Below are positions 1-64,000 of a stretch of DNA of 64,000 nt, one piece after another. A model generated the notes under the pieces. The model saw only the letters and a program-made list of their open reading frames with translations, was not told the DNA's origin and ran no database searches. The first letter of the stretch is position 1. The number at the start of each line of letters is the position of its first letter. This stretch comes from a virus. Taxonomy: Duplodnaviria > Heunggongvirae > Uroviricota > Caudoviricetes. The position numbers and the translations under genes were made by a program. The DNA lies in the IMG/VR virus record IMGVR_UViG_3300042988_000374, positions 1 through 64,000 of that record; one strand, given 5' to 3'.

Positions 1-188
1 TTGAGTACCTGGATCGTACTATTACACCTTTACAACAGGCAGTGGCAGACAAACTCAAAACACTGGGATATCGCGCCGATATTAAGTTAGACGGTGACAG
101 TTATGTTCCACGCGGGTGGGCAGACGATGACGGCAACGGCCCTACAATTCAAAACTACGGCATTCAAATTAGCTGGTAACCAAAATAG

Positions 189-217
189 TTGACAGCAAAT
201 AAATTACCTGCTACACT
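189..217 (+). promoter_or_regulatory. sigma70-like promoter (TTGACA-N17-TACACT)
   Basis: TTGACA 189-194, 17-nt spacer, TACACT 212-217; 65 nt upstream of the nadM-like start. Confidence 0.5.
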
Positions 218-282
218 ACTAGCATAAATAAACAAACAGTGGAGATAGACTTTACTGTATCAAATTTACATAGGATTTATGT

Positions 283-1302
283 ATGACTAAAAAATACGAC
301 ACACTGGTACTCATTGGACGCTTCCAACCATTACACTCCGCGCACTTGGAGATTATCAAACGCTCGACCGCGCTCTGTAATAAACTAATTGTGATTGCTG
401 GTAGCGCGGCCCAACCACGTACTTACAAGAACCCATTTACATCCGCCGAACGATCACAAATGATTCGCTCAGCAACCTCCGGTCTTGCTATTCAAATCGT
501 CGTTGAATCGAACATCGACACCATCTACAATGATCAGGCATGGGCAGTACGCATTCAAGAACTTGTCGCTCGTAACACCACTGACGGTGAACGAATCGCC
601 ATCATCGGACACAAGAAGGATGAATCCTCTTTTTATCTATCAATGTTCCCACAATGGGGATTCGAGAACGTAGAAGAAATTGAGCCGCTGTCTGCTGTGA
701 ACATTCGAGACTTGTACTTCAAACGCGGCGCAAACATGTCATTTATCCGCGGCGTTGTTCCACAAACTACGTTTAACTTCTTAGAGCAATTTATGCACAC
801 CGCCGAGTGGCACCAGATTGTTGCAGAGCGTGAGTTCGTTGAGACTTACAAAAAGCAATACGCATCATTGCCATATCCACCAATCTTCTCTACTGCCGAT
901 GCCATTGTCATCTGTAGCGGTCACGTCTTGATGATTCGTCGTCGTGCTGAACCAGGTAGAGGCTTGTGGGCCCTGCCAGGTGGCTATGTAAATGCTAACA
1001 CCGATAAGTCAGTAGAGGATGCCGCTATCCGTGAGTTGCGTGAAGAGACCATGATCAAAGTGCCAGCACCTGTCTTGCGTGGCAACATCAAAGACAGTCG
1101 CGTGTTCGATGCGATTGACCGCTCTCCACGTGGACGTATCATCACTCACGCCTTCAAAATCATGTTGCCTGATGGCGAGTTGCCAAAAGTAAAAGGTAGT
1201 GACGATGCTGAAAAAGCTCGTTGGGTACCTATCGCAGAAGTTCGTAGTGAGGAATGCTTTGAAGACCATTTCGATATGATTCAGTGGGCTATCGGAGGTT
1301 GA
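283..1302 (+). CDS. nadM: bifunctional NMN adenylyltransferase / Nudix ADP-ribose pyrophosphatase (NadM-Nudix, phage NatV-like)
   Basis: N-terminal nucleotidyltransferase motif GRFQPLHSAH; C-terminal Nudix box GGYVNANTDKSVEDAAIRELREETMI. Confidence 0.85.
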   Translation: MTKKYDTLVLIGRFQPLHSAHLEIIKRSTALCNKLIVIAGSAAQPRTYKNPFTSAERSQMIRSATSGLAIQIVVESNIDTIYNDQAWAVRIQELVARNTTDGERIAIIGHKKDESSFYLSMFPQWGFENVEEIEPLSAVNIRDLYFKRGANMSFIRGVVPQTTFNFLEQFMHTAEWHQIVAEREFVETYKKQYASLPYPPIFSTADAIVICSGHVLMIRRRAEPGRGLWALPGGYVNANTDKSVEDAAIRELREETMIKVPAPVLRGNIKDSRVFDAIDRSPRGRIITHAFKIMLPDGELPKVKGSDDAEKARWVPIAEVRSEECFEDHFDMIQWAIGG

Positions 1303-1303
1303 T

Positions 1304-1501
1304 ATGGTAACTGTTGTAAGTACTGTTCCTCATCCTAGTGTGGTCAAGGAAGCAATCTGTAAAAACTGTGGCGCAACATTGAGCTACGTACCAGCAGATA
1401 TTCGGGAACGTGTTGAGGGTGATTACACCGGTGGACGAGACGTGCATCATTATATCGAATGTCCGCCTTGTGGTCACTATGTTAATGTAAAGAGATATTA
1501 A
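1304..1501 (+). CDS. small zinc-ribbon protein
   Basis: CKNCG ... CPPCGH; start overlaps upstream stop (TGATATG). Confidence 0.5.
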   Translation: MVTVVSTVPHPSVVKEAICKNCGATLSYVPADIRERVEGDYTGGRDVHHYIECPPCGHYVNVKRY

Positions 1502-1644
1502 TATGACTAACAAATTGTTTTGCATTGCATTGGGTTGCGCAATTGGAAATTTACTGATGCAGTCGCTGTCGCCCACTCCAGATTATACAGTTGCAATGGA
1601 GCGAACATACTTTGGTTGCATCACGTTACTAACATATTGGTTCT

Positions 1645-1953
1645 GTGAGCGATTCATTTGGAGCCATGATGAATGATACTAGATATCAAATCACTCAGTC
1701 TGATTGGCGTGAATGGGAAGAGCAGTGTTTGGTCAGACTGTTGAGTAACAGTGACTTCAGATATGGCGCCAGTTTTGTGAACTGGTTCCATGAAGCTGCT
1801 GACTACATGGCAGAGTATAGTAATCTAGGAACGCCTGCTGGTGTCCATCATCCAAATGATGACGATATCTTATACAATATTCGCAACAATGATGAAGCGC
1901 TATCATTCATCCGTGAACGAATCGAGATTGTTGAGGACCATGTAAATGGATAA
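1645..1953 (+). CDS. hypothetical protein
   Basis: ORF in gene-dense co-directional block. Confidence 0.4.
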   Translation: MSDSFGAMMNDTRYQITQSDWREWEEQCLVRLLSNSDFRYGASFVNWFHEAADYMAEYSNLGTPAGVHHPNDDDILYNIRNNDEALSFIRERIEIVEDHVNG

Positions 1954-2209
1954 AGCCTGCTACAAAGGATGGAGCGAAGAGCTTGGAAATAAGAGTGGTC
2001 AATGTTGTTGCAATTGTCTCCATCAACGACCAATCGTCGGACATCCTGGTAATAAGCGAGAGTTGACAAAACGTCCATTTAGTGCTATCATTGGGTATGG
2101 TTGCACTATGCCAGAGATTGAGCGAATCGTGTTCTTTGATGGTGAACATGGCATGTGTGAGGGATGGACAGATAGAGACAATGTTGTTAAGATGAGATTG
2201 GAGAAATAA
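1946..2209 (+). CDS. hypothetical Cys-rich protein
   Basis: ATGGATAA overlap with upstream gene; CCCNC motif. Confidence 0.4.
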   Translation: MDKACYKGWSEELGNKSGQCCCNCLHQRPIVGHPGNKRELTKRPFSAIIGYGCTMPEIERIVFFDGEHGMCEGWTDRDNVVKMRLEK

Positions 2210-2211
2210 AG

Positions 2212-2679
2212 ATGTTAAAACACAAAAAAGGTAATCTATTGGATTTGGCAGAAGCTGGCGAATTCGATGTAGTAGTACAGGGCTGTAATTGCTTCAATAC
2301 TATGGGCGGCGGGATCGCCCGTGAGATTCGTGAGCGTTATCCCAATGTCGCATACGTTGATATGCAAACAAATAAGGGCGATTACCATAAGTTAGGCAAT
2401 TGGACATGGGACTTAGCTGGACCAAACGAGTATATCTTAATCAATGCTTATACTCAGTACAACATGAGTACTGGTGAAGATGTGTTTGAGTATGTTGCAT
2501 TTGATCTTATCCTACAAAAGTTACTTTATACACACGGCACAAAGCGAATAGGTTTTCCATTCATAGGTATGGGACTTGCCGGTGGTGATAAAATTCGCAT
2601 CATTGGTATGCTTGAATGGTTCGCGGACGCTGTCTCTGAACTAGGTGGTAGCGTTACCCTTGTGGAGTTTGGAGGTTAA
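2212..2679 (+). CDS. macro domain protein (ADP-ribose binding/processing)
   Basis: N-terminal VVVQGCNCFNTMGGGIAREI resembles the macro-domain NAAN..GGGV motif. Confidence 0.7.
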   Translation: MLKHKKGNLLDLAEAGEFDVVVQGCNCFNTMGGGIAREIRERYPNVAYVDMQTNKGDYHKLGNWTWDLAGPNEYILINAYTQYNMSTGEDVFEYVAFDLILQKLLYTHGTKRIGFPFIGMGLAGGDKIRIIGMLEWFADAVSELGGSVTLVEFGG

Positions 2680-2680
2680 T

Positions 2681-3634
2681 ATGTGGACAAATATTAATGT
2701 TTTTGAAGATGAAGCAGAGCATGTTAAAAAATACGTTTTTGAAAAAGATGATATCGCGGTCGAGTCTGTACTATATCGGTACCCAACTTATGGTGAACGC
2801 ACTGTACTTTGTATTAGTACCATGTGTGGTTGCCCTATGGGCTGTCGTTTCTGTGGCACAGGTGATTACTACGTTCGTAATCTCACCGCTGATGAAATTG
2901 TGGGACAAGCTGAGTACATACTTGACACGCAAATAGGCGGATTAAATCCAGAGGATATTGGCAAATTACAAATCATGGTAATGAGTATGGGTGAGCCTGC
3001 TCTCAACAAGGCACTGGAACAGGCATTTGAAATCTTGTATGCCAAATACCCTAATGCTGCACTGTTGATTAGCTCCAGTGGTCCTCGAGTTGATTACAGC
3101 TGGATTCGTGAAATGAGTGTGCGTATTCCAACCGTGGGCTTGCAGTTTAGTATTCATGAAAGCACCGATGATGCGCGTGACGAATTAATTCCCTTCAAGG
3201 CAAAGATGACGTTGAAAGAAATTGCCAGCGAAGGTACCGCGTGGTACTTTGCAACTGGACGCAAACCTTATTTCAACTACTGCGCACATGAAGGTAACAA
3301 TGGCATACTAGATGTGACCCGTCTGTATGCGTTGTTTGATCCACAAATTTGGGAAGCGACCGTCTCTGTGATTTGCGAACGAGACAGTCATGCTGTGGCA
3401 ACAAACAACAAACAACGAGATTTGGCTATTGATTTTGGCAATGAGCTTGTAAAAATTGGTTACAATGTGCGAGTTTTTGATCCAGCAGGTCAAGATACAA
3501 TCGGGGGAGGCTGCGGACAACTTTGGTACGTACAAGATTGGATGAAAGAACATCCTGAACATGTAAAGCCGTCCGTGGGTTGCGGTCTACAAAAGATCCA
3601 TACACCAAAAGAATGGAATCTAGCGAAAGTCTAA
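2681..3634 (+). CDS. radical SAM enzyme, RlmN/Cfr-like RNA methyltransferase family
   Basis: CPMGCRFC (CxxxCxxC) cluster, downstream VMSMGEPALN (RlmN MGMGEPLxN-like); RBS GGAGG before ATG at 2681. Confidence 0.65.
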   Translation: MWTNINVFEDEAEHVKKYVFEKDDIAVESVLYRYPTYGERTVLCISTMCGCPMGCRFCGTGDYYVRNLTADEIVGQAEYILDTQIGGLNPEDIGKLQIMVMSMGEPALNKALEQAFEILYAKYPNAALLISSSGPRVDYSWIREMSVRIPTVGLQFSIHESTDDARDELIPFKAKMTLKEIASEGTAWYFATGRKPYFNYCAHEGNNGILDVTRLYALFDPQIWEATVSVICERDSHAVATNNKQRDLAIDFGNELVKIGYNVRVFDPAGQDTIGGGCGQLWYVQDWMKEHPEHVKPSVGCGLQKIHTPKEWNLAKV

Positions 3635-3635
3635 T

Positions 3636-4301
3636 ATGAAAATCCAATCACGCTACAAAGATTACTATGACTACGTTGCTCACGCTTATGGTGGCGGCGA
3701 CGAGCGTGTTACCTATGTGCGTGAACCACTCAAAGACGAGTTCACTGTCATTACTACCGACAGTAATCCTAATTTACCATCACCGCGTTTAGATGAATTG
3801 ATGACCAGAATAAAGTGGCTAGCTATCAACGGCAGAGTGTATACTATGGTAGCTGTTAAAGATGATTATTCGGTTGGTGATTACCAGTTGTTTACTGAAG
3901 ATAACTTTGGCGCCATCATTGACGATATTGAACCAAAGTATCGTTGGAAGTGGACATCAAGACAATCAGTCAACTGGGAGAAATATTTTGGAGTAGAGAA
4001 TGAGGTGGTGACCGTGATCAGCCGTGTAATTAGACAACCAGTCTTTATGATCGAGAGTGCCAGGTGGGACTGGAAAGAACGACACTATAAAATAGTACTG
4101 GATAAAAACATTCCTAATCTAGCAAAGCAAGGTATCAGCAGCCATATACAACCAGAACAAATGTACCAAGATATAGCGTACTACGTGTCTAACAAAATGG
4201 TTGATAGTCCAGATTTGATGGTGAATGACAACATGACAGATAAGGAAAAGATCGTCCAACATGGATTCGACCTGAAGCAGAGCTTTAGACATCGAAAATA
4301 A
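3636..4301 (+). CDS. hypothetical protein
   Basis: 221-aa ORF, no recognisable motif. Confidence 0.5.
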   Translation: MKIQSRYKDYYDYVAHAYGGGDERVTYVREPLKDEFTVITTDSNPNLPSPRLDELMTRIKWLAINGRVYTMVAVKDDYSVGDYQLFTEDNFGAIIDDIEPKYRWKWTSRQSVNWEKYFGVENEVVTVISRVIRQPVFMIESARWDWKERHYKIVLDKNIPNLAKQGISSHIQPEQMYQDIAYYVSNKMVDSPDLMVNDNMTDKEKIVQHGFDLKQSFRHRK

Positions 4302-4325
4302 TTTACCAAAAGTGGTAAAAAATAG

Positions 4326-4354
4326 TTGACATTGCAATAAGGTAGTGTTACACT
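4326..4354 (+). promoter_or_regulatory. sigma70-like promoter (TTGACA-N17-TACACT)
   Basis: TTGACA 4326-4331, TACACT 4349-4354; upstream of nadV. Confidence 0.5.
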
Positions 4355-4408
4355 AGAGACAAGTCCTAGAGATAGACTCTAGGCATAACAAGCGATAAGG
4401 AGCTTATC

Positions 4409-5887
4409 ATGAAATTAGCAAATATTGAACAATTACTCGCACCTAGTGAGTCCGATAAACAGTACACTCAAGTTGAACAATTAAAGATTAGTTTAATTTG
4501 TCGTATGGATAGTTATAAATTTAGCCACCCATTTGCATATCGCCCAGGTATCAAAGCAATGTCATCTTATGGTTCGGCTAGAATCAAAAGTGATCAGATT
4601 ACTATTCCAATGGGCATGCAAATTCTAGTCAAACGCTACCTGACAGAATCCATCACTATGCGTGATATTGATGCGGCGGAAGCATTCAGTGAAGGTCACT
4701 TTGGACGTAAACTGTTTGCACGTTCAGCTTGGGAAAAAGTCGTAACAGAGTACAATGGTAAATTGCCATTGGTGATTCGTATGGTACCAGAAGGCACAAA
4801 ATTGCCAGGTGGTCTACCAATGTACACTGTCACTTGCTTTGATGCTGACTTGGCATGGATGAGTGCTGGTTTCGAAACAATGATTCAGCGTGGTATCTGG
4901 TATCCTACTACAATTGCCACTAATGATTATCACATCAAGCGTGATATCAAGCGGTACTATGAAATTACTGGCGCAGATATGGGTTTGCTTCCATTCTCGT
5001 ATCACGACTTCGGTGGCCGTGGCGTAACTTGTGGCGAACAAGCAGAGATTGGCGGCGCCGCACACACTGTTAGCTTTATGGGTAGCGATACCGTTGAAGG
5101 TATTCTAGCTGCTAACTTCTATTACAAAGAACCAATGGCAGCGTATTCAGTATATGCCACTGAGCATAGTATCGAGTGTTCTTTCGGGCCAACTGAAGAC
5201 AATGCTATTGAGTATATTCGTACTCAATTGAAACAAGTTAAGGCATTAGGTCTACCAATCGTATCAATTGTACTAGATGGTTATGATGTATATCGAGAAG
5301 CCGAGTTGTGCTGTACTGTGCTAAAGCAAGATATCATTGATTGCGGCGCAAAAGTAGTGTTCAGACCAGACAGTGGTGATATGATGGAAGTGGTGCCTCG
5401 TCTATTACGAATGCAAGAAATGGCATTTGGAGTTACCATGACTAGCAAAAACTACAAGAAGATTAACACTGTTGGTATTATTCAAGGCGACGGCGTCGAC
5501 CACATGGCGATCAATTCGTTATTGGGTAAAGTGACCGCTGTCTTGGGATATAGTGCTGATTGCGTTATCTTCGGCTCAGGTGGTGCATTGCTTCAAAAAG
5601 TCAATCGTGATACATTGAAATTTGCTCAAAAAGCATGTGCTATCTTGACAGATGATGGTTGGGTTGGCATTGCCAAGAATCCAGTTACTGACAGCGGTAA
5701 GAAATCCAAAGAGGGAGTACTAACTACTGTTCGTAGTAAAATGACTGGTGAGTTTATGACTGCTCGACTCGATCAGGCACCTTTGAATAGCGAGTTCGAA
5801 GACATTATGCAACTCGTTTACTACAAGGGCGATCTGTATAACGAAACCACTTTGGTCGAGATTCGCGCCAGAGTAGACGCTGAGTAA
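4409..5887 (+). CDS. nadV: nicotinamide phosphoribosyltransferase (NadV/NAMPT)
   Basis: 492-aa NAMPT-family protein (FGGRGVTCGEQAEIGGAAH region); pairs with the NadM-Nudix gene as in phage NAD salvage modules. Confidence 0.8.
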   Translation: MKLANIEQLLAPSESDKQYTQVEQLKISLICRMDSYKFSHPFAYRPGIKAMSSYGSARIKSDQITIPMGMQILVKRYLTESITMRDIDAAEAFSEGHFGRKLFARSAWEKVVTEYNGKLPLVIRMVPEGTKLPGGLPMYTVTCFDADLAWMSAGFETMIQRGIWYPTTIATNDYHIKRDIKRYYEITGADMGLLPFSYHDFGGRGVTCGEQAEIGGAAHTVSFMGSDTVEGILAANFYYKEPMAAYSVYATEHSIECSFGPTEDNAIEYIRTQLKQVKALGLPIVSIVLDGYDVYREAELCCTVLKQDIIDCGAKVVFRPDSGDMMEVVPRLLRMQEMAFGVTMTSKNYKKINTVGIIQGDGVDHMAINSLLGKVTAVLGYSADCVIFGSGGALLQKVNRDTLKFAQKACAILTDDGWVGIAKNPVTDSGKKSKEGVLTTVRSKMTGEFMTARLDQAPLNSEFEDIMQLVYYKGDLYNETTLVEIRARVDAE

Positions 5888-6886
5888 TCACCAACATTGT
5901 CGATGTAAGTTAAGCAAGTGCTCTAATGATATAGAGCACTTGCTTCCTTTTCCGCAGTTGTCACGTGCTGGAATCATAGCCAAATTGTGTACACTGCCTA
6001 TTACTTCTGGGTCGACCATATTATAGAAGCCAGCGTTTATGCTGAATTGATGATCTAAGTGATATGCATTAGGGTTAATATCAAGTCTGCCACGCAAATC
6101 GATATTCTTGACTAGATGCTCATTCATAGCAGTAAACTTCCAAACTAAATCATGGTATATTCTGAATGGTTCTTTGTCTTCTTGCTTAACCCACGTACCA
6201 TCAGATTCTCGAAGCGACCGCATATACTCTGTCGTCATGATATTTTTTGAGCCATATAGCTCAATCATAGTATCTTCTGCTTTATCTCGAAACGGGCTAC
6301 AAGATTCCCATGGATTAGCAATCCCATACTTAGCTAACATCACGTTTGTGTAATTCTGCTGAACAACATCAGATTGAAACGGGTGTTCGGTTCCATACTT
6401 TTTGGTGCTTGTGCGTCTGACCTTGTCTGTAAAGTCTTTATGAGTTACGTAATACTTGACTCCGTACAGTCTGATCATAGTCGAGTAGGCAGATTCGCAG
6501 TGACTGTCAACTTCGAACCCATTACCACCATATCGCTCTACTTTAGTTGAGCGTATGGAATTAATTCTATCATCGGCAGTGTTAGCACAGTCACGAGAGC
6601 AATATTCAGCAAACAAATGGCGGTTGACACTCGCACGGTTATCATTGTTTATGATGTTATTACAGTTCTGATTCATGCATCTATATGGTTGATGAATTCC
6701 GGCCTTCATTAGTCTATACGATTGTGTTATAGTTAATGTCGGATATACCAGTGACATATATGACATCAATTCAGTATACATCGTCGGAAATTCTCGTTGT
6801 AACACTCCGACTTTCTTTACGGATATGTAATCTTTGGAAGTCACTAAGTGTTGTTTGGTGAGAGCTAAAGCATATTCTGGTGTCAT
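5888..6886 (-). CDS. HNH-type homing endonuclease with repeated N-terminal ~30-aa modules
   Basis: C-terminal HLDH...N...HNL His-Me finger; repeated YG-containing modules (RYGGNGF, LYGVKYY, KYGTEHP, KYGIANP, LYGSKNI); opposite strand inside a co-directional block. Confidence 0.6.
   Translation of the reverse strand: MTPEYALALTKQHLVTSKDYISVKKVGVLQREFPTMYTELMSYMSLVYPTLTITQSYRLMKAGIHQPYRCMNQNCNNIINNDNRASVNRHLFAEYCSRDCANTADDRINSIRSTKVERYGGNGFEVDSHCESAYSTMIRLYGVKYYVTHKDFTDKVRRTSTKKYGTEHPFQSDVVQQNYTNVMLAKYGIANPWESCSPFRDKAEDTMIELYGSKNIMTTEYMRSLRESDGTWVKQEDKEPFRIYHDLVWKFTAMNEHLVKNIDLRGRLDINPNAYHLDHQFSINAGFYNMVDPEVIGSVHNLAMIPARDNCGKGSKCSISLEHLLNLHRQCW
5912..5950 (+). terminator. rho-independent terminator after nadV
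   Basis: 13-bp perfect stem agcaagtgctcta / tagagcacttgct, loop atgata, then tccttttcc; overlaps the 3' end of the minus-strand endonuclease ORF. Confidence 0.5.
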
Positions 6887-6941
6887 ATTATATTTAATGC
6901 TAATGTTAATTTACTATATTAATTTGCCTATCCAAAATCTA

Positions 6942-6971
6942 TTGACTTTATCGTAACTACTATGATACACT
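6942..6971 (+). promoter_or_regulatory. sigma70-like promoter (TTGACT-N18-TACACT)
   Basis: TTGACT 6942-6947, TGa-TACACT 6966-6971. Confidence 0.4.
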
Positions 6972-6978
6972 ATCTACT

Positions 6979-7227
6979 ATGAAAAGTCAACGATTAACGG
7001 AACTACGCCGCCAAATATGGGATGATAGATACATCCTACTTCAACCAGACAGTGTATTACAGGACCAATTGGGCCGCTTTGCGGATCTGATTGTTCAGGA
7101 CTGTGTAGATACACTCACTCGTTCAGAGAAGATGGCAACACGATTGGGTCAGACTGAGAAGGCTGACATCATGAAAGAAGTCACTGACAAATTCAAAGAG
7201 CAATTCTATTCAACCAAAAACACTTGA
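6979..7227 (+). CDS. hypothetical protein
   Basis: 82-aa ORF. Confidence 0.4.
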   Translation: MKSQRLTELRRQIWDDRYILLQPDSVLQDQLGRFADLIVQDCVDTLTRSEKMATRLGQTEKADIMKEVTDKFKEQFYSTKNT

Positions 7228-7252
7228 CTACTATCTAGAGTTGAGTTACAAT
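7224..7252 (+). promoter_or_regulatory. sigma70-like promoter (TTGACT-N17-TACAAT)
   Basis: TTGACT 7224-7229, TACAAT 7247-7252, 30 nt upstream of the AAA ATPase gene. Confidence 0.55.
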
Positions 7253-7281
7253 CAACATACATTAACTAAGCAGTAAAGAAA

Positions 7282-8400
7282 ATGGCATACTATCTTAAAT
7301 CCGGAAAAGCATTCACAGTAACATCAAAAGAGGCTATGGATCTTCACGATTCGCTACCAGCTGGTAACTACGTAATCAAAGAGAACCCAATGACGGGCGC
7401 ACTCTTTTTGGAAATGATTGATGACTTTGAAATCAAAGGCAAGCGTTACGGTGACTTGAACAAGAACACTGATCGTATCTTGAATACCTTCAATTCGCGT
7501 CCTACTACTACCGGTGTGATGCTTGCTGGTGAAAAGGGTTCTGGCAAATCATTACTCGCAAAGAGTATCTCCCTATCAGCTAAAGATATGGGCATTCCTA
7601 CAATCGTTATCAACGCACCATGGTGCGGTGATCGCTTCAATTCATTCATTCAGTCTATCGACCAACCATGCGTCATCTTGTTCGATGAATTCGAGAAGGT
7701 ATACGATAGTGAGAAGCAAGAAGCAATCTTGACTCTACTCGACGGTGTGTTCCCAACTAAGAAGTTGTTCGTATTGACTTGTAACGACAAGTGGCGCATC
7801 GACTCACACATGCGTAACCGCCCTGGTCGCATCTTTTACATGATGGACTTTGTTGGCTTGACTGCTGACTTCATCATCGAGTACTGTAACGACAACTTGA
7901 CTAACAAGACGCACACTGATAAGTTGGTCAGTATCGCTACCTTGTTTTCACAATTCAATTTCGATATGTTGAAGGCAACTGTCGAAGAAATGAATCGCTA
8001 TGGTGAAGCGCCAGAAGAAGCACTACGTCTATTGAACGTGAAGCCTGAGTTCGACAGTGGTAAGACGAAATACGGTGTTGAATTGAGTATCGATGGAGAA
8101 CCAGTAGACCCAAAGATGCTAGAGGTCCGCGAGTGGCACGGCAACCCTCTCCAAGCCCACGTAAGCATCGACTACAAAAAGTTGGACGAGCCAGCTACTG
8201 GTCAGTCGGAAGCTACCTCGGATGATGAAATCTCAATCGATGACTGTGATTGGTCTTGGGAGAACGAGCGCTTCATGCAAACTGACTTGAAGAAGATTGA
8301 TAGTCGCGCAGGTCGTTTTGTCTTCCAGAACAGCGATGGCGCTTCCGTAATCTTGACTCGTCTCAAAGAGAAGTCGTACAACTACATGGACGTGCTCTGA
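7282..8400 (+). CDS. AAA+ ATPase
   Basis: Walker A GEKGSGKS, Walker B VILFDEFE. Confidence 0.7.
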   Translation: MAYYLKSGKAFTVTSKEAMDLHDSLPAGNYVIKENPMTGALFLEMIDDFEIKGKRYGDLNKNTDRILNTFNSRPTTTGVMLAGEKGSGKSLLAKSISLSAKDMGIPTIVINAPWCGDRFNSFIQSIDQPCVILFDEFEKVYDSEKQEAILTLLDGVFPTKKLFVLTCNDKWRIDSHMRNRPGRIFYMMDFVGLTADFIIEYCNDNLTNKTHTDKLVSIATLFSQFNFDMLKATVEEMNRYGEAPEEALRLLNVKPEFDSGKTKYGVELSIDGEPVDPKMLEVREWHGNPLQAHVSIDYKKLDEPATGQSEATSDDEISIDDCDWSWENERFMQTDLKKIDSRAGRFVFQNSDGASVILTRLKEKSYNYMDVL

Positions 8401-8741
8401 TGGCATATATTCTACCTAAGGCCAGCGAAGCATCTGATATGATGTGGGATGCTACCTTAGGTGGTGCTGGGCCATGGATCACCTGTAGTTGTGGCATCGA
8501 ACATTCAGTGCCATGTGATGTTGATGGTGATTACGACCATCGCGACAACTTTGAATATGTCCATCTAGATGGTCAGACCTTTGTTGTTGGTTGCGATGGT
8601 TGCTCAAAGAAGTTGGCAAAGTATGAGAACTTTATTTGGTCTAATAGAGATGCGATTAGACGCTATCTAAAGATTCGCATCGATCAAGAAAAAGCATGGG
8701 CCGACCAAGAGGCTCTACTTAACACGCTGGCAGGAATTTAA
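8400..8741 (+). CDS. hypothetical Cys-rich protein
   Basis: ATG overlaps upstream stop; CSCG..C..CDGC. Confidence 0.5.
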   Translation: MAYILPKASEASDMMWDATLGGAGPWITCSCGIEHSVPCDVDGDYDHRDNFEYVHLDGQTFVVGCDGCSKKLAKYENFIWSNRDAIRRYLKIRIDQEKAWADQEALLNTLAGI

Positions 8742-8742
8742 A

Positions 8743-9174
8743 ATGCAAACAGTTGATTGTTATATCGATACTGAGTTCAATGGCTTTGGCGGGAAATTAA
8801 TCTCTCTAGCTATTGTAACGGAGTATGGTAGTGAGTTCTATGAAGTACTGGAGTGTCCTGCTCCTGTACCTTGGGTAGCGCAACATGTGATGCCTATCCT
8901 AGAGAAGGAACCGGTGTCGTTCGAAGTATTCCAGGCAAAGTTACAGGCATTCTTGTTCCATATGCCACAGATCAGGCTTATCGCCGATTGGCCAGATGAC
9001 ATCAAGTATTTCTGTGAGTCTCTGATTGTAAGCCCTGGTGTAGCAATCAATCATCCGCCTATCTCGTTTGTGCTTGATCGAACGCTAAGCAGTGGTGCGA
9101 GTAAGGTACCACACAATGCGTTACATGATGCGAGGGCTATTGCGGATGCGCACCAGGGGATTGGTCATGAATAA
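8743..9174 (+). CDS. DEDDh 3'-5' exonuclease (DnaQ/RNase T-like)
   Basis: N-terminal DTEF exo I motif, C-terminal HNALHDA exo III motif. Confidence 0.7.
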   Translation: MQTVDCYIDTEFNGFGGKLISLAIVTEYGSEFYEVLECPAPVPWVAQHVMPILEKEPVSFEVFQAKLQAFLFHMPQIRLIADWPDDIKYFCESLIVSPGVAINHPPISFVLDRTLSSGASKVPHNALHDARAIADAHQGIGHE

Positions 9175-9523
9175 GCCCTCACCATTCGAGATTGGATTCA
9201 GACTCTACATGAATGGATTCGGTATCTCTCATTTGGTCGGTGCAGTAGAGCACGACGGACAGTTAGAGGCAGCGCACAGAGGATACGAGGCCGCAAAACA
9301 GGAAGACATTATGAATAAAAAGATTAAACCAGAGTATTTTGAATTCGCATTACAAACAGGCGGTTCACACTATCCAGGTGTTGGTGGTGAATTGCTATCA
9401 ACATTTGGTGATATGATTGCACGTGAGTGTGCTAAGATTGCTCGAAGCAACGAGGACAATACTACTGCTAGGCAGATAGAGAGTAGATTTGGATTAGAGG
9501 AAGAAGATGACACACAACTTTGA
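9167..9523 (+). CDS. hypothetical protein
   Basis: ATGAATAA overlap with upstream gene. Confidence 0.45.
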   Translation: MNKPSPFEIGFRLYMNGFGISHLVGAVEHDGQLEAAHRGYEAAKQEDIMNKKIKPEYFEFALQTGGSHYPGVGGELLSTFGDMIARECAKIARSNEDNTTARQIESRFGLEEEDDTQL

Positions 9524-9770
9524 ATTAACAGTAAGTGCCAGTTTATCTGGTAAATTAACAGAGGACATTGTTCGCTCCGTAGTGGAGGAACAGACTGGCA
9601 AGAAGGTCGCTAGTCTGACACCTAAGATACGTTCTGAGCAACGTGGTATGAGCGTAGGAGCTAGTAGCACACAAGTATTTGATGGTTATGACATCAAATT
9701 TATTCCAGAGCGAGTAGCCAAGAGTAATCAAACAACTAAACCACAATTTAAGGAAGACAAATATGAGTAA
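9507..9770 (+). CDS. hypothetical protein
   Basis: ORF. Confidence 0.4.
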   Translation: MTHNFELTVSASLSGKLTEDIVRSVVEEQTGKKVASLTPKIRSEQRGMSVGASSTQVFDGYDIKFIPERVAKSNQTTKPQFKEDKYE

Positions 9771-10062
9771 TGATACTGCTAAATTCATTAACAGTCGCCG
9801 CCGACATAAAACTGACGTGCATATTGCGCGACAGGTAAAGATTGCACGAGCACATGGTTTGTCAGACAAGGATCAGGCTATCAAAGAGCCACACCGTTTA
9901 GCAAAACACCATGCACTGGACTGTGGTAACCCGGGATGCTATATGTGCTCTAATCCTAGGAAGACACATAAAGATCGTTTAACCACCCAAGAAAAACGAT
10001 TGTTCCAAGATGTGGAAAGTAAAAGAGGTCGTCACTCTAATGGTAGTGGAGACGCCGAATGA
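9763..10062 (+). CDS. hypothetical basic protein with Cys cluster
   Basis: CGNPGCYMCSNP. Confidence 0.4.
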   Translation: MSNDTAKFINSRRRHKTDVHIARQVKIARAHGLSDKDQAIKEPHRLAKHHALDCGNPGCYMCSNPRKTHKDRLTTQEKRLFQDVESKRGRHSNGSGDAE

Positions 10063-10298
10063 TTCAACTTGATGGTTTAACTAAACGTCAGGTGGAGTTA
10101 CTTGATATGATGTGGGAGATCGATGACCCCTCTGATATTGAGAACTTTATCGAAGTGTTATCGGATGAAGATCAAGCAGATTGCCGTACACTCATGAACA
10201 TGATTGCCGTGGTGCTGGTAGATCAATCAGTAGATAGTTTAGATGACTACGACGATGCTACTGAGGTTTTGGATCAGTTCACACTAGGTAAAACTTGA
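10059..10298 (+). CDS. hypothetical acidic protein
   Basis: ATGA overlap. Confidence 0.4.
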   Translation: MIQLDGLTKRQVELLDMMWEIDDPSDIENFIEVLSDEDQADCRTLMNMIAVVLVDQSVDSLDDYDDATEVLDQFTLGKT

Positions 10299-10323
10299 CA
10301 AATATATTTGGTCATGCTATAAT
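10295..10323 (+). promoter_or_regulatory. sigma70 consensus promoter (TTGACA-N17-TATAAT)
   Basis: TTGACA 10295-10300 overlaps the upstream stop codon; TATAAT 10318-10323. Confidence 0.6.
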
Positions 10324-10348
10324 ACAGTCTAATTAACTGGAGCATAGC

Positions 10349-10675
10349 ATGACCAAAACTGTATCTATCAATCAAGAATTACTTGATGAGCAACGAATTG
10401 TTGAATTACGTGAATGGGTTACCAACACCCTGCATCGTGGTGTTACTACCGTAGTATTCACAAAAAAAGATGGTACCATTCGCACAATGGTGTGTACCTT
10501 AAACGAGAGTCTGATGCCAGTCGCGCATCGACCTAGCGAACGCGCAATGTTGTCTGAGTCTGACCGCGCGAATCGCAAATCAAATCCTGATGTTCGTACT
10601 TGCTATGACATCGAAGCTGGTGCTTGGAAATCATTCCGTCTTGACAGCATCAAAACAGTAACTGGAGATATTTAA
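10349..10675 (+). CDS. hypothetical protein
   Basis: ORF following a consensus promoter. Confidence 0.5.
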   Translation: MTKTVSINQELLDEQRIVELREWVTNTLHRGVTTVVFTKKDGTIRTMVCTLNESLMPVAHRPSERAMLSESDRANRKSNPDVRTCYDIEAGAWKSFRLDSIKTVTGDI

Positions 10676-10676
10676 T

Positions 10677-12035
10677 ATGTCAGTATACTGGATCAATAAA
10701 CTAAACGAAGATGGTGGCCGACTGCACAAAGAAGCGGCGATTCAGGATGCGCTTAACATGGCAAATCTTGGCGAATCACATAGCGCTATGTTCTTAACGC
10801 TGGCAAACTTCGCATATAATCCGTTCATTACATTCGGCGTTAAACAAGTGCCCACTACTGATGGTATCATCGATGCTGAGAATCCATGGACGGAGTTCAT
10901 TAGTTTACTCTCTAACTTGCGTGTTCGCTCACTTACTGGTCATGCTGCGCGAGACGCAGTAGAGGCAATGTCACAGCGTTTTGATAGTGCAGAGTGGAAT
11001 GGTCTTTGTCGTCCTACTATCATGAAGGACCTTCGTGCTGGTATCTCAGAAAAGACCATCAATAAGATTGTAAAGAAGACCGCATATGAGATTCCAACAT
11101 TCGGTTGTCAGCTGGCATCTTCGTGTGAAGGTCGCCCAGAAATGCGCGGCCTTAAACGCCTTGAACCTAAATTAGATGGCGTTCGTGCCCTATTCGTGGT
11201 CGATATCTCGAACACCGGTAGTTCAGTTACCTGCTACAGCCGTAACGGTAAAGTGTTCGAGAACTTTGATCATATTTGCGACCAAATTAGTACTGGCATC
11301 AAACCATTAGTTGCCAATCTCTCTAAGCACATCGGTACCAACGTACTGAATGGCTTTGTGTTAGATGGTGAAGTGATTGGTAAATCATTCAATGACTTGA
11401 TGAAGCAAGCTCGTCGCAAAACTGATGTGCAAGCTGACGACAGCACACTCTTTGTCTTTGATGTGATTCCACTCTCTGAATTCCTTGAAGGTCATTGCAA
11501 TGCTCAATTGAGTAAGCGTATCAAAGCAATTGAAGAATGCCGTTCAGTATTTGACACCATGAACAACGTTGACTTGTTGACGCATATCATGGTAGACTTA
11601 GACACTGCTGCTGGCCGCGATCAATTCGAACGCTACTGCGCTGATAAAGTTGCTGAGGGTTTTGAAGGAGCCATGGTGAAAAACTTGGACGCTCCGTACG
11701 AATGTCGTCGCAACACTAGTTGGTTAAAATACAAACCAGTCATCACTGTTGACTTAACTGTTATTGGCATCGAAGAAGGTACTGGTAAAAATGCCGGTCG
11801 TCTTGGTGCGCTAGTTTGTGAAGGCGTTGATGATGGTCGCACTATCACGGTAAATTGTGGCAGTGGGTTTACTGATGCCCAGCGAAATGATCTATGGGAC
11901 AATCGTGATGAGGTGATGGGTCGCTTAGTTGAAGTTATGGCTGACGTGGTTAGTCAGAACCAAGATGGAACACACTCACTTCGCTTCCCCCGGTTTGTTC
12001 GCTTTCGCGACACATTAACTGGCGATAAAGAATGA
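10677..12035 (+). CDS. ATP-dependent DNA ligase
   Basis: Motif I KLDGVR (LEPKLDGVRALFVVD); later EGAMVKNLDAPYECRRNTSWLKYKP resembles ligase motifs IV-V. Confidence 0.75.
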   Translation: MSVYWINKLNEDGGRLHKEAAIQDALNMANLGESHSAMFLTLANFAYNPFITFGVKQVPTTDGIIDAENPWTEFISLLSNLRVRSLTGHAARDAVEAMSQRFDSAEWNGLCRPTIMKDLRAGISEKTINKIVKKTAYEIPTFGCQLASSCEGRPEMRGLKRLEPKLDGVRALFVVDISNTGSSVTCYSRNGKVFENFDHICDQISTGIKPLVANLSKHIGTNVLNGFVLDGEVIGKSFNDLMKQARRKTDVQADDSTLFVFDVIPLSEFLEGHCNAQLSKRIKAIEECRSVFDTMNNVDLLTHIMVDLDTAAGRDQFERYCADKVAEGFEGAMVKNLDAPYECRRNTSWLKYKPVITVDLTVIGIEEGTGKNAGRLGALVCEGVDDGRTITVNCGSGFTDAQRNDLWDNRDEVMGRLVEVMADVVSQNQDGTHSLRFPRFVRFRDTLTGDKE

Positions 12036-12195
12036 AATGGAAAATAAATCCTGCGAGTAATCCTAATATTGGTACTACTCGCAAGATTGCCCAATTCGCC
12101 TGGTTACCGACACAGGTTGAAGATCACATGGTGTGGTGGGAAGATTACTGGTCGGTCGAAAGATTCACCTATGATGGGTGGGAGGAGCAAACAAA

Positions 12196-13095
12196 ATGGC
12201 TAATGAAGTAACATCAAAAGAGGCAGAGTACAACGAATTAATTGAACTCTTGAAGTTCACACCGCGTACATATACGATTCAAGTATATGGTTATGGTGGC
12301 GACACGCGATTCATCCGCACAACTAAAGAACAGTTTTTGTACTTTAAAGAACACGAAATCGACTTGGAAGAATACTCTGGTGACTGGGACAACGAAGCTG
12401 GCGTACCAGAAGAATTCCAGCCATTTCCACCTGGTGAGCCATACGAAGCTGTTGAAATGCACTGTGCTAGCGGCGCATACTTCGACGATGACAACATGTT
12501 TGAAGTACACGACGAACATAGTAACACCGTGTTAAAGAGTGACTTTGGAAGTTTAGACAATCTAGGCATCGAGAGAGATGAGATTGAAGAATGGTACGTT
12601 CATCATGATATGAATCCTGGTGATGTGGTAATTTGGCATGCGAACGGCGAGAAGGGCACATTCTTCGGTGGTGAGATCGAGTTGACTGCACCATTCAATC
12701 CAAAATTACTAAAATTTGAATACGTAGACTGTGATGGTACATCTTATTTGTCTAGCATCACTTACAACGGCGAAGAGATCGAAAACAACGATTACAGTAG
12801 TACTGGTAAATGGGCAGAGACAAAATGGATCGTTGTTGGCGGTAATCACGCATTGGATTTGACAGATATGGAAGTATCTGCTAAACTACGTGCTGAATTT
12901 ATGAAGAAGACCGAATGGTTCCCAGTTAAAGTAAAGCCTGCGCGTGTTGGCTTATATGAGTGTAAATTTAAAGCAGACTCAAAGACAGCATGGCCGTGGT
13001 CTAGTTCTGAGTTAGTGGAATGGGATGGCAAGAAGTGGGACACTGACAAGAAGGTTGGTGAGTGGCGTGGGCTCCTTGAGCAGATTGTAGAATGA
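12196..13095 (+). CDS. hypothetical protein
   Basis: RBS GGGAGG upstream of ATG 12196. Confidence 0.5.
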   Translation: MANEVTSKEAEYNELIELLKFTPRTYTIQVYGYGGDTRFIRTTKEQFLYFKEHEIDLEEYSGDWDNEAGVPEEFQPFPPGEPYEAVEMHCASGAYFDDDNMFEVHDEHSNTVLKSDFGSLDNLGIERDEIEEWYVHHDMNPGDVVIWHANGEKGTFFGGEIELTAPFNPKLLKFEYVDCDGTSYLSSITYNGEEIENNDYSSTGKWAETKWIVVGGNHALDLTDMEVSAKLRAEFMKKTEWFPVKVKPARVGLYECKFKADSKTAWPWSSSELVEWDGKKWDTDKKVGEWRGLLEQIVE

Positions 13096-13511
13096 TAGTA
13101 GGCATCACTGGCACTCGTGAAGGCATGAATGCTAGGCAAATGGCGGAGATCAGGCAAGTACTACATGACTTAGCAGTTGAAGCGGATCGTGATGGTATAG
13201 TGCCGCACTTCCATCATGGTGATTGTGTTGGTGTTGATGTCGAAGCAGCGGCTATGGCAGATGAGTTCGGATACGTTGTTGTTTGTCATCCGCCTACCAA
13301 GCAAGACATGCGAGGCTTCTATGCGAGTCACGTGTTCAAAGAGCCTAAAGGTTATTTAGAGCGTGATAGAGCAATCGTTGATTCGGTTGATGTACTGTTG
13401 GTAGTGCCTAAAGAGAATGAGTGGCAACCACGGGGTGGCACTTGGTATACCAACGATTACGCTGTGCGAAGAGGTGTACCAAATAGTATTTTTTATCCTG
13501 GAGTTGAATGA
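13092..13511 (+). CDS. DprA/Smf-like SLOG-fold protein (DUF2493-like)
   Basis: HHGDCVGVDVEAAAMA, LERDRAIVDSVDVLLVV, PRGGTWYTNDYAVRRGVP resemble DprA Rossmann motifs (ARGID.AAH, RNRIIa, SGsLiTA..A...GR.V.avPG). Confidence 0.4.
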   Translation: MIVGITGTREGMNARQMAEIRQVLHDLAVEADRDGIVPHFHHGDCVGVDVEAAAMADEFGYVVVCHPPTKQDMRGFYASHVFKEPKGYLERDRAIVDSVDVLLVVPKENEWQPRGGTWYTNDYAVRRGVPNSIFYPGVE

Positions 13512-13738
13512 TGTGGGAAGATGAAGAACTAACGCCTGAAGAACAGAACAGGCAGTATCTACAGGAGAATCGACATATTGAATCCGGACTATGGGCAGAG
13601 TGGATTGGTGTAGTATGCGGTTGGGACAAGATCCCCAACCCTACACCAGAAGAATGGAATAAACTAAAGGCAAATTTTTATCACGGCAAAGCACCAGTTG
13701 AGTCAGTTGCTGAACTAAAGAAGATGAGAGAAACATGA
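13508..13738 (+). CDS. hypothetical protein
   Basis: ATGA overlap. Confidence 0.4.
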   Translation: MMWEDEELTPEEQNRQYLQENRHIESGLWAEWIGVVCGWDKIPNPTPEEWNKLKANFYHGKAPVESVAELKKMRET

Positions 13739-13959
13739 ACGAACGAATTGTAGAAATTGCCAGTCAAGCTGGCTATGATCCAGAAGTATTCGCATTATGT
13801 AGAGTTGGTATGGAAAAGTTCGCCGAGTTGATTGTGAAGGAATGTGCTGGCATTGTAGCTAAACGTAAAGACCAGGCTATCGACGATGGCTGGAATGTAG
13901 ACGAAGCAATGTCTATGGCAGAGATGGACTTAACAGAACATTTTGGAGTCGAGAAATGA
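13735..13959 (+). CDS. hypothetical protein
   Basis: ATGA overlap. Confidence 0.4.
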   Translation: MNERIVEIASQAGYDPEVFALCRVGMEKFAELIVKECAGIVAKRKDQAIDDGWNVDEAMSMAEMDLTEHFGVEK

Positions 13960-14129
13960 AGGACATTGAGATTGAACAATTCTGTGACGGATGGACAGTT
14001 AAAGTAGATGGCAAGAGTTTCCATTGGGACCATAACGATGAAGACATGGGCACCCTTGGCATCAAACAACTGTTAGAATATCTTGGACACACGGTAACAG
14101 TCGAAGAATGCTATTGATTGGAGCACCAT

Positions 14130-14417
14130 ATGCTATACGATGAATTTAAACAAGACGCGAAGACCGCTGCCATGAACATTATCGGTTATATGGGAGCAGC
14201 TGCTAAACATATCTCAATTATGTTTGCACTTATGCTATGTGGTATGGTAGGAATCGTAACTGTCATTTATCTGGCAGTTAACTATCCATGGACTGCTGGC
14301 ACAACGATAGTAGTGTCGCTGATTGGATTCTTATTCTATATCGAGATATCTACAGTTAAGTCCATTCGTGAACAAGAAGACCTACAAAGGAGTATGGAAA
14401 ATGAACAGACGTATTGA
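14130..14417 (+). CDS. small membrane protein
   Basis: RBS GGAG; two hydrophobic helices. Confidence 0.45.
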   Translation: MLYDEFKQDAKTAAMNIIGYMGAAAKHISIMFALMLCGMVGIVTVIYLAVNYPWTAGTTIVVSLIGFLFYIEISTVKSIREQEDLQRSMENEQTY

Positions 14418-14643
14418 CGAATTAGCGCATCAGGCATTAGCCGAGCATGTGCAAGCAAATATCGATTCTAAAGTATCAGAGCAATACTTAAACAGATTCG
14501 CCGAGTTGCTCATTAAGGAATGTTGTGCTACGATCACAAGTCAAGGTAACGCTGAATGCCTTGACGACTGGGACAGTGGCTTTCACTGTGGTTTAGATTC
14601 AGCAGTTAAATCAATTCAAAAACAATTTGGAGTAGACGCATGA
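14401..14643 (+). CDS. hypothetical protein
   Basis: RBS AGGAG before ATG 14401. Confidence 0.45.
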   Translation: MNRRIDELAHQALAEHVQANIDSKVSEQYLNRFAELLIKECCATITSQGNAECLDDWDSGFHCGLDSAVKSIQKQFGVDA

Positions 14644-14897
14644 CACAAGCTAAAAAAGTACTTTGGTTCAAAGATGAAAAACATGATAAAGTATGGGGTT
14701 TCATCGCCGTTGGTGATGAGCAATGGGTAACATTCTGGGGTCGCCGTGGCGCTAAGCTCCAGACCAAAGCATGGGAGGGCTCACTGAGTGATGGTATCGC
14801 CATGTTAGACAAGAAGGTTCAAAAAGGTTACCGTGAAGTGGGCGCCGACTTCTTAGATGATGTTTATCCAGATCTGGAAGAGTTAGTCCAGCAATGA
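14640..14897 (+). CDS. stand-alone WGR domain protein
   Basis: KVWGFIAVGDEQWVTFWGRRGAKLQTK matches the W-G-R signature of WGR domains (PARP/MolR-associated). Confidence 0.6.
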   Translation: MTQAKKVLWFKDEKHDKVWGFIAVGDEQWVTFWGRRGAKLQTKAWEGSLSDGIAMLDKKVQKGYREVGADFLDDVYPDLEELVQQ

Positions 14898-15076
14898 GTG
14901 AAGAAGTTAAATGCCTAATGTGGGGAGTATTTGTTGGTCTGTTTATCGCAGTGCTGGTGAATACTCTACCATTTGCTGATTCCGAGAAGTATCGTCGTGC
15001 TATCAAAGAATGTGAGCGTTCGTTACCACGAGATCAGCACTGCACTGTTGTTGGTGTGCCAGTAATTCGCTAGGAT

Positions 15077-15105
15077 TTGACAAGACTAGTTCAACCTGCT
15101 ACAAT
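15077..15105 (+). promoter_or_regulatory. sigma70 consensus promoter (TTGACA-N17-TGcTACAAT) with conserved leader
   Basis: TTGACA 15077-15082, TACAAT 15100-15105; downstream 29-nt leader identical to the one at 15466-15494. Confidence 0.65.
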
Positions 15106-15135
15106 ACCATTACTGAAACAAAACTGGAGCGTAAC

Positions 15136-15444
15136 ATGACAACTTTGACTTATCCAATCGACAACTTTGATCAATCAGCCTTGTTCACATTTACAGTTCC
15201 TAGCCGTAGTTATGGCATTCGTACCGGTTACTTGTTCCGTGATGACAGTACTGGTAAAATCTACATCATGCAGCAAAGCGCAGTGATGAAGTCTAGCTAC
15301 ACTGATGAAGATCGTGCCACTAGCGCGCGTCTGGTAGCACAAGACCCACTTCAAACTGGCTCTGTTGTTACAGTTGACGGTATTGAGTATTCAGTCGTCA
15401 TCAAAGGTGATTACAGCGATGCTGGCTTTTTGAAGGCCCTGTAA
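15136..15444 (+). CDS. hypothetical protein
   Basis: ORF following promoter and conserved leader. Confidence 0.5.
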   Translation: MTTLTYPIDNFDQSALFTFTVPSRSYGIRTGYLFRDDSTGKIYIMQQSAVMKSSYTDEDRATSARLVAQDPLQTGSVVTVDGIEYSVVIKGDYSDAGFLKAL

Positions 15445-15473
15445 TTGACAAGCACACCCACGTGTGCTACAAT
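15445..15473 (+). promoter_or_regulatory. sigma70 consensus promoter (TTGACA-N17-TGcTACAAT); palindromic spacer
   Basis: TTGACA 15445-15450, TACAAT 15468-15473; spacer holds the inverted repeat gcacac-cca-cgtgtgc. Confidence 0.65.
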
Positions 15474-15500
15474 ACCATTACTGAAACAAAACTGAAGCTG

Positions 15501-15521
15501 GTAATGCATCCAATGCATTAC
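15501..15521 (+). repeat. perfect 9-bp inverted repeat (hairpin) in the leader
   Basis: gtaatgcat-cca-atgcattac. Confidence 0.5.
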
Positions 15522-15592
15522 GCTAATCGTGGCGTCGGCATTCGCAATCGAATTCCGCGTACAAATTAAAAACTTTTTTTGAAGGCAAATAA

Positions 15593-15934
15593 ATGCGATT
15601 ACACTTATTATGGGAATTCATCAAGTGGACATTTGTGAAGCTGTTTGGCTCTCTGTTGGATACTGCGGTGGAATTCCGAACTGAACTTAAACGTGGCGCA
15701 CCAAACTCAGTGTTCGCTTCATTTGCTTTTGTTGCGGCATCGGTTGTGCTATTTGGAGTAATCGCCTTGTTGTCGGTAACACTAATCGCTAGTAGAGAAG
15801 TGGTCAACTACATTATTTGCACCGTCTTCTGGACTCTTGTTGCAGCTTACTTTTACAACGTTATTAAAGCCGGTTGGGAATGCTTTGTTGACGAGCGACA
15901 AGAATTAATTGATGTATTAAAGGAATCCAAATGA
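15593..15934 (+). CDS. membrane protein
   Basis: hydrophobic segments. Confidence 0.45.
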   Translation: MRLHLLWEFIKWTFVKLFGSLLDTAVEFRTELKRGAPNSVFASFAFVAASVVLFGVIALLSVTLIASREVVNYIICTVFWTLVAAYFYNVIKAGWECFVDERQELIDVLKESK

Positions 15935-16176
15935 AAGTAATTGACGTTCGCTGGTTTGCTGGTAGGGACTGTGTTGGTATCGTACAAGTGGTACAAGAAC
16001 ATGAGTTGGCAGAGTATCGCCAAACTGGTAATGCAAACTACAAATACTACATTGGTGTAGGCTGGGGTGAGGATGAAAAGACTGATGCCAGCTACATTGC
16101 AGAACATGGCAATCCATTTGATGTTGCTGCTGGTAATACATTATTCCGTGTTTTGGACAATCCTGTTCCAATTTAA
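15931..16176 (+). CDS. hypothetical protein
   Basis: ATGA overlap. Confidence 0.45.
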   Translation: MKVIDVRWFAGRDCVGIVQVVQEHELAEYRQTGNANYKYYIGVGWGEDEKTDASYIAEHGNPFDVAAGNTLFRVLDNPVPI

Positions 16177-16177
16177 C

Positions 16178-16206
16178 TTGACGCTAACCATGTCCTGTGG
16201 TATACT
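16178..16206 (+). promoter_or_regulatory. sigma70-like promoter (TTGACG-N17-TATACT)
   Basis: TTGACG 16178-16183, TGg-TATACT 16201-16206. Confidence 0.5.
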
Positions 16207-16242
16207 ATACCTATAATCTATCTAACTTATCAAAGGAATCAA

Positions 16243-17094
16243 ATGATTACATTAATCTTCTTTACTCTGGCCGCCGTTGCTGCCTTCGTTGCTATCTCAG
16301 TGCTGTTTGATCGCCGCGGGCTTGGTGCCCTAGCCGGTGTCACTGTATTCTTGGTCGGCATCTTACTCAGTTCGTTCACGGTTGTACCAGCAGGACATGT
16401 TGGTGTACAAGTTACTCTTGGTGAAGTGAATCAGCAAGTACTACCAGAAGGCTGGCAGTTTGTCAACCCAATTAGTTCTGTAAAGAACGTTGATGTTCGT
16501 CTTCAACGTGCTAACTTGAATAACGCAAGTGCTGGTACTAAGAACACCCAACAGGTTCATACAGATATTGTGGTTAACTATCGCTTGACGCCAAACAAGG
16601 TGCCGTACATCTACAAAGAGTTTGGTCTTGACGTAGACACAAAGGTGCTTGGTCCTGCTATTAACGAATCGTTTAAGTCAGCAGTTGGTCACTATACCAG
16701 TGAAGAATTGATTACCAAACGTGATACAGTTAACGCAGACATTGTGTCGAGACTGAGTGAAAAGTTGGCACCATTTAACATTGTTGTTAACAACGTGAGC
16801 TTGGTTAACTTTGGGTTCAGCAAAGCGTTCCAGGATTCAATTGAAGCCAAAGTGATTGCTGAACAGGCAAAACTACGTGCTGACCAAGACTATGAGCGTA
16901 TTCAAGTTGAAGCTAAATCACGTATCGCACAAGCTAAAGGTGAAGCCGAAGCTATCGCAATTCAAGCAAGCGCTATTCAACATCAAGGCGGTCAAGCATA
17001 CGTACAGTTGCAATGGATCGAAAAGTGGAATGGTAAGATGCCTGACACTGTTGTGAATGGTTCACAAGGCATGATGCTTAACTTAGGCAAATAA
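16243..17094 (+). CDS. SPFH / band-7 (prohibitin/HflKC-like) membrane protein
   Basis: N-terminal TM helix then VVPAGHVGVQVTLGEV...NPISSVKNVDVRLQ typical of SPFH domains; C-terminal coiled coil. Confidence 0.7.
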   Translation: MITLIFFTLAAVAAFVAISVLFDRRGLGALAGVTVFLVGILLSSFTVVPAGHVGVQVTLGEVNQQVLPEGWQFVNPISSVKNVDVRLQRANLNNASAGTKNTQQVHTDIVVNYRLTPNKVPYIYKEFGLDVDTKVLGPAINESFKSAVGHYTSEELITKRDTVNADIVSRLSEKLAPFNIVVNNVSLVNFGFSKAFQDSIEAKVIAEQAKLRADQDYERIQVEAKSRIAQAKGEAEAIAIQASAIQHQGGQAYVQLQWIEKWNGKMPDTVVNGSQGMMLNLGK

Positions 17095-17099
17095 AAAGA

Positions 17100-17127
17100 G
17101 GGCACATTTGACATGTGCCTTTTTTTG
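17100..17127 (+). terminator. rho-independent terminator overlapping the next promoter
   Basis: ggcacat-ttgac-atgtgcc then TTTTTTT. Confidence 0.6.
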
Positions 17128-17136
17128 GTTTACAAT
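17108..17136 (+). promoter_or_regulatory. sigma70 consensus promoter (TTGACA-N17-TACAAT)
   Basis: TTGACA 17108-17113 lies in the terminator loop; TACAAT 17131-17136. Confidence 0.6.
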
Positions 17137-17164
17137 ACCACATCTTAAACATTTGGAGAATCAC

Positions 17165-18130
17165 ATGGGTTCATGGTATAAAACTTGCGGCTTGAGTAAT
17201 ATGCACATTCGCGACGATGACGAGGTTATGGTATTTGTACTTGAAAAAAACAATGACCAGACTGACCGTTGTTACAGTACGGCATTTTGGTCACCATGTT
17301 TGCTTCCCTTTTATTCTAAGTACGGCGACTATGGTCGTGGTGCTGACGACAGCGGTGTAACACTTCCCTATCTTATGGCAGGCATTAAAGAACAACTGAT
17401 CGAAATGGAACTGGGTGATAATGAATATCACGACATTGAAATCAAACGCGACAAGTTTGACATTGAACTGTTCTATGAAGCTGTTCACGAGGGACGTTTG
17501 TTCAAATCAGACTGGCGCGGCGATAAACAAATGATTGACTTTGTTATGATTCGTAAAGACATTGCAGACGATATCCTTGCCAACTTCCAACGCGAACAAT
17601 ATGTAGGTCATGGCGAGGGCGACTGCGGTTACGACAATTCCTACAAGCTGGTAACTTTTGCTAAGATCCTCGAAGACTTGCCAGAGTTTATGGCAAAGTT
17701 GTCAGAGTTCCTTGCACCAGAAGAGGGTCTCGACGATAAAGCTAACGATGCATTACTCCGTATGAAGTTTATGGGCGGATTGAGCACAGTATTCAAATAC
17801 GAAGACTCCAATCTTGTAGGCAAGTGGATTCGCGGTGATGGCTATCGCTTTAGTCGTCTAGCTGAACCAAACGAAATTGTCATCGACTTGATGCAAGCTG
17901 GTAAAGTTAAAGAAGCTACTGAAGTTATGGTTGAACTACTCAAAGGCAATTACATCACCAGCTTTATGGAAATGACTCGCCGTAATTGGTCACCTGCTGG
18001 ACATGAAGGTTCACAGTGCAACGAGACTCATGGTTATCGCATCATGGCAGAAGCAACACTTCGTGCCATTGACCGTGAACGCAAAAAATATTTGGAAGAA
18101 GTTGATGATGAATATAGCGAATTCAATTGA
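17165..18130 (+). CDS. hypothetical protein
   Basis: RBS GGAGA before ATG 17165. Confidence 0.5.
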   Translation: MGSWYKTCGLSNMHIRDDDEVMVFVLEKNNDQTDRCYSTAFWSPCLLPFYSKYGDYGRGADDSGVTLPYLMAGIKEQLIEMELGDNEYHDIEIKRDKFDIELFYEAVHEGRLFKSDWRGDKQMIDFVMIRKDIADDILANFQREQYVGHGEGDCGYDNSYKLVTFAKILEDLPEFMAKLSEFLAPEEGLDDKANDALLRMKFMGGLSTVFKYEDSNLVGKWIRGDGYRFSRLAEPNEIVIDLMQAGKVKEATEVMVELLKGNYITSFMEMTRRNWSPAGHEGSQCNETHGYRIMAEATLRAIDRERKKYLEEVDDEYSEFN

Positions 18131-18155
18131 CAACGCTTTAAATTCCTTGTACAAT
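18127..18155 (+). promoter_or_regulatory. sigma70 consensus promoter (TTGACA-N17-TACAAT)
   Basis: TTGACA 18127-18132, TACAAT 18150-18155. Confidence 0.6.
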
Positions 18156-18185
18156 ACAACTATCTTAAACAAAAAGGGTTTTACC

Positions 18186-19334
18186 ATGAAAAAACTATTG
18201 ACTGCGCTAGCATTTGGTTTGATTGCAACATTCGCGCAAGCTGAAGCGTCTTTTGATCAAATTGAAGGTCTCATTCAGCAAAAGAACTATGCTGCGGCCG
18301 CATCTGGTCTTGAGACCATCATTCAAAATCATCCCAAAAGTGCTAAAGCATTCTACGCCATGGCACAAGCGCAAGCAGGTCTTGGCAACCAAGACAAAGC
18401 ACAGAAGGCGTTGAACATCGCTACTGGCTTGAATCCCACATTAGACTTTGCACCAGCTAGTTCAGTTGCTAGTTTAAAAGAGGCGATTACCCCACAGACA
18501 AAGAAGATCGAAGCGATTGAAGAATCACATGGCTTGCGTAACTTTGTGCTGTTTGTGATGTTTGTCGGCTTTGCTGTTGCCATGTACTTTGTATGGAGCG
18601 TGTACTCTCGTAAGAAAGAGGAAGAACTACGTGAAAGTGATGCAAAATTCTTGCGTGAAGAAGCCGCTCGACAAGAACGTGATGCTCAACGTAAACGTGA
18701 ACATATGGAAATGCTGGCAAAGCAAGATGCTGAGCGCAAGGCTGAGTTGGCAGCCGAAGCAGCGCTGAAGGCACATAAGAACTATGGTCATGAACGTTTT
18801 GACCCAGCTAACCCTGACAAGTTGAAGACTGTCAAGCAGTTCAAAGAGGAACAAGCGGCAGCAAAGGCAGCAGAATTGCAAGCGACAGAGTTGCGTGAAG
18901 CTCGTGCTCGTGCAGATGCCGCAGAAGCCAGTGCCCGTATGTACCGTACATCTGCTCAAGCAGTTCAACCTACTCAAGTAGTTCACACTAACAGTGGCAG
19001 TAACGATATGCTCACTGGTGTACTAATCGGTAACATGTTGAGTGGTCATCACCACGAAACTACTCGTGTCGTAGAGCGTGAAGTTGTGCGTGAAGCGCCA
19101 AGTCGTAGTTCCACATGGGACGACACACCAGCACCTACCGTGCGTGAGAGTCGTAGTTCATCATGGGATGATACACCATCTACACCAAGTCGCTCTAGTT
19201 CATGGGACGATGATAGCTCCAGTAGCTCTAGCTCATCTAGTTCTAGCTGGTCAAGCTCTAGCAGTTCATCGAGTGATAGTAGCTGGTCTTCTAGTTCATC
19301 TAGCGATAGCAGTTCATCTAGCTCTTGGGATTAA
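18186..19334 (+). CDS. secreted/membrane protein: signal peptide, TPR-like region, TM helix, coiled coil, Ser-rich SSSWDD tail
   Basis: MKKLLTALAFGLIATFAQA signal; internal TM FVLFVMFVGFAVAMYFVW; C-terminal SSSWDD/SSSSSS low-complexity repeats. Confidence 0.55.
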   Translation: MKKLLTALAFGLIATFAQAEASFDQIEGLIQQKNYAAAASGLETIIQNHPKSAKAFYAMAQAQAGLGNQDKAQKALNIATGLNPTLDFAPASSVASLKEAITPQTKKIEAIEESHGLRNFVLFVMFVGFAVAMYFVWSVYSRKKEEELRESDAKFLREEAARQERDAQRKREHMEMLAKQDAERKAELAAEAALKAHKNYGHERFDPANPDKLKTVKQFKEEQAAAKAAELQATELREARARADAAEASARMYRTSAQAVQPTQVVHTNSGSNDMLTGVLIGNMLSGHHHETTRVVEREVVREAPSRSSTWDDTPAPTVRESRSSSWDDTPSTPSRSSSWDDDSSSSSSSSSSSWSSSSSSSSDSSWSSSSSSDSSSSSSWD

Positions 19335-19343
19335 GGAAACATC

Positions 19344-19841
19344 ATGATCGAAAGTATCTTAATTGGATTGGCCTTCCTTGCAACATGGCCAGCATTAGTT
19401 ATCTTGTGTATGCTTGGTATCTGGTGTGAACATGGTGAGTCTCGTGGGTGGGCAGTGTTCTGGGCATTGGTAGCAGGTGTTAGCGCATTCTTCTACTTTG
19501 ATGTACCATTACAAAGCATTGCTATCTCGTCTGTTGGCTATGTGTGCTTCGGTGTTATGTGGAGCTTCTATCGCTACAAACGATTCATTGTTGCCAAGGT
19601 CGAAGAACTATCAAATTCGAACTCACAATGGGACAGTGTCGAACAGTATCACCCAACCAAGATGCTGGACACTATCACCGCATGGATCATTATCTGGCCC
19701 TTTAGCTTGATTGAAAACTTGTGCAGTGATATCATTAACGGTATTGAAACACTGGTAAAGAATGTGTTTAAGGGTGTGTACCACCGAATTTACAACGCAG
19801 CAGTTGCAGACATGATTCGCAAAGATGAAGGTGTACGATGA
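19344..19841 (+). CDS. membrane protein
   Basis: multiple hydrophobic helices. Confidence 0.45.
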   Translation: MIESILIGLAFLATWPALVILCMLGIWCEHGESRGWAVFWALVAGVSAFFYFDVPLQSIAISSVGYVCFGVMWSFYRYKRFIVAKVEELSNSNSQWDSVEQYHPTKMLDTITAWIIIWPFSLIENLCSDIINGIETLVKNVFKGVYHRIYNAAVADMIRKDEGVR

Positions 19842-19938
19842 TTGTTATCGAAGCACTACTGGTAATCGGTGTACTAGCGGTAATTGGCTTAGCCGTAGCT
19901 GCTGGTATTAAGATGGGCAAATATACCAAGGACAAAGA

Positions 19939-20286
19939 ATGAAATATCTCGCACTAATCTTTATGGCATTGACTCTCACTGGATGCGGTGATTCAGATCC
20001 TAATGCACCTAAGCCTATGCTGGCAGTAAAGAAGGTGCATCAGATCGACGGATGCGAAGTAAAGTATGTTGACAATCCATACGGGCCAAACTTCTACATT
20101 GCTCGATGTGGTGAAACCGTTACAAATACATGGCAACGTCAAAGTGGCAAGACCCAAGTAACAGAAGCCACTATCAACGTTAACAGTGAAGCAGAATTGC
20201 GTAAGCGTTTAGCAGAGATTGAAGCTCGTAACAAAGCACTGGCTAAACTCAGTGATGCTGAACAGAAAGCGTTGGGTCTAAAATGA
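19939..20286 (+). CDS. lipoprotein
   Basis: signal + lipobox LTLTGC. Confidence 0.5.
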   Translation: MKYLALIFMALTLTGCGDSDPNAPKPMLAVKKVHQIDGCEVKYVDNPYGPNFYIARCGETVTNTWQRQSGKTQVTEATINVNSEAELRKRLAEIEARNKALAKLSDAEQKALGLK

Positions 20287-20519
20287 AGCAACGTGGAATG
20301 TCACTCATTGAGGTTATGGTACTCTGTGTTATTGCTGGCGTAATCATCCTTATTGCTATTGGGTTTATCAACGATGATAGGACTGTTCGTGCTGCCAATA
20401 GCAATGTAGTGCAGACTTTATGTATCTCTGGCTACAAAGTAGTCATTGGTCGTAATGGTCAACCAGTACAGCTACTCGATCACCATGGATTCGGTGTACA
20501 ATGTGGAGAATTTAAATGA
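20283..20519 (+). CDS. small membrane protein
   Basis: ATGA overlap; TM helix. Confidence 0.4.
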   Translation: MKQRGMSLIEVMVLCVIAGVIILIAIGFINDDRTVRAANSNVVQTLCISGYKVVIGRNGQPVQLLDHHGFGVQCGEFK

Positions 20520-21022
20520 AGTTATTTGGACGCACTGGTGGTTACTACTTGTTTTGGTCTGGCTTCCTTTACATTGTAGCTAGTATTATTTGCATTAACA
20601 TGTTCCCAGGATTACCACAAGTCTTTGTGCAACTGGGATGGGTAACAGCCTTAATGTTACCGTTGACCGTGCCTCAGATCGGTCGATACTTTAATATGCC
20701 AACCTTAGGAGATGTTATGTGGCGAAAACGTGAAATTGGCGACAAAGTTGCTAATGATATTGAAGACGCAAATGTGTTACAGTTCCCAGAAGTTAAAAAG
20801 ATTCCTCCAATGCCGACAGTGGCGCCGCCAACAAATGAATTGGATGTGGCGCAGCCGCCATACACCATTGGTAAGAATGATTCTGGTAATATTCAGTTCC
20901 GTATGCGAACAGACTATGGTTCAACGTGGTTAACTATGAATGATGAGGGTGTTATTAGTTTGATTGAAGACCTCTCCCATCAAATTCGAAGTACACATAC
21001 TGTTACCATCACCGAAAAATGA
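20516..21022 (+). CDS. membrane protein
   Basis: ATGA overlap; TM helices. Confidence 0.45.
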   Translation: MKLFGRTGGYYLFWSGFLYIVASIICINMFPGLPQVFVQLGWVTALMLPLTVPQIGRYFNMPTLGDVMWRKREIGDKVANDIEDANVLQFPEVKKIPPMPTVAPPTNELDVAQPPYTIGKNDSGNIQFRMRTDYGSTWLTMNDEGVISLIEDLSHQIRSTHTVTITEK

Positions 21023-21258
21023 GTACCAAATACTGGTTAGTTCAGGATCAAATGGAATTTGATGTATTTTTGAACTTGCGGAAGTCTGGTATTGAAATCA
21101 TGGTATCGACTAGACCAGATGATATTGCGCCGCTCAGCGTTGCAAAAAAGTTCAAGACATCACCATCTAGATGGATTGAGGCAGTTACCACAACACCAGA
21201 ACAAGAGACATTACTGCTCCTGTGTTGTGACAAATTAACATTTATTGAAGAGGTATAA
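21019..21258 (+). CDS. hypothetical protein
   Basis: ATGA overlap. Confidence 0.4.
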   Translation: MSTKYWLVQDQMEFDVFLNLRKSGIEIMVSTRPDDIAPLSVAKKFKTSPSRWIEAVTTTPEQETLLLLCCDKLTFIEEV

Positions 21259-21260
21259 TT

Positions 21261-21821
21261 ATGGTAACACTAGTAAAACACGAATGGCATCAAGTAGATG
21301 TACAATACGCACTTGAATTGGATGCAGACCTGCTGAGTGAAATTTATCCTGATTCGGATGAAGATGAGATCGCGGTGATGCTCCAGCAGATTGCAGATGG
21401 TGAAGCTGATATCGATACTATCGTCGGTGACGCATATGACAATGATGTTGACTTAGAGTGGGACCATCAGTATGATGATATGTGGACGATGAGGAAAGGC
21501 GGCTTCGACGTGACTTATGAATTGGGTGATGACGGTAGCTGGCATACTGAGCCAGCAGAACCACCAGCAACGCATAAGTGTACCAAGTGTCGCTGGGAAG
21601 GTCGTAGTTACGAAACTCGCACTGCTTATCTAAACGAAGCGGGTGAAATCTTGCCAGATGACTGTGATACATGGCACGATACAAAAGATGTATGCCCTAT
21701 GTGCGACAGCGACCCTGAACTCACAGAACATGGTAAAGTGGAGCAAGAGGAACGTGCTCAACGCATGGCAGAAATTGATGCTATGTTCCCAGATGAAGAT
21801 GAAGATGAAAATGACGAATGA
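21261..21821 (+). CDS. acidic zinc-ribbon protein
   Basis: CTKCRW...CPMCDS; Asp/Glu-rich. Confidence 0.45.
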   Translation: MVTLVKHEWHQVDVQYALELDADLLSEIYPDSDEDEIAVMLQQIADGEADIDTIVGDAYDNDVDLEWDHQYDDMWTMRKGGFDVTYELGDDGSWHTEPAEPPATHKCTKCRWEGRSYETRTAYLNEAGEILPDDCDTWHDTKDVCPMCDSDPELTEHGKVEQEERAQRMAEIDAMFPDEDEDENDE

Positions 21822-22074
21822 AGTAAACAAAGAATGGGATTACATGGGAAACTATGATCCGGTTCTGCGAACTTTGGCTGAATCTGGTATTGGCGTGAGT
21901 GTAAACAACGGTATTACTGAACTTGAATGTCAAGGTAAACGCTACCAAATGAGTAGCTCTCCATCCATCAAACTAAATACGCGCAATGAAGAGCAAGAAA
22001 CCCTACTGCTACTCACTGTTGGTGATAGAGTCGTACTAAAGAGTGTAACACCTAACACTCACGGAGAATATTAA
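21811..22074 (+). CDS. hypothetical protein
   Basis: start overlaps upstream gene end. Confidence 0.4.
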   Translation: MTNEVNKEWDYMGNYDPVLRTLAESGIGVSVNNGITELECQGKRYQMSSSPSIKLNTRNEEQETLLLLTVGDRVVLKSVTPNTHGEY

Positions 22075-22075
22075 T

Positions 22076-22285
22076 ATGAATGATGAATTAAACGAAGTTG
22101 CTGGCATTCCTAACGAACGATACTTCAAAGAGTTCGTTCAAGTCGGAGGTATTACCGGGCAAAGATATCACTTTAAATTTAAAACCAAAGAGCAGTATCT
22201 AGCCTGGCTAGCGGCGGAAGCTAAGATGGTAGATGCATATGAGCGTCTATCTACCATGAGTATCAATAAAAATGAAGATCAGTGA
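22076..22285 (+). CDS. hypothetical protein
   Basis: ORF. Confidence 0.4.
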   Translation: MNDELNEVAGIPNERYFKEFVQVGGITGQRYHFKFKTKEQYLAWLAAEAKMVDAYERLSTMSINKNEDQ

Positions 22286-22529
22286 ATTATTAGAGGGTAT
22301 CGAGTCTAGACGACTGCTAGAGGACTACGTTTATCTACTTCTTCTTAGGATTAGAGAAGCAAAGTCGAAGAACTCGCTCCAGTCACACTATCAAGAGTTT
22401 GTGCAAGATATCAGAATCGCAGATGAGTTGATAACGACATCTTTATTACATGAGGATGATATAACCCAAGCGTATCAGTGGCTCAATAGTGCTAAAAAAC
22501 ATTTAGGTATCCGTGGAGAACATCAATGA
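22272..22529 (+). CDS. hypothetical protein
   Basis: ORF. Confidence 0.4.
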   Translation: MKISELLEGIESRRLLEDYVYLLLLRIREAKSKNSLQSHYQEFVQDIRIADELITTSLLHEDDITQAYQWLNSAKKHLGIRGEHQ

Positions 22530-22723
22530 CAAGTGACTTTGAAAAATATGTAGGAAGAAAATTCCAATTTGATGATGGTGCTGAAATCACTATTGTTCAG
22601 GTAAAGCGCCGTGATGATGGCTTCTGGGTCACGTTCGAAGCACAATTCAATCGTGCGTTGCCACGCCGTTCATCAATGCCAGAACACGAATTCGCTGAGC
22701 ATTACGCTCATCTATTTGTATGA
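22526..22723 (+). CDS. hypothetical protein
   Basis: ATGA overlap. Confidence 0.4.
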   Translation: MTSDFEKYVGRKFQFDDGAEITIVQVKRRDDGFWVTFEAQFNRALPRRSSMPEHEFAEHYAHLFV

Positions 22724-23181
22724 CACGCGAAGTATTCTACCGTAAGGTAGGGCGCAAGTATGTGCCAATCAGTGAGTACGACAGCCACTTTATGGACTCA
22801 ATTCGAACTGGCACTCACTTAGTAAGTTGTATCCCAGGTGGGCGCACTACCAGATACAACATCGATCCGGACTATGCTGCCATGATTGCCGCCGGACAGT
22901 ATGCTGAAGATGCCATCTCTAAAGCAATCATGCGGGCACAGGAAATGCGCCCACATCAGAATGAGGCTCTTACCAACGAACAACATGACGCATGGGAAAA
23001 GTTTGTCGAGGTTATGGGAGAACGTGGTAGATATATTGAGGTCCCATCGGCCCGAGAAGCAGCAGAAGCTGGTATATTAGCAATGATGAAGGCTGCTACA
23101 GAGTTGTTTGAATCAAATCCCTCGGTAAAGCAAGCCTACGAGGATCTATTAACACTAGCTAGCCTGTCCAAAAAGCCTTGA
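22720..23181 (+). CDS. hypothetical protein
   Basis: ATGA overlap. Confidence 0.45.
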   Translation: MTREVFYRKVGRKYVPISEYDSHFMDSIRTGTHLVSCIPGGRTTRYNIDPDYAAMIAAGQYAEDAISKAIMRAQEMRPHQNEALTNEQHDAWEKFVEVMGERGRYIEVPSAREAAEAGILAMMKAATELFESNPSVKQAYEDLLTLASLSKKP

Positions 23182-23206
23182 CACCACGACTAAAGTACAG
23201 TACAAT
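23178..23206 (+). promoter_or_regulatory. sigma70 consensus promoter (TTGACA-N17-TACAAT)
   Basis: TTGACA 23178-23183, TACAAT 23201-23206. Confidence 0.6.
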
Positions 23207-23234
23207 AGGCAGTTAAATCAAATAAATACAAACT

Positions 23235-25016
23235 ATGTTTAAAATATTCAAACGATACTCGACCTATACGCTGGTAGTGGCACTATTCATTAGTGCTATC
23301 AGTGCTTATTACTCTATTGTCGGTTTAACCGCCATATTCGCGGCAGCAGTGGTACCAATTATCATCATGGGTGCCGCCTTAGAGTTAGGCAAGTTAGTTG
23401 CCGCAGTATGGCTCAAGCTAAATTGGGGTCGCGCACCTTTAACTTATAAGATGTACTTAGTACCAGCAGTTGCCTTCCTGATGGCACTTACATCAATGGG
23501 AATTTTTGGCTTCCTCAGCAAAGCACACTCTGACCAATCACTAGTAAGCGGTGATTCTATGGCTAAGATTGCTATCTATGATGAGAAGATTAAAATCTCC
23601 AAAGACAACATCGACATGAACCGCAAAGCGTTGAAGCAGATGGACGAGGGCGTCGATCAGTTGATGGGTCGTAGTACTGATGAGAACGGTGCTGCTAAAG
23701 CTGTTGCCATTCGCAAGTCCCAGCAAAAAGAACGCAGCCGTATGCTCTCCGAAATTGAAGCAGAGCAGAAAAAGATTACTGCACTCAATGAAGAACGCGC
23801 ACCACTAGCCGCAGAGAATCGCAAGATTGAAGCAGAGGTTGGCCCAATTCGGTATATCGCTGCTCTTATCTATGATGACACCACTGATAGTAACGTCCTA
23901 GAGAAGGCAGTGCGCTTCGTAATCATTATGATTGTTGCCGTGTTCGACCCACTCGCACTCGTACTCATTCTAGCTGCCCAACAAAGTATGCGCTGGGAGC
24001 GTGAAGAGGAAGAGGCGCATGAAGCTGAACTTGAACAAGACGTTGAAGAATTCTTTGATCGAGCAAAGCAACATGCCAGACAACTAGATGAGGAGTTAGC
24101 TGTAATCGCCGAGGCAAATGCTAAGTTGGCAGAGATTGAGCATGAACCAGCTGATGTAATTATTCCTGAACCAGAACGCGACCTAGCTGCTGAAGCGAAT
24201 GCGCTCTTAGCTGAGATTGAGCCAGAGGTACCAGAAGTCATCTTGCCAGTATCAGAAGTCGAAGATACTCGCTCCTTGGCAGAACAGCATCCGTATCTAG
24301 AGCGTCCGTTTGTTCACTTTGAGAACACTCAGCCAATGGTAGCTACCAAGCCAGAGAATGAACCACTGATTAAGCCATTAGAGGGCGAAGCTGCATTTAA
24401 ATTGATGCAGGACATCGGCATCTTTACACCAGATGGTAAACTTGCGTATGAGTACGGTGGTGAGGAACCAGAAGTAACTGAAGCACGTGGTGAAGTCATT
24501 GATGAACCAAAGATTCTAACACTCGGTGTTGATAGTGTTGAACGACCTGGTGACTATGTTACTCCGCCAACAGTTGATAGCACCGTTACTATTGATTCTG
24601 AACCAGACATTCAAACTGCTAATGTGACAGTTGAACGTGTAATGTACTCACCAAATACGCAAGGGTATGTTAATATCGAGGGCAAGCAAACTAGCATCGA
24701 GAGTTTAAAGACTTCGCATCCGCATTTAATTATGCCAGCAGATGGTAAAGTGGAAAACAAGTTTAACTTTGGTGATAAATTCCCACCAGAGGCTCTAATT
24801 GGTGACTTGTATATGCGCACTGATGCTCGACCACACCGTTTGTTTAAATTCAATGGCGCAGAATGGATTCATGTCAATAAAGAAATGAATACTTCCTATC
24901 TACAATCATCTGGGTACGTTAAGTTCTTAATCTCCGCGCTAGATAGCAACACCTATTTGCCAGAAATGCTAACTGATGATGAGAGTGATGAGATTCGAGC
25001 ACAGCTAGACGAATAA
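23235..25016 (+). CDS. large membrane-anchored coiled-coil protein
   Basis: N-terminal TM helices; long Glu/Ala-rich coiled coil. Confidence 0.5.
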   Translation: MFKIFKRYSTYTLVVALFISAISAYYSIVGLTAIFAAAVVPIIIMGAALELGKLVAAVWLKLNWGRAPLTYKMYLVPAVAFLMALTSMGIFGFLSKAHSDQSLVSGDSMAKIAIYDEKIKISKDNIDMNRKALKQMDEGVDQLMGRSTDENGAAKAVAIRKSQQKERSRMLSEIEAEQKKITALNEERAPLAAENRKIEAEVGPIRYIAALIYDDTTDSNVLEKAVRFVIIMIVAVFDPLALVLILAAQQSMRWEREEEEAHEAELEQDVEEFFDRAKQHARQLDEELAVIAEANAKLAEIEHEPADVIIPEPERDLAAEANALLAEIEPEVPEVILPVSEVEDTRSLAEQHPYLERPFVHFENTQPMVATKPENEPLIKPLEGEAAFKLMQDIGIFTPDGKLAYEYGGEEPEVTEARGEVIDEPKILTLGVDSVERPGDYVTPPTVDSTVTIDSEPDIQTANVTVERVMYSPNTQGYVNIEGKQTSIESLKTSHPHLIMPADGKVENKFNFGDKFPPEALIGDLYMRTDARPHRLFKFNGAEWIHVNKEMNTSYLQSSGYVKFLISALDSNTYLPEMLTDDESDEIRAQLDE

Positions 25017-25017
25017 C

Positions 25018-25046
25018 TTGACATCGACTTAATATCCTGATACAAT
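25018..25046 (+). promoter_or_regulatory. sigma70 consensus promoter (TTGACA-N17-TGaTACAAT), first of a tandem pair
   Basis: TTGACA 25018-25023, TACAAT 25041-25046. Confidence 0.6.
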
Positions 25047-25097
25047 ACCGATATCGATTGCTGGTAATCTCGTAATCGAAAGTTGTTGTATCAGGAT
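25034..25097 (+). repeat. 12-bp inverted repeat atcctgatacaa / ttgtatcaggat bracketing the tandem promoters
   Basis: 25034-25045 and 25086-25097 are perfect reverse complements. Confidence 0.5.
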
Positions 25098-25126
25098 TTG
25101 ACTTTTGGAAATATACCTGATACAAT
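25098..25126 (+). promoter_or_regulatory. sigma70 promoter (TTGACT-N17-TGaTACAAT), second of the tandem pair
   Basis: TTGACT 25098-25103, TACAAT 25121-25126. Confidence 0.6.
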
Positions 25127-25157
25127 ACCTACATTGTTTAACAAAAGGATCGTTATC

Positions 25158-25835
25158 ATGAAATTTACAAAACTCGCAATCGTTGCCTTGGCACTCACCC
25201 TGCCTGCCTGCTCCTCAATGAAATCCAATCATGGTGTTGATGCACCAGCAGTCACGGCTATTGGTAATCAAAAGCTGACTTCAAACTTCAAGCGCCGTGG
25301 CATCAAGCTCGAATTTGATTGCGGCGCTGTCTCTTCATTCACATCTGGTTGCAACCGTGCAGAGCCTACTGCGATTGAAGTTACCGCGTATGCGCCTTCG
25401 TATGGCAATTCGGAGTCAAACCGTGAGACTGCCTTCCATGTTGCCGAAATGAATGCCAAGGCAAAACTTCGCCGCTTTATCCAAGAAGACATTCATACAT
25501 CTTCAGTTACCAACACTATCTCTAAGAACATTGAGAAGGCCAATGACAAGATCAAACAGCGTATCAATGACGGGCAAGAAGTCTCCATGAACGAAGAAGA
25601 AGCCAAGGAGTTCAACAAAGACTCCAACATGGCAGAGCGTGAGAACGCCAATCATGTCACTCGTACTGTCACCGAAACGGTTCGCATGAATGCTTCTGGC
25701 ATCTTGAAGGGCGTTCAAGTTATCGATGAAGCTGTGGTTGATCGTCAGACAGTGCAAGTTACCATTCGCTGGGACAAAAACAGCGAGGCAGCTTCTGCTT
25801 ACTTCGCCGGCAAATTCCGTCAACAGTCACGCTAA
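25158..25835 (+). CDS. lipoprotein
   Basis: RBS AAGGA; signal + lipobox LTLPACSS. Confidence 0.55.
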   Translation: MKFTKLAIVALALTLPACSSMKSNHGVDAPAVTAIGNQKLTSNFKRRGIKLEFDCGAVSSFTSGCNRAEPTAIEVTAYAPSYGNSESNRETAFHVAEMNAKAKLRRFIQEDIHTSSVTNTISKNIEKANDKIKQRINDGQEVSMNEEEAKEFNKDSNMAERENANHVTRTVTETVRMNASGILKGVQVIDEAVVDRQTVQVTIRWDKNSEAASAYFAGKFRQQSR

Positions 25836-25859
25836 TTGTAGTTAAACAGAGGAGGTAAT

Positions 25860-26951
25860 ATGAAACAGTTAATCATCGCATTGTGTTTGTTTGCCTCTTC
25901 TGTAGTGAGCGCACAAACAACTGATCCCGTATCGGCAGTTAGTATTGCATTAACAGTTGGTGGATGGATCACCAAGGACAGCAAAAAAGTCTACTACGTG
26001 CGTGTTGAATCTACTGGTGATGACATTGAAAGTGCTCGTCATGGTGGATTCCGTAAAGCAGTTGAGTTGGCAGTAGGCACCCTTGTACTTGGTGAGTCGG
26101 AATCTGACGGCAAGCGCATGTTGCGGAATGACGTAGTTACCTATAGCAGCGGTTACGTTGAAGACTTCAAAGTAATCAGTAATGGTCCAGTTGGCAACAA
26201 GACACGTGTTGTGATGGACGTGTGGGTCAGTGATAGCAAGATTGCCAATCGTTTGAGCAGCATGGGACAGAGTACTGGTGCCGCCGTCAATGGTGCTGCC
26301 ATCAAGCGCGACTATGAGATTGATGCCGCACGTGCCGCTACTGAAGAAACTCGTCGCCGCAATGGCATGACTGTCACTGATATGGTACTTGCCGACTATC
26401 CGCGCCGTGCCACAAAAACAGCTGTGACTAAGACTTGGGTGGGTCGCAACAAAGAAGGCGCAGTCATCTTCAATATTGAAACTGTTACTGAGTTCACGCA
26501 GGAATATCTTGAAGCAGCAGCTGAAGTCCTCACACAAACTCGTCAGGGCTCTTCGAGTAGCCAACGCTATCCAACTGGTGTAAAAGTCTATACAGGCGTC
26601 TTTGGAAACACAAAAGGTTATTACGTAAACTCATCAGTTAAAGACAAGTGGGAAATCGCACTGTCCAAAGAAGTAAAGATGCGTATTGTTTATACCGATA
26701 CGACACCACATGTACTGTGCTACAGCGCTACGAAGCATGTGAATGGCATTCTGACTGGCTATGAACCACGTCTTGATGGTTACACTGGTCACAACATGGA
26801 TACTTTTGTTGTTGATAACAAGCGAGTAAACACGGTGTATGGCATTCACAGCAATCCTGCTAAGACGCCAACAGAAGCACAATTTGTAGATTGGCTGTCA
26901 AAAATCACTAAAGTGGAAGCACAACTGGTTGACGCGGACAAGTGTAAATAG
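25860..26951 (+). CDS. secreted protein
   Basis: RBS GGAGG; signal peptide MKQLIIALCLFASSVVSAQ; one of the few TAG stops. Confidence 0.55.
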   Translation: MKQLIIALCLFASSVVSAQTTDPVSAVSIALTVGGWITKDSKKVYYVRVESTGDDIESARHGGFRKAVELAVGTLVLGESESDGKRMLRNDVVTYSSGYVEDFKVISNGPVGNKTRVVMDVWVSDSKIANRLSSMGQSTGAAVNGAAIKRDYEIDAARAATEETRRRNGMTVTDMVLADYPRRATKTAVTKTWVGRNKEGAVIFNIETVTEFTQEYLEAAAEVLTQTRQGSSSSQRYPTGVKVYTGVFGNTKGYYVNSSVKDKWEIALSKEVKMRIVYTDTTPHVLCYSATKHVNGILTGYEPRLDGYTGHNMDTFVVDNKRVNTVYGIHSNPAKTPTEAQFVDWLSKITKVEAQLVDADKCK

Positions 26952-26957
26952 TACAAT
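26929..26957 (+). promoter_or_regulatory. sigma70-like promoter (TTGACG-N17-TACAAT) inside the upstream gene's 3' end
   Basis: TTGACG 26929-26934, TACAAT 26952-26957; implies a very short clpX leader. Confidence 0.5.
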
Positions 26958-26963
26958 AAGCAG

Positions 26964-28175
26964 ATGAAGACAAACAACATGACACCAAAACATTGCGACT
27001 TTTGCGGTAAAGCAAAATCAGAAGTTAAAAAATTAATCGTCAGTGAGAACACTGCCATCTGTGATGGGTGTATTGAGTTGTGCACCGAGTTACTTAAAGA
27101 TGAGCCAGTTGCAGATGAAGTCGCCAGCAAGTCACTTTATCCAGACGACATCAAAGCGTTTTTGGATCAGTATGTTATTGGTCAGGATCAGGCAAAGAAA
27201 ACGTTTGCCGTTGCTGTTGCCAATCACTATAAGCGCATCAACAATAAGTCAGACAACTTGACTGTACAAAAAGCAAACGTGCTGGTACTTGGTCCCACTG
27301 GTAGTGGCAAAACACTGTTGGCAAAAACAGTTGCTAAGTATTTGGATGTGCCGTTCGTAGTTGCTGATGCTACTTCACTAACAGAGGCCGGTTATGTGGG
27401 CGACGATGTTGAATCTATGATTGTTCGCCTATTAGCAGCCGCCGATGGTGATATTGAGAGGGCACAGCGCGGTATTATCTGCATTGATGAAATTGATAAG
27501 ATTGCCCGTAAATCAGAGTCAACTTCGATTACCCGTGATGTATCTGGTGAAGGTGTACAACAGGCCTTGCTCAAACTTGTAGAGGGTACACACTGTCGTA
27601 TCCCTCAGAGTGGTCGCCGTAAGAACCCTGGTTCGGATATGCTTGAAGTAGATACCACAGATATCCTGTTTATTGCTGGCGGTGCTTTTGTGGGTATCGA
27701 AGACATTATTGCTCGTCGTGAAGATGGACACGGTATCGGCTTCAATTCAAAATTGAAGGACAAGGAAAAGCAAAAAGAGGAGTACATGGCCAAGTTGACG
27801 CCGGATGATCTGACGGCATTCGGTATGATTCCTGAGTTTACTGGCCGATTTACTACCCGTGTTCACATTACTGAATTGAGTAAAGAACAACTTGTTCAAA
27901 TCCTGACTGATGTTAAAAATTCATATATTCAGCAGTATGTTTACTTGCTAGGCTTAGACAACATCGAACTTGAATTTACGGCGGATGCTATTGATAGGAT
28001 TGCCGAGAACTGCTTGACTATGAAGACAGGTGCCCGCGGACTACATAGTGAGATAGAACGGGTGTTGCTCGATCATATGTACAGTGTACAGGCCTATCGT
28101 AATGCTGGTATTGACAGAATCGTTATTACAAAAGAACTGGTAGATCACCCGGAACTACTGGTAAAATCAGCATGA
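26964..28175 (+). CDS. clpX: ATP-dependent Clp protease ATP-binding subunit ClpX
   Basis: N-terminal C4 zinc finger CDFCGK...CDGC; Walker [14 protein letters not shown]; overall ClpX layout. Confidence 0.9.
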
Positions 28176-28915
28176 GTGATTCCAAAAACATAGATCATAT
28201 GAGAGATATTTGTTCTCTTACCAGACAAGTTCTGGATTATATTACACCGTTTGTAGTTGCTGGTGTGACTACAAATAGATTGAATGATCTATGCGAAGAA
28301 TATACAAAATCATTAGGAGCAGAGTCAGCGCCACTCAATTATCATGGATTCCCAAAATCCATATGTACCAGTATCAATCATGTGATATGTCATGGTATTC
28401 CAGATGATCGACAGCTCAAAGATGGTCACATTGTGAACATAGATGTTACCTTAAAAAAACAATACGACGGTATATATCATTTTGGTGATAGTAGTAGAAT
28501 GTTCTTGATTGGTACAGTCAAACAGCGTCACAAGTACTTATGTGAAATCACCCAACGATGCTTAGACGAAGCCATTAAAATTGTCAAGCCTGGTCAAAAA
28601 TTTAGTGAGATTGGGCGCATCATCGAAACTATCGCAAGACAATCAGGATTCAGTGTGGTGAGAGAGTATTGTGGTCATGGTATCGGTACGGAATTCCATA
28701 TGGAGCCACAAATCCTCCACTATGTAAATGATTTACCGGATATCATGGAAGAAGGTATGACATTTACCATTGAGCCGATGCTGAATGAAGGTGGCGCGAC
28801 AACAGTTCTGTTGGAAGATGGTTGGACAGTGATTACAAAAGATAAAAAGAAGTCGGCGCAGTACGAACACACGGTGCTGGTTACTGGTGATGGTTACGAA
28901 GTGCTGACAGCGTAA
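28172..28915 (+). CDS. map: methionine aminopeptidase type I
   Basis: HGIPDDRQLKDGHIVNIDVT and EYCGHGIGTEFHMEPQILHY metal-ligand motifs. Confidence 0.8.
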   Translation: MSDSKNIDHMRDICSLTRQVLDYITPFVVAGVTTNRLNDLCEEYTKSLGAESAPLNYHGFPKSICTSINHVICHGIPDDRQLKDGHIVNIDVTLKKQYDGIYHFGDSSRMFLIGTVKQRHKYLCEITQRCLDEAIKIVKPGQKFSEIGRIIETIARQSGFSVVREYCGHGIGTEFHMEPQILHYVNDLPDIMEEGMTFTIEPMLNEGGATTVLLEDGWTVITKDKKKSAQYEHTVLVTGDGYEVLTA

Positions 28916-29014
28916 GTAAAATAGTAGTATATTTAGAATTTATCGAAAGATAAATAAATTTGTAGATGCTTCGGGTCTACAATAAAATCTTGCTTAAATT
29001 TAAGGAGAAACAAC

Positions 29015-30901
29015 ATGAGCAAAAACAACCCAATAGGTATCGACCTTGGTACCACAAATTCATGCGTAGCCGTTATCGAAAACGGTCAAGTCAAAGTAAT
29101 CGAAAACAGTGAGGGCGCACGAACCACACCTAGTATCGTAGCATACACACCAGACGAAATCTTAGTTGGCGCATCAGCCAAACGACAGTCAGTCACAAAC
29201 CCCAAAAACACTATCTATGCCTCTAAGCGCTTAATTGGACGCAAGTTCAAAGAAGACGCAGTACAGAAGGACATCGACTTAATGCCATACACAATCATGG
29301 AAGCAAAGAATGGTGACGCATGGGTAAAGGCACAAGACAAGGAACTGGCACCGCCACAAATCAGCGCAGAAGTGCTCCGTAAGATGAAGCAAACTGCTGA
29401 AGATTATCTTGGCACAACAGTTACTCAAGCAGTCATCACTGTACCAGCATACTTTAATGACTCACAGCGACAGGCGACCCGCGATGCTGGTAAAATCGCT
29501 GGGCTGGAAGTACTCCGTATTATCAACGAGCCAACTGCCGCGGCACTGGCATATGGTGTTGATAAAGCTACTAAAGGTGATCGCAAAGTTGCAGTCTACG
29601 ATTTGGGAGGTGGAACTTTTGACGTGTCAATTATTGAAATTGCAAACGTTGATGATGATAAACAAATCGAAGTTCTAAGTACAAACGGTGACACCTTCTT
29701 GGGTGGTGAAGACTTCGACCAGCGTATCATGGACTTCCTCATTGCTGAGTTCAAGAAAGAATCTGGTGTAGACTTATCTAAGGATGTTCTGGCACTTCAA
29801 CGTCTCAAAGAAGCCTCTGAAAAGGCAAAGATTGAATTGTCGTCTTCACAACAAACAGATGTGAACCTACCATACGTCACAGCAGATGCTAGTGGTCCTA
29901 AGCATTTGAATGTTAAGTTGACTCGTGCTAAGTTTGAATCACTGGTAGATGAATTAATTGAGCGGTCATTGGCACCATGCCGCACGGCTATGAAGGATGC
30001 TGGTGTTAGCGCTAGTGACATCGACGAAGTTATCTTGGTAGGCGGTATGACCCGTATGCCACGTGTACAAGACGCTGTTGAAAAATTGTTTGGTAAAGCA
30101 CCACGTAAAGATGTTAACCCAGATGAATGTGTTGCTGGTGGCGCCGCTATTCAAGGTTCCGTGTTAGCTGGTGATCGCACCGACGTTCTATTACTTGATG
30201 TTACTCCACTATCACTTGGTATCGAAACCATGGGCGGTGTATTCAGCAAGATGATTGAAAAGAACACCACGATTCCTACTAAGAAGTCGCAAACATTCAG
30301 TACAGCTGAAGACAACCAAGACGCGGTTGATATCAAAGTGGCACAAGGTGAGCGTGAATTATTCAAGTACAACAAGTCACTCGGTGAATTCAAACTTGAT
30401 GGCATCGCGCCTGCTCGTCGTGGTCAGCCACAGATTGAAGTTACGTTTGACATCGACAGTAACGGAATTATGAAGATCAGCGCAACTGATAAAGGTACTG
30501 GTAAAGCAAACAACATTACCATCAAATCAGATTCTGGTCTAACTGATGCTGAGATCGAACAAATGGTAAAAGATGCAGAATTGAATGCTGAAGCTGATAA
30601 GAAGCAACGCGCACTCATTGAAGCTCGTAATCAGGCAGAAGGCGCACTGGCAAACTTAAAGCGTGATGCCTCTCAAGAAACTATCTCTGATGAAGACCGT
30701 GCCAACTATGATGACGCTGTTGCGAACTTAGAGCAAGCTATGGCAGGTGAAGACGCAGATGCCATTCACAAGGCCCTTGAAAAGGCGCTTGAAGCCGCGG
30801 CACCTATCTATGCTGAAATCAACAAAAAAGCAACTGCTGAAGCTGAAGCCGCTGATAAAGCAGAAGATAGCGTAGTAGACGCTGATGTTAAGGAGGTGTA
30901 A
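29015..30901 (+). CDS. dnaK: Hsp70 chaperone DnaK
   Basis: [36 protein letters not shown] signatures; RBS AAGGAGA. Confidence 0.95.
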
Positions 30902-30902
30902 T

Positions 30903-31340
30903 ATGTCAGGTCGTACATTAACTCTACGTAGTTTAGATATCCCATCAATCAATCGCTTTGGCATTGGCTTTGATGGTATGGTATCTGAACTGATGCGCAT
31001 GACTGAGGCACAGACTACCAATTATCCACCATACAATATTGGTAAGATGAATGAGAATGAATTTGTCATTGAATTGGCGGTAGCTGGCTTTGCCGAGGGC
31101 GAAGTGACTATCTCCCAAGAGCGCCGAATCTTGACCATCTCTGGTACACGACCAATGAACGAAACTGAGTATCTACACAAGGGTATCTCTGATCGGTCAT
31201 TCACTCGTGACTTTACACTGGCAGAACACGTTGAGGTTGAAGGTGCCTCTCAGAAGAATGGCATCTTGACAATCAATCTAAAACGCATTGTGCCAGAAGA
31301 TGATGCTCCAAAGTCGATTGACATCACATTCACAAAGTGA
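30903..31340 (+). CDS. small heat-shock protein (Hsp20/IbpA-like)
   Basis: alpha-crystallin domain layout (FVIELAVAGFAEGEVTISQERRILTISG...GILTINL); RBS AAGGAGG. Confidence 0.75.
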   Translation: MSGRTLTLRSLDIPSINRFGIGFDGMVSELMRMTEAQTTNYPPYNIGKMNENEFVIELAVAGFAEGEVTISQERRILTISGTRPMNETEYLHKGISDRSFTRDFTLAEHVEVEGASQKNGILTINLKRIVPEDDAPKSIDITFTK

Positions 31341-31374
31341 TATCATTCATCTCTAACAACAAATAGGAATCCAA

Positions 31375-31671
31375 ATGGCTGATACAAAAGTCTCGATTAA
31401 ACCAAACTTAAAATTACAAGAACCAAAGATGTACAAAGTCATCTTTAAAAACGATGACAGAACAACAATGGAATTTGTAATCGAAAGTTTGATATCACAC
31501 TTTAATTATGAAATTCAGGCAGCGTTAGTACTGACACAGCAGATTCAAGACGAAGGTAGTGCTGTTGTTGCAGTATTACCATATGAATTAGCTGAGCAAA
31601 AGGCAAACGAAGTTATGCTAGATGCCAAGAGTCAAGGATTCCCATTAGTAGTAAAATTCGAATCTGAATAA
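31375..31671 (+). CDS. clpS: ClpS N-degron adaptor
   Basis: YKVIFKNDDRTTMEFVIESL... matches the ClpS core (YkViLhNDDyTpMeFVv). Confidence 0.8.
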   Translation: MADTKVSIKPNLKLQEPKMYKVIFKNDDRTTMEFVIESLISHFNYEIQAALVLTQQIQDEGSAVVAVLPYELAEQKANEVMLDAKSQGFPLVVKFESE

Positions 31672-31690
31672 GAATTCGAGGAGACAAAAG

Positions 31691-31718
31691 AAAGGGACCT
31701 TCGGGTCCCTATTCTTTT
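31691..31718. terminator. bidirectional rho-independent terminator
   Basis: gggacc-ttcg-ggtccc flanked by A-run upstream and T-run downstream; between convergent clpS and the KAPA-repeat gene. Confidence 0.7.
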
Positions 31719-31732
31719 GATGCAATCTTAGA

Positions 31733-32029
31733 TTACTTTGGAGCTTTGATGCCAGCTGGCTTCTTAGCTTTTGGCTTAGCAGGTGCCTTGGCCTTTGCTG
31801 GTGCTTTGGCTTTAGCAGGTGCCTTGGCTTTAGCTGGTGCTTTAGCTTTTGGTGCTGCCTTTGCTGGTGCTTTAGCTTTTGGTGCCACTACTGGTTGAGC
31901 GTTAACAACTTCAACTTTAGTAGGTGCTTCAACTTTGTATGGTGCAGCGTTAGCTTCGACAACAGACTTTTTGCGTGTTACTAACACAACGATACAAGCG
32001 ATGGCAATTAAGCCGATGATGATTTCCAT
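31733..32029 (-). CDS. membrane-anchored Ala/Lys/Pro repeat protein (histone H1/TolA-like low complexity)
   Basis: N-terminal TM MEIIIGLIAIACIVVLV then (AKAPAK)n repeats; RBS AAGGAGA before ATG at 32029. Confidence 0.5.
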   Translation of the reverse strand: MEIIIGLIAIACIVVLVTRKKSVVEANAAPYKVEAPTKVEVVNAQPVVAPKAKAPAKAAPKAKAPAKAKAPAKAKAPAKAKAPAKPKAKKPAGIKAPK

Positions 32030-32110
32030 ATTGATCTCCTTAAGGTTTATGAAATACAATTTATTTATAGTGGTATACACCAATAAAAAAGTTTTGTTGC
32101 TCCAAAAATG

Positions 32111-32139
32111 TTGAAGTGTGTTTGCTGGTGATATACAAT
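32111..32139 (+). promoter_or_regulatory. sigma70-like promoter (TTGAAG-N17-TACAAT)
   Basis: TTGAAG 32111-32116, TACAAT 32134-32139. Confidence 0.45.
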
Positions 32140-32162
32140 TTACATATCAACAAGGATATCTT

Positions 32163-32789
32163 ATGGCAAGAAACGATAGTGATTTAGACAAACTCTCTGG
32201 CGGTAGTGCTTCACTTACCGACAGTGGTATGTACGTGTTCATGGACTCAGTAGAGCCTGACACTATTGCTCCTATCATCGAGTGGATTCTTGAACAAAAT
32301 TATGTCGTGCCAGTTGCCGAACGCAAGCAGGAATTATTGCTTATGATTTGCAGTGAGGGTGGTGAATTAGCAGCAGCGTTTGCACTCATTGATGTAATGC
32401 GGTCGAGTAGTATCCCAATTAAAACAGTAGGACTTGGACAGATCGCGTCGAGTGGTTTATTAATCTTTATGACTGGCACAAAAGGACGACGAGTGCTAAC
32501 ACCAAATACCAGCATCTTGTCCCATCAGTTTAGCTGGGCAAATGAAGGCAAGTCATCTGAGCTATTTGCAACTGTTAAAGAATATGACTTAACCCAGCGC
32601 CGAATGATTAACCATTATAAAAGCTGTACTGGTTTAAATGACGCAAAGATTAAAGAGTTCTTACTGCCGCCACAAGATATCTGGTTAGATGCCAACGAAG
32701 CGCTGAAGCTGGGAATCTGTGACAGCATTGCTTATCCTAATCAACCCCAATCCCAAAAATCAACCACAAAGAAAGTGAAGACAAAATGA
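32163..32789 (+). CDS. ClpP-family serine peptidase, divergent paralog (ClpP1/ClpP2-type partner)
   Basis: Ser motif GQIASSG, His in LSHQF, Asp in PQDIWLDANEALKLGICD; S14 fold layout. Confidence 0.65.
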   Translation: MARNDSDLDKLSGGSASLTDSGMYVFMDSVEPDTIAPIIEWILEQNYVVPVAERKQELLLMICSEGGELAAAFALIDVMRSSSIPIKTVGLGQIASSGLLIFMTGTKGRRVLTPNTSILSHQFSWANEGKSSELFATVKEYDLTQRRMINHYKSCTGLNDAKIKEFLLPPQDIWLDANEALKLGICDSIAYPNQPQSQKSTTKKVKTK

Positions 32790-33029
32790 GTTCAAATGAT
32801 GTCTCAAATTCAGAGTTACCAGCAAATGAACGACTAAAACGCTTGACTGAACAGGCAGAATTATGGGCAATTAAAACAACAGTGATAGCTGGACGATGAA
32901 AGAATTAATAGAGCGCATTCGCGCGGCTTTGAAGGCATTCAATGAAGATAAGTGACATCGAACAATATTTACCGTATTATCGGAAATCAACCCGTCAATT
33001 CTTGACGAAAACTTAAAAGGAAAACAAAA

Positions 33030-33650
33030 ATGGGCCTAATTCCAATGGTAGTCGAGCAAACCTCTAAAGGTGAACGTAGCTTTGACATCTTCTCCCGTCT
33101 ACTTAAAGACCGTGTAGTCTTTATCAACGGACCAATTAGCACAGAGATGAGCCACGTTATCATCGCGCAGTTGCTATTCTTAGAGGCAGAGAATCCAGAC
33201 AAGGATATCAGTCTATATATCAATTCACCAGGTGGCGAAGTAAGCGCTGGTCTATCAATCTATGACACCATGCAGTTCATCAAGTGTGATGTGTCTACTA
33301 TGGTAGCCGGTCAAGCATGTTCTATGGGTTCATTCTTGGCACAAGCAGGCGCTGCTGGTAAACGATTCGTTCTACCACAGTCACGCACAATGATTCACCG
33401 TGTTAGTTCTGGTACTCCAGGTACTCGCGGTAGTGTTCACGTACAAGAATTGCAATTCGAAGATGCCAAGCGCTCATTCGAAGAATCTCAGCGAGTTAAC
33501 GAAGTACTCACACGGTTATATGTTAAGCACAACACTGCTGGTAAAACATATGACGAGATGTTTAATGCCATGAAGTTCGATACATTCCTGTCTGCTGAAG
33601 AAGCAGTTCAGTATGGTCTCGCAGATCGAGTGATTGAAAAGCGAGAGTAA
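33030..33650 (+). CDS. clpP: ATP-dependent Clp protease proteolytic subunit ClpP
   Basis: GQACSMGS (Ser), MIHRVS (His), [18 protein letters not shown] (Asp); canonical ClpP. Confidence 0.85.
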
Positions 33651-33651
33651 C

Positions 33652-33858
33652 ATGAACGCACATCACTTCTGGCTCATGTTAGCTACTTGTATTACTATGT
33701 CAATCGTTGTTGGTGTAGTCTGGGGTATCTATGCAGCCAGTTGGGTTGTCGGCATCTCAGCATGGATCATCACCGAGTGTGCGCTCTTGGCACTCTTGCT
33801 TCGCCATGCGCTCCATGCTGAGCGTCCTGAAGCAATTGACAATGAACCAAAATCCTGA
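33652..33858 (+). CDS. small membrane protein
   Basis: two TM helices. Confidence 0.4.
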   Translation: MNAHHFWLMLATCITMSIVVGVVWGIYAASWVVGISAWIITECALLALLLRHALHAERPEAIDNEPKS

Positions 33859-33893
33859 TATACTAACCACATATTAGATTCTAGGACACACTG

Positions 33894-34202
33894 ATGAGTT
33901 CATTGCAAGATATCACGGCCATCATTTATGACAAGCGCGGCAAAGTATTGGCTATTGGTAAAAATAGCTATTTGAAAACTCATCCGTACCAGGCAAAGAT
34001 GGCACATAAATGTGGTATGCCAGAGAAACAATATCTGCATGCCGAGATCAGCGCTATCATCAAATGCCGTGACTTGACTAAAGCTCATCGTATCCTCGTA
34101 ACACGACTAAATAAGCACGGTGAGCCAGCACTGGCAAAACCGTGCCCAGTATGCCAATCAGCGATTGATGCATCTGGTATTAAGTACGTGGAACACACAT
34201 GA
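33894..34202 (+). CDS. minimal cytidine/deoxycytidylate-deaminase-fold protein
   Basis: HAEISAI (H-x-E) and PCPVCQ (PCxxC) zinc-ligand motifs in only 102 aa. Confidence 0.5.
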   Translation: MSSLQDITAIIYDKRGKVLAIGKNSYLKTHPYQAKMAHKCGMPEKQYLHAEISAIIKCRDLTKAHRILVTRLNKHGEPALAKPCPVCQSAIDASGIKYVEHT

Positions 34203-34435
34203 GCAACATTAAAGATTACTTCGAACGAACTGCATATATGGCAACTTATCAAATTGGTGACCGAGTTCAAGGCAACTACGGCAAGATTCCTATCCGAGGC
34301 ACTGTTGGTAACGACAGTTGTCCAGATGGTGTTAATCCTCGAATCTCTGTGCATTTGGATTTACCAATCATGGAGAATGGTGTTGTCAAAAACATCTTGT
34401 TCTTGACCCATAAACAAATCAAACCACTCAAATAA
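34199..34435 (+). CDS. hypothetical protein
   Basis: ATGA overlap. Confidence 0.4.
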   Translation: MSNIKDYFERTAYMATYQIGDRVQGNYGKIPIRGTVGNDSCPDGVNPRISVHLDLPIMENGVVKNILFLTHKQIKPLK

Positions 34436-34445
34436 GGAGCTCACT

Positions 34446-34631
34446 ATGGAAAACGTTAATGAATACGCCATGACGCCAGCAGACATTGAAAAATGGCGCA
34501 GCGCATGGGATGGTAAATGGGAGAGTATCCCAGAATCCGTTCACAGATATGTAATTGCTGTAGAAAGACAGAATTTAAAAATTCTAACGGATCTTTGTGA
34601 TGCCATTGATATAGATTTGGGTCGGAAATGA
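34446..34631 (+). CDS. hypothetical protein
   Basis: RBS AAGGAG. Confidence 0.4.
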   Translation: MENVNEYAMTPADIEKWRSAWDGKWESIPESVHRYVIAVERQNLKILTDLCDAIDIDLGRK

Positions 34632-34915
34632 AGATTATTGAGTTACTTGAGTCACAATTTAATCACGAGGTATTTAATACAACTTCTGGACAGATTGCGA
34701 AATTACATAAATTATCCAACGATTTCGATTCTTGGGTATCTGCTATTGGATTTGAACACGCCTCCTCTAAATTAGAAGCCGAGTTAAGCAAGATAAAAAG
34801 TATGGATTGGTATAATGATGTAGGAGTGAATACTAATTTAAAATTGGAAATTCAGAGAAAGAATCGTGACGCTATGATATCCGCGTTAGAACTTAGAATG
34901 AAAGCAGGACTATAA
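34628..34915 (+). CDS. hypothetical protein
   Basis: ATGA overlap. Confidence 0.4.
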   Translation: MKIIELLESQFNHEVFNTTSGQIAKLHKLSNDFDSWVSAIGFEHASSKLEAELSKIKSMDWYNDVGVNTNLKLEIQRKNRDAMISALELRMKAGL

Positions 34916-34916
34916 A

Positions 34917-35291
34917 ATGGACAATGACTTACTCGCACTCTTGGTACTCATCGTACTATTAGTTAAACACTATGTAGTTGACTTCCCACTACAAGTTGAA
35001 TATCAATGGAAGAATAAGGGCACGTTTGGTCATCCAGGTGGACTAATTCATGCCGGTTCACACGGTCTTGGCACAATGATTGTTCTTGGCATGGTATTTG
35101 GCGTAGGCTACTGGGTATTTGCATTTGTCATGGGTGTGTTTGATGCCGTTACCCACTACTTTATTGATTATGCAAAAATGAATTATGGTTGCCGTGATAT
35201 CGAGAATCCAAAGTTTTGGAATCATCTTGGTCTAGATCAACTGGCACATCAAATGGTCTATATTATCATTGCTGGAGTATGTGTAGTATGA
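34917..35291 (+). CDS. membrane protein
   Basis: 3-4 TM helices. Confidence 0.45.
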   Translation: MDNDLLALLVLIVLLVKHYVVDFPLQVEYQWKNKGTFGHPGGLIHAGSHGLGTMIVLGMVFGVGYWVFAFVMGVFDAVTHYFIDYAKMNYGCRDIENPKFWNHLGLDQLAHQMVYIIIAGVCVV

Positions 35292-35452
35292 AATGCTGTA
35301 ACGGTGATTGCCGACAAGGACGTGATTGTCCCATTCAAACTCGTGTTGAATTAGCGAATCGATTGTCCAAATTAGTGTATTCGAATCCAAACTTCTTGTA
35401 TACTGTATCCTACTTGGCGCTTGTTGTTACTGGCGCAAGTCTAATTCTTTAA
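35288..35452 (+). CDS. small Cys-rich membrane protein
   Basis: ATGA overlap; MKCCNGDCRQGRDC. Confidence 0.35.
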   Translation: MKCCNGDCRQGRDCPIQTRVELANRLSKLVYSNPNFLYTVSYLALVVTGASLIL

Positions 35453-35462
35453 AGGAAAATAT

Positions 35463-36146
35463 ATGTTTATCACTCTTGATCGAACTGCAAGCGACATTAA
35501 CTCTGCAATGGCGCGTGTCTTTGGACACATGGGAATCGCAACTCTCTTTAGTATGATGACTGCTTTTGTTGTTGGCACTTCGCCTACAGCTATGGCAGTG
35601 GTCTCTCAGGGCTGGGTGCAAATTGCACTGTTTATCTCTGTACTAGCTTGTGCATTTGTAATCCCAGTTATGATTGGTGCTGGTATTGGTGCACTTGGCG
35701 CAGCAGCTTTACTATACGCTTTTGCTTCACTCATGGGATTGATGACCAGTAGCATCTTTGTCATGTTCAGTATGAGTAGTATCTTTACTGCGTTTATGGG
35801 AGCATCAGTGCTATTTGGTACCATGGCTTTTGTTGGTTACTTTACTAAACGCGACTTGAGTGATCTTGGTGCACTCTTATTTGTGGCACTCATTGCGATT
35901 ATTATTGCGTCCATTATCAACATCTTTATTGGTAGTACCTTGATGCAAATGGTGATTAGTGCGATTGCAATCTTGGTGTTCCTTGGATTCACCGCGTATG
36001 ATACTCAGACTATCCGTGAATCACTCATGGACGGTGACAGCTATGAGATTGAAATCCTTGGTGCGTTAAACTTGTACCTAGACTTTATGAACTTGTTTGT
36101 AAACTTGCTACAAATCATTGGTGTGGCACCAGGGTCGGACGATTAA
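35463..36146 (+). CDS. Bax-inhibitor-1 / YccA family 7-TM protein (FtsH modulator family)
   Basis: 7 predicted TM helices in 227 aa; C-terminal LNLYLDFMNLFVNLLQIIG matches the BI-1/YccA terminal motif. Confidence 0.6.
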   Translation: MFITLDRTASDINSAMARVFGHMGIATLFSMMTAFVVGTSPTAMAVVSQGWVQIALFISVLACAFVIPVMIGAGIGALGAAALLYAFASLMGLMTSSIFVMFSMSSIFTAFMGASVLFGTMAFVGYFTKRDLSDLGALLFVALIAIIIASIINIFIGSTLMQMVISAIAILVFLGFTAYDTQTIRESLMDGDSYEIEILGALNLYLDFMNLFVNLLQIIGVAPGSDD

Positions 36147-36147
36147 T

Positions 36148-36975
36148 ATGCGTTCAACCTACTGGACGTGTTCACGCTTCGCGGATTGGCTCCGTGGTAC
36201 AGCTAAACTCTCTTCTGGCACAGCTGATGAATGGGATGAATGGCGGACCACGGCAGAGACGAAGCACAAGTTTAGATTCTGGTTAGCTGAAGAGGGTCTC
36301 AACATTGCTCAAAACTTCTTCTACGGACCAGTTGAACTGCTGTACTCAATCAAGTACTATATCAACAATAGGTTTGTATCTCGAAGTCACGCACTAACTG
36401 CGCATCCACGTGATATTAAACCTGGCAATTGGTGTGATGTTGGCAATAGATTCTTGCCTTGCCTCTTTAATGAACTTGTAGACTTTGTTGAGATTGAATG
36501 CGCATGGCACAATATTGTATGGAATGATGTCAAGCGTGAGCAGTATGGTGCTCCATGGTGGGCAAGTGGTTGGTGGCGCCTTCGTAAATGGCGCTGTCGT
36601 GAAGCTGGCATCGACAATCTAAATTGGCAAATGTCTCTCTTGAACGAAGCTGACTATCCTGAAGTCAATATTGTTGCTGGTACTCCTACCAGTCAAGCAA
36701 TAGCAGCCCGAGAAATCTATGATCTGTACATTTGGTGGACCGAGACTCGTGTGGTTCGTGCTGATCCATATGAAGCGAGTGGATGGTCTGCCTACTGTGA
36801 ACAAAAGCGTGAACTGAATGGTGATCGTTTGTTTGGAAGCAAGACTACACCAGAGCTAGAGGAATTATCCAAGACCACACACGAACGTCTCCATGAGATC
36901 GAGGCTTCCTATGAAGCTCAAGATACAGAAATGATGATTCGATTAATTAAAATCAGAAATTCTTTGTGGACTTGA
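36148..36975 (+). CDS. hypothetical Trp-rich protein
   Basis: ORF. Confidence 0.45.
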   Translation: MRSTYWTCSRFADWLRGTAKLSSGTADEWDEWRTTAETKHKFRFWLAEEGLNIAQNFFYGPVELLYSIKYYINNRFVSRSHALTAHPRDIKPGNWCDVGNRFLPCLFNELVDFVEIECAWHNIVWNDVKREQYGAPWWASGWWRLRKWRCREAGIDNLNWQMSLLNEADYPEVNIVAGTPTSQAIAAREIYDLYIWWTETRVVRADPYEASGWSAYCEQKRELNGDRLFGSKTTPELEELSKTTHERLHEIEASYEAQDTEMMIRLIKIRNSLWT

Positions 36976-37032
36976 GCAAAATCTCCAAAGTTGTGATACA
37001 ATACCACTATTGCAACAACTTTGGAGACAGCA

Positions 37033-37236
37033 ATGAACACAGCGATTAAAACTTTTGTTAGTTATGTGATGGGCTTCTACGGGCCTGCTGGTATTTACCC
37101 AGAGTTCGACTTTACCTTTGCTGAAGTTGAAGGCGCCACAAAAATTTACATGCGTGACCAACCAGACTTTTGTGGTGATAGTCTTGATCGTGAACGTGTG
37201 CGTGACCTCGTGGTAAAGTTGCGCGCCACAATTTGA
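37033..37236 (+). CDS. hypothetical protein
   Basis: RBS GGAGA. Confidence 0.4.
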   Translation: MNTAIKTFVSYVMGFYGPAGIYPEFDFTFAEVEGATKIYMRDQPDFCGDSLDRERVRDLVVKLRATI

Positions 37237-37261
37237 CAACCTGTCGAATTTATAGTACAAT
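37233..37261 (+). promoter_or_regulatory. sigma70 consensus promoter (TTGACA-N17-TACAAT)
   Basis: TTGACA 37233-37238 overlaps the upstream stop; TACAAT 37256-37261. Confidence 0.6.
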
Positions 37262-37289
37262 ACCACCATCAGAACAAAGCGAGTGCATC

Positions 37290-37547
37290 ATGACTGAAAA
37301 AGACTACCAAATGTTCCTCTATCTCTCTACCATCTCTTTTGAAGAGTTTGATCGTTGGATGGCAGGTGCAAATGCCGCTCAGATTGACTATGCCATCAAC
37401 TTATACAAGCAGATGCGAAATCAAATTGCTGAGCAAGATCGCTGCCTCTACGAAGAAATGGAAGCAGCGATTGAAGAGTCTTTATGGAACATGAACGGGC
37501 ACTTCGATGATGCTCTGACTGTTATTAATCGTATCAAATCACTCTAA
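37290..37547 (+). CDS. hypothetical protein
   Basis: ORF after promoter. Confidence 0.45.
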   Translation: MTEKDYQMFLYLSTISFEEFDRWMAGANAAQIDYAINLYKQMRNQIAEQDRCLYEEMEAAIEESLWNMNGHFDDALTVINRIKSL

Positions 37548-37557
37548 GGAGAGTAAC

Positions 37558-37716
37558 ATGACTAAATGGATCGTAATCATTGCTATCGTTGTTATGGCAC
37601 CAGCATTTGTAACTAACTTGTTTGCTAGTGGTGTGAACTTTGTTAGCACTCAAGGTAAAGCACTCACAACCGAAGTGGTCCGTGAAGCAACAAAAACATT
37701 CAACGAGGTGAAGTAA
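37558..37716 (+). CDS. small membrane peptide
   Basis: RBS AAGGAGAG; TM helix. Confidence 0.35.
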   Translation: MTKWIVIIAIVVMAPAFVTNLFASGVNFVSTQGKALTTEVVREATKTFNEVK

Positions 37717-37869
37717 TGGACAAGTACGAACAAATCGTCAAGCTGGCAGAAGCGGCGGCACTCATTCAAAATGTTATCGCTAGTGTGAATCCGGAATTCC
37801 GGAATGAATTACAAACCATTGCTGATGATATTGCCAACATTGCAGACGACATCGAAATGGAAGACTAAC

Positions 37870-38022
37870 ATGGACAAGTGGACTGTTATTGGCATTATTG
37901 CCTTTATCGTTGGTATGTTCTCACCAGTACTCGTTACTGAAAGTAATCGCGGACATTGCAAAACTGAAGCCATCAGGGCTGGCATGCCAGCTGATGATAT
38001 TATCAAACTGTGTGGTAAGTGA
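37870..38022 (+). CDS. small membrane peptide
   Basis: TM helix. Confidence 0.35.
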   Translation: MDKWTVIGIIAFIVGMFSPVLVTESNRGHCKTEAIRAGMPADDIIKLCGK

Positions 38023-38426
38023 TGGAATTTGCAGTCGAGTGTCGGTCAAAGCGAACCCGAGAGTTTGTCGAGGCAGTGATGCCGCGAATGATTGTGCTAC
38101 TCGGTCTCAAAAAGAGTCGCCACGCTGTATTAGTCCGTATCGCTGATGAGATTGGGCACGATGAAGGTATGACTATGCCAATTCCTGGATTAGATTGCTA
38201 TCTGGTAGTGATTAAGCCTAGTAAATCTCTCAAAGATATTGGTGTCACCCTCGCACATGAAATGGTGCATGTTAAACAAATGGCACGTGGCTACTTGCAG
38301 ATTAAAAACGGTGTACGTTACTGGCGAGGTGTCAGGTATCGCAAGAACCATCGGTATATGGCATTGCCATGGGAACTGAATGCGTTTGCACTTCAAGAAA
38401 TTATATTTAGATTGGCGGTGGAATGA
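38022..38426 (+). CDS. small HExxH zinc-metallopeptidase-like protein
   Basis: LAHEMVHVKQ motif. Confidence 0.45.
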   Translation: MEFAVECRSKRTREFVEAVMPRMIVLLGLKKSRHAVLVRIADEIGHDEGMTMPIPGLDCYLVVIKPSKSLKDIGVTLAHEMVHVKQMARGYLQIKNGVRYWRGVRYRKNHRYMALPWELNAFALQEIIFRLAVE

Positions 38427-38635
38427 TGAATCAGCGTTTACTAGATGACCCTCGCGTGTATCCAAAGATCATTGTCTGGTGGGGTCCATGTAACGGTGAG
38501 ACAGAACTCAACTTATTTGACAAAACGTTGAAACAAGCGTACAATACCGCTATCAACTTTGGATATAGACCGCCTGTCTGGTACAAGCCGTGGCAGTATT
38601 TAACTGGTGGACTAGGTGTGCTAACTGTAGGATAA
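38426..38635 (+). CDS. hypothetical protein
   Basis: ATGA overlap. Confidence 0.35.
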   Translation: MNQRLLDDPRVYPKIIVWWGPCNGETELNLFDKTLKQAYNTAINFGYRPPVWYKPWQYLTGGLGVLTVG

Positions 38636-38638
38636 GAT

Positions 38639-38899
38639 ATGAACAAACGAATTGAAGAGTTGGCACTCAAAGCAGATATGCACCGTGACAAGTACGGCAT
38701 GTACTTTGCTGGTGACAAACACGACGAAGACGGTGTAGACTTAGAGCAGTTCGCACATTTGTTAATCGAAGCAGTGCTAGATGAAGTTAAAGACCGCGCG
38801 TATGTCACAGGTGACCGCGACTGGAGTGACGGTGTTGACCGTCCTTGGATTCAACTAGAGTTTGGATATGGAGAACTACATGAGCAATCAAAACGATGA
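38639..38899 (+). CDS. hypothetical protein
   Basis: ORF. Confidence 0.4.
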   Translation: MNKRIEELALKADMHRDKYGMYFAGDKHDEDGVDLEQFAHLLIEAVLDEVKDRAYVTGDRDWSDGVDRPWIQLEFGYGELHEQSKR

Positions 38900-39202
38900 T
38901 ATCGCATACAACGAAGAGCATGATACCTACTATAGTTTGGTAACTGGTGAGTGGATCGAAGACCCGTGTGATGATCCCACGTGCGAGTACTGTGTTAATC
39001 GACCAGCTAAGCCGTTGTTTACTCCACTGGTAAAGAATGATGACTCAAACATTCAGTGAAGTCTTGGCAGACTATCTCGAAGAGCGTGACCGACAAAACA
39101 GTGACTACTACGATAGTCGCTGGCTTGGCGCACGTAACCAAGGACAAGAGTACATGCAAAAACTAGCAGCAGAATTAGATGAAATGATAAAGGGAATTAA
39201 AA

Positions 39203-39577
39203 ATGACTGAAGAACAACACGCTTACCTGAAAAAGGTATATCCGAAAATCTTCCCAGATGGCGCAGATGACATTTACTGTGGTGATGGTTGGTTTGACAT
39301 TGTTCGTATGATGTGTCGGAACATTCAATCGCATCTTGATTGGAAGCCAGAAGTAACTCAAGTTACGGTGACGCAAATCAAAGAGAAGTTTGGTACCTTG
39401 CGCTTCTACTACGATGGTGGCGATGAACACATTAGCGGTATCGCATCTATGGGAGAAGCCATGAGTGAAATCACTTGTGAAGTATGTGGTGCCAAGGGTG
39501 AGCTACGTCAGGGTACATGGCTTAAAGTGCTGTGTGATGAACACCATGAACAACGAGAAGCGAGGAAGAAGCAATGA
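39203..39577 (+). CDS. hypothetical protein
   Basis: ORF. Confidence 0.45.
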   Translation: MTEEQHAYLKKVYPKIFPDGADDIYCGDGWFDIVRMMCRNIQSHLDWKPEVTQVTVTQIKEKFGTLRFYYDGGDEHISGIASMGEAMSEITCEVCGAKGELRQGTWLKVLCDEHHEQREARKKQ

Positions 39578-39756
39578 GTGACTTAAATGAATATAAAGAA
39601 TTACCTTCATTGGTAGATCCAGTACTCCAAAAAGAATTGGCAGCTAAGTATAAGCCAGCTGAATTCGCGGAGATGATGGAGCAAAGTCTAGACGACCTAC
39701 ATGGTATCGTTAAACGTATGGAGGATAGAGCAAATGCGCGTAAGGGATCTATTTGA
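39574..39756 (+). CDS. hypothetical protein
   Basis: ATGA overlap. Confidence 0.4.
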   Translation: MSDLNEYKELPSLVDPVLQKELAAKYKPAEFAEMMEQSLDDLHGIVKRMEDRANARKGSI

Positions 39757-40027
39757 GAGTTATGATGAATTACGAACATTAATACTGTTATCAACGTCAT
39801 GGTTAAAGAATATTGAACAGCAAATTCTTAGGGCTGAAGAATTATATGATTACACAAATGAACCATCTGATAGGCGCGACTTTATCGAAGCGCTCGATGT
39901 TGCGAAGGCGGAAATTATAAAGACAGTGAATAGTCCGATATTGACAGATACAACTGATCCGGCAGCAAAAAAGATAACTCAACAGTACACTGAATTGTAC
40001 TTTAAATTAATGAACAAACGAGTATAG
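39734..40027 (+). CDS. hypothetical protein (TAG stop)
   Basis: ends TAG 40025-40027. Confidence 0.4.
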   Translation: MRVRDLFESYDELRTLILLSTSWLKNIEQQILRAEELYDYTNEPSDRRDFIEALDVAKAEIIKTVNSPILTDTTDPAAKKITQQYTELYFKLMNKRV

Positions 40028-40056
40028 TTGACAATACCAATCAGCTGTGATACAAT
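40028..40056 (+). promoter_or_regulatory. sigma70 consensus promoter (TTGACA-N17-TGaTACAAT)
   Basis: TTGACA 40028-40033, TACAAT 40051-40056. Confidence 0.6.
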
Positions 40057-40080
40057 ACAGCAATGAATGACGGAGTATAT

Positions 40081-40926
40081 ATGAAGATTGATTATTGCAG
40101 TGACCTTCATTTGGAATGGGGCGGTGTCACATTACCAGGCGGTGATGTACTCGTCCTTGCTGGTGATGTATGTGAGATTCGATCACTGCGTAAAGACTTC
40201 CATTCGACAAGAGTTCTGCCGCATAAGCCAGGCTCACATGAACATCGGTACTACGACTTCTTCTATCACGAGTGTGCGAAGTACGAGCGGGTGTTCTACG
40301 TCCTCGGTAACCACTGCCATTATCACGGCAAGTTCCATAAATCCTACGAAGAACTTAAAGCATTGCTACCAGACAATGTTACGCTACTTGAAAAAGAAAC
40401 AGTAGAGTATCGTGGTGTGGTATTTATGGGTGCTACCTTATGGACTAACTGCAACAATGGCGACTCACTCACCATGTACACGCTCAAAGCTAGTATGAAT
40501 GATTATCGTGTTATCCAAAACTACTATGAAGGTAAAGGTCTGTACTTCAAGCTGCAACCAGAATTCACATTCCGTGATCACATCAAGGCAATGAACTACT
40601 TCCGTGCGGAGTTGCCAAAGTATGCCGATAAGCAGGTAGTTATGATTACACACCATGCACCGTCGTTCATGAGTATTGGTGAACAATACAAAGGTGAATA
40701 CCATATGAATGGTGGATATGCTAGCGATTTATCCGAATTTATCCTTGACCATCCACAGATCAAGGTATTCATACATGGGCATGTCCACAGCACTCACGAT
40801 TACACCATTGGCGATACTCGCATCTTGTGTAATCCGAGGGGATATGCGGGACACGAATCTAGTGCCGACCAATTCACCATCAAACAATTTGAAATCAACG
40901 AAGAAAACTTTAAGGAAACATTATGA
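40081..40926 (+). CDS. calcineurin-like metallophosphoesterase
   Basis: DLHLEW, LAGDVCE, GNHCHYH, HHAP, GHVH metal-ligand motifs. Confidence 0.7.
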   Translation: MKIDYCSDLHLEWGGVTLPGGDVLVLAGDVCEIRSLRKDFHSTRVLPHKPGSHEHRYYDFFYHECAKYERVFYVLGNHCHYHGKFHKSYEELKALLPDNVTLLEKETVEYRGVVFMGATLWTNCNNGDSLTMYTLKASMNDYRVIQNYYEGKGLYFKLQPEFTFRDHIKAMNYFRAELPKYADKQVVMITHHAPSFMSIGEQYKGEYHMNGGYASDLSEFILDHPQIKVFIHGHVHSTHDYTIGDTRILCNPRGYAGHESSADQFTIKQFEINEENFKETL

Positions 40927-41525
40927 ACAGCGCAATCATGCTTGATATGGAAACTCTAGCAACTGGTATTCAACCAGTAATCTTAACAATTGGCGCATGT
41001 AAATTTGACCCAGTTGGTGATGAGATTAAACGTCCAGAAATGGAAGTATTATACTTGCGCCTTGATATTGAGAGTCAAACAGCAGTTGGTCGCGAAATCA
41101 ATGACGACACTATTGCTTGGTGGGGTCGCCAAACGCCCGAGGCGCAGGAGGAGGCGCTTGGAGATGGCACACCAGACAATCCACGCTACACACTCACAGA
41201 AGCGATGGATCGGCTCTATAAGTTCTGCCGTGGTGCCAAGACTGTTTGGTCGAATGGGTCGGTGGCTGATATCATATGGGCAGAATCTGCTTATCGCCAA
41301 GTACAACAGGCGAACCCATGGAAATTCTGGGAAATTCGTGATTGCCGAACAGCATATGATCTGGGTATCAATCCTAATATGCCGCCAGTTACCGCGCACA
41401 ATGCGCTTGAAGATGCCATTAACCAAGCAATCGGCATTCAGAACGTGTTCCGCACACTACAAAACTGTACATACAACGACGGCACTTATATCGAACCATT
41501 TAAAAATTGGAAAAAACGTGGATAA
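40923..41525 (+). CDS. DEDDh 3'-5' exonuclease (second copy)
   Basis: LDMETLATG exo I; HNALEDAINQAIG exo III. Confidence 0.65.
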   Translation: MNSAIMLDMETLATGIQPVILTIGACKFDPVGDEIKRPEMEVLYLRLDIESQTAVGREINDDTIAWWGRQTPEAQEEALGDGTPDNPRYTLTEAMDRLYKFCRGAKTVWSNGSVADIIWAESAYRQVQQANPWKFWEIRDCRTAYDLGINPNMPPVTAHNALEDAINQAIGIQNVFRTLQNCTYNDGTYIEPFKNWKKRG

Positions 41526-41715
41526 TAAAACAAAAGTACTTAATGAATATAATACATTCGAAACTAAGTTAAAAAATATGGTAGATTCTGGCGAAATAAC
41601 ACAGGAAATGGCAGAGTATATTAAGAAGTACAAAGAACTAAGAAAAGACCTCGGTAAAAATAGTGTTTTGATTCAGCGAATACTAGACGCATCGGAGAAT
41701 GGCTCTATTCTATGA
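41518..41715 (+). CDS. hypothetical protein (AT-rich island, GTG start)
   Basis: ORF in markedly AT-rich segment. Confidence 0.3.
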   Translation: MDNKTKVLNEYNTFETKLKNMVDSGEITQEMAEYIKKYKELRKDLGKNSVLIQRILDASENGSIL

Positions 41716-42065
41716 TTATACAAGAAATGTATGGACATGAACTTAACTCAAAATTGAATTCTAATAATTATATGTTATTCTTGTTAGCATCCAATAACAT
41801 AGCGATAACAGCATACGATGATGCTGTGAAAATAGAAAGGGCTCTGAAATCTGTCATAAAAAATGGACATTTTGGAAGACCTGGAAATTCTAATACATAT
41901 CTACATAAAATGGCCACTACGTCCATAAGTGATTTGGATCTGGAGTTAGAATTCATCAAAATGATGGACTATAATGATGAAGCATTACTGGCACACATAA
42001 AGGATTTAAATAAAATCAAGAACTCAATCAGTAACTACTTAGACATATTTGTGAATGGTAAATAA
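41712..42065 (+). CDS. hypothetical protein (AT-rich island)
   Basis: ATGA overlap; Asn/Lys/Ile-rich. Confidence 0.4.
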   Translation: MIIQEMYGHELNSKLNSNNYMLFLLASNNIAITAYDDAVKIERALKSVIKNGHFGRPGNSNTYLHKMATTSISDLDLELEFIKMMDYNDEALLAHIKDLNKIKNSISNYLDIFVNGK

Positions 42066-42066
42066 A

Positions 42067-42342
42067 ATGGACAATAAAACAAAAGAAGTAATGGACATTC
42101 TTCAAGAGGAATGCGCTGAGGTAATCGTAGCGGTAAGTAAAATCAGTCGCTTTGGTATCGACAACATGAAGCCTGGTAAAAATCAAACTAATCGCCAGCA
42201 CTTGGAAGAAGAGATCGGTGATCTGATGGCCATGATTACCATCTTAGTTGACAAGGGTATTGTAAATCGTGTACAATTAGAACAGGCAGAAGCCGCAAAA
42301 ATCGAAAAACTTAAACAATGGTCATCTATCTTTAAGGACTAA
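42067..42342 (+). CDS. MazG-like nucleotide pyrophosphohydrolase
   Basis: EECAEV...EEEIGDLMAMI (EExxE...EExGD) MazG motif. Confidence 0.6.
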   Translation: MDNKTKEVMDILQEECAEVIVAVSKISRFGIDNMKPGKNQTNRQHLEEEIGDLMAMITILVDKGIVNRVQLEQAEAAKIEKLKQWSSIFKD

Positions 42343-42343
42343 T

Positions 42344-42772
42344 ATGACAGAACTAGACTATCTCTTATACGCAATCGGTGTTGCTGGTGCGTTCTATCTT
42401 GGTATGCGTTACGCTGAGTACCGTATGATTAAAAAGATGATCGACATGATGACACCAGAAGAACGTGCTGAAATCTACGAGACTGCTCAGAAGATTAAAT
42501 CTGACTTGGAGAAAGCAGGCATTCGGAATGTTGCCGTACACACAGTCGATGAAGACGATGTGGTCAATCTGAAGCATGAAGTGATGGACAATGTTCACTT
42601 CTTGTACCGAGATGGTAATACCTTTGTATGCCAGGGACCATCTATTGATTCAGTTGCTCGACGCTTCGCTGAGATCATGGGCGAAAATAAAGTTGGCGTA
42701 GTTAATATGCATGATGGTAGCAACGCACTTATCATTGCTGGTGTACTCAAAGGCGGCGGCGAGGTCAAATAA
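42344..42772 (+). CDS. hypothetical protein
   Basis: ORF. Confidence 0.45.
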   Translation: MTELDYLLYAIGVAGAFYLGMRYAEYRMIKKMIDMMTPEERAEIYETAQKIKSDLEKAGIRNVAVHTVDEDDVVNLKHEVMDNVHFLYRDGNTFVCQGPSIDSVARRFAEIMGENKVGVVNMHDGSNALIIAGVLKGGGEVK

Positions 42773-43011
42773 TGTTTGATGCGCTAGTAGATACCTTGAT
42801 TCAACCTCCAGTAAAAAAATTAATTACTAAGAGTGAGTTCGATGAATTCAACAAATGTTGGACATGGTATCTACTAGCAGATAAACGTTATGGTCAGGCA
42901 TTCTGTGAACACTTTGGTATTGATATCCATACACCACTGTATCACTTTACCAGTATCAAAATATGCCGTGATTGGATAAAGGAAAATTATCTTGAAAAGA
43001 AAATTCGTTGA
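42772..43011 (+). CDS. hypothetical protein
   Basis: ATG overlaps stop. Confidence 0.4.
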   Translation: MFDALVDTLIQPPVKKLITKSEFDEFNKCWTWYLLADKRYGQAFCEHFGIDIHTPLYHFTSIKICRDWIKENYLEKKIR

Positions 43012-43540
43012 TTTATATATGGACTGGGCAGAACGTGTTGCCCAATTGTCACATGCCAAACGCCTGCAAGTAGGCAGCGTGATTGTTAAAGACGATACTG
43101 TTATCAGTTATGGGTACAATGGTACCCCGGCAGGCTGGGACAACAACTGTGAAGACAAAGTATTCAATACGCAATACATCCAACAAAAAGACAACACGTG
43201 GATAGATCCTAACACCTACAAAGTAGTTGACATTGAAGAACACTATCCCTTCATCGCTACATCGGATGAAGATGATTCGTACATCGGCCACTATCGCTTA
43301 AAAACTAAGCCGGAAGTAATGCATAGTGAACGTAATGCACTTGACAAATTAGCACGTCAAGGCAACGTTGGTGGTAGTGGTGCTGATATCTTTATTACTC
43401 ATGCGCCCTGTTTAGAGTGCGCAAAGAGTATCCTAGGTGCTGGTATTAAGCGTGTATACTTTGGTACCGCGTATCGCGATAATAATGGCGTAGAGTTCCT
43501 CGAGAAGAGTGGTGTAGGAGTAATTCAAGTTGACAGATAA
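42992..43540 (+). CDS. dCMP deaminase
   Basis: HSERNAL (H-x-E) and PCLECAK (PCxxC) zinc ligands; dCMP deaminase length. Confidence 0.7.
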   Translation: MKRKFVDLYMDWAERVAQLSHAKRLQVGSVIVKDDTVISYGYNGTPAGWDNNCEDKVFNTQYIQQKDNTWIDPNTYKVVDIEEHYPFIATSDEDDSYIGHYRLKTKPEVMHSERNALDKLARQGNVGGSGADIFITHAPCLECAKSILGAGIKRVYFGTAYRDNNGVEFLEKSGVGVIQVDR

Positions 43541-43558
43541 TTCAAACACTGTTACAAT
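43530..43558 (+). promoter_or_regulatory. sigma70 consensus promoter (TTGACA-N17-TACAAT) at the head of the paralog array
   Basis: TTGACA 43530-43535, TACAAT 43553-43558; the only consensus promoter found from here to 51.5 kb. Confidence 0.55.
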
Positions 43559-43730
43559 TACCGTCAGATATGGTGAACTTGACGAGCCTCTAGAGTGGTG
43601 TCAAGAGCACTGTGTTGGAGCATGGGATCTCGTGAACGTCATTGATCAAGCTGGTTATGCTAATGGCACATATCAGTTCGAATTTAGTGACGAGCGAGAC
43701 ATTACTTTATTCACTCTTCGCTGGGCCTAA
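43530..43730 (+). CDS. array paralog 1 (WC-x-E-N-x-G / LF[LT]LRW family); start uncertain
   Basis: EWCQEHCVGAWD core, ends ITLFTLRWA; the only in-frame start is the TTG coinciding with the promoter -35. Confidence 0.4.
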   Translation: MTDNSNTVTITVRYGELDEPLEWCQEHCVGAWDLVNVIDQAGYANGTYQFEFSDERDITLFTLRWA

Positions 43731-43731
43731 T

Positions 43732-43929
43732 ATGTTTGAATGCACTTTTGATAAAGGCCAGTATCATCTGGTAAACGAAATGGTTCGTTGGTGCAAAGAT
43801 AACATTGGTGATGGTGGATGGTTAGCACGAAACGGTGACTTGTGGTCATGTGAAGGTGTATTCGGGCGCACCACATTCAAGTTTATGCGAGAGGATGACT
43901 ACACTCTATTCTTGTTGAGGTGGTCATGA
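43732..43929 (+). CDS. array paralog 2
   Basis: RWCKDNIGDGGW core; ends YTLFLLRWS; TGA then ATGA coupling. Confidence 0.6.
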   Translation: MFECTFDKGQYHLVNEMVRWCKDNIGDGGWLARNGDLWSCEGVFGRTTFKFMREDDYTLFLLRWS

Positions 43930-44195
43930 CTGTGATACAATACACGAATCGAATTATTATTGATGAAATGCCAGTTGAATCAGATGGTAATACACTATGG
44001 CATAAGGTCGCTATATTTACTGGCGTAACAAGGTCGGCGGTGGCGCAAAGAGGATTCAACAGTTCTGGTGACGCTATTGTTGCAATGAAGCAATGGTGCA
44101 GTGAAAATACCAACCATAAATGGAGTTCATATATCACTGTGTTTTACTTTGAAGACGAACTTGATGCAACTTTATTTACCTTGAGGTGGTCATGA
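43926..44195 (+). CDS. array paralog 3
   Basis: QWCSENTNHKW; ends ATLFTLRWS; ATGA overlap. Confidence 0.6.
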   Translation: MTVIQYTNRIIIDEMPVESDGNTLWHKVAIFTGVTRSAVAQRGFNSSGDAIVAMKQWCSENTNHKWSSYITVFYFEDELDATLFTLRWS

Positions 44196-44458
44196 TAGAT
44201 CCAAAAACTGATATAATATCGAGCAATGGGTTTAGATTCCGTGTTAATATCAAGACCACTGATGAAGTCGAGCAGTACATCAAAGACCACTGGACCACCG
44301 TGGCACTGCCAATGAATGAATTCACTGACTCTGGGTTTAGATATCGAATCATCTTTTGGATAGACGAACACGCAACTGGCAAGTGGACTAGACTTCGAAA
44401 TACTTTTTACTTTGAAAAGGAAGTTGACTCCACTCTCTTTATCTTGACACACTTATGA
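44192..44458 (+). CDS. array paralog 4 (divergent C-terminus LFILTHL)
   Basis: ATGA overlaps both sides. Confidence 0.55.
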   Translation: MIDPKTDIISSNGFRFRVNIKTTDEVEQYIKDHWTTVALPMNEFTDSGFRYRIIFWIDEHATGKWTRLRNTFYFEKEVDSTLFILTHL

Positions 44459-44772
44459 AAATTGTATGGAATCGGAGCTTAGGCTGGAATATGGAGTTCA
44501 ACAAAATGGTAAGAAAATCACGATCAGTATCAGGAGTAAGACCCGTGAATGAAATGATTATCGAAGACGGTGCTGACTGCTATCCATGGACGGAATGCTT
44601 TATCTGGTGGCCGGTTAAGACTGTCACTGGGCAACGCATCTGGTGGATAAAGGCATTCAAGCGTCGAGTATGGATCATGTGGGGCGGCGGATATCACATG
44701 GAGCCCGAGACACAATTTGCAACGGCGTTTGATTTATTGGTGTATAATCCAAAGGTAATGGGGCGAGAATGA
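44455..44772 (+). CDS. array position 5: unrelated Trp-rich insert gene
   Basis: ATGA coupled but lacks family motifs. Confidence 0.5.
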   Translation: MKIVWNRSLGWNMEFNKMVRKSRSVSGVRPVNEMIIEDGADCYPWTECFIWWPVKTVTGQRIWWIKAFKRRVWIMWGGGYHMEPETQFATAFDLLVYNPKVMGRE

Positions 44773-45149
44773 ACTTCAAAGAATGGTTAATCGACATCGA
44801 GTCTGAGACTGGTGGCTACAAGCAAGGCGATTTGATTGTCGCCTATGGGAGAGGAACAGGAAAGAGTATCATGAATTCATATGCAGATCAATGGTTCACT
44901 ACTATGGCCGAGAGAAAGATTGAAATCACTCATGGTGAATTAGTTGGTAAACAAAAATTCAAGTACTGGGTCAAAGTAAATGGACCGTGGGGTCTTGAGC
45001 GCCAAATTAATGAGTGGTGTTCGGAGACTTATGGCGCGCTTGACACACCTGGCTACAATAACCCACGCTGGGACAACAGGCGGAAGTTTGGTGTGTACAA
45101 CTTCAAACACGAAGCTGATGTTACATTATTCTTATTGAGGTGGGCATGA
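44769..45149 (+). CDS. array paralog 6
   Basis: EWCSETYGALD; ends VTLFLLRWA. Confidence 0.6.
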   Translation: MNFKEWLIDIESETGGYKQGDLIVAYGRGTGKSIMNSYADQWFTTMAERKIEITHGELVGKQKFKYWVKVNGPWGLERQINEWCSETYGALDTPGYNNPRWDNRRKFGVYNFKHEADVTLFLLRWA

Positions 45150-45391
45150 AACATTTAACATTCGATATCGCAGAAGAGCGGGCACCAGAAGTTACTAAAT
45201 GGTGCCGAGGCGCGTTTGGTAAGTCTAAACAAAATGATACGCGAATTAGCAAGATTCTTTGGTGGCGCAGAAAGATGAACACTTATGACTGCTCCCCAGA
45301 TTTTAGTAGGAACATCCATGTCAAACACATTGTCAGATTTTACTTCAAGCGTGAAGCCGACTACACCCTATTTTTACTGAGGTGGGCATGA
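45146..45391 (+). CDS. array paralog 7
   Basis: KWCRGAFGKS; ends YTLFLLRWA. Confidence 0.6.
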   Translation: MKHLTFDIAEERAPEVTKWCRGAFGKSKQNDTRISKILWWRRKMNTYDCSPDFSRNIHVKHIVRFYFKREADYTLFLLRWA

Positions 45392-45624
45392 AAGTAAACA
45401 TGTTTAATCATTGGTTCAAGTACAAGGTGCCTATTGACGACCACATTGAACAAATCAAGGTCGCCATCTTCAATGATGACTATCACATCAGATATAGCAA
45501 TCTCTGGCACTGGCTCAATGAACGCCATGATGTTGGTCAGTATTACAACTGGCGAGAAAGCAGAAACTACTTGTGCTTCAACCACGAGAGCGCCTACTTA
45601 ATATTTTTATTGAAGATATCATGA
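45388..45624 (+). CDS. array paralog 8 (C-terminus LIFLLKIS)
   Basis: ATGA overlaps. Confidence 0.55.
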   Translation: MKVNMFNHWFKYKVPIDDHIEQIKVAIFNDDYHIRYSNLWHWLNERHDVGQYYNWRESRNYLCFNHESAYLIFLLKIS

Positions 45625-46055
45625 AGAGTATATTCACACGATTGCGGGCTAAGTTTGATCGCTTTTTACACCAGCGATATCTTGAGAAGATGGGTTTGAC
45701 AGAGGAAGCATATCAACGTAAGACAGACTCACTGGTTAACTACCGAGCACTGACTGTCAGTAGCTTTTATCATGGGTACAAGGCAGTACACACATTCCAA
45801 GATGCTGGCACGGCGCCATGGAGTATGTTTGACGATTGGCTTTCAGGTCTACATAGTATACGCGAATGGTGCGAGGAGAATTGCAGCGGTAAATGGCGAG
45901 ACGATATTCATCGAGTAATTAAACAGACATCAATCGGCGTGAATGGTGAGACTGAAGAACACTTGTTTATGAACGAGATAGGTGGTCGAGACGTGGTATG
46001 CTTTGCATTTGAGAATGACGCAGACTACTTGTTATTTTTATTGAGGTGGGCATGA
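45621..46055 (+). CDS. array paralog 9
   Basis: EWCEENCSGKW; ends YLLFLLRWA. Confidence 0.6.
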   Translation: MKSIFTRLRAKFDRFLHQRYLEKMGLTEEAYQRKTDSLVNYRALTVSSFYHGYKAVHTFQDAGTAPWSMFDDWLSGLHSIREWCEENCSGKWRDDIHRVIKQTSIGVNGETEEHLFMNEIGGRDVVCFAFENDADYLLFLLRWA

Positions 46056-46252
46056 AGCAAACACATGCAAAATATAAACGATTCAAGTATGTGGTAGAGT
46101 GTAAACGCACCGCTGACTGGTGGTCTGGTGGCTGGCGTGAACGCAGTGAATGGTGCGTGGAGAATATTGGCACTGACTGGGATTACTTTGACGAGTGCTT
46201 CACGTTTAAAGATTCAGCTAGTGCGACACTCTTTATTTTAAGGTGGAAATGA
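46052..46252 (+). CDS. array paralog 10
   Basis: EWCVENIGTDWD; ends ATLFILRWK. Confidence 0.6.
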   Translation: MKQTHAKYKRFKYVVECKRTADWWSGGWRERSEWCVENIGTDWDYFDECFTFKDSASATLFILRWK

Positions 46253-46464
46253 GTATGATAATTGCAGGTGCTGGTAAATATTGGGGCAACATTGTTGACT
46301 ACTACTGGGACAATATTGATCCAACTAATGATGGGACTATCTGGGAGTGGTTAGAGCGTGAGTATAATTGTAAGAGGTCTCGCGCTATTAACAAAACGTA
46401 TACCTGGGATTTAGTATTTGATTCTGAAGAATACTATTCCCTATTTTTGCTGAGGTGGTCATGA
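46249..46464 (+). CDS. array paralog 11
   Basis: ends YSLFLLRWS; ATGA. Confidence 0.55.
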   Translation: MSMIIAGAGKYWGNIVDYYWDNIDPTNDGTIWEWLEREYNCKRSRAINKTYTWDLVFDSEEYYSLFLLRWS

Positions 46465-46694
46465 GGGTAATACCAGAACATCACAACCATCGAGTGAAGA
46501 TCAAACTCAAAGAGAATATTTGGGATATCGCTGGTCGAATTGAAGATATACAAACGATACGTGATTGGATTGCTGAGTTGACAGAATGGCAAGAAGACGA
46601 GTATACTATGAACATTTACAGTAGCGGCGGCATCATGGACGTATGGTTCAAGAAGGAAGAGTACGCTACACTTTGTGCACTGAGGTGGTCATGA
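46461..46694 (+). CDS. array paralog 12
   Basis: ends ATLCALRWS; ATGA. Confidence 0.55.
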   Translation: MRVIPEHHNHRVKIKLKENIWDIAGRIEDIQTIRDWIAELTEWQEDEYTMNIYSSGGIMDVWFKKEEYATLCALRWS

Positions 46695-46945
46695 ACAGAA
46701 TTAGCTCTGAAATCTCTTTTGATATTTACAAACGATGGTTAGTACATTGCTACCCGGAGACTGGTCACGAGCGCCTAAAGTGGACTCGTAACTTTGAGCA
46801 ATTGAAGTTGCACTACGGTGATGGACGAGACTTTGATTTGTTTGTTTTTGGTTGTGGCGGTGCCATTAGGCAAGAACACCATAAGCGATTCATTGAATTT
46901 GCCGACAGTAGCAACATGACGTTATTTGTATTGAGGTGGGCATGA
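46691..46945 (+). CDS. array paralog 13
   Basis: ends MTLFVLRWA; ATGA. Confidence 0.55.
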   Translation: MNRISSEISFDIYKRWLVHCYPETGHERLKWTRNFEQLKLHYGDGRDFDLFVFGCGGAIRQEHHKRFIEFADSSNMTLFVLRWA

Positions 46946-47160
46946 AGCTAGCTAAAGAAGATCAACTCCACGTATGGTGTGGTGGTAATAAACCAAACAT
47001 ATTCAAGCATCTGGTATACCACAGAATCGAACGTGATGTGCTCGAATGGTTACATGACAACTTTAAACGCGGCTACGGTATTGATTACTACTATCGTGAT
47101 GGTAAGATTTGGTTCAGGAATTCACGAACTGAGCTCCTATTTATATTGAGGTGGGCATGA
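46942..47160 (+). CDS. array paralog 14
   Basis: LEWLHDNFKRGYG; ends ELLFILRWA. Confidence 0.6.
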   Translation: MKLAKEDQLHVWCGGNKPNIFKHLVYHRIERDVLEWLHDNFKRGYGIDYYYRDGKIWFRNSRTELLFILRWA

Positions 47161-47438
47161 ATTACTATCACTATGACCGAGCCCCAACATGGGTCCATAC
47201 ACGGTGTCCGCCAGAAGAACGTAGCTCAAAAATCTATTACTTTGATAGTGGTAACTTACCTCAAGGTGAGTTAGACGGTGAAGGAGTGCGATGGTATCGT
47301 TTGAACTGTTCATATTGGTTTGGTGATTGGATTGAACTACAAGATAAGAAGCTATGGCGGTCTTATGGTGGACGGCATCGTGCTATCTATATTGTGCGTG
47401 AAGAATTAATGACCCTGATTAGGTTGAGGTGGCTATGA
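47157..47438 (+). CDS. array paralog 15
   Basis: ends MTLIRLRWL; ATGA. Confidence 0.55.
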   Translation: MNYYHYDRAPTWVHTRCPPEERSSKIYYFDSGNLPQGELDGEGVRWYRLNCSYWFGDWIELQDKKLWRSYGGRHRAIYIVREELMTLIRLRWL

Positions 47439-47641
47439 AGTATGATTTTACTATGTTGAAGTTAGGATACATGATGGCGGATCTCCACGCATGGTTCGTT
47501 GACAACAACTACAAGTACGGCGTTGACTGGGAATTCTTGCGAGATGAGATAATCACCGACGCCACACGAAGCTCAATCATCACCGGCATTACTATTGAGG
47601 ACAGTGAAGTGGCAACACTCTTTACACTGAGGTGGATGTGA
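47435..47641 (+). CDS. array paralog 16
   Basis: ends ATLFTLRWM; TGATG coupling. Confidence 0.55.
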   Translation: MKYDFTMLKLGYMMADLHAWFVDNNYKYGVDWEFLRDEIITDATRSSIITGITIEDSEVATLFTLRWM

Positions 47642-47916
47642 TGAACAGAATCATCAATGGTGATATGGAACAGTGGGCGCGGGCAATACTGTTCACACTG
47701 GAAGCGACACATACAAATGAAAACGGTACACTTTACCATGTGGTGTCTACCAGCGAGAGACCGATCATAGATTGGTTGACTTCACACGAACGTTGTGATA
47801 CACTTGATATCGGAAAAGGCGATGTGCTATATTTTGGTGACGCTGGCAATTCAATCAAACGATATTTTGCCGTGAGTGACCGACTATACACACTGATGAT
47901 ACTAACTTGGAAATGA
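47641..47916 (+). CDS. array paralog 17
   Basis: ends YTLMILTWK. Confidence 0.5.
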   Translation: MNRIINGDMEQWARAILFTLEATHTNENGTLYHVVSTSERPIIDWLTSHERCDTLDIGKGDVLYFGDAGNSIKRYFAVSDRLYTLMILTWK

Positions 47917-47917
47917 C

Positions 47918-48205
47918 GTGCAGGTAAACCCCGTATTTGACGACGAAGATTGGATAGAAGTGACTGACATGGAGGAATCTATTATGCTAACTGAGCGCAA
48001 GAGTAAGTACAAGCACAAGGTAACTGTGCCAAGTGACTTCACTGGTGATTTAGAACGGTCAATACGCGACTGGTGCACTGAACAGTTTGGAGCTGGTGGT
48101 CGTAATCGGCACTTGCGCTGGCGTTTTGGCTGGGTACAAAACAAGTCTACGTTTTACTTTAAGAATGACTGTGACGTGTCGTTGTTCCTACTGCGGTGGG
48201 CTTGA
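47918..48205 (+). CDS. array paralog 18 (start 47918 GTG, or 47984 ATG behind GGAGGA)
   Basis: DWCTEQFGAGG; ends VSLFLLRWA. Confidence 0.5.
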   Translation: MQVNPVFDDEDWIEVTDMEESIMLTERKSKYKHKVTVPSDFTGDLERSIRDWCTEQFGAGGRNRHLRWRFGWVQNKSTFYFKNDCDVSLFLLRWA

Positions 48206-48438
48206 TGTATTGTAAAGTGTACGATAACATTTGGGGCAAAGATTACAACATCGTGAGCTTCAAACTACCAGCTGATAGTAAACATGAACTAGTTGACTGG
48301 TGTTTAAATTCATTTGGACCATCTGGCTACGATCACGTTGCTGGTAAAGCACGATGGATTAACAATATCAGATTCGGTGAGATTCATTTTTATAATGATG
48401 CTGATGTAAACTTGTTTTTATTACGGTGGTCATCATGA
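48205..48438 (+). CDS. array paralog 19
   Basis: DWCLNSFGPSGY; ends VNLFLLRWSS; TGATG. Confidence 0.6.
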   Translation: MYCKVYDNIWGKDYNIVSFKLPADSKHELVDWCLNSFGPSGYDHVAGKARWINNIRFGEIHFYNDADVNLFLLRWSS

Positions 48439-48842
48439 TCATTAAGAGCAGCGTATCAGTTACTGTGGATGACATCAAAGAAAGGGCACTATCATTAGAA
48501 GAGGCGCGTTTGGATGCTATCGCGCAACAATGGGCACGTGATATCGATACGGAGGTACTCATGTCAGTAATGGGTTGGAATTCAATCAAGGTAAGCGAAG
48601 GTCGTGTATATGGTGCTCGTTACCATACAGCGGAGCCGGCTATCGATGGCTACGGTCTGACTACAGGTTTTGTCAGTGGTGACTGGAATGATATGCTAGC
48701 GTGGTGTGTTGATACATTTGGCGCATCCGCGTCTGTATGGGAAGCTACACCAGTTGTTAATGAACGCTGGTATGCCAACAACAGTAAATTCTGGTTTAGA
48801 CACGAAGCTGATTTAACGTTATTTTTATTACGGTGGTCTTAA
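48435..48842 (+). CDS. array paralog 20
   Basis: AWCVDTFGASAS; ends LTLFLLRWS. Confidence 0.6.
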   Translation: MIIKSSVSVTVDDIKERALSLEEARLDAIAQQWARDIDTEVLMSVMGWNSIKVSEGRVYGARYHTAEPAIDGYGLTTGFVSGDWNDMLAWCVDTFGASASVWEATPVVNERWYANNSKFWFRHEADLTLFLLRWS

Positions 48843-49075
48843 TGGCACGTAAAGTGTTTGCTACAGATAAACGCGGCTACTCATTGTGGGGCGATGATCG
48901 TGATATCATGGTGGCACTAGACTATCATCGTGACGTTCAGGAATGGTGCGAAGCTAATGGCGTAGTGGCTATAGTAAATTGTAGTTTGTTGTCAGCTAAA
49001 GCATTTGGTGTAATCTTATGGCGAATTGATGATGAAGATCAAAGACTTGTTTTTATATTAAGGTGGGGAACGTGA
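48842..49075 (+). CDS. array paralog 21
   Basis: QEWCEANGVVA; ends LVFILRWGT; TAATG. Confidence 0.55.
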   Translation: MARKVFATDKRGYSLWGDDRDIMVALDYHRDVQEWCEANGVVAIVNCSLLSAKAFGVILWRIDDEDQRLVFILRWGT

Positions 49076-49281
49076 TGGATTACAAATACGGGCGCACATG
49101 GCATACGGTAGATGCAGGTGATGGCGCATATCACCGTGAAGTTATTAAATGGTGTAAAGCACAATTTGGTTCGCATCCGCTGGTACCAGACAGTACTTCA
49201 CGCTGGTTCAATAGTATTGCACACACAATTCATTTTAGAGACGAAGAAGATTTAACGTTATTTTTATTGAGGTGGTCATGA
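49075..49281 (+). CDS. array paralog 22
   Basis: RTWHTVD...IKWCKAQFGSH; ends LTLFLLRWS. Confidence 0.6.
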   Translation: MDYKYGRTWHTVDAGDGAYHREVIKWCKAQFGSHPLVPDSTSRWFNSIAHTIHFRDEEDLTLFLLRWS

Positions 49282-49631
49282 GTAATTTAATAGACAGACT
49301 TAATCGAATTTTTACACAGCAGTCTATTGCTGATACCGCATTCAAAGTAAAGATGCCAGTACCTGGTGAAATAGACAGCTATTTTACTCTAGATAATGGC
49401 ATGGTAGGCATGAAAAGTTACTTGATGCCATCAGACCAAAAGGAGAGTGTGACTTATGGTAGTGAGTATCGCGTAGTTGATTGCAAGGCGATTGGCATAG
49501 CACCTTGGGTAGAAGAACAAGATATCACATTATGGAAATATTCGAGTCATGATGGTGAGTGTCATCCAGCATTTGTCAGATTCGTCATGCACGAAAGTCT
49601 AGTAACTTTGATGATGCTACGATGGGCGTAA
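49278..49631 (+). CDS. array paralog 23
   Basis: ends VTLMMLRWA. Confidence 0.5.
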   Translation: MSNLIDRLNRIFTQQSIADTAFKVKMPVPGEIDSYFTLDNGMVGMKSYLMPSDQKESVTYGSEYRVVDCKAIGIAPWVEEQDITLWKYSSHDGECHPAFVRFVMHESLVTLMMLRWA

Positions 49632-49825
49632 GAATCACAAACAAGTTCGCCATCGATGAAGACAACAAACACATCAGTATTCATGGATTGGTAGATCACT
49701 CAGAGTTTGACAAGATTCGCACATGGTGTTACAATCAAGGAGAATCGTTTACGTGTTATTTGACTGCTGGTATTGGCTACAGGACAGATGCTGACTTAAC
49801 ACTATTCTTATTGAGGTGGGAATGA
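49622..49825 (+). CDS. array paralog 24
   Basis: TWCYNQGESF; ends LTLFLLRWE. Confidence 0.55.
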   Translation: MGVRITNKFAIDEDNKHISIHGLVDHSEFDKIRTWCYNQGESFTCYLTAGIGYRTDADLTLFLLRWE

Positions 49826-50010
49826 CTCTCATTTATATCGACCATGACCGCTGTAACATGAATGACTTGTCTGACTGGTTGCTGGAGAATGTCGGCGATG
49901 CGTATGACTGGAGCGAGATGCGTTACAACTGGGAATGGGGAGAGTACTATGAATTCATCAAGATCAGAAGCGAAGAACACGCTACTCTGTTCCGTCTACG
50001 ATGGTGTTGA
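49822..50010 (+). CDS. array paralog 25
   Basis: DWLLENVGDAYDW; ends ATLFRLRWC. Confidence 0.55.
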   Translation: MTLIYIDHDRCNMNDLSDWLLENVGDAYDWSEMRYNWEWGEYYEFIKIRSEEHATLFRLRWC

Positions 50011-50035
50011 GTATTACGCAGTTGATACATTCTTC

Positions 50036-50197
50036 ATGCGATGGACTGCTGTTCAACAGATTAAATTGTGGCTAGTGGAGAACTTTGGCGCAAATGGTGG
50101 CGGTCTATGGCGCATGGACGATGATGGCACGTTCATGTTGTTGCTAACAGAAGAGGTACACACATTAACATTATTAAGGTGGGGCAATGAGCTTTAA
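50036..50197 (+). CDS. array paralog 26 (start uncertain)
   Basis: LWLVENFGANGGGLW; ends TLTLLRWGNEL. Confidence 0.45.
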   Translation: MRWTAVQQIKLWLVENFGANGGGLWRMDDDGTFMLLLTEEVHTLTLLRWGNEL

Positions 50198-50402
50198 CAT
50201 TTTTAAGAATTACCGAGCAGAAGAAAACACAGTGAGACGCTTGAAAGAAGAGCCGTTGCTGGAGGAGCGACCTACCATGTGTGCGATTGGTCTGCATGTT
50301 TGGAGACGCTGGAGTGAAGCCTATGACGAGGGTATCTATATCAAACAATATCGCCACTGTGAAGCGTGTGGTAAGATCAACTTTAGACGAGAAATCAAAT
50401 GA
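50187..50402 (+). CDS. array position 27: unrelated zinc-ribbon insert gene
   Basis: C..H...HCEACGK; no family motif. Confidence 0.45.
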   Translation: MSFNIFKNYRAEENTVRRLKEEPLLEERPTMCAIGLHVWRRWSEAYDEGIYIKQYRHCEACGKINFRREIK

Positions 50403-50641
50403 ATCAATACAACTTTACTCGCCGCTGGCACACGGTAAATTACGACTTCGACAATCACGATGCAGTTTACAACTGGTGCACGGAAAACTTCGGCAAACAA
50501 GATAAGAAACCGGATGCTTGGTCTCGCTGGCGCAACTTATACGCTTGCGCTATTCAATTCAGAGACGAAGCTGACTATGTGCTGTTCCTGCTTCGCTGGG
50601 GAGATTCCGAAGCTGAGTACTATGCGAGTTCTGAGTTATGA
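50399..50641 (+). CDS. array paralog 28
   Basis: RRWHTVN...YNWCTENFGKQ; ...YVLFLLRWG plus short tail. Confidence 0.6.
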   Translation: MNQYNFTRRWHTVNYDFDNHDAVYNWCTENFGKQDKKPDAWSRWRNLYACAIQFRDEADYVLFLLRWGDSEAEYYASSEL

Positions 50642-50853
50642 TAGTAGTACCCAATAAACAGTGGTATTGGCAAACTCTGCGCACCATCAACAAGAATCTC
50701 AATTTTGGCAAAACATCAATCAATGACATTGGTGTTCACATTGAAGAGCAATACGGTGTACGATGGGTACTAAACGGCGATGGTTTAATCTCCGATCAAT
50801 ACGAAGTGGTTGATGATGAAAAGCACACCATATTCCTGTTAAAGTACGCATGA
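50638..50853 (+). CDS. array paralog 29 (variant LLKY C-terminus)
   Basis: ends TIFLLKYA; ATGA. Confidence 0.5.
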   Translation: MIVVPNKQWYWQTLRTINKNLNFGKTSINDIGVHIEEQYGVRWVLNGDGLISDQYEVVDDEKHTIFLLKYA

Positions 50854-51068
50854 AATATACCGTTAAGTATTATACCACAAGTGTAGTAGAGACCATGCGC
50901 GTAGTCAATGAATTACGTGGTACACTGAAGCAACACATTGACTTTGAGTTCGCCTGGCACTCAACTAAATGGTGTGACGTATCTTTTGCTGTGATTGACG
51001 AAGGTCACGTGGTATTCAGTTTTGCAACAGAAGAACTGGCAACTTATTTTACGCTCAAATATCTATGA
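50850..51068 (+). CDS. array paralog 30
   Basis: TKWCDVSF; ends TYFTLKYL; ATGA. Confidence 0.5.
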   Translation: MKYTVKYYTTSVVETMRVVNELRGTLKQHIDFEFAWHSTKWCDVSFAVIDEGHVVFSFATEELATYFTLKYL

Positions 51069-51358
51069 ATTTCGCAGTAGCACATGACGCCATATTCGAT
51101 GGCTTACACTTGAAGGAGATCAAGATGGTCCTAAAGGATTTTAAATTCACTGACCTACATAGCGATGTGGTAACATACGTTGATGGTGCACGATGGTACA
51201 CTGTTGCTGGTAATAAGGAAGTGGGCGCATGGCTCAGAAGCGCATTTGCTGATGAAGAAAAGTCACTGTGGTTCAGTCTAGGTCAAGCTAATTCAACCAT
51301 TGAACGTTTTGATGTTCATGAAATGGTGCACACCCAGATCCTGCTCAAATTCACATGA
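51065..51358 (+). CDS. array paralog 31
   Basis: ends TQILLKFT; ATGA. Confidence 0.5.
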   Translation: MNFAVAHDAIFDGLHLKEIKMVLKDFKFTDLHSDVVTYVDGARWYTVAGNKEVGAWLRSAFADEEKSLWFSLGQANSTIERFDVHEMVHTQILLKFT

Positions 51359-51552
51359 AACAACATAAGAGACGTACCAAGACAATCGAATTAGTGAAAT
51401 GGCTCAGAGCTAATGGTGAGCGATTCACTGACTGGGACATATCTGGTGGATACACTAACCTAACTATCACTTTTAAGAATGAAAAGTTAGAGTTAGCATA
51501 CATCATGTTGTGGGATTGGGCGGACCCTGACCCAACCAGCAATCGTACTTGA
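51355..51552 (+). CDS. array paralog 32 (last, variant C-terminus)
   Basis: ends AYIMLWDW...; overlaps convergent minus-strand ORF by ~50 nt. Confidence 0.45.
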   Translation: MKQHKRRTKTIELVKWLRANGERFTDWDISGGYTNLTITFKNEKLELAYIMLWDWADPDPTSNRT

Positions 51553-51685
51553 GCAGCAAATAACTAGTCAGTGGACCGTCTTCGAGTTCAATCTCATATT
51601 GAAAAACATGTGGGAAGCGGCTCAGGAGCATCCGATGCACGGGCCAATGTCTGACACCAGCCGCCTTAATATCACGCATGGCCAT
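51503..51685 (-). CDS. minus-strand member of the same family (..TSYLLLKYD)
   Basis: C-terminal TSYLLLKY resembles the LLKY variant of plus paralogs 29-31. Confidence 0.4.
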   Translation of the reverse strand: MAMRDIKAAGVRHWPVHRMLLSRFPHVFQYEIELEDGPLTSYLLLKYDCWLGQGPPNPTT

Positions 51686-51722
51686 GCGGAATTCGGCTTC
51701 CTTGACGCATATCTTGATGGTA

Positions 51723-52301
51723 TTACTCGTCGTCATCTTCGTCATCACCTTCCATATAGTCATTTTGCAACTTAGACCAGAGAGACTTGTCGTCATAAGC
51801 TCGGTACTGAGTCTCATTTGGCATCAAGATTCTGAACTTGTCACCGTATTTGAGTAGCAGGTAAGTTACCATCTCCGAATCAAGTAAGTCGCATACCGTA
51901 TATGCTGATGAACACGCGCCATGAATTACCTTGAATGGAGAATGACGGACGCCTTCTTCTTTTAAGGTATTACCAAATGATGTACTGTGAAAGATGATTC
52001 GAGAGATGCCTAGTCGCTGATTGCGAAGACGCACTTTGTCGAACAGGGAGAGTTTTGAGATGGTGGCGCAATTGTCATCGTCAATGGTGAGTAAACACTC
52101 TTTGAATTTAATGCTGCCCTTGGTGTGCGAGTTGTCTGGTGTTTCTTTGGTGGACCATGGTATCTCTGCTGAGACATGATTCACGTAAAACGACTCGCCG
52201 TGTGTTTTGATGATCCACATGGGAATTGTTGGGTCTTCAAGATGTTTTTTGTTAAAGTGAAAAACCAAGTCTTTACATGCGTATTCAATCTATTGTGTCA
52301 T
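51723..52301 (-). CDS. hypothetical protein with internal YLLLKYG motif; likely start ATG 52301 with an in-frame TAG at codon 4 (alternative start TTG 52268 or ATG 52220)
   Basis: minus strand reads AAGGAGAttaaaATG ACA CAA TAG ATT GAA ... in frame with the long ORF; contains EMVTYLLLKYGDKF; acidic C-terminal tail. Confidence 0.45.
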
Positions 52302-52332
52302 TTTAATCTCCTTTGTGTTATGACGTTAATTG

Positions 52333-52863
52333 TTAAGGGTCAATTGTAACCACGAACTCTTTGCAATCAGAATCGTTCATTCGCTCAATGAGAACATTGT
52401 GTCCACTGCGATCAGTAAACATATAGCTCTCGCCTTCAGCCAAACGATGTTGATATGCGATGGAACCATCACCACTCCATATGGTAACGTATGGTTTCAA
52501 AATTGTTGGGTTGTTCAAACCAAAATAAACATCTGGTTTTACTCCATGGCATTCGACAATACCTGCGACATCAGTTGCGCCCATCTGTTGGTAGAACAGT
52601 GCCCAGAATGCCATGGAAATTGGATTCGTAATTGTGCGCAGTGAGATTACACTAAACGAACCTGTCTTTGATGGCCAAGGTTGTGTCTTCTTATTGATTG
52701 TGTAGGTGTCTACTTTGTTGATGGCAATTACTGTAGACAACATTAACTTATGGTCTACGGTCATTCCAGGGCCAGCTTTAACTACCACATGCGTATCTTT
52801 GTAGAAGAGATTACGGAGTGGATTAGTCCACTGTAGAATGGCGTGTTTTAGTAGTCTCAGCAT
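52333..52863 (-). CDS. hypothetical protein
   Basis: ATG immediately after the upstream gene's stop (TAATATG). Confidence 0.45.
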   Translation of the reverse strand: MLRLLKHAILQWTNPLRNLFYKDTHVVVKAGPGMTVDHKLMLSTVIAINKVDTYTINKKTQPWPSKTGSFSVISLRTITNPISMAFWALFYQQMGATDVAGIVECHGVKPDVYFGLNNPTILKPYVTIWSGDGSIAYQHRLAEGESYMFTDRSGHNVLIERMNDSDCKEFVVTIDP

Positions 52864-52864
52864 A

Positions 52865-53107
52865 TTACTTCTTCTTCGAAGCTGGTGTGTCCATCTCTGG
52901 TGAAATTCTGGACATTTCTTCTTCAGTTGCGTATCTCGTTGGCACATTAGAGAATGGATGGAAGCTATCTGGTGTAAAGATACTAACCGGCTTCCAATAT
53001 TTGTGGAGCAAATTATTAACTACAACGATAGCACTAATCACCACTAGAAACCCTAGTGCTGTTAATATACTACCTGCCAAAAAAACTGCTGCTTGATCCA
53101 TGTCCAT
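52865..53107 (-). CDS. small membrane protein
   Basis: TM helix LAGSILTALGFLVVISAIVVV. Confidence 0.45.
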   Translation of the reverse strand: MDMDQAAVFLAGSILTALGFLVVISAIVVVNNLLHKYWKPVSIFTPDSFHPFSNVPTRYATEEEMSRISPEMDTPASKKK

Positions 53108-53147
53108 GATTATTCCTTAAATAGTTCGTAGACTATTTAGTATTGTG

Positions 53148-53222
53148 TGGTGCGTGTGGAGAGAATCGAACTCTCATTCAACGTTTTAGAGGCGCTTTCC
53201 TTAACCACTAGGATACACACGC
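53148..53222 (-). tRNA. tRNA with CUA anticodon (amber suppressor-type), CCA encoded
   Basis: minus-strand cloverleaf: acceptor GCGUGUG/CACACGC, D-stem UCCU/AGGA, anticodon loop C-U-CUA-A-A, T-arm GAGAG-UUCGAUU-CUCUC, discriminator A, genomic CCA. Confidence 0.65.
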
Positions 53223-53230
53223 ATGAGACT

Positions 53231-53259
53231 ATTGTATCAGACTCTGATACAATAGTCAA
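53231..53259 (-). promoter_or_regulatory. sigma70 consensus promoter (TTGACT-N17-TACAAT) driving the tRNA; embedded in a 26-bp palindrome
   Basis: minus-strand TTGACT = 53259-53254, TACAAT = 53236-53231; -10 ends 8 nt before the mature tRNA 5' end; plus-strand tattgtatcag-actc-ctgatacaata is an inverted repeat. Confidence 0.65.
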
Positions 53260-53270
53260 CAAGTTTTGGA

Positions 53271-53789
53271 TTAACTGTTAAGTACTTTAGCTACGCTATT
53301 CATCACACTAGCGATGCGACCAATGTCACGTAGTTGTTCCACAGTGTAGCCTTCTTGCTTTAGCGTGTCGTAATGTGCTTTCACACAAAAGTGGCATTTC
53401 CCCACAATAGAGGCTGCTAAACTATAGGCTTCGAAACGAGCCTTTGTAGTGCCGCCATGAGAGGCGATAGCATTCATACGCAGTTGTGCTGGTAAGCCTT
53501 TGAGTTGTTCGTCATCAGCCATTTCAACGTACGGATACCATACGTTGTTCTGGGCCATGATTGAGGCGGCGGTCAGGGCCGCATCTGCTTCCACTCTATT
53601 AGCAAGTTGGCTATGAATCCAGGTCCACAGTTTACTGTTGCCCGTAGCAAATGCCGCCGCTAGAGCGACTGCTTCTGCTTCCTCGACGGGAAGTGTCGAA
53701 CGCTTAATTACTGCGTCAATATTTAATTTTGTGTCTTTAGCATAATCAGGAATACTTTGTTCCTTTAATGCGTCTACCCATTGTGTCAT
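53271..53789 (-). CDS. ahpD: AhpD-family alkylhydroperoxidase core protein
   Basis: CHFCVKAH = CxxCxxxH AhpD active-site motif; RBS AAGGA. Confidence 0.65.
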   Translation of the reverse strand: MTQWVDALKEQSIPDYAKDTKLNIDAVIKRSTLPVEEAEAVALAAAFATGNSKLWTWIHSQLANRVEADAALTAASIMAQNNVWYPYVEMADDEQLKGLPAQLRMNAIASHGGTTKARFEAYSLAASIVGKCHFCVKAHYDTLKQEGYTVEQLRDIGRIASVMNSVAKVLNS

Positions 53790-53799
53790 AATTTTTCCT

Positions 53800-54423
53800 T
53801 TAATATTTTCCACTCGCTAATACGATCTGACATATATGTTCGAGTCTTTCTATATGTTCAAACGCCCGCCATGGTGATGTATCGATAGCAACAACACCGT
53901 GACCTTTTATACCTACAATATCATACCCGATATTACCATAATGGTCTAACTGCAAATTCTCATGGCAACGATCGGCAAGTTCTTGACTAATCGGCGCAAC
54001 ATCTCCCACATTAGGTGCTACCTTAGTATAGCGACTAAGTTCCGGAAAGTCGTTGGCAAGACTGCCTAACTCTATACCACGATGCATAGCGGCCACGCAA
54101 TATGTAGGGTGTAGATGTACTACTACTCGGACATCATTACTGTGCTGACCCATGTTCTTCTGTAAACCAAAATGAAGTGGAATCTCTCCGCTAGGCTTTA
54201 GATTTGAGCTAATGTCGGTGTATGGTTCCTCGCCCCACATCAGACTACTAATAACCCTAATCTTTTTGAACTGATCAGGTTGCATTGTTTGCTTACGGAC
54301 GCCACTGGGTGTGATATAAAAGTGATCACGGTCGTGATGACGAATTGAAACATTGCCATCACGACTGGTAATCCAGTTGCGTCTATATGCTTCAACAAGC
54401 GTGTCGCATATAGTTTCTAACAT
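53800..54423 (-). CDS. class II aldolase/adducin-family protein
   Basis: GNVSIRHHDRDHFYITPSG matches the class II aldolase N-terminal motif; HLHP metal site. Confidence 0.65.
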   Translation of the reverse strand: MLETICDTLVEAYRRNWITSRDGNVSIRHHDRDHFYITPSGVRKQTMQPDQFKKIRVISSLMWGEEPYTDISSNLKPSGEIPLHFGLQKNMGQHSNDVRVVVHLHPTYCVAAMHRGIELGSLANDFPELSRYTKVAPNVGDVAPISQELADRCHENLQLDHYGNIGYDIVGIKGHGVVAIDTSPWRAFEHIERLEHICQIVLASGKY

Positions 54424-55274
54424 TTATTTTTTCCTCTTTCTTTATATAAATTTTCTATCGTTCTTCTTGAATAACCATTTCTAATGGCCTCCGACATACT
54501 TCTATAAGTGACACCAAATACCTCGATTGATTTAGAATTTGCTGTTGCTTTTTTATAGTTTGGATTTTTACTTCCGAGTTTAGCATTGGATTTATTAATA
54601 CTCAGTTGTTCGGATTTACCAAGTTTCCATCCTTCTGGTATAATGTCACCATGTTTTATGGTTGAATTGTTTACGCCGTCGGTAATAAATTGGCGTTGAT
54701 ACATACCGTTTTGTTGTCCGACATTCGCAATTCTATTTTTCTCGATCAACCAATCAGGCTGCCCATGCCACCAGCCTTCTGGCATTACCTCATCTCTTTT
54801 CAATGATCTGATCGCTAATCCATCGGTGATGTAGACTTTACCTTTATTTTTTTCTAATTTATTTTCAAGGGTTTTCTGACAAAAGCCTGGCCACCAGCCT
54901 TCTGGAATTTCCTGACCTTTGAAGCATACTTTATCAATTATTCCGTTAGTGATAGGAATTTTTCCAGTGTGTAATTTTCTTAGATAATCACGAGCGGCGT
55001 TTTTAGTCGTGGTATAGTTATACTTGTTCATAAGCATACTAGCAAAAGACATTTTTCCTTTGTTTACGCCAGTGGTCATATGAACAAGTAATTTATGACA
55101 AAAACGGTGCTCGTCGTAAGTAAGATTCACTAGATTGGTTGGATCATCGCTACCTCCCATAGACCTAGGCACTATATGATGACTTTCAATATACTCATCT
55201 TCTGGTAGAGTCCTATTTTGAGCGGACTCTATTAGTTTATAGTATATTTTAGCGTAACGATTATCCAAAAACAT
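54417..55274 (-). CDS. HNH homing endonuclease with PEGW repeat modules
   Basis: HHIVPRSMGGSDDPTNLVNLTYDEHRFCH; repeats IPEGWWPG / MPEGWWHG / IPEGWKLG; inserted between aldolase and ahpC. Confidence 0.7.
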   Translation of the reverse strand: MFLDNRYAKIYYKLIESAQNRTLPEDEYIESHHIVPRSMGGSDDPTNLVNLTYDEHRFCHKLLVHMTTGVNKGKMSFASMLMNKYNYTTTKNAARDYLRKLHTGKIPITNGIIDKVCFKGQEIPEGWWPGFCQKTLENKLEKNKGKVYITDGLAIRSLKRDEVMPEGWWHGQPDWLIEKNRIANVGQQNGMYQRQFITDGVNNSTIKHGDIIPEGWKLGKSEQLSINKSNAKLGSKNPNYKKATANSKSIEVFGVTYRSMSEAIRNGYSRRTIENLYKERGKNKC

Positions 55275-55276
55275 CT

Positions 55277-55822
55277 TTACTTACCTAACGTATCAGCGCC
55301 GATTTGTCTATTGCACTGGCATAACTCTCCGGTTTGCAAACTATCAAGAATACGTAGAGTTTCTTCTGGTGAACGACCGACGTTCAAGTTGTTAACAGTC
55401 ACGTGTTGGATAACGTTGTCAGGGTCAACGATGAATGTTGCACGGAGTGCGGCACCTGCTGGCGCATAAAATACACCAAGTTGTTCAATTAATGACAACT
55501 CACCGCGCTGAGTATCAGCGAACTGAGTGTGTGTTAACTTCTTCAAGTCAGCGTGAGCATTTTGCCACGCGGTCTTACAAAACTCATTATCAGTACTGCC
55601 TGTTAGCAAGATAGCATCTCGATCAGCAAAGTCACCTGCCAATTTGTCATATGCTACAATCTCTGTAGGGCACACGAATGTAAAGTCCTTTGGATAGTAC
55701 ACAATGATCTTCCACTTGCCCTCAAAACTTTGATCTGTGATCGTGTAGTACGCATCTTCTGGTTGACCTGGTTTAACGCCTGTTACTGCGAACGCTGTTA
55801 ATTTATCGCCTACTGTTTTCAT
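55277..55822 (-). CDS. ahpC: peroxiredoxin AhpC (2-Cys Prx)
   Basis: FTFVCPTEI peroxidatic Cys motif; C-terminal resolving Cys; RBS AAGGAGA. Confidence 0.85.
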   Translation of the reverse strand: MKTVGDKLTAFAVTGVKPGQPEDAYYTITDQSFEGKWKIIVYYPKDFTFVCPTEIVAYDKLAGDFADRDAILLTGSTDNEFCKTAWQNAHADLKKLTHTQFADTQRGELSLIEQLGVFYAPAGAALRATFIVDPDNVIQHVTVNNLNVGRSPEETLRILDSLQTGELCQCNRQIGADTLGK

Positions 55823-55881
55823 ATGTTTCTCCTTAGTATTAATGAAATCTATCAATTATATGTTCTCGATGAACATAATGT

Positions 55882-55910
55882 ATTGTAATAGTATTTACAC
55901 TCAGCGTCAA
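55882..55910 (-). promoter_or_regulatory. sigma70 consensus promoter (TTGACG-N17-TACAAT) for the ahpC operon
   Basis: minus-strand TTGACG = 55910-55905, TACAAT = 55887-55882. Confidence 0.6.
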
Positions 55911-55960
55911 CGCAAAAACAGTATTTCCGGCGAATATATTTTAATCGACCCGATAGACAA

Positions 55961-55986
55961 AAACTAAAAAGCACCCGAAGGTGCTT
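55961..55986 (-). terminator. rho-independent terminator for the 55992-56930 gene
   Basis: agcacc-cgaa-ggtgct with T-run on the minus strand (plus aaactaaaaa). Confidence 0.6.
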
Positions 55987-55991
55987 AGTGT

Positions 55992-56930
55992 TTATGAGAA
56001 CAGTTTTAATCCTGTGCCACATTCGACACAGAATTTACTCTTTGCTCGATTTAACTTGCCACAAGAAGGACACTCAGGCTTATGTTTGACTGTGACTGCT
56101 TCCGTTACTCTGGTGCTGCCATCATCGCCTAGCAACTTTAGCACGATGGTGTGCTTAGTTGGCTCAAGCGTACCCATAGTAGTTGTCTGAAACTTCTGGT
56201 CACTGCGACTGCCTGGTACAGTAATACCAACATCGTTCCAGTCCATAGTAGCCATTCCGTCATGTGCTTCCATGTCTTTAATGCCCATCGATGCGAGTGT
56301 AGCAGTTGTAGCACTAGCGGCGCTGGCTTTCACACTCTCGCCCTTAGAGTAATCAACCCCACGTAAGACACCACCAACATTCATTTGCGAGACACTACCA
56401 CTTGCTGTTACTGAGAACCTATCACCGGCACTGCCACTAACGCCAGCATTAGTTGTAGCATAAAACGAGTCGCCTCCAGTACTAGCACGATACCCACTGT
56501 ACTTAATCCAATCATCACTGATGCCACCAACAATGTTATTTCTCCATAGAGTGTCATTGATATTGATTACGGGACGTGGTACTTCGTACTGGAATTCAAG
56601 TTTAACAATACCGTCTTCGAGTTTGATTCCACGAGGACCATCTTCGATTGCTTTGATACGCTCAATGAATTTGAGCTTGTTACCGGCAGAGAGATTACCG
56701 CCTACGATTGAGCGCTCTAAGTCAATTTCTTGACCAGCGTTAATAACTAACCCACCCTCAACGATGTTAGTGCCATCGATGAAGACGTTAACTAATGCTC
56801 GTTGTGTGTTGAGGTTTTTGATTAAGATACTATATTCTGTGTTGTATGGTACATACACAGTATCTTTAAATTCGCGGAGAATTTTACCATTTGCCTTTAT
56901 GGCGGCTACCATTTGGTTTGCGTACATCAT
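55992..56930 (-). CDS. hypothetical protein with C-terminal zinc ribbon
   Basis: RBS AAGGA; CPSCGK...CVECG. Confidence 0.5.
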   Translation of the reverse strand: MMYANQMVAAIKANGKILREFKDTVYVPYNTEYSILIKNLNTQRALVNVFIDGTNIVEGGLVINAGQEIDLERSIVGGNLSAGNKLKFIERIKAIEDGPRGIKLEDGIVKLEFQYEVPRPVININDTLWRNNIVGGISDDWIKYSGYRASTGGDSFYATTNAGVSGSAGDRFSVTASGSVSQMNVGGVLRGVDYSKGESVKASAASATTATLASMGIKDMEAHDGMATMDWNDVGITVPGSRSDQKFQTTTMGTLEPTKHTIVLKLLGDDGSTRVTEAVTVKHKPECPSCGKLNRAKSKFCVECGTGLKLFS

Positions 56931-57186
56931 ATTTTCCTTAAACGGCCCGCTGAGTAGAAGCCCAAATTAACTCAGCTAGTATATTGATGGCCTTTCATCA
57001 ACTACTATTCTTATTTAGTCAACTCTTCACGCTGACTTTTTATTTTGTGGTATTCTTCCATGAAGGATTCGCTAGGAGTCAATCTATCGATCTCCTGTAA
57101 TGTCATAAGTGTATCCAACGCATTGAACGCAAAAATAGCGATACCAATTGTTATCAATATTGAGAATACAATCACAACAAACGCCG

Positions 57187-57459
57187 TCATGTATCTTCCT
57201 TGAGAATTTCTTCCAGTATAGTGTCGTCTGCTGAGAATGTTGTCAACTCGTAATACGTATCACCAATCTGGTAAGTCTCGCTCCAAGAGCGTTGATTGTT
57301 TGACTCACTAATCGGCGTCATCATTGTTAATAGGAGCATCAGATGCTCTTTTTCAACGTCAGTAATCACGCGCTTAGGTGGTCCCATTAGTTTACGGAGG
57401 AACGCCTTACGTTGTGCGTCAGTCATGTTATTAACAGATGCTGATGTGAGATTAGTCAT
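57187..57459 (-). CDS. hypothetical protein
   Basis: ATGA overlap with the upstream gene. Confidence 0.4.
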   Translation of the reverse strand: MTNLTSASVNNMTDAQRKAFLRKLMGPPKRVITDVEKEHLMLLLTMMTPISESNNQRSWSETYQIGDTYYELTTFSADDTILEEILKEDT

Positions 57460-57704
57460 GAGTAGTGTCCGCCATCACGGGTTGTTACCGCACTCTTGGC
57501 ACCACAAGTCTTGCATTGATTCCAGTGTTCGGAGTACGACCTGTTTAAGTAACCACCTTCGTAGTAATAGCTCTTTGATTCAATATGAGTATGCGGGCAC
57601 TCTTCGAGAATAGCACTACGCTCTTCATGGAGCGCGGTCATCTTTTTGCGTTGGCGTTCGATCCGCTTGTCCACATTAGCTAATTTTTGTTCAAATTCTG
57701 TCAT
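57456..57704 (-). CDS. small zinc-ribbon protein
   Basis: CPHTH ... CKTCG. Confidence 0.4.
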   Translation of the reverse strand: MTEFEQKLANVDKRIERQRKKMTALHEERSAILEECPHTHIESKSYYYEGGYLNRSYSEHWNQCKTCGAKSAVTTRDGGHYS

Positions 57705-58340
57705 AACTCATAATAACAGAATACAAATAGTAGTTCAACTTATTTGGATTGGCAATTCTGACATGGTGAACTGCGCTTTGTGTCACAGTTTGTACAAGTC
57801 TTGTGGTTTAACCAGGTACGTGGGATAAACGTAGTCTCATACTTTGCTGGTTTGTCACTACTGCATTGTTTAGTTTGAATGATTGGCATTGGTGCCTCCT
57901 ATACTAATACAACGATTTATCGAGTGTATACGTTGACAGAATTTGAATTATATTTTGTGGTATACACTATTATTGTCGCGCTGTCAAGTGTTATGGACCG
58001 AATTTTGGAAGCAAAGTTATACACATGTTATACACAATTTGAGTCGGAAGTATCACACTAAAGATGAACATTTATTCACAATTCGCGCAAAGTAGTATAT
58101 TATTTTGCGCAAAATGCGGTCGGAAGTATAGCACTATGGTGTGTAGTGGTGTTGTGTTAAGGTGAACTCAAAAGATGGTGTTTTTATATATTATTAAATT
58201 GGATAAATTAGTAATTTGCGAGTATGCGTAGGCGACTAGCCGGAGCAATCGAAGCAAATTGTGTGTACTCGTCGAAGACGGGTACCACGGATAATGGACA
58301 CTGAATTGTGATTGTGCGTAGCACCACTATGATCCTGTAC

Positions 58341-58368
58341 AAAAGCAAAAGAGACCCTGAGGTCTCCT
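58341..58368 (-). terminator. rho-independent terminator
   Basis: gagacc-ctga-ggtctc with minus-strand T-run (plus aaaagcaaaa). Confidence 0.6.
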
Positions 58369-58392
58369 TTGTGTAGTATGCGAATTTCCAAT

Positions 58393-58956
58393 TTAGAAGA
58401 ACAAGAATAGTCCATTAAGTGATAGAGCTACTCCGATTGCAGCTACGCCAAAACTTGCCCAGAACATTGCCATAGATACCGCTAAGATTGAAGCTGATAG
58501 TACCACGATAGCTAGTTGATAAGCTGTTGATGCGTAACCGATCCATGGTGAGCCCTTCTTAGCTTCTTCGCGGGTAGCTTCCATAGCACGTGCGCGTTCA
58601 GCGATTTCTTTTTTGTCAGCGTCCATGCGCTCCTTTTCAGCAGCAAACTTTTCTTTGAGTTTTGGATCAGCTGTGGTTAGAGATGCAATCTCGTAACTTA
58701 CACCGCGCCCGTTCTTGGCCTGATACTGCGCCCAGGCATTATTCGCACCTAGTGTGTTGTTCAATACGGTTGAACCTAATTTGCCGCCGTACCAGCTGTT
58801 TACTGCCAAGAGTAGAGCAAATACAGAGATTACCATACCTGCGCGGTCTTTAATTTTGGCCTCCCGCTCCGAACGAGAGCCCACTGGTGCAGCTGGTGCA
58901 CCTTCGTCTTTTGGTTCTTTGTTGATTAGTTTTAAGATTGAGTCGTGTAATGCCAT
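58393..58956 (-). CDS. membrane protein (two TM regions around a charged coiled segment)
   Basis: hydrophobic helices MVISVFALLLAV and LAIVVLSASILAVSMAMFWASFGVAAIGVAL. Confidence 0.5.
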   Translation of the reverse strand: MALHDSILKLINKEPKDEGAPAAPVGSRSEREAKIKDRAGMVISVFALLLAVNSWYGGKLGSTVLNNTLGANNAWAQYQAKNGRGVSYEIASLTTADPKLKEKFAAEKERMDADKKEIAERARAMEATREEAKKGSPWIGYASTAYQLAIVVLSASILAVSMAMFWASFGVAAIGVALSLNGLFLFF

Positions 58957-59132
58957 ATGTAGGTTTCCTTATAGTATACTACTATTTATGCATTAATGCT
59001 TCAAAAACCACCACAGAGCAAATAGACACACGCCGCCAAGCAAGCTAAAGAACGATACTATTATCAAGATTGCCTTGAATGTACCGCCGCTCTCTAACTT
59101 GTTCAACCACCAAATCAACTCATTCGTCGTCA

Positions 59133-59915
59133 TCATCTTCCCGTCCATACTTTTGGAAGTGCGTCTAGTCTGCGCTGCTCTTCTGTCTTTGGTATAATAC
59201 CAGTGCCTAAATGTGGATACTTTTGTATTCTGTCATTCACTACATATACCATAGTTAATCCTATGATAGCTGCCAAGAACACTCCACCTAAGCCAATAGC
59301 AATCTCTACGTATAGTTTTTGAATGCGAAGTTTGCGTCTCTTTTTAGCAGCATCCGCATCACGCATTGACTTTGCCACAAGAGAGCGTTGAGTCTCGCCC
59401 ATGTGCTTCATCATTTGCTCAACTTCGGTGTATAGCGCGCCTAGTTCAGGTGGACTTTGATATACCATTAGTTCACGCAGGTCTACACTCATCTGCTCTA
59501 GTTGTTTGCGCATTAAGACACGTTGAAGCGCACGTTTACCAATTGAAGCATCACCAGTGTATACTTCACTTTCCGCTCTGTATTCCTCTTCCTCCATGAT
59601 TGCCAAGCACTTGTAGAAGTTGTCGTAGTACTCGCCCAACTTTTCACCAATCTCTTGATAAACGCCAGTGTGCTGACCTTCGTTTGCTCTTTTGTTAAGT
59701 GCGATTATTTCATTCTTTTCACGAATGTATTGGTTTTTTTGTTCAACGGTAGGAGGCTTGTCTGGTGGATGGAGCTTTTTGAATTGTTCGTCTAAGTCTT
59801 TGATGACTTCTTTAACTTCACCAGCAGCGCCCTTGATATCCTTATACAGCTTGCAGCCAGCCTTGACTGCGTTAACAGCCCCATTAGCTAGTGCAAATAG
59901 TGTAATTGGATCCAC
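59133..59915 (-). CDS. coiled-coil protein with C-terminal TM helix
   Basis: GTG start behind AAGGAG; TM VFLAAIIGLTMVYVV. Confidence 0.45.
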   Translation of the reverse strand: MDPITLFALANGAVNAVKAGCKLYKDIKGAAGEVKEVIKDLDEQFKKLHPPDKPPTVEQKNQYIREKNEIIALNKRANEGQHTGVYQEIGEKLGEYYDNFYKCLAIMEEEEYRAESEVYTGDASIGKRALQRVLMRKQLEQMSVDLRELMVYQSPPELGALYTEVEQMMKHMGETQRSLVAKSMRDADAAKKRRKLRIQKLYVEIAIGLGGVFLAAIIGLTMVYVVNDRIQKYPHLGTGIIPKTEEQRRLDALPKVWTGR

Positions 59916-60088
59916 CGTGACTCCTTATTATTGTTTTTATTGTTGTAAGTCAACTGTATTTAGCGCTTTTTGCTAGAAAAAATGTTTTGATTGTTTGCGC
60001 ATGAGATAAATAGCGACTGTTTATTCGCCATGTGGATAGCTAAATAAGAGACTAGTATCAAACAATAACAATAATAAAGGAGCTAGTA

Positions 60089-62737
60089 ATGAACAAACTA
60101 CTTAAATGGGTGGTGGCTGCGGTATTATGCGCAGGCACTGCATCGGCATTTGGTGATCAGGTAATGATTATCGATGCACAATATTCAACAGTGACTCAAA
60201 ACGTTCGCGGACGATTAGAGGCAGCTGGTCATACTGTGAGTGTGACAACATCGACTTCTGGTATACCGACTGGTACTGGTACGTATCAACAAGTATGGGA
60301 CTTGCGTTATAGCGCGGCGCTGACTGCTGGCGAAGTCACTAACTACACACAATTCGTAACTAATGGTGGTTTTGCTTATTTTGTAACGGAGAACCCAGGT
60401 TGCTGTATGGCACGTAACAATTCGGTCGCTGCGTTGGTAACAGGACTTGGTGGTGGTACGACACAAATTGGACCGGGTTGGGCTAACAACGTAGAGACTA
60501 ATGTTAATACTACGTACATGACTAGTGGTATCACTGTAAACTATCTAGCAGTTGCTGCTATTGTAAACAGTCAGGGCATCCCGCTAATCAGTGACGCTAG
60601 TAATAGCGTATCTGGTATGTCATGGATCGGTCGTGCGGGTGCTCTCAGCAGCGGAGTGACTGGTACGATTGTTACTGTAGCTGATACTAACTGGCTAGCA
60701 GAAGCATGGGGCACAGACAATCAAACTGCGCTAGATGACATCATTCGTGGTATCGTTGCTGGCACAGTTGGTGGTACTATCTCTGCTAGTGGCAATGGAG
60801 CAGCGGCAAGTAATGGTGCTGCTCAGCAACAAGCGCAAAATCAAACACCACCCCCACCACCTACATATGATCACGCTAACACGGGTGAGACAGTCGCAAT
60901 GGGCACTCTAGCAAGTGGCGCATTTACTGGTGATGGTGGTACTCTTGTTGGTAACGGTGCTGAAGTTACTAACAACATCACGTTAAACGCTGGTGGTCTG
61001 ACATACGATGCTAACAACGCAGATAGCACGATCAGTGGCGTGATTAGTGGTAACGGCGGTATTGCGTTCACTGGTAGTGGTATCACTACATTAAGTGGTG
61101 TTAATACATACACTGGTGTGACTGGTATCTTATCTGGCGCATCTTTGGTCAATACTGGTAGCATCGCTAGTTCAAGTGTAGTTAATAACGGTACGTTTAC
61201 AAACATCGGAACAGCTGGTTCAGTAACTAACTATGGAGTGTTTAGTAATAGCGGTACTGCTGGCGGAGTAATCAACGGAGGTACATTCACTAATACTGGA
61301 ACTGTTGGTATCGTAGCTAACAGCGGTACTATGACTAACAGTGGATTGACTGGTGACTGGAGTAATTGGGGAACAGTGAGTAACAACGGTACTATGGGTT
61401 CTGGTGACAATTACTTGACTTTTACAAACGTCGGTACGATTGGCGCATTCACTAATACTAGTGACTTGACTAATACTGGTACGACTGGTAATGGCATCAA
61501 TACTGGTAGATTGATTAACAGCGGCGCTATGGGCATTATTGCTAACAGCGGCAGCTTTTTGAATACTGGCACGTTGAGTGGCATCAATAACAGTGGTACA
61601 TGGAGTACTACTTCAACTACACTACAGTCATATACTCAGAGTGGTGCTGGTAGTACGGTGTTAGATTATAGCACAAGATTGCGTATCGCTGGTAGTGCTA
61701 ACTTAGATGGTAATTTAACTCTGGCTGGTAATGCACCAGGTCTAGGCAAGTATAGCTTGATTCAAAGTGGTGGCATCAACGGCACATATAGTTCATATAC
61801 TGGTGTTGGCGCACTACGATACACTGCATCTGATGTTCAACTATGGGTAATGCCAAGTAGTGGTGAAGTTCAACGCAGAGTTGATAGTTTTGCTCAGAAC
61901 TTAGGTGGTGCAAATTCATTGGCTAGTGGCGCATTAACTGGTGGAGTTGGAAGCGACTGTGCAGTATTTGGAGACAGTGGTGGTTGTATGAATGCAAACT
62001 ACGGCGCTACTCGTGCTGCTGGCGGCGATTTAAATTCAACTGGTATTACACTAGTAAAGAAGATAGATTCTAATTGGCGTGTTGGTGTATTTGCTAATGG
62101 TGTGAATGGTACTGCAACTGTAGCAGACACTGTTTATAGCAGTAGTCGCCCAGGTCTAGGCGGATTAATTGGTTGGAGTGAGAGTGCTGACAGCATCGGT
62201 TGGGGCGTAACAGCTTCTGCTATTGGCGGCAGTGGTGAATATGCTATCGGTTCCGACAAGACTGGCGTGCGCGGTAGTGCTACTCAGATTAAAGCATCTT
62301 ATGGTATACCATTAAGTGTGGATACTACTGTGACACCATATATCGGTGTTCGTCGTAGCACACTTAAAGTAGATAGTTACACTAAGAGTGGCGAGTTGTT
62401 CCCGTTGACATACGGCATTGTCGTTCAAAAACAGAACGACTTGTTATTTGGTGGCACCTTCTCTAAACGTTTGACAGATGATTTAACTGGCTCATTGAGT
62501 GCTGGCGTGATACATGGTCTCATGCGTGACAGTGGTACGGTATCTGTGACTAGTGATATGGGAGCATACTCTGCTCGTATGCGTGACGCTAAGCGCACTG
62601 CCGGTTCACTTGGTGCTGGTTTGACTTATAAACTAGACAAGAGTAGTAGCATAGGTATTAATACTGGATGGACACAGCGCGGGTTGACTGATGCTAGTGT
62701 TACAACATATAGTATTGGATACACTGCTGGGTTCTGA
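60089..62737 (+). CDS. autotransporter-like secreted protein (signal peptide, Gly/Thr-rich beta-helix passenger, C-terminal beta-barrel)
   Basis: signal MNKLLKWVVAAVLCAGTASAFG; ~11-residue N-x-G-T-x-G repeats from ~60.95 to 61.65 kb; C-terminal ~280 aa with alternating hydrophobics ending ..YSIGYTAGF (terminal Phe). Confidence 0.55.
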   Translation: MNKLLKWVVAAVLCAGTASAFGDQVMIIDAQYSTVTQNVRGRLEAAGHTVSVTTSTSGIPTGTGTYQQVWDLRYSAALTAGEVTNYTQFVTNGGFAYFVTENPGCCMARNNSVAALVTGLGGGTTQIGPGWANNVETNVNTTYMTSGITVNYLAVAAIVNSQGIPLISDASNSVSGMSWIGRAGALSSGVTGTIVTVADTNWLAEAWGTDNQTALDDIIRGIVAGTVGGTISASGNGAAASNGAAQQQAQNQTPPPPPTYDHANTGETVAMGTLASGAFTGDGGTLVGNGAEVTNNITLNAGGLTYDANNADSTISGVISGNGGIAFTGSGITTLSGVNTYTGVTGILSGASLVNTGSIASSSVVNNGTFTNIGTAGSVTNYGVFSNSGTAGGVINGGTFTNTGTVGIVANSGTMTNSGLTGDWSNWGTVSNNGTMGSGDNYLTFTNVGTIGAFTNTSDLTNTGTTGNGINTGRLINSGAMGIIANSGSFLNTGTLSGINNSGTWSTTSTTLQSYTQSGAGSTVLDYSTRLRIAGSANLDGNLTLAGNAPGLGKYSLIQSGGINGTYSSYTGVGALRYTASDVQLWVMPSSGEVQRRVDSFAQNLGGANSLASGALTGGVGSDCAVFGDSGGCMNANYGATRAAGGDLNSTGITLVKKIDSNWRVGVFANGVNGTATVADTVYSSSRPGLGGLIGWSESADSIGWGVTASAIGGSGEYAIGSDKTGVRGSATQIKASYGIPLSVDTTVTPYIGVRRSTLKVDSYTKSGELFPLTYGIVVQKQNDLLFGGTFSKRLTDDLTGSLSAGVIHGLMRDSGTVSVTSDMGAYSARMRDAKRTAGSLGAGLTYKLDKSSSIGINTGWTQRGLTDASVTTYSIGYTAGF

Positions 62738-62748
62738 TAAATACTCGT

Positions 62749-63093
62749 ATGAACGATATCATTGAACTAGTGAAGACAATCAAAGAAGACTGGGCACTCC
62801 TGGTCTTCTTCTTTACGCTCGGCGGCGCGTGGTGGCAGGGGCAGGCGTGGTTCCGGAAGCTCGACGAAACTCTAGCCGGTGTTGGCTCTCAACATGAGGA
62901 ACAAAACACAGCAATCGCCGCTATTGGCGTCAAACTAGATGCGATTGAAGTTCGTATTGAGAACCTAGAGCGCCTAACCGATAAGATCCATGACGAACTC
63001 CACGAGGCAGAAGTTCAACTAGCAGTGCTCCAGAACACTCGTGACATCAATGAAGCGAAGCAAATTCATCGTACTCGTCGCAAATCTGCCTAA
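62749..63093 (+). CDS. membrane-anchored coiled-coil protein
   Basis: TM WALLVFFFTLGGAWW then coiled coil. Confidence 0.45.
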   Translation: MNDIIELVKTIKEDWALLVFFFTLGGAWWQGQAWFRKLDETLAGVGSQHEEQNTAIAAIGVKLDAIEVRIENLERLTDKIHDELHEAEVQLAVLQNTRDINEAKQIHRTRRKSA

Positions 63094-63144
63094 ATCTACC
63101 CATCGAAACATTGAGATAAATACTGATTAGGGAACTAATCCAGT

Positions 63145-63993
63145 ATGAAAATCAAAGAAGTAATCACCAACGAATCAATTCAGCTAGACGAAGGCGTATT
63201 AGACACGGTCAAGCAAAAGCTACAAGGTATATTAAACAATATACGTGCGTCATTTCCAAATTTCGATAATGTGATGAAGCAAATGAAAGCACATGAGCAG
63301 CAATTGGATGCCATAGCTATAAATTTACAAAAACAATCAGAGACAAAAAAGATTTCCAAAGATGAATTGATTGCAGCTGTTAAACCGATTGCATTTCAAG
63401 TAGCAAAAGAAATCAAATCTTCTTCAGGTCAAGTCAATGAAAATTATCATAATGAGCGTGACATGAAGGATTATAATAAAAAAGTACAGTCAGATGCGGT
63501 CACGGCGGTAGGCTCAGCGGCATTAGGCGGATTGTATATGCTGTTTACCGTAGTGATGGCACTTAGAGAACGCAGTTTCCTATTAGGTGTGGTGATGATT
63601 GTTGGTGGATTCATAGCCTGTTTATTAATTGGTAACCATCAAGCATCTGCTCAGCAGGAACTAGAAACGAATACATTGAATGCGGCTAACAAGAAAGTAG
63701 AACAGAAACTAGGCGCCGATAAAACACGTGATACAGTAAAGTCAGCAGTATGGGGTTCGAGAGTAAGTAATGCCTATCAATATTACATCATTCACGACAA
63801 ACCAGAATATTCCCGCTCATACGAGGAAAGAAGACAACTGGAACACTTATATGATAAGGGATTTAGAAGTGGTGATTATTACAAAATAAGAAGCGAACTT
63901 ATCGATAAAATATGTAGAACCCTTCAGGTAACTTATGATGATTTCAAAAATAGTGAGTATCTAAAATTACTAGACCGAACAATAGAAAATTAA
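63145..63993 (+). CDS. hypothetical protein with central TM hairpin
   Basis: RBS GGGAAC; hydrophobic segment AALGGLYMLFTVVMAL...LLGVVMIVGGFIACLLIG. Confidence 0.45.
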   Translation: MKIKEVITNESIQLDEGVLDTVKQKLQGILNNIRASFPNFDNVMKQMKAHEQQLDAIAINLQKQSETKKISKDELIAAVKPIAFQVAKEIKSSSGQVNENYHNERDMKDYNKKVQSDAVTAVGSAALGGLYMLFTVVMALRERSFLLGVVMIVGGFIACLLIGNHQASAQQELETNTLNAANKKVEQKLGADKTRDTVKSAVWGSRVSNAYQYYIIHDKPEYSRSYEERRQLEHLYDKGFRSGDYYKIRSELIDKICRTLQVTYDDFKNSEYLKLLDRTIEN

Positions 63994-64000
63994 TATGAAA

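Follow-up and report, generated by a model that had tools for sequence, protein, structure and literature searches.

Organization of the locus

Positions 283-5887 of the window, that is, the whole 64,000-nucleotide stretch of DNA analysed here, form a single, densely packed and co-directional block with four main genes on the + strand, and PHROG matches across the window together with relatives in IMG/VR place it in a phage context. As a whole, the block is probably best explained as a phage NAD+ reconstitution locus of the NARP2 type accompanied by two accessory enzymes. The NARP2 core is known; novelty lies in the radical SAM gene and its linkage to NAD genes. The features are as follows.

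189..250, + strand: sigma-70-like promoter candidate (TTGACA-N17-TACACT, extended TG), then GGAGATAGAC, 5' of NadM-Nudix (consensus match only)
283..1302, + strand: NadM-Nudix, bifunctional NMN adenylyltransferase/Nudix (ADP-ribose pyrophosphatase-type) enzyme, the Nmnat half of NARP2 (Pfam, NCBIfam, 2QJO)
1304..1501, + strand: 65-aa zinc-ribbon protein, phrog_2834, beginning 1 nt after NadM
1503-1676, + strand: possible 57-aa ORF, doubtful, absent from the gene calls of an identical Logan contig
1645..2209, + strand: two small ORFs, 1645-1953 and 1946-2209 (ORF calls)
2212..2679, + strand: macro-domain protein, Poa1p/Adpp-like, candidate ADP-ribose-1''-phosphate phosphatase (phrog_335, Poa1p 6LFU, macro fold)
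2681..3634, + strand: core of a class A (RlmN/Cfr-type) radical SAM methyl synthase without the N-terminal HhH2 domain (profile, motif and fold matches)
3636..4301, + strand: 221-aa protein, phrog_4243, beginning 1 nt after the radical SAM gene
4326..4377, + strand: second copy of the promoter-like motif plus AGAGATAGAC, inside a short inverted repeat, 5' of NadV (consensus match only)
4409..5887, + strand: NadV, nicotinamide phosphoribosyltransferase, the Nampt of NARP2 (Pfam, NCBIfam, 7YQO)

NadM-Nudix and NadV constitute a NARP2 core

The product of 283-1302 matched the Pfam families CTP_transf_like (1.3e-12) and NUDIX (2.3e-20), scored 358.5 bits against NCBIfam PRK05379.1-5 (cutoff 354) and aligned end to end with Synechocystis NadM-Nudix (2QJO, 4e-82), retaining the Nudix core RELREET and the HxGH motif in the form HSAH. 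NadV (4409-5887) matched both NAMPT_N and NAPRTase in Pfam, scored 437 bits against NCBIfam PRK09198 (cutoff 405) and was closely matched by Xanthomonas NAMPT (7YQO, 6e-103); it keeps HDFG, ATEHS with the catalytic His, RPDSGD and QGDG, and its identity to any phage record is at most 42%. These results bear out the NAD+ reconstitution module proposed in a sequence-only reading of this DNA, including both gene assignments and the presence of the catalytic residues, and identify it as NARP2.

NARP2, the Nampt plus Nmnat/Nudix pair of Vibrio phage KVP40, is an already published phage counter-defence (Osterman et al. 2024, bioRxiv 10.1101/2024.02.11.579819), so that the core brings no new logic; the KVP40 enzymes are also traced to Lee et al. 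2017, as that work is cited in the same preprint. By homology to the KVP40 system, NadV would convert nicotinamide and PRPP to NMN, the NMNAT half of NadM-Nudix would adenylate NMN to NAD+, and the rebuilt NAD+ would top up the pool drained by Thoeris, DSR, SIR2-HerA, SEFIR or RES-type defences. The earlier proposal that NAD+ is rebuilt from nicotinamide and ADP-ribose thus stands for nicotinamide only, since NARP2 uses nicotinamide, PRPP and ATP, ADPR is not its substrate, and the Nudix half offers no direct route from ADP-ribose to NAD+. The present phage shares with KVP40, also a large phage, the same enzyme pair (NAMPT-clade NadV and bifunctional NadM-Nudix) and the same predicted chemistry, whereas here the two core genes stand 3.1 kb apart and are separated by 7 or 8 ORFs, depending on the doubtful one at 1503-1676, including those for the macro and radical SAM proteins. 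No KVP40-like phage was found among the 30 records listed, out of 41 matched, in a tblastn search with the radical SAM protein.

The macro-domain protein resembles Adpp

The macro domain proposed earlier for 2212-2679 scored below the Pfam cutoff (16.4 bits; cutoff 22), but the match to phrog_335 (1e-35), the top PDB sequence match to yeast Poa1p (6LFU, E 0.003) and the AF2 model (pLDDT 80), for which Foldseek returned exclusively macro domains (DarG, alphavirus, coronavirus, Poa1p and TARG1), all agree with it. The fold and the relatedness to Poa1p also uphold its description as an ADP-ribose-handling domain. Judged by sequence, with Poa1p as the closest characterised relative, the protein appears to resemble Adpp, the Poa1p-like enzyme that dephosphorylates ADPR-1P (ADPR-1''-phosphate) in NARP1 operons (Osterman et al. 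2026, bioRxiv 10.64898/2026.01.28.702374). RES-type phosphorolysis of NAD+ yields ADP-ribose-1''-phosphate, which such a protein would most likely convert to ADP-ribose; the Nudix half could next split the latter into AMP and ribose-5-phosphate, the debris being recycled towards PRPP and ATP.

The arrangement is reminiscent of NARP1-AP (Adps-Adpp-Namat) of Vibrio phage Gary, described in the latter study, in that, in both phages, a Poa1p-like accessory macro protein lies within an operon for NAD+ reconstitution and has yeast Poa1p (6LFQ/6LFU) as its nearest characterised homologue, Gary gp137 having been compared via Poa1p only. The pathway that hosts the candidate phosphatase is, however, NARP2, which does not use ADPR and by itself cancels aRES, and the reason for an Adpp-like protein here is therefore not evident. 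Moreover, the macro family is very common in phages (2710 records), so that its presence at this locus may be coincidental.

The radical SAM protein is a class A methyl synthase lacking the HhH2 domain

The radical SAM gene starts 1 nt past the macro stop codon, at an ATG (2681) that agrees with the N-termini of its family, in contrast to the GTG at 2645. Its product matched TIGR00048 RlmN (1.5e-25) and Cfr models (about 1e-24), with scores 3-6 fold under the equivalog cutoffs (90 vs 290 for RlmN and 85 vs 550 for Cfr), and Foldseek ranked structures of RlmN and Cfr first for its AF2 model (pLDDT 87), at E 1e-16 to 2e-12. The protein contains the [4Fe-4S]-binding CX3CX2C motif (C51, C55 and C58) and the resolving (C44) and methyl-carrier (C278) cysteines, the two by which class A methyl synthases are defined, as well as Glu28, equivalent to E105 of RlmN, and SMGEP at 102-106; the catalytic residues are the same throughout the phage family and in true RlmNs, and the cysteine and SMGEP motifs are invariant within the family. 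Thus, the RlmN/Cfr-like cysteine and GMGEP-like motifs noticed earlier are confirmed, the latter as SMGEP, and the protein, with its RlmN fold, counts as a bona fide class A methyl synthase.

Compared with E. coli RlmN (3RFA/5HR7) and Cfr (9P0P), the phage protein has a common fold (TM 0.6-0.7) and common GEP and GxCGQL motifs but only 20-25% identity, and carries 'SVICE' where RlmN and Cfr have an 'NLIPxN' strand. About 70 residues at the start of the RlmN model, corresponding to the HhH2 domain, a positively charged rRNA-binding module of RlmN/Cfr, have no counterpart in the phage protein. In addition, the family is acidic (median net charge -7, pI 5.6), whereas RlmN-type relatives are basic (+7.5, pI 8.9), and the gene context is NAD salvage. 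The protein is a member of a distinct subfamily, carried mostly by phages, from which the RNA-binding HhH2 domain has been lost.

The radical SAM gene is a recurrent partner of NAD-salvage genes

Among 96 dereplicated lineages (<85% identity), 28 have the radical SAM gene no more than 6 kb from one or more NAD-synthesis genes, which fall into three groups: those of NARP2, those of NARP1, and PncA/PncB/NadE accompanied by the regulator NrtR. Within 5 kb, the neighbours seen most often were NadM/Nudix/NrtR (21 lineages), NadV/Namat (18) and nicotinamidase-like genes (10); no non-NAD family recurred on the scale of these top genes, the best reaching 5-6 lineages, level with NadE, PncB and Adps (5 each). 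When lineages with full flanks were considered, 18 of 48 were NAD-linked, the distance being at most 0.5 kb in 12 of these and 4-8 kb in none, so that linked genes are as a rule direct neighbours. The linked NAD genes mostly share the strand of the radical SAM gene (49/65), and the linked lineages are spread over the family tree.

The radical SAM gene is flanked by Adps and Namat in L072, by NadM and NadV in L022 and L075, and by PncA and NrtR in L115, the stop and start codons overlapping at these insertions, and it abuts NrtR, an ADPR-responsive NAD regulator, in six cellular contigs. In L091, genes for NAPRTase and a stand-alone NMNAT come after a radical SAM-Nudix fusion, which was seen in this one contig and looks MutT-like rather than ADPRase-like in its Nudix part. 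About two thirds of the lineages have no NAD gene within 8 kb. Collectively, these data show that numerous unrelated phages and bacteria repeatedly pair the radical SAM gene with NAD-salvage genes in operons, and the view of it as an unrelated RNA methylase embedded there by chance is not borne out. No paper that we found describes this linkage.

Possible roles of the radical SAM protein

The protein would most likely methylate an sp2 carbon, C2 or C8 of adenine, in a molecule linked to NAD turnover, and not serve the housekeeping methylation of A2503 or A37; candidate substrates are NAD+, ADPR, a signal derived from ADPR and the end of an NAD-capped RNA. By class, the substrate may be an adenine nucleotide related to NAD, or else RNA. 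Class A methyl synthases are slow and consume two SAM per turnover, which argues against bulk modification of the millimolar NAD pool. A precedent is provided by Adpp (Osterman et al. 2026) and RyDEP (PMC13232231), which turn NAD-derived products or signals into NARP substrates within NARP operons. Like RyDEP, a RyR-domain glycosidase inserted in a NARP1 operon, where it processes NAD-derived molecules, the radical SAM protein is an unrelated enzyme in a NARP operon, and its gene in L072 is the positional analogue, although the fold and chemistry of the candidate methylase are wholly different.

The earlier suggestion of a probable RNA methyltransferase holds as to RlmN/Cfr-type chemistry, whereas the assignment to A2503 of 23S rRNA or A37 of tRNA, with at best an even chance of being correct, is unproven because of the recurrent NAD-salvage partnership and the missing RNA-binding domain. 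To our knowledge, RNA is the substrate of every class A enzyme that has been characterised. By producing m2A or m8A at A37 in tRNA of host or phage, or at A2503 in 23S rRNA, a phage RNA methyltransferase could tune translation or shield RNA from anticodon nucleases or ribosome-targeting toxins, its adjacency to NAD genes being mere co-residence in early/accessory regions. Such a role would fit the RlmN and Cfr matches in sequence and fold, the conserved catalytic residues and the retention of the Cfr RNA-contact (U-turn) residues R249, K250 and Y252 as R194, K195 and Y197. It would also suit the majority of lineages that are unlinked, among them Stenotrophomonas phage ANB28, in which the 100 kb analysed contain no NAD gene and the radical SAM gene lies within a tRNA gene array ~10 kb from the RNA ligase RtcB, a neighbour in 5 lineages. 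We nevertheless regard it as rather unlikely: the protein is acidic, lacks HhH2 and scores far under both equivalog cutoffs, and co-residence leaves unexplained the insertion between NARP core genes with overlapping codons, the involvement of three NAD pathways, the NrtR adjacency in cellular genomes and the Nudix fusion.

Radical SAM clusters are reduced via NADPH-dependent flavodoxin or ferredoxin systems, and the linkage might hence be physiological, the enzyme drawing reducing equivalents from the NAD(P)H-flavodoxin chain and so being co-encoded or co-regulated with NAD supply; yet many NAD(P)H-dependent phage enzymes show no NARP clustering, and other redox enzymes are not recurrent in the radical SAM neighbourhoods of the 96 lineages. 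Alternatively, the target might be a different one, for example adenine in DNA or, for genome modification, a free (d)NTP, as hinted by distant relatives without the N-domain that are fused to nucleotide hydrolases (MutT-like Nudix, P0138; dGTPase-like HD, P0252) and by a nucleoside 2-deoxyribosyltransferase-like neighbour in 5 lineages; these fusions were each seen once, however, and an acidic protein would bind DNA poorly. Taken together, these options seem highly improbable.

Other features

The WGR domain proposed for 14640-14897 was not confirmed by profile searches, as Pfam gave no match even at E<=10 and PHROG and NCBIfam gave no support, a 'WGRRG...KGY' string visible by eye being its sole trace; PDB matches to this ORF were rejected as spurious sums of WD40 repeats. 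Family searches with the small ORFs 1645-1953 and 1946-2209 returned no match, and the phrog_4243 gene shows no conserved adjacency to the radical SAM gene in other contigs. Promoter-like sites are not more numerous in total than expected from shuffled sequences; identical hexamers and the downstream element precede both NadM-Nudix and NadV. In 11 related contigs, no more than ~4 kb separates the phrog_2834 zinc-ribbon gene from the radical SAM gene, and in several the former lies immediately 5' of the latter.

NAD+ core and layout of the phage block

All genes of the block at 283–5887 run co-directionally on the + strand, with NadM-Nudix placed 3.1 kb upstream of NadV. Gaps of 1 nt separate NadM from the Zn-ribbon gene, the macro gene from the radical SAM gene, and the radical SAM gene from a 221-aa ORF, and a gap of 107 nt lies upstream of NadV.

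Features of the block and its edges
189–217, +: sigma-70-like site TTGACA-N17-TACACT with extended TG, before NadM
283–1302, +: NadM-Nudix
2212–2679, +: macro protein
2681–3634, +: radical SAM enzyme
3636–4301, +: 221-aa ORF
4326–4354, +: sigma-70-like site TTGACA-N17-TACACT with extended TG, before NadV
4409–5887, +: NadV
5888–6886, −: homing-endonuclease-like gene (DUF7487; phrog_3339, phrog_12131), block boundary

NadV matched Pfam NAMPT_N and NAPRTase, exceeded the cutoff of NCBIfam PRK09198 (437 vs 405), and aligned with the Xanthomonas NAMPT structure 7YQO (6e-103) as well as with human NAMPT structures. NadM-Nudix could be aligned over its entire length with 2QJO, the bifunctional enzyme of Synechocystis (4e-82), and passed one NCBIfam equivalog cutoff (PRK05379.1-5, 358.5 vs 354). 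The catalytic residues are present in both enzymes, namely the phospho-His (in ATEHS), HDFG and RPDSGD of NadV, which also conserves QGDG, and the Nudix core RELREET and the HxGH motif of NadM-Nudix, the latter as HSAH (GRFQPLHSAH, with G→A) and accompanied by an SxxxxR-type motif. Judged from their sequences, NadV and NadM-Nudix are assigned as the gene pair of NARP2, the name given to the Nampt plus Nmnat pathway that is found in ~1% of phages and whose KVP40 pair abolishes Thoeris and DSR2 defence (bioRxiv 10.1101/2024.02.11.579819); RES-type defence is also cancelled by NARP2 (bioRxiv 10.64898/2026.01.28.702374). NadV/Namat-like genes were present in 2007 phage records. The NAD+ reconstitution module directed against NAD+-depleting defences, as proposed in the sequence-only reading, appears right but previously published, and the NARP2 core is a correct call, but an already known and ordinary one.

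Upstream of both NadM (189–250) and NadV (4326–4377), the + strand carries AAAAATAGTTGACA-N17-TACACT followed by GAGATAGAC; the identical promoter-like motif together with GAGATAGAC before both genes suggests that NadM and NadV may be co-regulated. A role of GAGATAGAC as a shared regulatory element is noted with reserve: the 10-mer follows both promoter-like sites, but its 7 matches in the window vs 3.4 expected do not amount to enrichment. The end of the homing-endonuclease-like gene abuts the NadV stop codon, and NadV may be a homing target. In the related contigs L007–L010, a 355-aa minus-strand gene is located directly upstream of NadV and, at ~1332–2752 and thus a few kb ahead of NadM, the gene of a ribosomal protein S21 homologue directly follows that of a ClpX-like/AAA ATPase. 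The 221-aa protein gave no Pfam or PDB match, and was dismissed as a radical SAM partner, as it matched phrog_4243 only and its adjacency to the radical SAM gene is not conserved elsewhere.

With the whole block as query, megablast found no nucleotide-level match among 50,697 phage records, and the phage thus has no close sequenced relative and was identified from its proteins. That the window derives from a large tailed phage is indicated by its PHROG matches outside the block (ATP-dependent DNA ligase, AAA ATPases, homing endonucleases and a virion protein), by relatives in large IMG/VR contigs, and by contigs as long as 150 kb that encode the radical SAM protein in identical form.

The macro protein

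The macro protein did not reach the Pfam Macro gathering threshold (16.4 bits vs 22). It matched phrog_335 (1e-35), a few of its close homologues have a precomputed PF01661 match, and its AF2 model (pLDDT 80) returned macro domains only in Foldseek, including those of DarG, CHIKV, CoV, Poa1p and TARG1 (E 3e-6 to 1e-4). The macro domain seen in the sequence alone is thus supported by its fold, by phrog_335 and by Poa1p. The best PDB sequence match was yeast Poa1p (6LFU, E 0.003), which is an ADP-ribose-1''-phosphate phosphatase and whose identity (21–22%) was the highest among the macro fold matches. Adpp, a Poa1p-like macro phosphatase, occurs in 15% of NARP1 operons and converts ADPR-1''P, a product of aRES defence, to ADPR (bioRxiv 10.64898/2026.01.28.702374). 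From the macro fold, the nearest relationship to Poa1p and the precedent of Adpp in NARP1, the window protein is best read as an Adpp-like, putative phosphatase. Adpp is encoded inside the NARP1 (Adps/Namat) operon, whereas the window macro gene is inside a NARP2 block, and NARP2, unlike the NARP1 setting of Adpp, has no need of ADPR. Plausibly, the macro protein would pass ADPR-1''P on to the Nudix half, giving AMP and ribose-5-phosphate. It is also possible that its placement in the block is coincidental, because members of the family abound in phages (2710 records); in another locus (L111), a family member lies downstream of Adps-Namat.

A class A radical SAM enzyme lacking the RNA-binding domain

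The start of the radical SAM enzyme, ATG at 2681, agrees with the N-termini of its family. RlmN/Cfr models matched the protein at 1e-25 to 1e-23, with the alignment beginning at model position ~71 of 355, and the NCBIfam equivalog cutoffs were not reached (TIGR00048, 89.9/290; TIGR04432, 85/550; NF000424, 82/530), the scores being a third or less of them. The AF2 model (pLDDT 86.9, pTM 0.86) contains the RlmN-type partial TIM barrel with a beta-extension and the C-terminal Cys loop, and the best 11 PDB matches in Foldseek were RlmN/Cfr (E 1e-16 to 5e-12, TM 0.57–0.71), followed by viperin at 3e-6. In the alignment with true RlmNs, the cluster C51/C55/C58 (CX3CX2C) is invariant throughout the phage family and the true RlmNs, and so are C44, corresponding to the resolving C118 of RlmN, C278 in GGGCGQL, corresponding to the methyl carrier C355, E28, corresponding to E105, and the GEP motif. 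Class A methyl synthases are defined by CX3CX2C, two further Cys and a Glu, and the methylases of this class add a Cys-borne methylene radical to an sp2 carbon (PMC9692996). Since these cysteines, E28 and GEP are class-defining, the protein has a class A methylase core. The N-terminal HhH2 domain, which is the RNA-binding domain of RlmN/Cfr (PMC13001441), is missing, ~70 residues being absent in the multiple alignment. Thus, the enzyme shares the fold, the cysteines and the Glu with RlmN/Cfr proper, which methylate A2503 of 23S rRNA (C2/C8) or A37 of tRNA (C2), but lacks HhH2 and scores below the equivalog cutoffs; it is the core of a class A methyl synthase from which the RNA-binding domain is absent, and the RlmN/Cfr-like character noticed earlier is borne out by motif, sub-cutoff profile and fold matches.

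Linkage of the radical SAM family to NAD genes

Few isolated phages carry the family (~13 records at 45–55% identity); it is abundant in metagenomes and also occurs in bacterial genomes and MAGs of diverse origin. The ORFs of 132 loci were clustered, and neighbours within a 5-kb radius were counted over 96 lineages defined at <85% radical SAM identity.

Gene families within 5 kb of the radical SAM gene (lineages of 96)
NadM-Nudix/Nudix/NrtR: 21
NadV/Namat: 18
Nicotinamidase-like isochorismatase: 10
NadE: 5
PncB: 5
Adps: 5
Best non-NAD families (two unknowns, RtcB, metallophosphoesterase, deoxyribosyltransferase-like): 5–6 each

In 28 of the 96 lineages, an NAD-synthesis gene lies no further than 6 kb from the radical SAM gene. 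Full 8-kb flanks were available for 48 lineages; of these, 18 were linked, 12 of them within 0.5 kb and none at 4–8 kb, which indicates adjacency and not regional co-residence. Moreover, 49 of the 65 linked genes are on the same strand as the radical SAM gene, and the linked lineages are scattered across the family tree, with various gene orders.

Gene orders around the radical SAM gene (rSAM) in individual loci
NadM-rSAM-NadV: L022, L075
NadM-NadV-rSAM: L006, L068
Adps-Namat-rSAM: Vibrio phage 496E54-1
Adps-x-x-rSAM-Namat, 4-bp overlap: L072
rSAM-Adps-Namat-...-Macro: L111
PncA-rSAM-NrtR, overlapping codons: L115 (7354–9664), Ornithinimicrobium isolate
PncB-PncA ... rSAM ... NrtR-NadE: L105 (7938–11578), L110, L114, Saccharibacteria-binned contigs

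In the cellular loci (L115, L105, L110, L114, L094 and L136), a short radical SAM gene is the immediate neighbour of NrtR (Nudix plus winged helix), an ADPR-responsive regulator, and of PncA/PncB/NadE; the hosts of these NrtR-adjacent genes are an Ornithinimicrobium isolate, Saccharibacteria MAGs and a Clostridiaceae MAG. As the source of the linkage, synteny passed down within a single phage lineage was rejected in view of the tree-scattered loci, the varying gene orders and the different pathways. As NARP1 and NARP2 jointly occur in ~5% of phages (bioRxiv 10.1101/2024.02.11.579819), a gene placed at random in a phage genome of at least 100 kb would be within 6 kb of either in well under 1% of cases, a figure that is our estimate and not a computed control. 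Collectively, this radical SAM subfamily has a strong, recurrent, operon-level tie to three kinds of NAD-salvage pathway and to NrtR, and the linkage is probably functional. The gene does sit inside the NAD block, as had been pointed out; its neighbourhoods present it as a recurrent partner of NAD salvage, not as a stray RNA methylase. The locus is NARP2 with Adpp-like (putatively) and radical SAM accessory genes, of which the latter is the interesting element. Literature searches found no paper that connects phage NAD reconstitution, NAMPT or NrtR with a radical SAM or RlmN-like enzyme, and nothing relevant on RlmN in phages; the NARP1, NARP3, aRES and RyDEP papers mention no radical SAM enzyme.

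In locus L091, a radical SAM core is fused to Nudix and followed by an NAPRTase-family gene and a stand-alone NMNAT. As strong Rosetta-stone evidence this fusion was downgraded, being a singleton cluster on one 9-kb contig with a MutT-like Nudix. The 759-aa protein P0252 has a more RlmN-like core without the N-terminal domain fused to a dGTPase-type HD/HD_assoc, and is a further case, independent of the first, in which a truncated class A methylase is joined to a nucleotide hydrolase. The L006 contig (GCA_013565635.1, JACCDQ011652650.1, 436 kb), which carries a NadM-NadV-rSAM cluster with a 78% identical radical SAM protein, belongs to an NCBI assembly with contig numbers into the millions, and may be a jumbo phage or a contaminant in a large eukaryotic/metagenomic assembly.

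Possible substrates

Two thirds of the radical SAM lineages have no NAD gene nearby. In Stenotrophomonas phage ANB28 (L001/L172), no NAD gene was found within the 100 kb examined, and the radical SAM gene lies inside a tRNA gene array, ~10 kb away from an RtcB RNA ligase gene; the mouse-gut clade P0394 likewise has no NAD genes nearby. Obligate coupling to phage NAD genes was therefore rejected, and the enzyme evidently needs no phage-encoded NAD synthesis. In 5 lineages, RtcB is encoded no more than 5 kb away from the radical SAM gene (L077 among the loci noted), possibly reflecting an RNA-repair connection.

We infer that the enzyme acts on something connected with NAD turnover. Adpp processes an NAD-derived molecule (bioRxiv 10.64898/2026.01.28.702374), and so does RyDEP, a glycosidase also inserted in a NARP operon, with NAD-derived molecules (PMC13232231); these precedents and the chemistry at adenine C2/C8 point to an adenine-containing, NAD-related substrate, which could include NAD-capped RNA. 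A non-RNA, NAD-related nucleotide is tentatively proposed as a possible substrate, albeit a doubtful one. That the enzyme is the first of class A to act on a non-RNA substrate, C-methylating the adenine (C2/C8) of NAD+, ADP-ribose or a TIR-derived cADPR-type signal, we regard as unlikely. Ordinary tRNA or rRNA, a somewhat improbable substrate in our estimate, stays a serious possibility on account of the NAD-free lineages and the tRNA-array setting in ANB28, with RtcB in its genome. The Cfr RNA contacts mapped onto the enzyme point neither way, with 3 of 12 kept and with R249, K250 and Y252 of the Cfr core among the retained residues; the missing HhH2 domain and the acidic character of the family (median net charge −7, pI 5.6, n = 127), as compared with the basic RlmN-type relatives (+7.5, pI 8.9, 8 proteins), argue against RNA.

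NAD+ depletion is among the commonest bacterial antiviral strategies, and phage NAD+ reconstitution with plugged-in accessory enzymes such as Adpp and RyDEP is an active research frontier. Recurring in NARP1, NARP2 and NrtR-controlled operons, the radical SAM enzyme is an obvious next candidate for such an accessory enzyme; its mechanism is well understood, and a substrate panel is directly testable. Were the substrate an NAD-derived nucleotide, class A radical SAM chemistry would reach beyond RNA, and a new counter-defence or NAD-homeostasis reaction would be implied; an RNA substrate would mean a modification of the translation apparatus tied to NAD status, and either outcome would be informative. 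Adenine C-methylation would provide phages and some bacteria with an NADase-resistant or NADase-inhibiting NAD analogue or with inactivation of an immune signal, which would open a new chemical front in the NAD+ arms race beside NARP1, NARP2 or Preiss-Handler salvage under NrtR.

Other features of the window

Features outside the block
14640–14897, +: 85-aa ORF with 'WGRRG...KKVQKGYRE', reminiscent of WGR
53148–53222, −: tRNA with a CUA anticodon, labelled tRNA-Pyl by ARAGORN, amber-suppressor-type

The 85-aa ORF had been taken for a stand-alone WGR domain protein. No WGR profile matched it in Pfam at E≤10, and PHROG, NCBIfam and PDB searches gave no (for PDB, no meaningful) match, and the WGR assignment was rejected; apart from this call, the sequence-only reading was essentially right. 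The tRNA with the CUA anticodon is the only tRNA in the window.

Follow-up and report, generated by a model that had tools for sequence, protein, structure and literature searches.

A probable proteostasis island in a large uncultured phage, with phage ClpXP and chaperones in two clade-conserved modules

Introduction

Scattered Clp genes, together with DnaJ and Hsp20, have been published for Atu_ph07-like phages, and DnaK, DnaJ and Hsp20 have been published for moraphages. Here, we describe a group of protease and chaperone genes in a stretch of 64,000 nucleotides (the window) that makes up positions 1 to 64,000 of IMG/VR virus record IMGVR_UViG_3300042988_000374. An earlier note on this DNA had called a complete self-encoded ClpXP1P2 with ClpS unusual in a phage, a claim that is half right, given the scattered Clp and chaperone genes already published for jumbo phages and the presence of the DnaK cassette in hundreds of IMG/VR contigs; comparison with related contigs shows that the island is not a one-off.

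We think it probable that the locus, which belongs to a large uncultured phage, is a proteostasis island built from two clade-conserved modules and combining phage ClpXP with chaperones. These modules recur in a clade of uncultured, often jumbo, phages: the first comprises DnaK-sHSP-ClpS, with ClpX ahead of it in the window and in a subset of relatives, and the second a phage-specific ClpP paralog followed by a canonical ClpP. The methionine aminopeptidase Map, found in this phage only, and the patchily distributed membrane protein BI-1 are probably later accessory additions. That the core is kept in hundreds of related uncultured phages suggests that, inside the host, some of the quality control of their proteins is done by the viruses themselves.

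Results

Gene content and order

The nine genes from which the earlier note had assembled a phage proteostasis toolkit (ClpX, Map, DnaK, sHSP, ClpS, two ClpP-family genes, BI-1 and SPFH) were borne out in identity and position by the open reading frames and a Pfam profile search; all are on the + strand and each matches its Pfam family. They are given here with the neighbouring features.

16243..17094, + strand: SPFH/Band_7 protein (Pfam Band_7 108 bits; phrog_200 187 bits)
23235..25016, + strand: conserved 593-aa membrane protein, function unknown, hydrophobic in its N-terminal region; the gene found most often upstream of the DnaK cassette
25083..25835, + strand: predicted lipoprotein with a lipobox-like N-terminus, conserved upstream of ClpX or the ClpP paralog
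25860..26951, + strand: signal-peptide protein, partner of the lipoprotein in every case
26964..28175, + strand: ClpX unfoldase (Pfam AAA_2 106 bits, zf-C4_ClpX 50 bits)
28172..28915, + strand: type I methionine aminopeptidase, Map (Pfam M24 164 bits), a window-specific insertion
29015..30901, + strand: full-length DnaK (Hsp70; Pfam HSP70 837 bits, whole profile)
30903..31340, + strand: IbpA-like sHSP (Pfam HSP20 64 bits; the ORF opens at 30885)
31375..31671, + strand: ClpS adaptor with a unique H66Q (Pfam ClpS 76 bits)
31693..31710, no strand assigned: GC-rich hairpin, then T-runs on both strands; terminator-like (pattern match only), closing the ClpX-to-ClpS block
31733..32083, - strand: small Lys/Ala/Pro-rich protein with an N-terminal hydrophobic segment, conserved just upstream of the ClpP paralog
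32118..32789, + strand: phage-restricted ClpP paralog (Pfam CLP_protease 92 bits, profile positions 37-179 only)
33030..33650, + strand: canonical ClpP, phage 'type B' (Pfam CLP_protease 210 bits, full length)
35463..36146, + strand: BI-1/TMBIM-family membrane protein (Pfam Bax1-I 153 bits)

At least 599 IMG/VR stretches match the DnaK, and cassette counts were taken from the best 80 of these loci, which are 74-94% identical. Within this set, sHSP comes directly after DnaK in 69 and ClpS after sHSP in 66, and ClpX lies directly upstream of the cassette in 30. Since matching gene order is found again in related viral contigs, the clustering is not due to chance, and dN/dS values of 0.07-0.18, where computable (dS was saturated elsewhere), indicate purifying selection; the toolkit is real and under selection.

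Upstream of DnaK, a homologue of the 593-aa membrane protein is found in 62 of the 80 best loci; the protein has no Pfam family and its C-terminal match to phrog_11591 is weak. Of the 80 paralog loci, 27 have a lipoprotein homologue, as do 23 of the 80 DnaK loci, and neither the lipoprotein nor the signal-peptide protein matched any Pfam or PHROG family. The Lys/Ala/Pro-rich protein has a 61% homologue in locus L004 and similar ORFs in L038 and L116. With 11 terminator-like sites against an expectation of 9.7, the region shows no enrichment for them.

ClpX and the DnaK-sHSP-ClpS cassette

The identification of ClpX holds up well, with scores of 535 and 505 bits against the NCBIfam ClpX equivalogs (cut-offs 359 and 371) and with Zn-finger cysteines, Walker A and B, GYVG, GARGL and an intact IGF loop, the window's copy having RKN where RKH is expected. 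It is 88% identical to the copies in L003 and L005, and all 31 phage ClpX sequences retain an IGF or MGF loop. DnaK likewise scores over the cut-off of both NCBIfam DnaK equivalogs (954 and 881 bits) and aligns to residues 4-593 of E. coli DnaK with 817 bits. For sHSP (phrog_432 134 bits; IbpA model 115 bits, cut-off 212), position 30903 is a likelier start than 30885 because its relatives are 146 aa long.

The case of ClpS, read earlier as the N-degron adaptor, is mixed. Family membership stands on the Pfam match, with every NCBIfam ClpS model below cut-off (best 67 against 143), and the protein retains N34, D35 and T38 as well as the ClpA-contact residues E79, E82 and K84, the first two of which are retained in all 60 phage ClpS sequences. 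The substrate pocket, however, does not conform: the equivalent of pocket His66 is His in 59 of these 60 sequences and Gln solely in the window's ClpS.

Whereas bacterial dnaK operons have linked DnaJ and GrpE, neither was found within 10 kb of DnaK in any phage locus examined. The search for dnaJ, grpE and clpA elsewhere that the earlier note had proposed, run on the 64 kb of the window, returned none, so that key partners would be supplied by the host or encoded in parts of the genome outside the window.

Map, BI-1 and SPFH proteins

Map scores 292 bits against TIGR00500 (cut-off 171), and its metal ligands and substrate histidine match those of solved MetAPs in alignment. No homologue is present in the 80 paralog loci, and the gene is missing between ClpX and DnaK in L003, L004 and L005. 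MetAPs expose the small residues G, A, S, T, C, P and V, and not L, F, Y and W, the residues read by ClpS; since this established specificity uncovers no bacterial N-degrons, the suggestion that Map exposes them has to be dropped.

BI-1, which has no PHROG family, aligns with B. subtilis YetJ and retains both aspartates of the YetJ pair; homologues occur in 9 of the 80 best DnaK loci, in 5 directly after ClpS. The SPFH protein, 10 kb upstream of the island, is loosely associated with it and lies near the cassette in 1 of 80 DnaK loci. Assignment of BI-1 as YccA (30 bits, cut-off 353) and of the SPFH protein as an HflK equivalog (33 bits, cut-off 159) was rejected; of the FtsH modulation once read into this pair, superfamily membership alone holds.

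The two ClpP-family proteins

As the earlier note had said, both ClpP-family proteins have intact catalytic triads: its quoted motifs are present, the residues align to Ser97, His122 and Asp171 of E. coli ClpP, and careful alignment shows no catalytic loss. The canonical ClpP scores 208 bits against E. coli ClpP and 247.3 against NCBIfam (cut-off 249). It belongs to type B (23 loci, and PA5oct gp272), marked by HRV for HQP, an insertion of ~10-12 aa that follows the handle strand, and Phe at the Arg170 position. The paralog, for which ATG 32163 is a likelier start than the GTG at 32118 that opens the ORF, has a triad that is invariant in 65 distinct sequences, and its AF2 model (pLDDT 81) finds true ClpPs as top PDB matches (TM 0.76-0.79), although it falls below all NCBIfam ClpP models and the ClpP-related head-maturation model. 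It is restricted to phage contigs, with about 400 IMG/VR loci and 7 MAG contigs only among 185,579 species genomes.

The two proteins are asymmetric in that the axial-loop motif and pocket aromatics kept in ClpP are lost in the paralog. ClpP retains an N-terminal PMVVEQT..GERSFDI motif and the pocket residues Y62, F82 and L114, whereas the paralog is without the N-terminal motif and has all of Y60, Y62, F82, L114 and L189 replaced.

Association between paralog and ClpP

The heteromeric ClpP1P2 layout proposed earlier is recurrent as an arrangement of genes. Among 65 loci with at least 6 kb of sequence downstream of the paralog, 60 have a canonical ClpP downstream in the same orientation, across 57-88% divergence, and five have none within 10 kb. 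The paralog stop codon overlaps the ClpP start in the closest relatives (L003, L004 and L005); the gap in the window is 240 nt, with no overlap. An obligate complex is another matter. No paralog columns track whether the partner ClpP is of type A or B, and paralog identity is 70% within and 68% between partner types. Because types A and B differ at the handle and Arg170, this missing co-variation counts against a tight ring-ring partnership; it weakens an obligate ClpP1P2 complex and leaves a complete self-encoded ClpXP1P2 unsupported as a physical entity.

The paralog might then not be paired with the phage ClpP, acting instead alone, with host ClpP or with some other partner, their adjacency being inherited order. 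We regard this as conceivable but doubtful. Besides the lack of co-variation, it can point to Synechococcus phage BUCT-ZZ01, which has a 52% paralog homologue but, over the 12.5 kb shown, no annotated ClpP, to Phosso, in which the two genes are ~85 kb apart, and to a conserved opposite-strand gene of ~530 aa that splits the pair in 54 loci. Against it stand the same-strand succession and the start/stop overlap described above, and the paralog is without the features needed for unfoldase feeding, a loss that in known bacterial ClpP1P2 cases goes with dependence on a partner ring.

Discussion

In the proteostasis island that we favour, the IGF loops of phage ClpX would dock on phage ClpP, which keeps the N-terminal gating motif and the hydrophobic pocket, to give a phage-made ClpXP protease. 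The paralog would be a second active peptidase, unable to dock an ATPase by itself and serving in a mixed particle as its distal ring or else in a separate complex. Misfolded proteins would be held by sHSP and then refolded by DnaK with host DnaJ and GrpE, since neither is linked to the phage gene, and ClpS would bind host ClpA and so alter ClpAP substrate choice. Together these activities would keep folding and turnover going while phage proteins are mass-produced, and would retune host proteolysis. The missing co-variation of paralog and ClpP type, the H66Q of the window's ClpS, the 240-nt gap, the five ClpP-free paralog loci and 18 ClpX-DnaK-sHSP-ClpS-ClpP loci without a paralog in reach are points against this mechanism.

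An island that mainly neutralises host immunity dependent on proteolysis or chaperones would overlap with ours in machinery and differ in purpose, and we judge it unlikely. On this view ClpS would block ClpAP degradation of labile antitoxins or sensors, phage ClpXP would destroy defence proteins, and phage DnaK would replace or titrate host Hsp70/DnaJ-dependent sensing. The universal retention of E79 and E82 in phage ClpS would suit such a role, and the patchy lineage-specific additions round the conserved core (Map, BI-1, RKN for RKH) resemble arms-race genes; the moraphage paper floats the same idea for phage heat-shock proteins, citing DnaJ-dependent phage sensing, and Iyer et al. argue that patchy phage ClpP and ClpS target host proteins. 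The core, however, is strongly conserved (DnaK identity 74-94%, dN/dS 0.07), a pattern more in keeping with housekeeping-like chaperone work than with rapid arms-race evolution, and no defence or anti-defence genes were identified adjoining the island.

It is very improbable that one or both ClpP-family proteins are head maturation (prohead) proteases, as automatic annotation of PA5oct-like phages would have it. Both proteins do have phrog_94, 'head maturation protease', as their best match (84 bits for the paralog, 145 for ClpP), and the RefSeq ClpPs of PA5oct and Atu_ph07 carry that label, but the NCBIfam ClpP-related head-maturation model gives 51 and 81 bits (cut-off 120), under the ClpP models for both. 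An ESI-MS/MS note on the PA5oct ClpP record is found also on its DNA ligase and MazG. PA5oct has the same ClpP type and a T4-like prohead protease, gp152, beside the portal and major head protein, so ClpP is not the head protease there; BUCT-ZZ01 belongs to the Kyanoviridae, a family of T4-like cyanophages. Neither gene has a portal, scaffold or capsid gene beside it in the window, the conserved neighbour families of 80 loci include none, and ClpP has a full ATPase-docking apparatus, with its cognate ClpX 5 kb upstream.

It is hardly credible that the segment stems from a bacterial chromosome or from chimeric assembly. The encoded proteins do belong to housekeeping families of bacterial type, with ClpX, Map and DnaK above NCBI's bacterial equivalog cut-offs, and PHROG and Pfam matching recognised no clear structural gene across the 64 kb, but the window is uniform in composition, has a coding density of 92.6% in mostly small ORFs sharing one strand and contains homing endonucleases, NadV, NMNAT-Nudix and an ATP-dependent DNA ligase with PHROG matches. 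Bacterial operons run clpP-clpX, clpS-clpA and dnaK-dnaJ, and the order ClpX-DnaK-sHSP-ClpS, with DnaJ and GrpE missing near DnaK, differs from all of these and recurs in IMG/VR contigs as long as 383 kb, with rIIA/rIIB homologues adjoining the cassette in L102 and L120; ORF density, PHROG families and this recurrence support the earlier assignment to a phage. The seven MAG contigs with a ClpP paralog come from six unrelated lineages and include no isolate, the pattern of mis-binned phage DNA.

The block is made up of Clp, chaperone and membrane-protein genes

Every gene that the earlier note had listed as part of a phage proteostasis toolkit was borne out at its coordinates on the plus strand, each product matching its own Pfam family. 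We also applied the NCBI curated equivalog models (NCBIfam) to the proteins of the block, which are stricter than Pfam; ClpX, type I methionine aminopeptidase (Map) and DnaK passed these cut-offs, and the ClpP-like paralog, ClpS and the small heat-shock protein (sHSP) scored well under them. The observation itself is confirmed, while the interpretation that had been placed on it is supported in part.

Genes of the block and the separate SPFH gene, with their Pfam matches
26964-28175, +, ClpX; AAA_2 and the ClpX zinc finger
28172-28915, +, Map; M24
29015-30901, +, DnaK; HSP70, 837 bits, over the whole profile
30885-31340, +, sHSP; HSP20
31375-31671, +, ClpS; ClpS, 76.1 bits against a cut-off of 23
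32118-32789, +, ClpP-like paralog; CLP_protease (PF00574), 92 bits against a cut-off of 20.2, profile positions 37-179 only
33030-33650, +, ClpP; CLP_protease, 210 bits
35463-36146, +, BI-1; Bax1-I, 153 bits
16243-17094, +, SPFH; Band_7, 108 bits

The block lies in phage DNA

The window is phage DNA. It is 92.6% coding under the standard code, mostly in small ORFs on the same strand, its composition is even along its length, and PHROG matches were found to a nicotinamide phosphoribosyltransferase, an NMNAT-Nudix protein, an ATP-dependent DNA ligase and homing endonucleases. The related sequences are viral contigs from IMG/VR that reach 383 kb, and in two of them (L102 and L120) rIIA and rIIB homologs stand beside the DnaK cassette. 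No near relative was found among deposited phage genomes; a megablast search with the 9-kb block against 50,697 phage records gave zero matches, with no cultured close relative in that collection. Across 185,579 species genomes, only seven contigs contained the ClpP-like paralog, all of them from metagenome-assembled genomes of six unrelated lineages and none from an isolate, a distribution that looks like mis-binned phage DNA. DnaJ or GrpE was found within 10 kb of DnaK neither in the 160 related loci nor in the window; bacterial dnaK operons differ in this respect.

No structural gene was recognised in the 64-kb window, and the structural proteins of the cultured Pseudomonas phage PA5oct, searched against all loci, had no match in it. 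The only matches to loci in the PA5oct protein search were rIIA/rIIB (L102, L120), a tail fibre (L132) and YomR-like proteins (L001, L002).

Two conserved modules in related viral contigs

The window DnaK matched at least 599 IMG/VR contig stretches, and the best 80, at 74-94% identity, were used to count neighbouring genes. Among these best 80 loci, sHSP comes directly after DnaK in 69 and ClpS follows in 66; a 593-aa membrane protein (window 23235-25016) precedes DnaK in 62, ClpX lies directly upstream in 30, ClpP is at most 10 kb away in 20, and a BI-1 homolog is present in nine, in five of them directly after ClpS. The block is not a one-off, and DnaK-sHSP-ClpS is a fixed cassette in most of the loci examined among hundreds of matching viral contigs. 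The paralog has about 400 IMG/VR relatives at 57-88% identity, and the canonical ClpP gene was found on the same strand, 40-5000 nt downstream of it, in 60 of 65 retrieved loci that extend 6 kb or more downstream.

One gene order (lipoprotein, secreted protein, ClpX, DnaK, sHSP, ClpS, paralog, ClpP) is common to the window and the three loci closest to it (L003, L004 and L005). The order in the wider clade is lipoprotein, secreted protein, paralog, a gene of ~530 aa and ClpP, with the DnaK cassette elsewhere, and a 236-kb contig (loci L073 and L157) carries the two modules ~20 kb apart. Only the window carries Map, whose place is taken by a different ORF of 177 aa in L003 and is empty in L004 and L005. 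Comparison of the window with L003 gave dN values of 0.07-0.30, with dS at or beyond saturation, and dN/dS of 0.07-0.18 where computable, and these low ratios place all members under purifying selection. Promoter-like sites (31, versus 26 in shuffles) and terminator-like sites (11 versus 9.7) were not enriched, and we therefore do not claim an operon beyond gene order and overlaps.

The ~530-aa gene adjacent to ClpP was considered as a third member of the module and dropped: the window lacks it, neither Pfam nor PHROG assigns it to a family, and it bears no relation to the gene of 511 aa that adjoins the paralog in Synechococcus phage BUCT-ZZ01. The conserved protein that it encodes, of 500-531 aa (starting MRDLL..), stands beside ClpP in 54 of 80 loci, for example at L038 10543-12126 (-), L116 14384-15886 (+) and L010 10534-12135 (-). 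Upstream of the 500-aa gene and ClpP in L116 (13829-14374) lies a 181-aa protein with a zinc-peptidase-like HEMAHQH motif, seen in ClpX-DnaK-sHSP-ClpS-ClpP loci without the ClpP paralog. Window 31733-32083 (-) encodes a small protein with Lys/Ala/Pro repeats (KAPAKAKAPAK...) and the motif APYKVEAP; the protein is kept on the opposite strand just upstream of the paralog in distant relatives such as L004, L038 and L116. Between ClpS and the paralog, L003, the closest relative, carries a three-gene metabolic insert (6298-9405, -) that is absent from the window and encodes a beta-keto acid cleavage enzyme, a short-chain dehydrogenase and an AMP-binding enzyme.

The canonical ClpP occurs in two sequence types

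The active-site strings quoted in the earlier note are real and align to Ser97, His122 and Asp171 of E. coli ClpP, with no loss of catalytic residues and intact triads in both ClpP-family proteins. In the canonical ClpP this triad is invariant across 64 phage ClpPs, the N-terminal gating (axial-loop) motif PMVVEQT..GERSFDI is kept ([16 protein letters not shown] present), and the docking-pocket residues Y62, F82 and L114 are invariant, with Y60 replaced by Ser in most phage copies. Its NCBIfam scores were 247.3 for NF001368 (cut-off 249) and 229 for TIGR00493 (cut-off 308.6).

Canonical phage ClpPs fall into two sequence classes. Type B, which includes the window copy, was found in 23 of 64 loci and in PA5oct; it has HRV in place of HQP and an insertion of 10-12 residues behind the handle strand, and every one of its 23 loci has Lys-Phe before the catalytic Asp where ClpPs normally carry Glu/Arg (E169/R170), the pair that acts as the ring-ring "oligomerisation sensor" of ClpP. 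The other 41 loci have the ordinary type A, with E/D-R at these positions.

A phage-restricted ClpP paralog without docking features

The paralog is predicted to be a real ClpP-fold peptidase. Its Ser, His and Asp are kept in all 65 distinct sequences, and its AlphaFold model (pLDDT 81) aligns in Foldseek with solved bacterial and human ClpPs at TM 0.76-0.79 and ~1.8 Å, including the long handle helix; none of the curated ClpP equivalog or subfamily models recognised it, the best score being 83.5 against a cut-off of 228. The paralog has no counterpart of the axial loop, its Pfam match beginning at profile position 37, and the docking pocket is replaced (Y60L, Y62M, F82S, L114T, L189S/A), so that on its own it should be unable to dock ClpX or ClpA.

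This asymmetry between paralog and ClpP matches that of bacterial ClpP1P2 pairs (Mycobacterium, Listeria, Chlamydia, Pseudomonas aeruginosa), to which the phage genes are also alike in that the paralogs are adjacent, both triads are intact and only one copy has ATPase-docking features; among solved structures, the sequence closest to the paralog is that of a "proteolytic subunit 2" chain (6x60). The paralog is, however, orthologous to none of the bacterial ClpP1 or ClpP2 models, with all NCBIfam scores far below cut-off, and unlike the subunits of bacterial ClpP1P2 it is confined to phage contigs and does not co-vary with the type of its partner. No paralog column separates partner type A from type B, and paralog identity is 70% within partner types versus 68% between them, a null result that matters because it is precisely at the ring-ring interface that types A and B diverge. 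Moreover, the paralog is missing from the vicinity of 18 ClpX-DnaK-sHSP-ClpS-ClpP loci, and in a cyanophage it is accompanied by no annotated ClpP in the 12.5 kb covered. Weighing these three results, we consider a mixed paralog-ClpP complex plausible, if on balance somewhat improbable. Of the heteromeric ClpP1P2 protease proposed in the earlier note, what stands is that the two paralogs are co-encoded and co-inherited (60 of 65 loci); co-evolution of the subunits found no support in the co-variation analysis, and a "complete self-encoded ClpXP1P2" goes beyond what these data demonstrate.

The stop codon of the paralog and the start of ClpP overlap in L003, L004 and L005, and a 240-nt gap separates the two genes in the window. 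This spacer (32790-33029) contains two tiny ORFs of ~37 and ~19 codons, the first of which overlaps the paralog stop codon.

Automatic annotation would instead make the paralog and ClpP head maturation proteases, a reading that we consider unlikely, since both score below the cut-off of 120 of the head-maturation model NF045542 (50.7 for the paralog, 81.2 for ClpP) and structural genes adjoin neither: the neighbours in the window are chaperones and unknowns, and none of the conserved neighbour families in 80 loci is structural. In PA5oct, whose ClpP is of the same type, the prohead protease is a separate, T4-like protein encoded next to the portal and capsid genes.

ClpX and ClpS retain the motifs for partner binding

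ClpX scored 534.6 with NF003745 (cut-off 359) and 505.1 with TIGR00382 (cut-off 370.75), and the C4 zinc-finger cysteines, Walker A/B motifs, GYVG pore loop and sensor-II arginine, located by aligning it to solved ClpX, are conserved in all 31 phage ClpX sequences. The docking loop (GIGFN in the window) reads IGF in 30 of these 31 and MGF in the remaining one, and its conservation argues for a ClpP partner of the phage ClpX. The RKH loop, which is of the enterobacterial ClpX type, is linked to tag recognition and does not define the family, is RKN in the window ClpX and four relatives and RKH in most other phage copies.

Among 60 phage ClpS sequences, N34, D35, T38, E79 and E82 are invariant and residue 66 is His in 59, Gln occurring only in the window copy; the family is thus, as far as these residues predict, built to bind N-degrons and the ClpA N-domain. 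The window ClpS keeps the pocket residues N34, D35 and T38 and the ClpA N-domain contacts E79, E82 and K84, which, with its fold family, it shares with the E. coli ClpS-ClpAP pathway; all of its scores with the NCBIfam ClpS equivalog models were under cut-off. It differs from the E. coli N-degron pathway in that clpA, which forms an operon with clpS in E. coli, is not adjacent, and in the H66Q replacement; the window copy may bind N-degrons less well. The check for clpA, dnaJ and grpE proposed in the earlier note turned up no ClpA, DnaJ or GrpE in the 64-kb window. An AAA ATPase at 7282-8400 was considered as a ClpA- or FtsH-like partner and set aside, having a generic AAA domain only and matching zero NCBIfam families; over the Walker region, its identity with the PA5oct "FtsH" is 22%.

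DnaK, Map, sHSP and the membrane proteins

DnaK passed two NCBIfam equivalog cut-offs (953.9 versus 648 and 880.8 versus 822.55) and aligns to residues 4-593 of E. coli DnaK, covering the nucleotide-binding domain, the substrate-binding domain and the lid. Map scored 292.5 with TIGR00500 (cut-off 171.35), and its five metal ligands (D, D, H, E, E) align with 4fo7; the proposal that it exposes N-degrons of the ClpS type was rejected on the known specificity of the enzyme. The sHSP reached the Pfam HSP20 cut-off and fell short of the IbpA and IbpB equivalogs (114.8 versus 212 and 104.7 versus 207).

In an alignment with B. subtilis YetJ, a pH-sensitive Ca2+-leak channel, the BI-1 protein retains the two aspartates of the YetJ pair, which serves as the pH sensor of that channel; the BI-1 protein resembles a generic TMBIM channel, not YccA. 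The BI-1 and SPFH proteins belong to the same superfamilies (Bax1-I and Band_7) as E. coli YccA and HflKC and do not reach the equivalog level (YccA 30.1 versus 353, HflK 33.3 versus 159.4), so that the modulation of FtsH read from them in the earlier note comes down to superfamily membership.

Comparison with known phage and bacterial systems

Phage-borne Clp and chaperone genes are already known, and it is the conserved modular organisation and the phage-restricted ClpP paralog that are new variants. Iyer et al. found ClpP, ClpS, ClpA, ClpX, Hsp20 and DnaJ in jumbo phages and suggested roles in host targeting and assembly. Like the window, the phages Atu_ph07, AP-J-162 and Phosso encode ClpX, ClpP, a second "Clp protease-like" protein, ClpS and Hsp20, and Phosso has a 50% homolog of the window paralog and a ClpP at 57%. 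In Atu_ph07-like phages, however, the genes are scattered over 470-490 kb, ClpA, ClpB and DnaJ are present and DnaK is absent (Atu_ph07 has seven scattered Clp-family genes in addition to DnaJ and Hsp20, and AP-J-162 six), whereas the window has one 9-kb block that includes DnaK, with no ClpA, ClpB or DnaJ in 64 kb; the genes by themselves are known.

PA5oct gp272 is, at 61-62% identity, a type B ClpP like that of the window and shares its HR motif, handle insertion and KFDTF. Unlike in the window, no paralog is annotated in the 10.6 kb around its clpP, the remaining PA5oct genome is only distantly related (DNA ligase, for example, is 28% identical), and no PA5oct-like record was among the 43 phage records matching DnaK. 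The moraphages, large aquatic phages with Bacteroidota hosts, resemble the phages studied here in being uncultured and in encoding Hsp70 and Hsp20, but they belong to a different lineage, their DnaK groups with Flavobacteriaceae, and it is accompanied by DnaJ. The moraphage paper reports DnaK, DnaJ and Hsp20 and leaves a DnaK-sHSP-ClpS cassette, ClpP and ClpX unmentioned. Our literature search, in which a negative is weak evidence as most subscription journals lay outside it, found no description of a DnaK-sHSP-ClpS cassette or a paired phage ClpP paralog, and Clp proteins and chaperones go unmentioned in a 2026 review of jumbo phage biology.

A working model

Starting from the observed gene identities, intact motifs, conserved order, purifying selection and phage restriction, we infer a working model in which phage ClpX and phage ClpP would form a phage-made ClpXP, with the paralog adding a second active site, either as a distal ring or as a separate particle. 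sHSP and DnaK, together with the DnaJ and GrpE of the host, would deal with misfolded proteins, and the phage ClpS would act on the ClpA of the host. The purpose of the block could be to support the mass production of phage proteins, to retune host proteolysis or to counter defence. In a bolder version, to which we give little credence, an ATPase-blind paralog ring would sit on a ClpX-fed ClpP ring and ClpS would take over host ClpA, shifting the choice of substrates from the host's to the phage's and selectively removing host regulators or defence proteins, with DnaK and sHSP keeping phage proteins soluble. If true, such an asymmetric machine would amount to virus-encoded regulated proteolysis in bacteria, comparable to the viral hijacking of the ubiquitin system in eukaryotes.

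Clp and heat-shock genes had been listed for a few jumbo phages without being grouped into modules; the cassette and the paralog-ClpP pair convert that loose inventory of auxiliary genes into distinct units open to experiment. They raise the questions of whether large phages run a protein quality control of their own, what its substrates are and whether there is a viral particle like ClpP1P2. For Clp biochemists, the paralog offers a natural ClpP that lacks the docking surface and gating loops and retains the active site.

Other features of the window

The largest ORF of the window (60089-62737, 882 aa) matched no Pfam or PHROG family, and tblastn found nothing like it in 50,697 phage records. 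A tRNA at 53148-53222 (-), with anticodon CUA and called tRNA-Pyl by ARAGORN, is of the amber-suppressor type, and of the 132 called ORFs the fewest (13) end in TAG, against 68 in TGA and 51 in TAA; wholesale recoding of TAG is not evident, because the coding density is already 92.6% under the standard code. Homing-endonuclease-like genes lie at 5888-6886 (-) (phrog_3339/5104) and at 54417-55274 (-) (phrog_655), the latter breaking up a series of genes whose counterparts in relatives are 84-92% identical. An NAD+ salvage pair at 283-1302 and 4409-5887 consists of an NMN adenylyltransferase-Nudix fusion (phrog_395) and a nicotinamide phosphoribosyltransferase (phrog_448). Other Pfam matches among the 101 ORFs scanned were to AhpC/TSA peroxiredoxin, CMD (AhpD-like), class II aldolase, dCMP deaminase, MazG, DUF4337, DUF7487 and WYL_2, and these suggest further auxiliary genes for stress and nucleotide metabolism. 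Finally, window 43642-50641 (+) holds an array of small ORFs, mostly of 70-160 aa and many overlapping by ~10 nt, eleven of which form one paralogous family by BLASTP.

Follow-up and report, generated by a model that had tools for sequence, protein, structure and literature searches.

Jumbo phages of the XacN1 type, whose CUA tRNAs match the one described here, use the standard genetic code, and the target genes of these tRNAs were not identified (PMC5852040, PMC8504454); for XacN1 itself, reading through all 18 amber stops in silico yielded no targets (PMC5852040). In recoded phages, the recoded stops fall in structural and lysis genes, and the replication and early genes keep the standard code; a path has been proposed that leads from TAG depletion through acquisition of a suppressor to recoding, and many of these phages are also without RF2 or synthetase genes (Borges et al., bioRxiv 10.1101/2021.08.26.457843). 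For CUA suppressors in E. coli, the 31-39 pair steers the choice between LysRS and GlnRS (PMC1483225). What suppressor tRNAs do in phages without visible recoding has so far had no explanation; the publications on XacN1, RsoM2USA and the siphophage Summit identify no suppressor targets.

The window, that is, the whole 64-kb stretch of DNA from a large uncultured phage analysed here, contains a single tRNA gene (Table 1), which ARAGORN calls on the minus strand as 75 nt with the anticodon cta at position 34. The full Rfam model RF00005 matches 53151-53222 on the same strand with 59.9 bits (gathering score 29, E=1.9e-10), and folding at minimum free energy yields the cloverleaf (-20.7 kcal/mol, z=-2.2). 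An Rfam search of the region gave no other RNA family near the tRNA. The molecule is 72 nt long without its encoded CCA, has A73 and a variable loop of 4 nt (GAAU), and its stems have the lengths of a canonical elongator tRNA (7 bp in the acceptor, 4 bp in the D, 5 bp in the anticodon and 5 bp in the T stem). More specifically, the acceptor stem is GCGUGUG/CACACGC, the D arm is UCCU-AGUGGUUA-AGGA with a D loop of 8 nt that includes GG, and the T arm is GAGAG-UUCGAUU-CUCUC. The anticodon stem, AGCGC/ACGUU, has G28.U42, G30-C40 and one non-canonical pair, the C31.A39 mismatch at its base. As in amber suppressors, the 7-nt anticodon loop CU-CUA-AA (C32 U33 C34 U35 A36 A37 A38) has CUA at 34-36, preceded by U33 and followed by a purine at 37. 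All conserved tertiary nucleotides are present (U8, A14, G18-G19, A21, U33, G53-T54-T55-C56, A58, C61), the exception to the conserved positions being U10-A25 instead of G10-Y25. A sequence-only reading of this DNA had proposed a canonical 72-nt class-I tRNA with CCA and the anticodon CUA, and had described its four arms, the C31-A39 mismatch among them; ARAGORN, Rfam and a re-reading of the sequence agree with it on each of these points. As a Logan contig (L031, SRR35181316) and a JGI contig (L033, 3300047552) agree with the window at every one of 221 nt spanning the tRNA, the gene is not an assembly error. The gene product is a canonical class-I elongator-type tRNA with the anticodon CUA.

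A tRNA-Pyl is recognised by its 6-bp anticodon stem, a 3-nt variable loop, a small D loop without G18-G19 and the lack of a T-psi-C consensus. This label, which ARAGORN attaches to any CUA anticodon, was ruled out by the canonical anticodon stem (at most 5 bp), variable loop (4 nt), D loop and T loop (UUCGAUU), and a Pfam or PHROGs scan of the ~59 larger ORFs gave neither pylS nor pylBCD.

Table 1. Features of the tRNA locus and genes of the window that end in TAG.
Feature	Position	Strand	Evidence or remark
tRNA gene, anticodon CUA (reads UAG)	53148..53222	-	ARAGORN, Rfam RF00005, MFE fold
Putative sigma-70-type promoter TTGACT-17-TACAAT, TG extended -10	53231..53259	-	consensus scan, 10/12
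Perfect 31-bp palindrome GACTATTGTATCAGA-G-TCTGATACAATAGTC	53227..53257	.	15-nt arms, 100% complementary, 1 central base
AT-rich 8-bp hairpin, 9 nt after CCA, no U-tract	53118..53139	-	RNA fold of 53100-53275(-)
80-aa ORF, one hydrophobic segment, first downstream of tRNA	52865..53107	-	ORF list; gene call in L031, L033
176-aa ORF, second downstream of tRNA	52333..52863	-	gene call in L031
165-aa ORF, last of minus-strand block	51723..52220	-	gene call in L031
AhpD-like (CMD family) gene, directly upstream of tRNA	53271..53789	-	Pfam PF02627
HNH homing endonuclease gene ending in TAG	54417..55274	-	Pfam HNH; PHROG 655, E=2.9e-27
363-aa ORF ending in TAG, in frame with ClpX 4 codons later	25860..26951	+	ORF list, stop context
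108-aa ORF ending in TAG	39701..40027	+	read-through would add 12 residues
59-aa ORF ending in TAG	14894..15073	+	read-through would add 21 residues
59-aa ORF ending in TAG	58236..58415	-	read-through would add 13 residues

Just upstream of the tRNA and on its strand lies a promoter-like sequence with both hexamers and a 17-nt spacer. Its -10 ends 8 nt before G1, so that transcription is expected to start ~1-2 nt upstream of G1. It had been called perfect in the sequence-only reading; the strand and the distance of 8 nt hold, while the match to the consensus is 10 of 12 positions. The phage has a family of such sites with the consensus TTGACA-N17-TACAAT, of which the window has 33 against 14 in shuffles; sites with TG and a 17-nt spacer number 12 where 0.33 are expected (36-fold over shuffles), and window-wide the strand of the site matches that of the gene in every case. 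Around the tRNA alone, promoter-like matches are no commoner than in shuffles. The tRNA promoter has the cTGA-TACAAT-A context of the family, and by its sequence it belongs to these sigma-70-like sites of the phage, as a promoter of early type.

The palindrome covers the promoter from the final four -35 bases to the -10, spacer included; the earlier reading had rightly recognised it around the promoter but had measured it at 26 bp instead of 31. It is the only one in the window (0 expected by chance), it is predicted to fold into a 14-bp hairpin in RNA, and nothing comparable is present at 20 other family promoters with a 17-nt spacer, among the matches listed. Possible roles are those of a candidate operator for a dimeric regulator or of an RNA hairpin ending the AhpD transcript; an intrinsic terminator was rejected, since no U-tract follows the palindrome. 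The hairpin on the other side of the tRNA is probably not a terminator either (a terminator scan gave nothing at 53118-53139), and the tRNA is therefore likely to be co-transcribed with the ORFs downstream. The first of these ORFs (80 aa) has no Pfam match and at most a marginal PHROG match; the 176-aa and 165-aa ORFs have no family match in Pfam or PHROG.

Homologues of the AhpD-like gene are 88-98% identical, and in the alignment with the closest tRNA-less relative (L011) homology stops exactly at the AhpD stop codon, which thus marks the edge of a lineage-specific tRNA segment. The tRNA is absent from the IMG/VR relatives L001-L003 and from the AhpD-bearing contigs L007-L016, and the tRNAs of one relative (L007) are unrelated to it. 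An exact-pattern scan with the tRNA body found no match in viral contigs or in metagenome contigs, the latter evidently without the JGI sample 3300047552. Among GenBank phages, neither megablast nor blastn matched the region and tblastn with an 882-aa window protein gave no match, and the ligase, DnaK and 593-aa proteins of the window have distant matches only. The phage also encodes ClpX, two ClpP genes, Hsp20 and methionine aminopeptidase.

The sequence-only reading had tied the tRNA to a recoding of TAG and had proposed a search for in-frame TAG codons and for a gene manipulating RF1 or RF2. The DNA covered here comprises the window and ~20 kb to its right (L004, L039), ~84 kb and ~140 genes altogether; extension to the left found only a 3.7-kb contig, and the identical P0121 and P0125 proteins are also encoded on a JGI contig of 149,889 bp. 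No gene of the window is split by an in-frame TAG on its coding strand, and the ~20 kb to the right (L039) hold 25 intact genes, are 91% coding and contain zero TAG, the GH19 endolysin-like gene included. With TAG read as sense, ORF coverage gains only 0.03 overall (window, 0.73 to 0.75; L039, 0.84 to 0.88); over ~84 kb we thus see neither conserved genes fragmented by in-frame TAG nor a large gain in coding density, the two marks of recoded phages. No release-factor gene, RF2 included, and no aminoacyl-tRNA-synthetase gene was found among the ~59 larger ORFs scanned (50 in the window, 9 to the right). The proposed link to TAG recoding is not supported within the 84 kb covered.

The rarity of TAG as a stop, also pointed out in the sequence-only reading, was confirmed, although the count given there (~3 of ~150 ORFs) was not: TAG terminates 5 of 108 strand-consistent ORFs in the window (10/129 in a cruder set) and none of the 25 in L039. 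Compared with tRNA-less relatives, TAG stops are depleted (5/132 vs 16/86, Fisher p=6e-4), and the database's own gene calls alone give 1/61 vs 8/47 (p=0.01); the depletion is weaker against GC-matched relatives (p=0.054), the GC content of the window being 43%. TAG is thus rare as a genuine stop, as in recoded phages, though with p=0.054 against the GC-matched set, and the phage genome appears to have shed TAG stops relative to its tRNA-less sister phages.

Read-through of the five TAG-ended genes would mostly add short extensions (Table 1), with 58 residues for the HNH endonuclease. Only at the 363-aa ORF would it fuse two genes; a programmed read-through fusion is unsupported there, since ClpX begins with a zinc finger of its own and is preceded by a separate promoter (26929-26957). 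A family promoter begins right after the TAG of the 108-aa ORF, and another begins 3 nt past that of the plus-strand 59-aa ORF.

G30-C40, C31.A39 and the loop CUCUAAA are common to the window tRNA, both copies in XacN1, Xoo-sp13 and RAS14. We defined an operational class by GCC-UCUAAA-AC over positions 29-40 together with a canonical T loop. The window tRNA fits this class and has G1-C72, C2-G71 and A73 like most members. At least 120 IMG/VR contigs match the anticodon-arm pattern; among the matches listed, 97 of 120 loci carry a CUA tRNA called by ARAGORN, corresponding to 80 unique tRNAs (A73 in 63). In 85 unique sequences, among the matches listed, every stem covaries and is 93-100% paired save for three pairs: 13-22 in the D stem (89%), 27-43 (paired in 60/85) and 31-39, which is C.A in 83/85, a frequency that is not a class-wide estimate and belongs to a class with an arbitrary boundary, because the pattern itself fixes C31 and A39. 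At the loci of 99 similar viral tRNAs, among the matches listed, the median coverage gain with TAG as sense is only 0.03. The C31.A39 arm in most pattern-matching contigs suggests that phage amber suppressors follow a common design rule, which possibly tunes synthetase choice or decoding efficiency and would be of interest for genetic-code evolution and orthogonal tRNAs.

As judged from these identity elements, Gln is the most plausible amino acid to be inserted, since C34-U35 draws GlnRS and, in E. coli experiments, C31-G39 worked against LysRS. The D arm and the missing residue 47 are Gln/Glu-like; A73 and U35 are also compatible with LysRS, and U10-A25 stands in place of the usual G10, a GlnRS determinant in E. 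coli. Lys or Trp are possible. Of the C31-G39 pair from E. coli, C31 is present here and is unpaired. The nearest sense tRNA is the tRNA-Trp(CCA) of Rhizobium phage RHph_TM30, an outlier at 80% identity among 409 unique tRNAs; it has the same T arm, 6 of 7 bases of the 5' acceptor strand and also a 4-nt variable loop, and the anticodon loops differ solely at position 35. Mean identity to the tRNA-Trp class is 0.64, not above other isotypes. With no isotype signal by class mean in this nearest-neighbour comparison, a firm isotype call was rejected. Archaeal tRNA-Gln and tRNA-Glu, the sole pattern matches in genome contigs, were set aside as kin, their identity of 45-58% reflecting shared architecture and not homology.

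In summary, we think that the locus probably encodes a genuine, expressed amber-suppressor tRNA in a phage that is depleted in TAG and not visibly recoded in 84 kb. The host RNA polymerase would transcribe the tRNA from the predicted start, in a transcript that probably includes the three downstream ORFs, and a dimeric protein on the 31-bp palindrome may gate this transcription. A host aminoacyl-tRNA synthetase would charge the tRNA, most likely with Gln, and the charged tRNA would compete with RF1 at UAG. Because the code is standard, with no in-frame TAG and few TAG stops, the suppressor would mainly extend a few phage and many host proteins that end in UAG; and because none of ~140 genes uses an internal UAG, the tRNA would be one more of the target-less suppressors known from big phages. 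In itself the tRNA leaves existing knowledge unchanged and adds a member to a known group of phage suppressors; with one isolated tRNA gene, a defined promoter and a candidate operator, the locus offers a clean, testable example.

It is unlikely that the tRNA is instead the decoding half of a TAG recoding like that of code 15, confined to late structural and lysis genes beyond the DNA examined, whose translation the expression of the suppressor would license. The 84 kb covered contain no capsid, portal, terminase, tail or DNA polymerase gene, and recoded phages keep their early genes standard (Borges et al.), but an endolysin-like gene of the GH19 type is among the ~140 genes with zero in-frame TAG, and no other class of genes is as biased towards recoding as lysis genes. 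Depleted TAG stops would also fit, TAG depletion and a suppressor preceding recoding in the proposed path (Borges et al.), yet TAG is still a real stop in ~5 genes, the GC content of 43% is not low, and neither RF2 nor an aminoacyl-tRNA synthetase is encoded by the ~59 larger ORFs. The palindrome that covers the promoter might set the time of expression, whereas the promoter itself is of the same type as those before early and auxiliary genes. In addition, there is no recoding in the XacN1-type phages, which have a tRNA of this kind, and the similar loci of the 99 viral tRNAs, among the matches listed, gain as little coverage as this phage. A palindrome-gated code switch, in which de-repression would permit translation of TAG-containing structural genes elsewhere in a genome of ~150 kb or larger, appears quite doubtful; if true, it would extend late-gene recoding from low-GC gut phages to an environmental lineage of 43% GC and give recoding an identifiable transcriptional control element.

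We also give little credence to a suppressor aimed outward, that is, to early read-through of UAG stops in host, competitor or defence-system genes that would damage or reprogramme the host proteome and spare the TAG-poor phage. The early-type promoter, the few TAG stops of the phage and the lack of internal targets in the 84 kb covered and in XacN1 are consistent with it, and the DnaK, ClpX, two ClpP, Hsp20 and methionine aminopeptidase of the phage could buffer aberrant proteins; these chaperone genes, however, lie ~20 kb away on the other strand with no link to the tRNA, and the case is purely circumstantial. Equally improbable is a sense tRNA whose anticodon has mutated and which is neutral or decaying, for instance a tRNA-Trp turned from CCA to CUA by one C35U transition, of recent origin and without a selected suppressor function. 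The 80% identity to the RHph_TM30 tRNA-Trp(CCA), with anticodon loops that differ at 35 alone, speaks for such an origin, but A73 contrasts with the G73 of bacterial tRNA-Trp, C31.A39 is exactly as in the independent jumbo-phage CUA tRNAs where the Trp relative has U31-A39, and the mean identity of 0.64 to the tRNA-Trp class does not exceed that to other isotypes. None of the sampled relatives has the tRNA, and the copies found are all identical and therefore give no within-lineage evidence of purifying selection; the structure is nevertheless fully intact, with an encoded CCA and a family promoter of its own.

The E. coli suppressor su+7, derived from tRNA-Trp, inserts Gln. With su+7 and supF, laboratory amber suppressors whose anticodon arms are optimised, the window tRNA shares the anticodon loop CU-CUA-AA, and an origin by one base change from CCA, as for su+7, is plausible given the 80% identity to a tRNA-Trp. 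Unlike the laboratory suppressors of E. coli, it is natural and phage-borne with its own putative promoter, and it has A73 and, at 31-39, C.A in place of a Watson-Crick pair. Code-15 recoded phages (crAss-like, Lak, Agate and Jade, with TAG to Gln) also combine a phage CUA tRNA with few TAG stops; they differ from the window phage in that the latter has no in-frame TAG in ~140 genes, no gain in coding density, a GC content of 43% and, as far as its ORFs were scanned, neither RF2 nor a synthetase gene, and that it comes from an environmental metagenome whereas the recoded phages of Borges et al. come from gut metagenomes.

The XacN1-type set comprises Xanthomonas XacN1 (two copies of the tRNA), Xoo-sp13, Stenotrophomonas RAS14 and CM1, and Ralstonia RsoM2USA, which are large, lytic-type phages with the standard code. 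The window phage is only distantly related to them, with no nucleotide match and few protein matches. Its tRNA stands alone in 84 kb and theirs lie in an array of 20-50 tRNA genes or in a terminal repeat; it differs further in the variable loop (4 nt against 5), in U10-A25 (against G10-C25) and in a promoter embedded in a palindrome. On the other hand, the window tRNA is 64-75% identical to those of RAS14, XacN1 (both copies) and Xoo-sp13, and it shares with them the class I structure, the CUCUAAA loop, G30-C40 and C31.A39, as well as A73 and the encoded CCA, except that the second XacN1 copy has G73. The XacN1-type phages also have a homologue of the N-terminal domain of the window protein encoded at 23235-25016. 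By analogy with these phages, whose suppressors likewise have no known targets, the window phage would represent a state in which a suppressor has been acquired and TAG depleted and the genome is not visibly recoded.

In the whole 64 kb ARAGORN calls a single tRNA gene, with a CTA anticodon; it occupies 53148-53222 of the minus strand. The Rfam tRNA model matches it end to end (53151-53222, minus strand; 59.9 bits, the gathering threshold being 29), in agreement with a repeated search, and the minimum free energy structure obtained by RNA folding is a cloverleaf (-20.7 kcal/mol, z = -2.2). The canonical CUA tRNA proposed by the sequence-only reading is thus borne out by all three analyses, and every arm that it had listed matches the sequence (see table). 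ARAGORN's label "tRNA-Pyl" was rejected as an identity, as it is a mere name for a CUA anticodon and none of the atypical features of tRNA-Pyl is present. A stretch of 221 nt that reaches from the promoter across the tRNA into the next gene is identical in two other assemblies, a Logan contig (SRR35181316; L031) and a JGI contig (3300047552; L033), so the CUA anticodon is not an assembly error. Judged from its sequence, the tRNA is almost certainly genuine, and it is probably expressed.

Features of the window and elements of the CUA tRNA
Feature	Position	Strand	Description	Basis
tRNA acceptor stem			GCGUGUG/CACACGC	sequence reading
tRNA D arm			UCCU-AGUGGUUA-AGGA	sequence reading
tRNA anticodon stem			AGCGC/ACGUU; G28.U42; C31.A39 mismatch	sequence reading
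tRNA anticodon loop			CU-CUA-AA	sequence reading
tRNA variable loop			4 nt	
tRNA T arm			GAGAG-UUCGAUU-CUCUC	sequence reading
tRNA 3' end			A73; CCA encoded	
tRNA promoter	53259-53231	-	TTGACT-17 nt-TACAAT; 10/12 consensus positions; TG extended -10	
Family promoters, examples	10295-10323, 15077-15105, 15445-15473, 23178-23206, 25018-25046, 37233-37261, 40028-40056, 43530-43558, 49707-49735	+		
Family promoters, examples	55910-55882, 53259-53231	-	the latter is the tRNA promoter	
Palindrome	53227-53257		15-nt perfect arms and 1 central base; unique in window	
NAD+ salvage genes	283-1302, 4409-5887	+	NadR-like cytidylyltransferase/NUDIX protein; nicotinamide phosphoribosyltransferase (NAMPT)	
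Other genes			ATP-dependent DNA ligase, radical-SAM protein, dCMP deaminase	
SPFH protein	16243-17094			
ClpX	26964-28175	+		
M24 methionine aminopeptidase	28172-28915	+		
DnaK	29015-30901	+		
Hsp20	30885-31340	+		
Two ClpP paralogues	32118-32789, 33030-33650	+		
Bax1-I/YccA-like membrane protein	35463-36146	+		
AhpC	55277-55855	-		
HNH homing endonuclease	54417-55274	-		
Class II aldolase	53800-54423	-		
AhpD	53271-53789	-		

The source genome is that of a large, uncultured phage. By blast, the window has no nucleotide match in GenBank phages; its relatives are present in IMG/VR and many metagenomes, and one of them carries T4 rIIB. Between 26964 and 36146 on the plus strand lies a contiguous proteostasis block, a chaperone and protease set unusually complete for a phage. 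The window also holds long runs of tiny overlapping ORFs; at about 43600-51550 (plus strand), some 35 consecutive head-to-tail ORFs of 65-160 aa are nearly all TGA-ended and overlap the next start, and these ATGA junctions explain why TGA is the commonest stop in the window (63/108). The NAD+ salvage region is rearranged, since in one AhpD-bearing relative (L012) the NadR-like/NAMPT pair directly follows AhpC-AhpD.

The tRNA sits within a minus-strand block (51.7-59.9 kb) in which the genes closest to the tRNA follow, along transcription, the order AhpC, HNH endonuclease, class II aldolase, AhpD, tRNA and three ORFs without assigned function. The peroxiredoxin pair is here split by the endonuclease and the aldolase (53271-55855); in relatives AhpC and AhpD are adjacent or parted by other inserts (131 aa, 250 aa), which marks the junction as an insertion hot spot. 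AhpD homologues number thousands of metagenome proteins, 88-98% identical and all on phage-like contigs. None of the fetched relatives has this CUA tRNA, and the closest of them, 98% identical in AhpD, loses homology exactly at the AhpD stop codon, so the tRNA segment is lineage-specific. Another relative, its AhpD 91% identical, has a seven-tRNA array (Arg, Ala, Glu, Ile, Asp, Lys, Gln; L007:9415-12328) about 3 kb downstream of AhpD and adjoining an HNH endonuclease, where the equivalent region of the window phage has the CUA tRNA only.

The promoter was described in the sequence-only reading as perfect and as lying within a 26-bp palindrome. Its hexamers, its 17-nt spacer and the 8 nt from its end to G1 stand, the match being 10/12 rather than perfect; the palindrome is present and longer than reported, with 15-nt arms and one central base. 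In the local 9.5 kb promoter-like matches show no excess over shuffles. Window-wide, 33 sites match each hexamer at 5 or more of 6 positions, where shuffles give 14, and 12 sites combine TG with a 17-nt spacer, where shuffles give 0.33; almost all follow TTGACA-N17-TACAAT(ACC), and a TG extended -10 is frequent. Nearly all are intergenic and share the strand of the genes beside them: plus-strand sites go with plus-strand genes, and the two clear minus-strand sites with a 17-nt spacer fall inside the minus-strand block. The tRNA promoter is a member of this family; host-type promoters are therefore used throughout the region, and the tRNA has its own. From its sequence, the family suggests a regulon under early-type promoters read by the host RNA polymerase.

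The palindrome runs from the last four -35 bases through the spacer and the -10, and none of the 20 other family promoters listed, those with a 17-nt spacer, has one like it. As no U-tract follows, it does not qualify as a standard terminator; a role as operator for a dimeric regulator is plausible but no more than a guess. RNA folding finds only a weak AT-rich hairpin 3' of the tRNA, which is therefore probably co-transcribed with the three downstream ORFs.

Searching GenBank phages with the 75 nt by blastn, the best full-length matches include annotated "tRNA-Sup-CTA" genes of the Stenotrophomonas jumbo phages RAS14 and CM1, and the best local match is a tRNA-Trp(CCA) of Rhizobium phage RHph_TM30. 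ARAGORN also calls a CUA suppressor, without GenBank annotation, in Xanthomonas phage Xoo-sp13 (MN047793.1 36791-36866; L038:298-373). Five CUA tRNAs (window, RAS14, two of XacN1, Xoo-sp13) share G30-C40, C31.A39 and the loop CUCUAAA, and pairs 28-42 and 29-41 covary among them. In viral contigs, the pattern GCCTCTAAAAC-N11-12-GTTCGA matched at least 120 loci; among the matches listed (120 loci), 97 contain an ARAGORN CUA tRNA, with at least 80 unique sequences, at least 63 of them with A73. Adding four GenBank tRNAs and that of the window to the 80 unique sequences from the listed matches gave 85, in which all stems covary. Pairing is 93-100% throughout, except for D-stem 13-22 (89%) and for both end pairs of the anticodon stem, of which the top one (27-43) is frequently unpaired and 31-39 is a C.A mismatch. 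The scan shows the abundance of C31.A39 and not its universality, because the pattern itself required C31 and A39.

The nearest sense tRNA, the Rhizobium-phage tRNA-Trp(CCA), is 80% identical to the window tRNA, with the same T arm, six of seven acceptor 5'-strand bases, a 4-nt variable loop in both, and an anticodon loop differing at position 35 only. Against a Trp origin stand the discriminator, which is A where bacterial tRNA-Trp has G73, and an ordinary mean identity to the tRNA-Trp class. The D arm with the absent residue 47 was matched in the genome collection only by tRNA-Gln and tRNA-Glu, all archaeal and 45-58% identical overall. In that collection of species-representative genomes, the D-arm/T-loop pattern TAGTGGTTAAGGA...GTTCGAWTC occurs only in tRNA-Gln and tRNA-Glu of DPANN and other archaea (0 bacteria); we take this as a peculiarity of tRNA architecture and not as a sign of archaeal origin. 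In E. coli, CUA suppressors tend to be charged by GlnRS or LysRS, and when C31-G39 closes the anticodon stem at its base, Lys acceptance falls and Gln acceptance rises (PMC1483225); C31 is found here too, but unpaired with A39. In TAG-recoded phages with a code unlike the host's, only TAG-to-Gln has been observed (Borges et al., bioRxiv 10.1101/2021.08.26.457843). Taken together, the evidence on Trp origin, Gln/Glu architecture, Gln-over-Lys acceptance and phage recoding leads us to rank Gln first as the amino acid that would be inserted, then Trp or Lys. Stop read-through can increase when the anticodon stem is shortened (PMC13092985); in that tRNA the top pair opens, whereas here the bottom pair is open.

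TAG is scarce as the sequence-only reading had noted, the count being 5/108 rather than about 3 of about 150 ORFs. Extending rightward along the identical contigs L004 and L039 gained about 20 kb, with 25 called genes, 91% coding and stops of 14 TAA, 11 TGA and 0 TAG; TAG likewise ends 0/24 strand-consistent ORFs of L039. Compared with tRNA-less relatives (16/86), window and L039 are lower (Fisher p=6e-4), as they are with the database's own gene calls only (1/61 vs 8/47, p=0.01); against two relatives of similar GC, p=0.054, and we regard the depletion as suggestive without being secure. At three of the five genuine TAG stops, the codon borders on or overlaps an element of a family promoter (15071-15082, TAG-GAT-TTGACA; 26949-26957, TAG-TACAAT; 40025-40033, TAG-TTGACA), where TAG may be constrained by the promoter or coincidental.

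The genes to the right encode a 490-aa protein with a GH19 endolysin-like domain, followed by a cluster of very large proteins with weak or faint Amidoligase_2 matches (645, 825/888 aa; L004:2544-11703 and L039:400-11209), then a 738-aa paralogue without recorded match; a gamma-glutamyl cyclotransferase (GGACT, 174 aa) lies within the cluster, and homologues of the 825-aa protein number in the hundreds, on contigs of up to 370 kb. About 12 kb beyond the window end, a 72-aa ORF (L039:11805-12023) has a precomputed Pfam match to eIF-1a (PF01176), the S1-like fold of translation initiation factor IF1, and is a second translation-related gene in the phage.

The late-gene recoding of TAG suggested by the sequence-only reading finds no support in the 84 kb. 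With TAG read as sense, no coding-strand gene of the window becomes a plausible longer gene, and ORF coverage gains 0.03 in the window and 0.04 in L039. Read-through of the five strand-consistent TAG-ended genes adds 12-58 residues of unremarkable sequence, with the exception of a 363-aa ORF in frame with ClpX four codons further on; we give this fusion no weight, as ClpX has its own N-terminal zinc finger and promoter. Known recoded phages concentrate recoding in structural and lysis genes (bioRxiv 10.1101/2021.08.26.457843). Genes for capsid, portal, terminase, tail or DNA polymerase were not seen in the 84 kb, so a substantial part of the genome lies outside it, and two proteins identical to ones of this phage also occur on a 149,889-bp JGI contig. 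Recoding of late genes in that outside part is conceivable, and we consider it unlikely. A stand-alone amber suppressor in a TAG-poor, standard-code phage genome is the most economical reading and the one we think probable.

In conclusion, the system would offer experimental handles in a promoter of a defined family, a unique palindromic candidate operator and a widespread C31.A39 anticodon arm. XacN1 and RsoM2USA have CUA suppressors in standard-code genomes (PMC5852040, PMC8504454), and in-silico read-through of all 18 amber stops of XacN1 yielded no targets (PMC5852040). On sequence grounds, the window tRNA is best filed with these suppressors; it adds one more to the phage CUA suppressors already known without targets, the XacN1-type jumbo phages presenting a likewise unexplained combination of suppressor and standard code.
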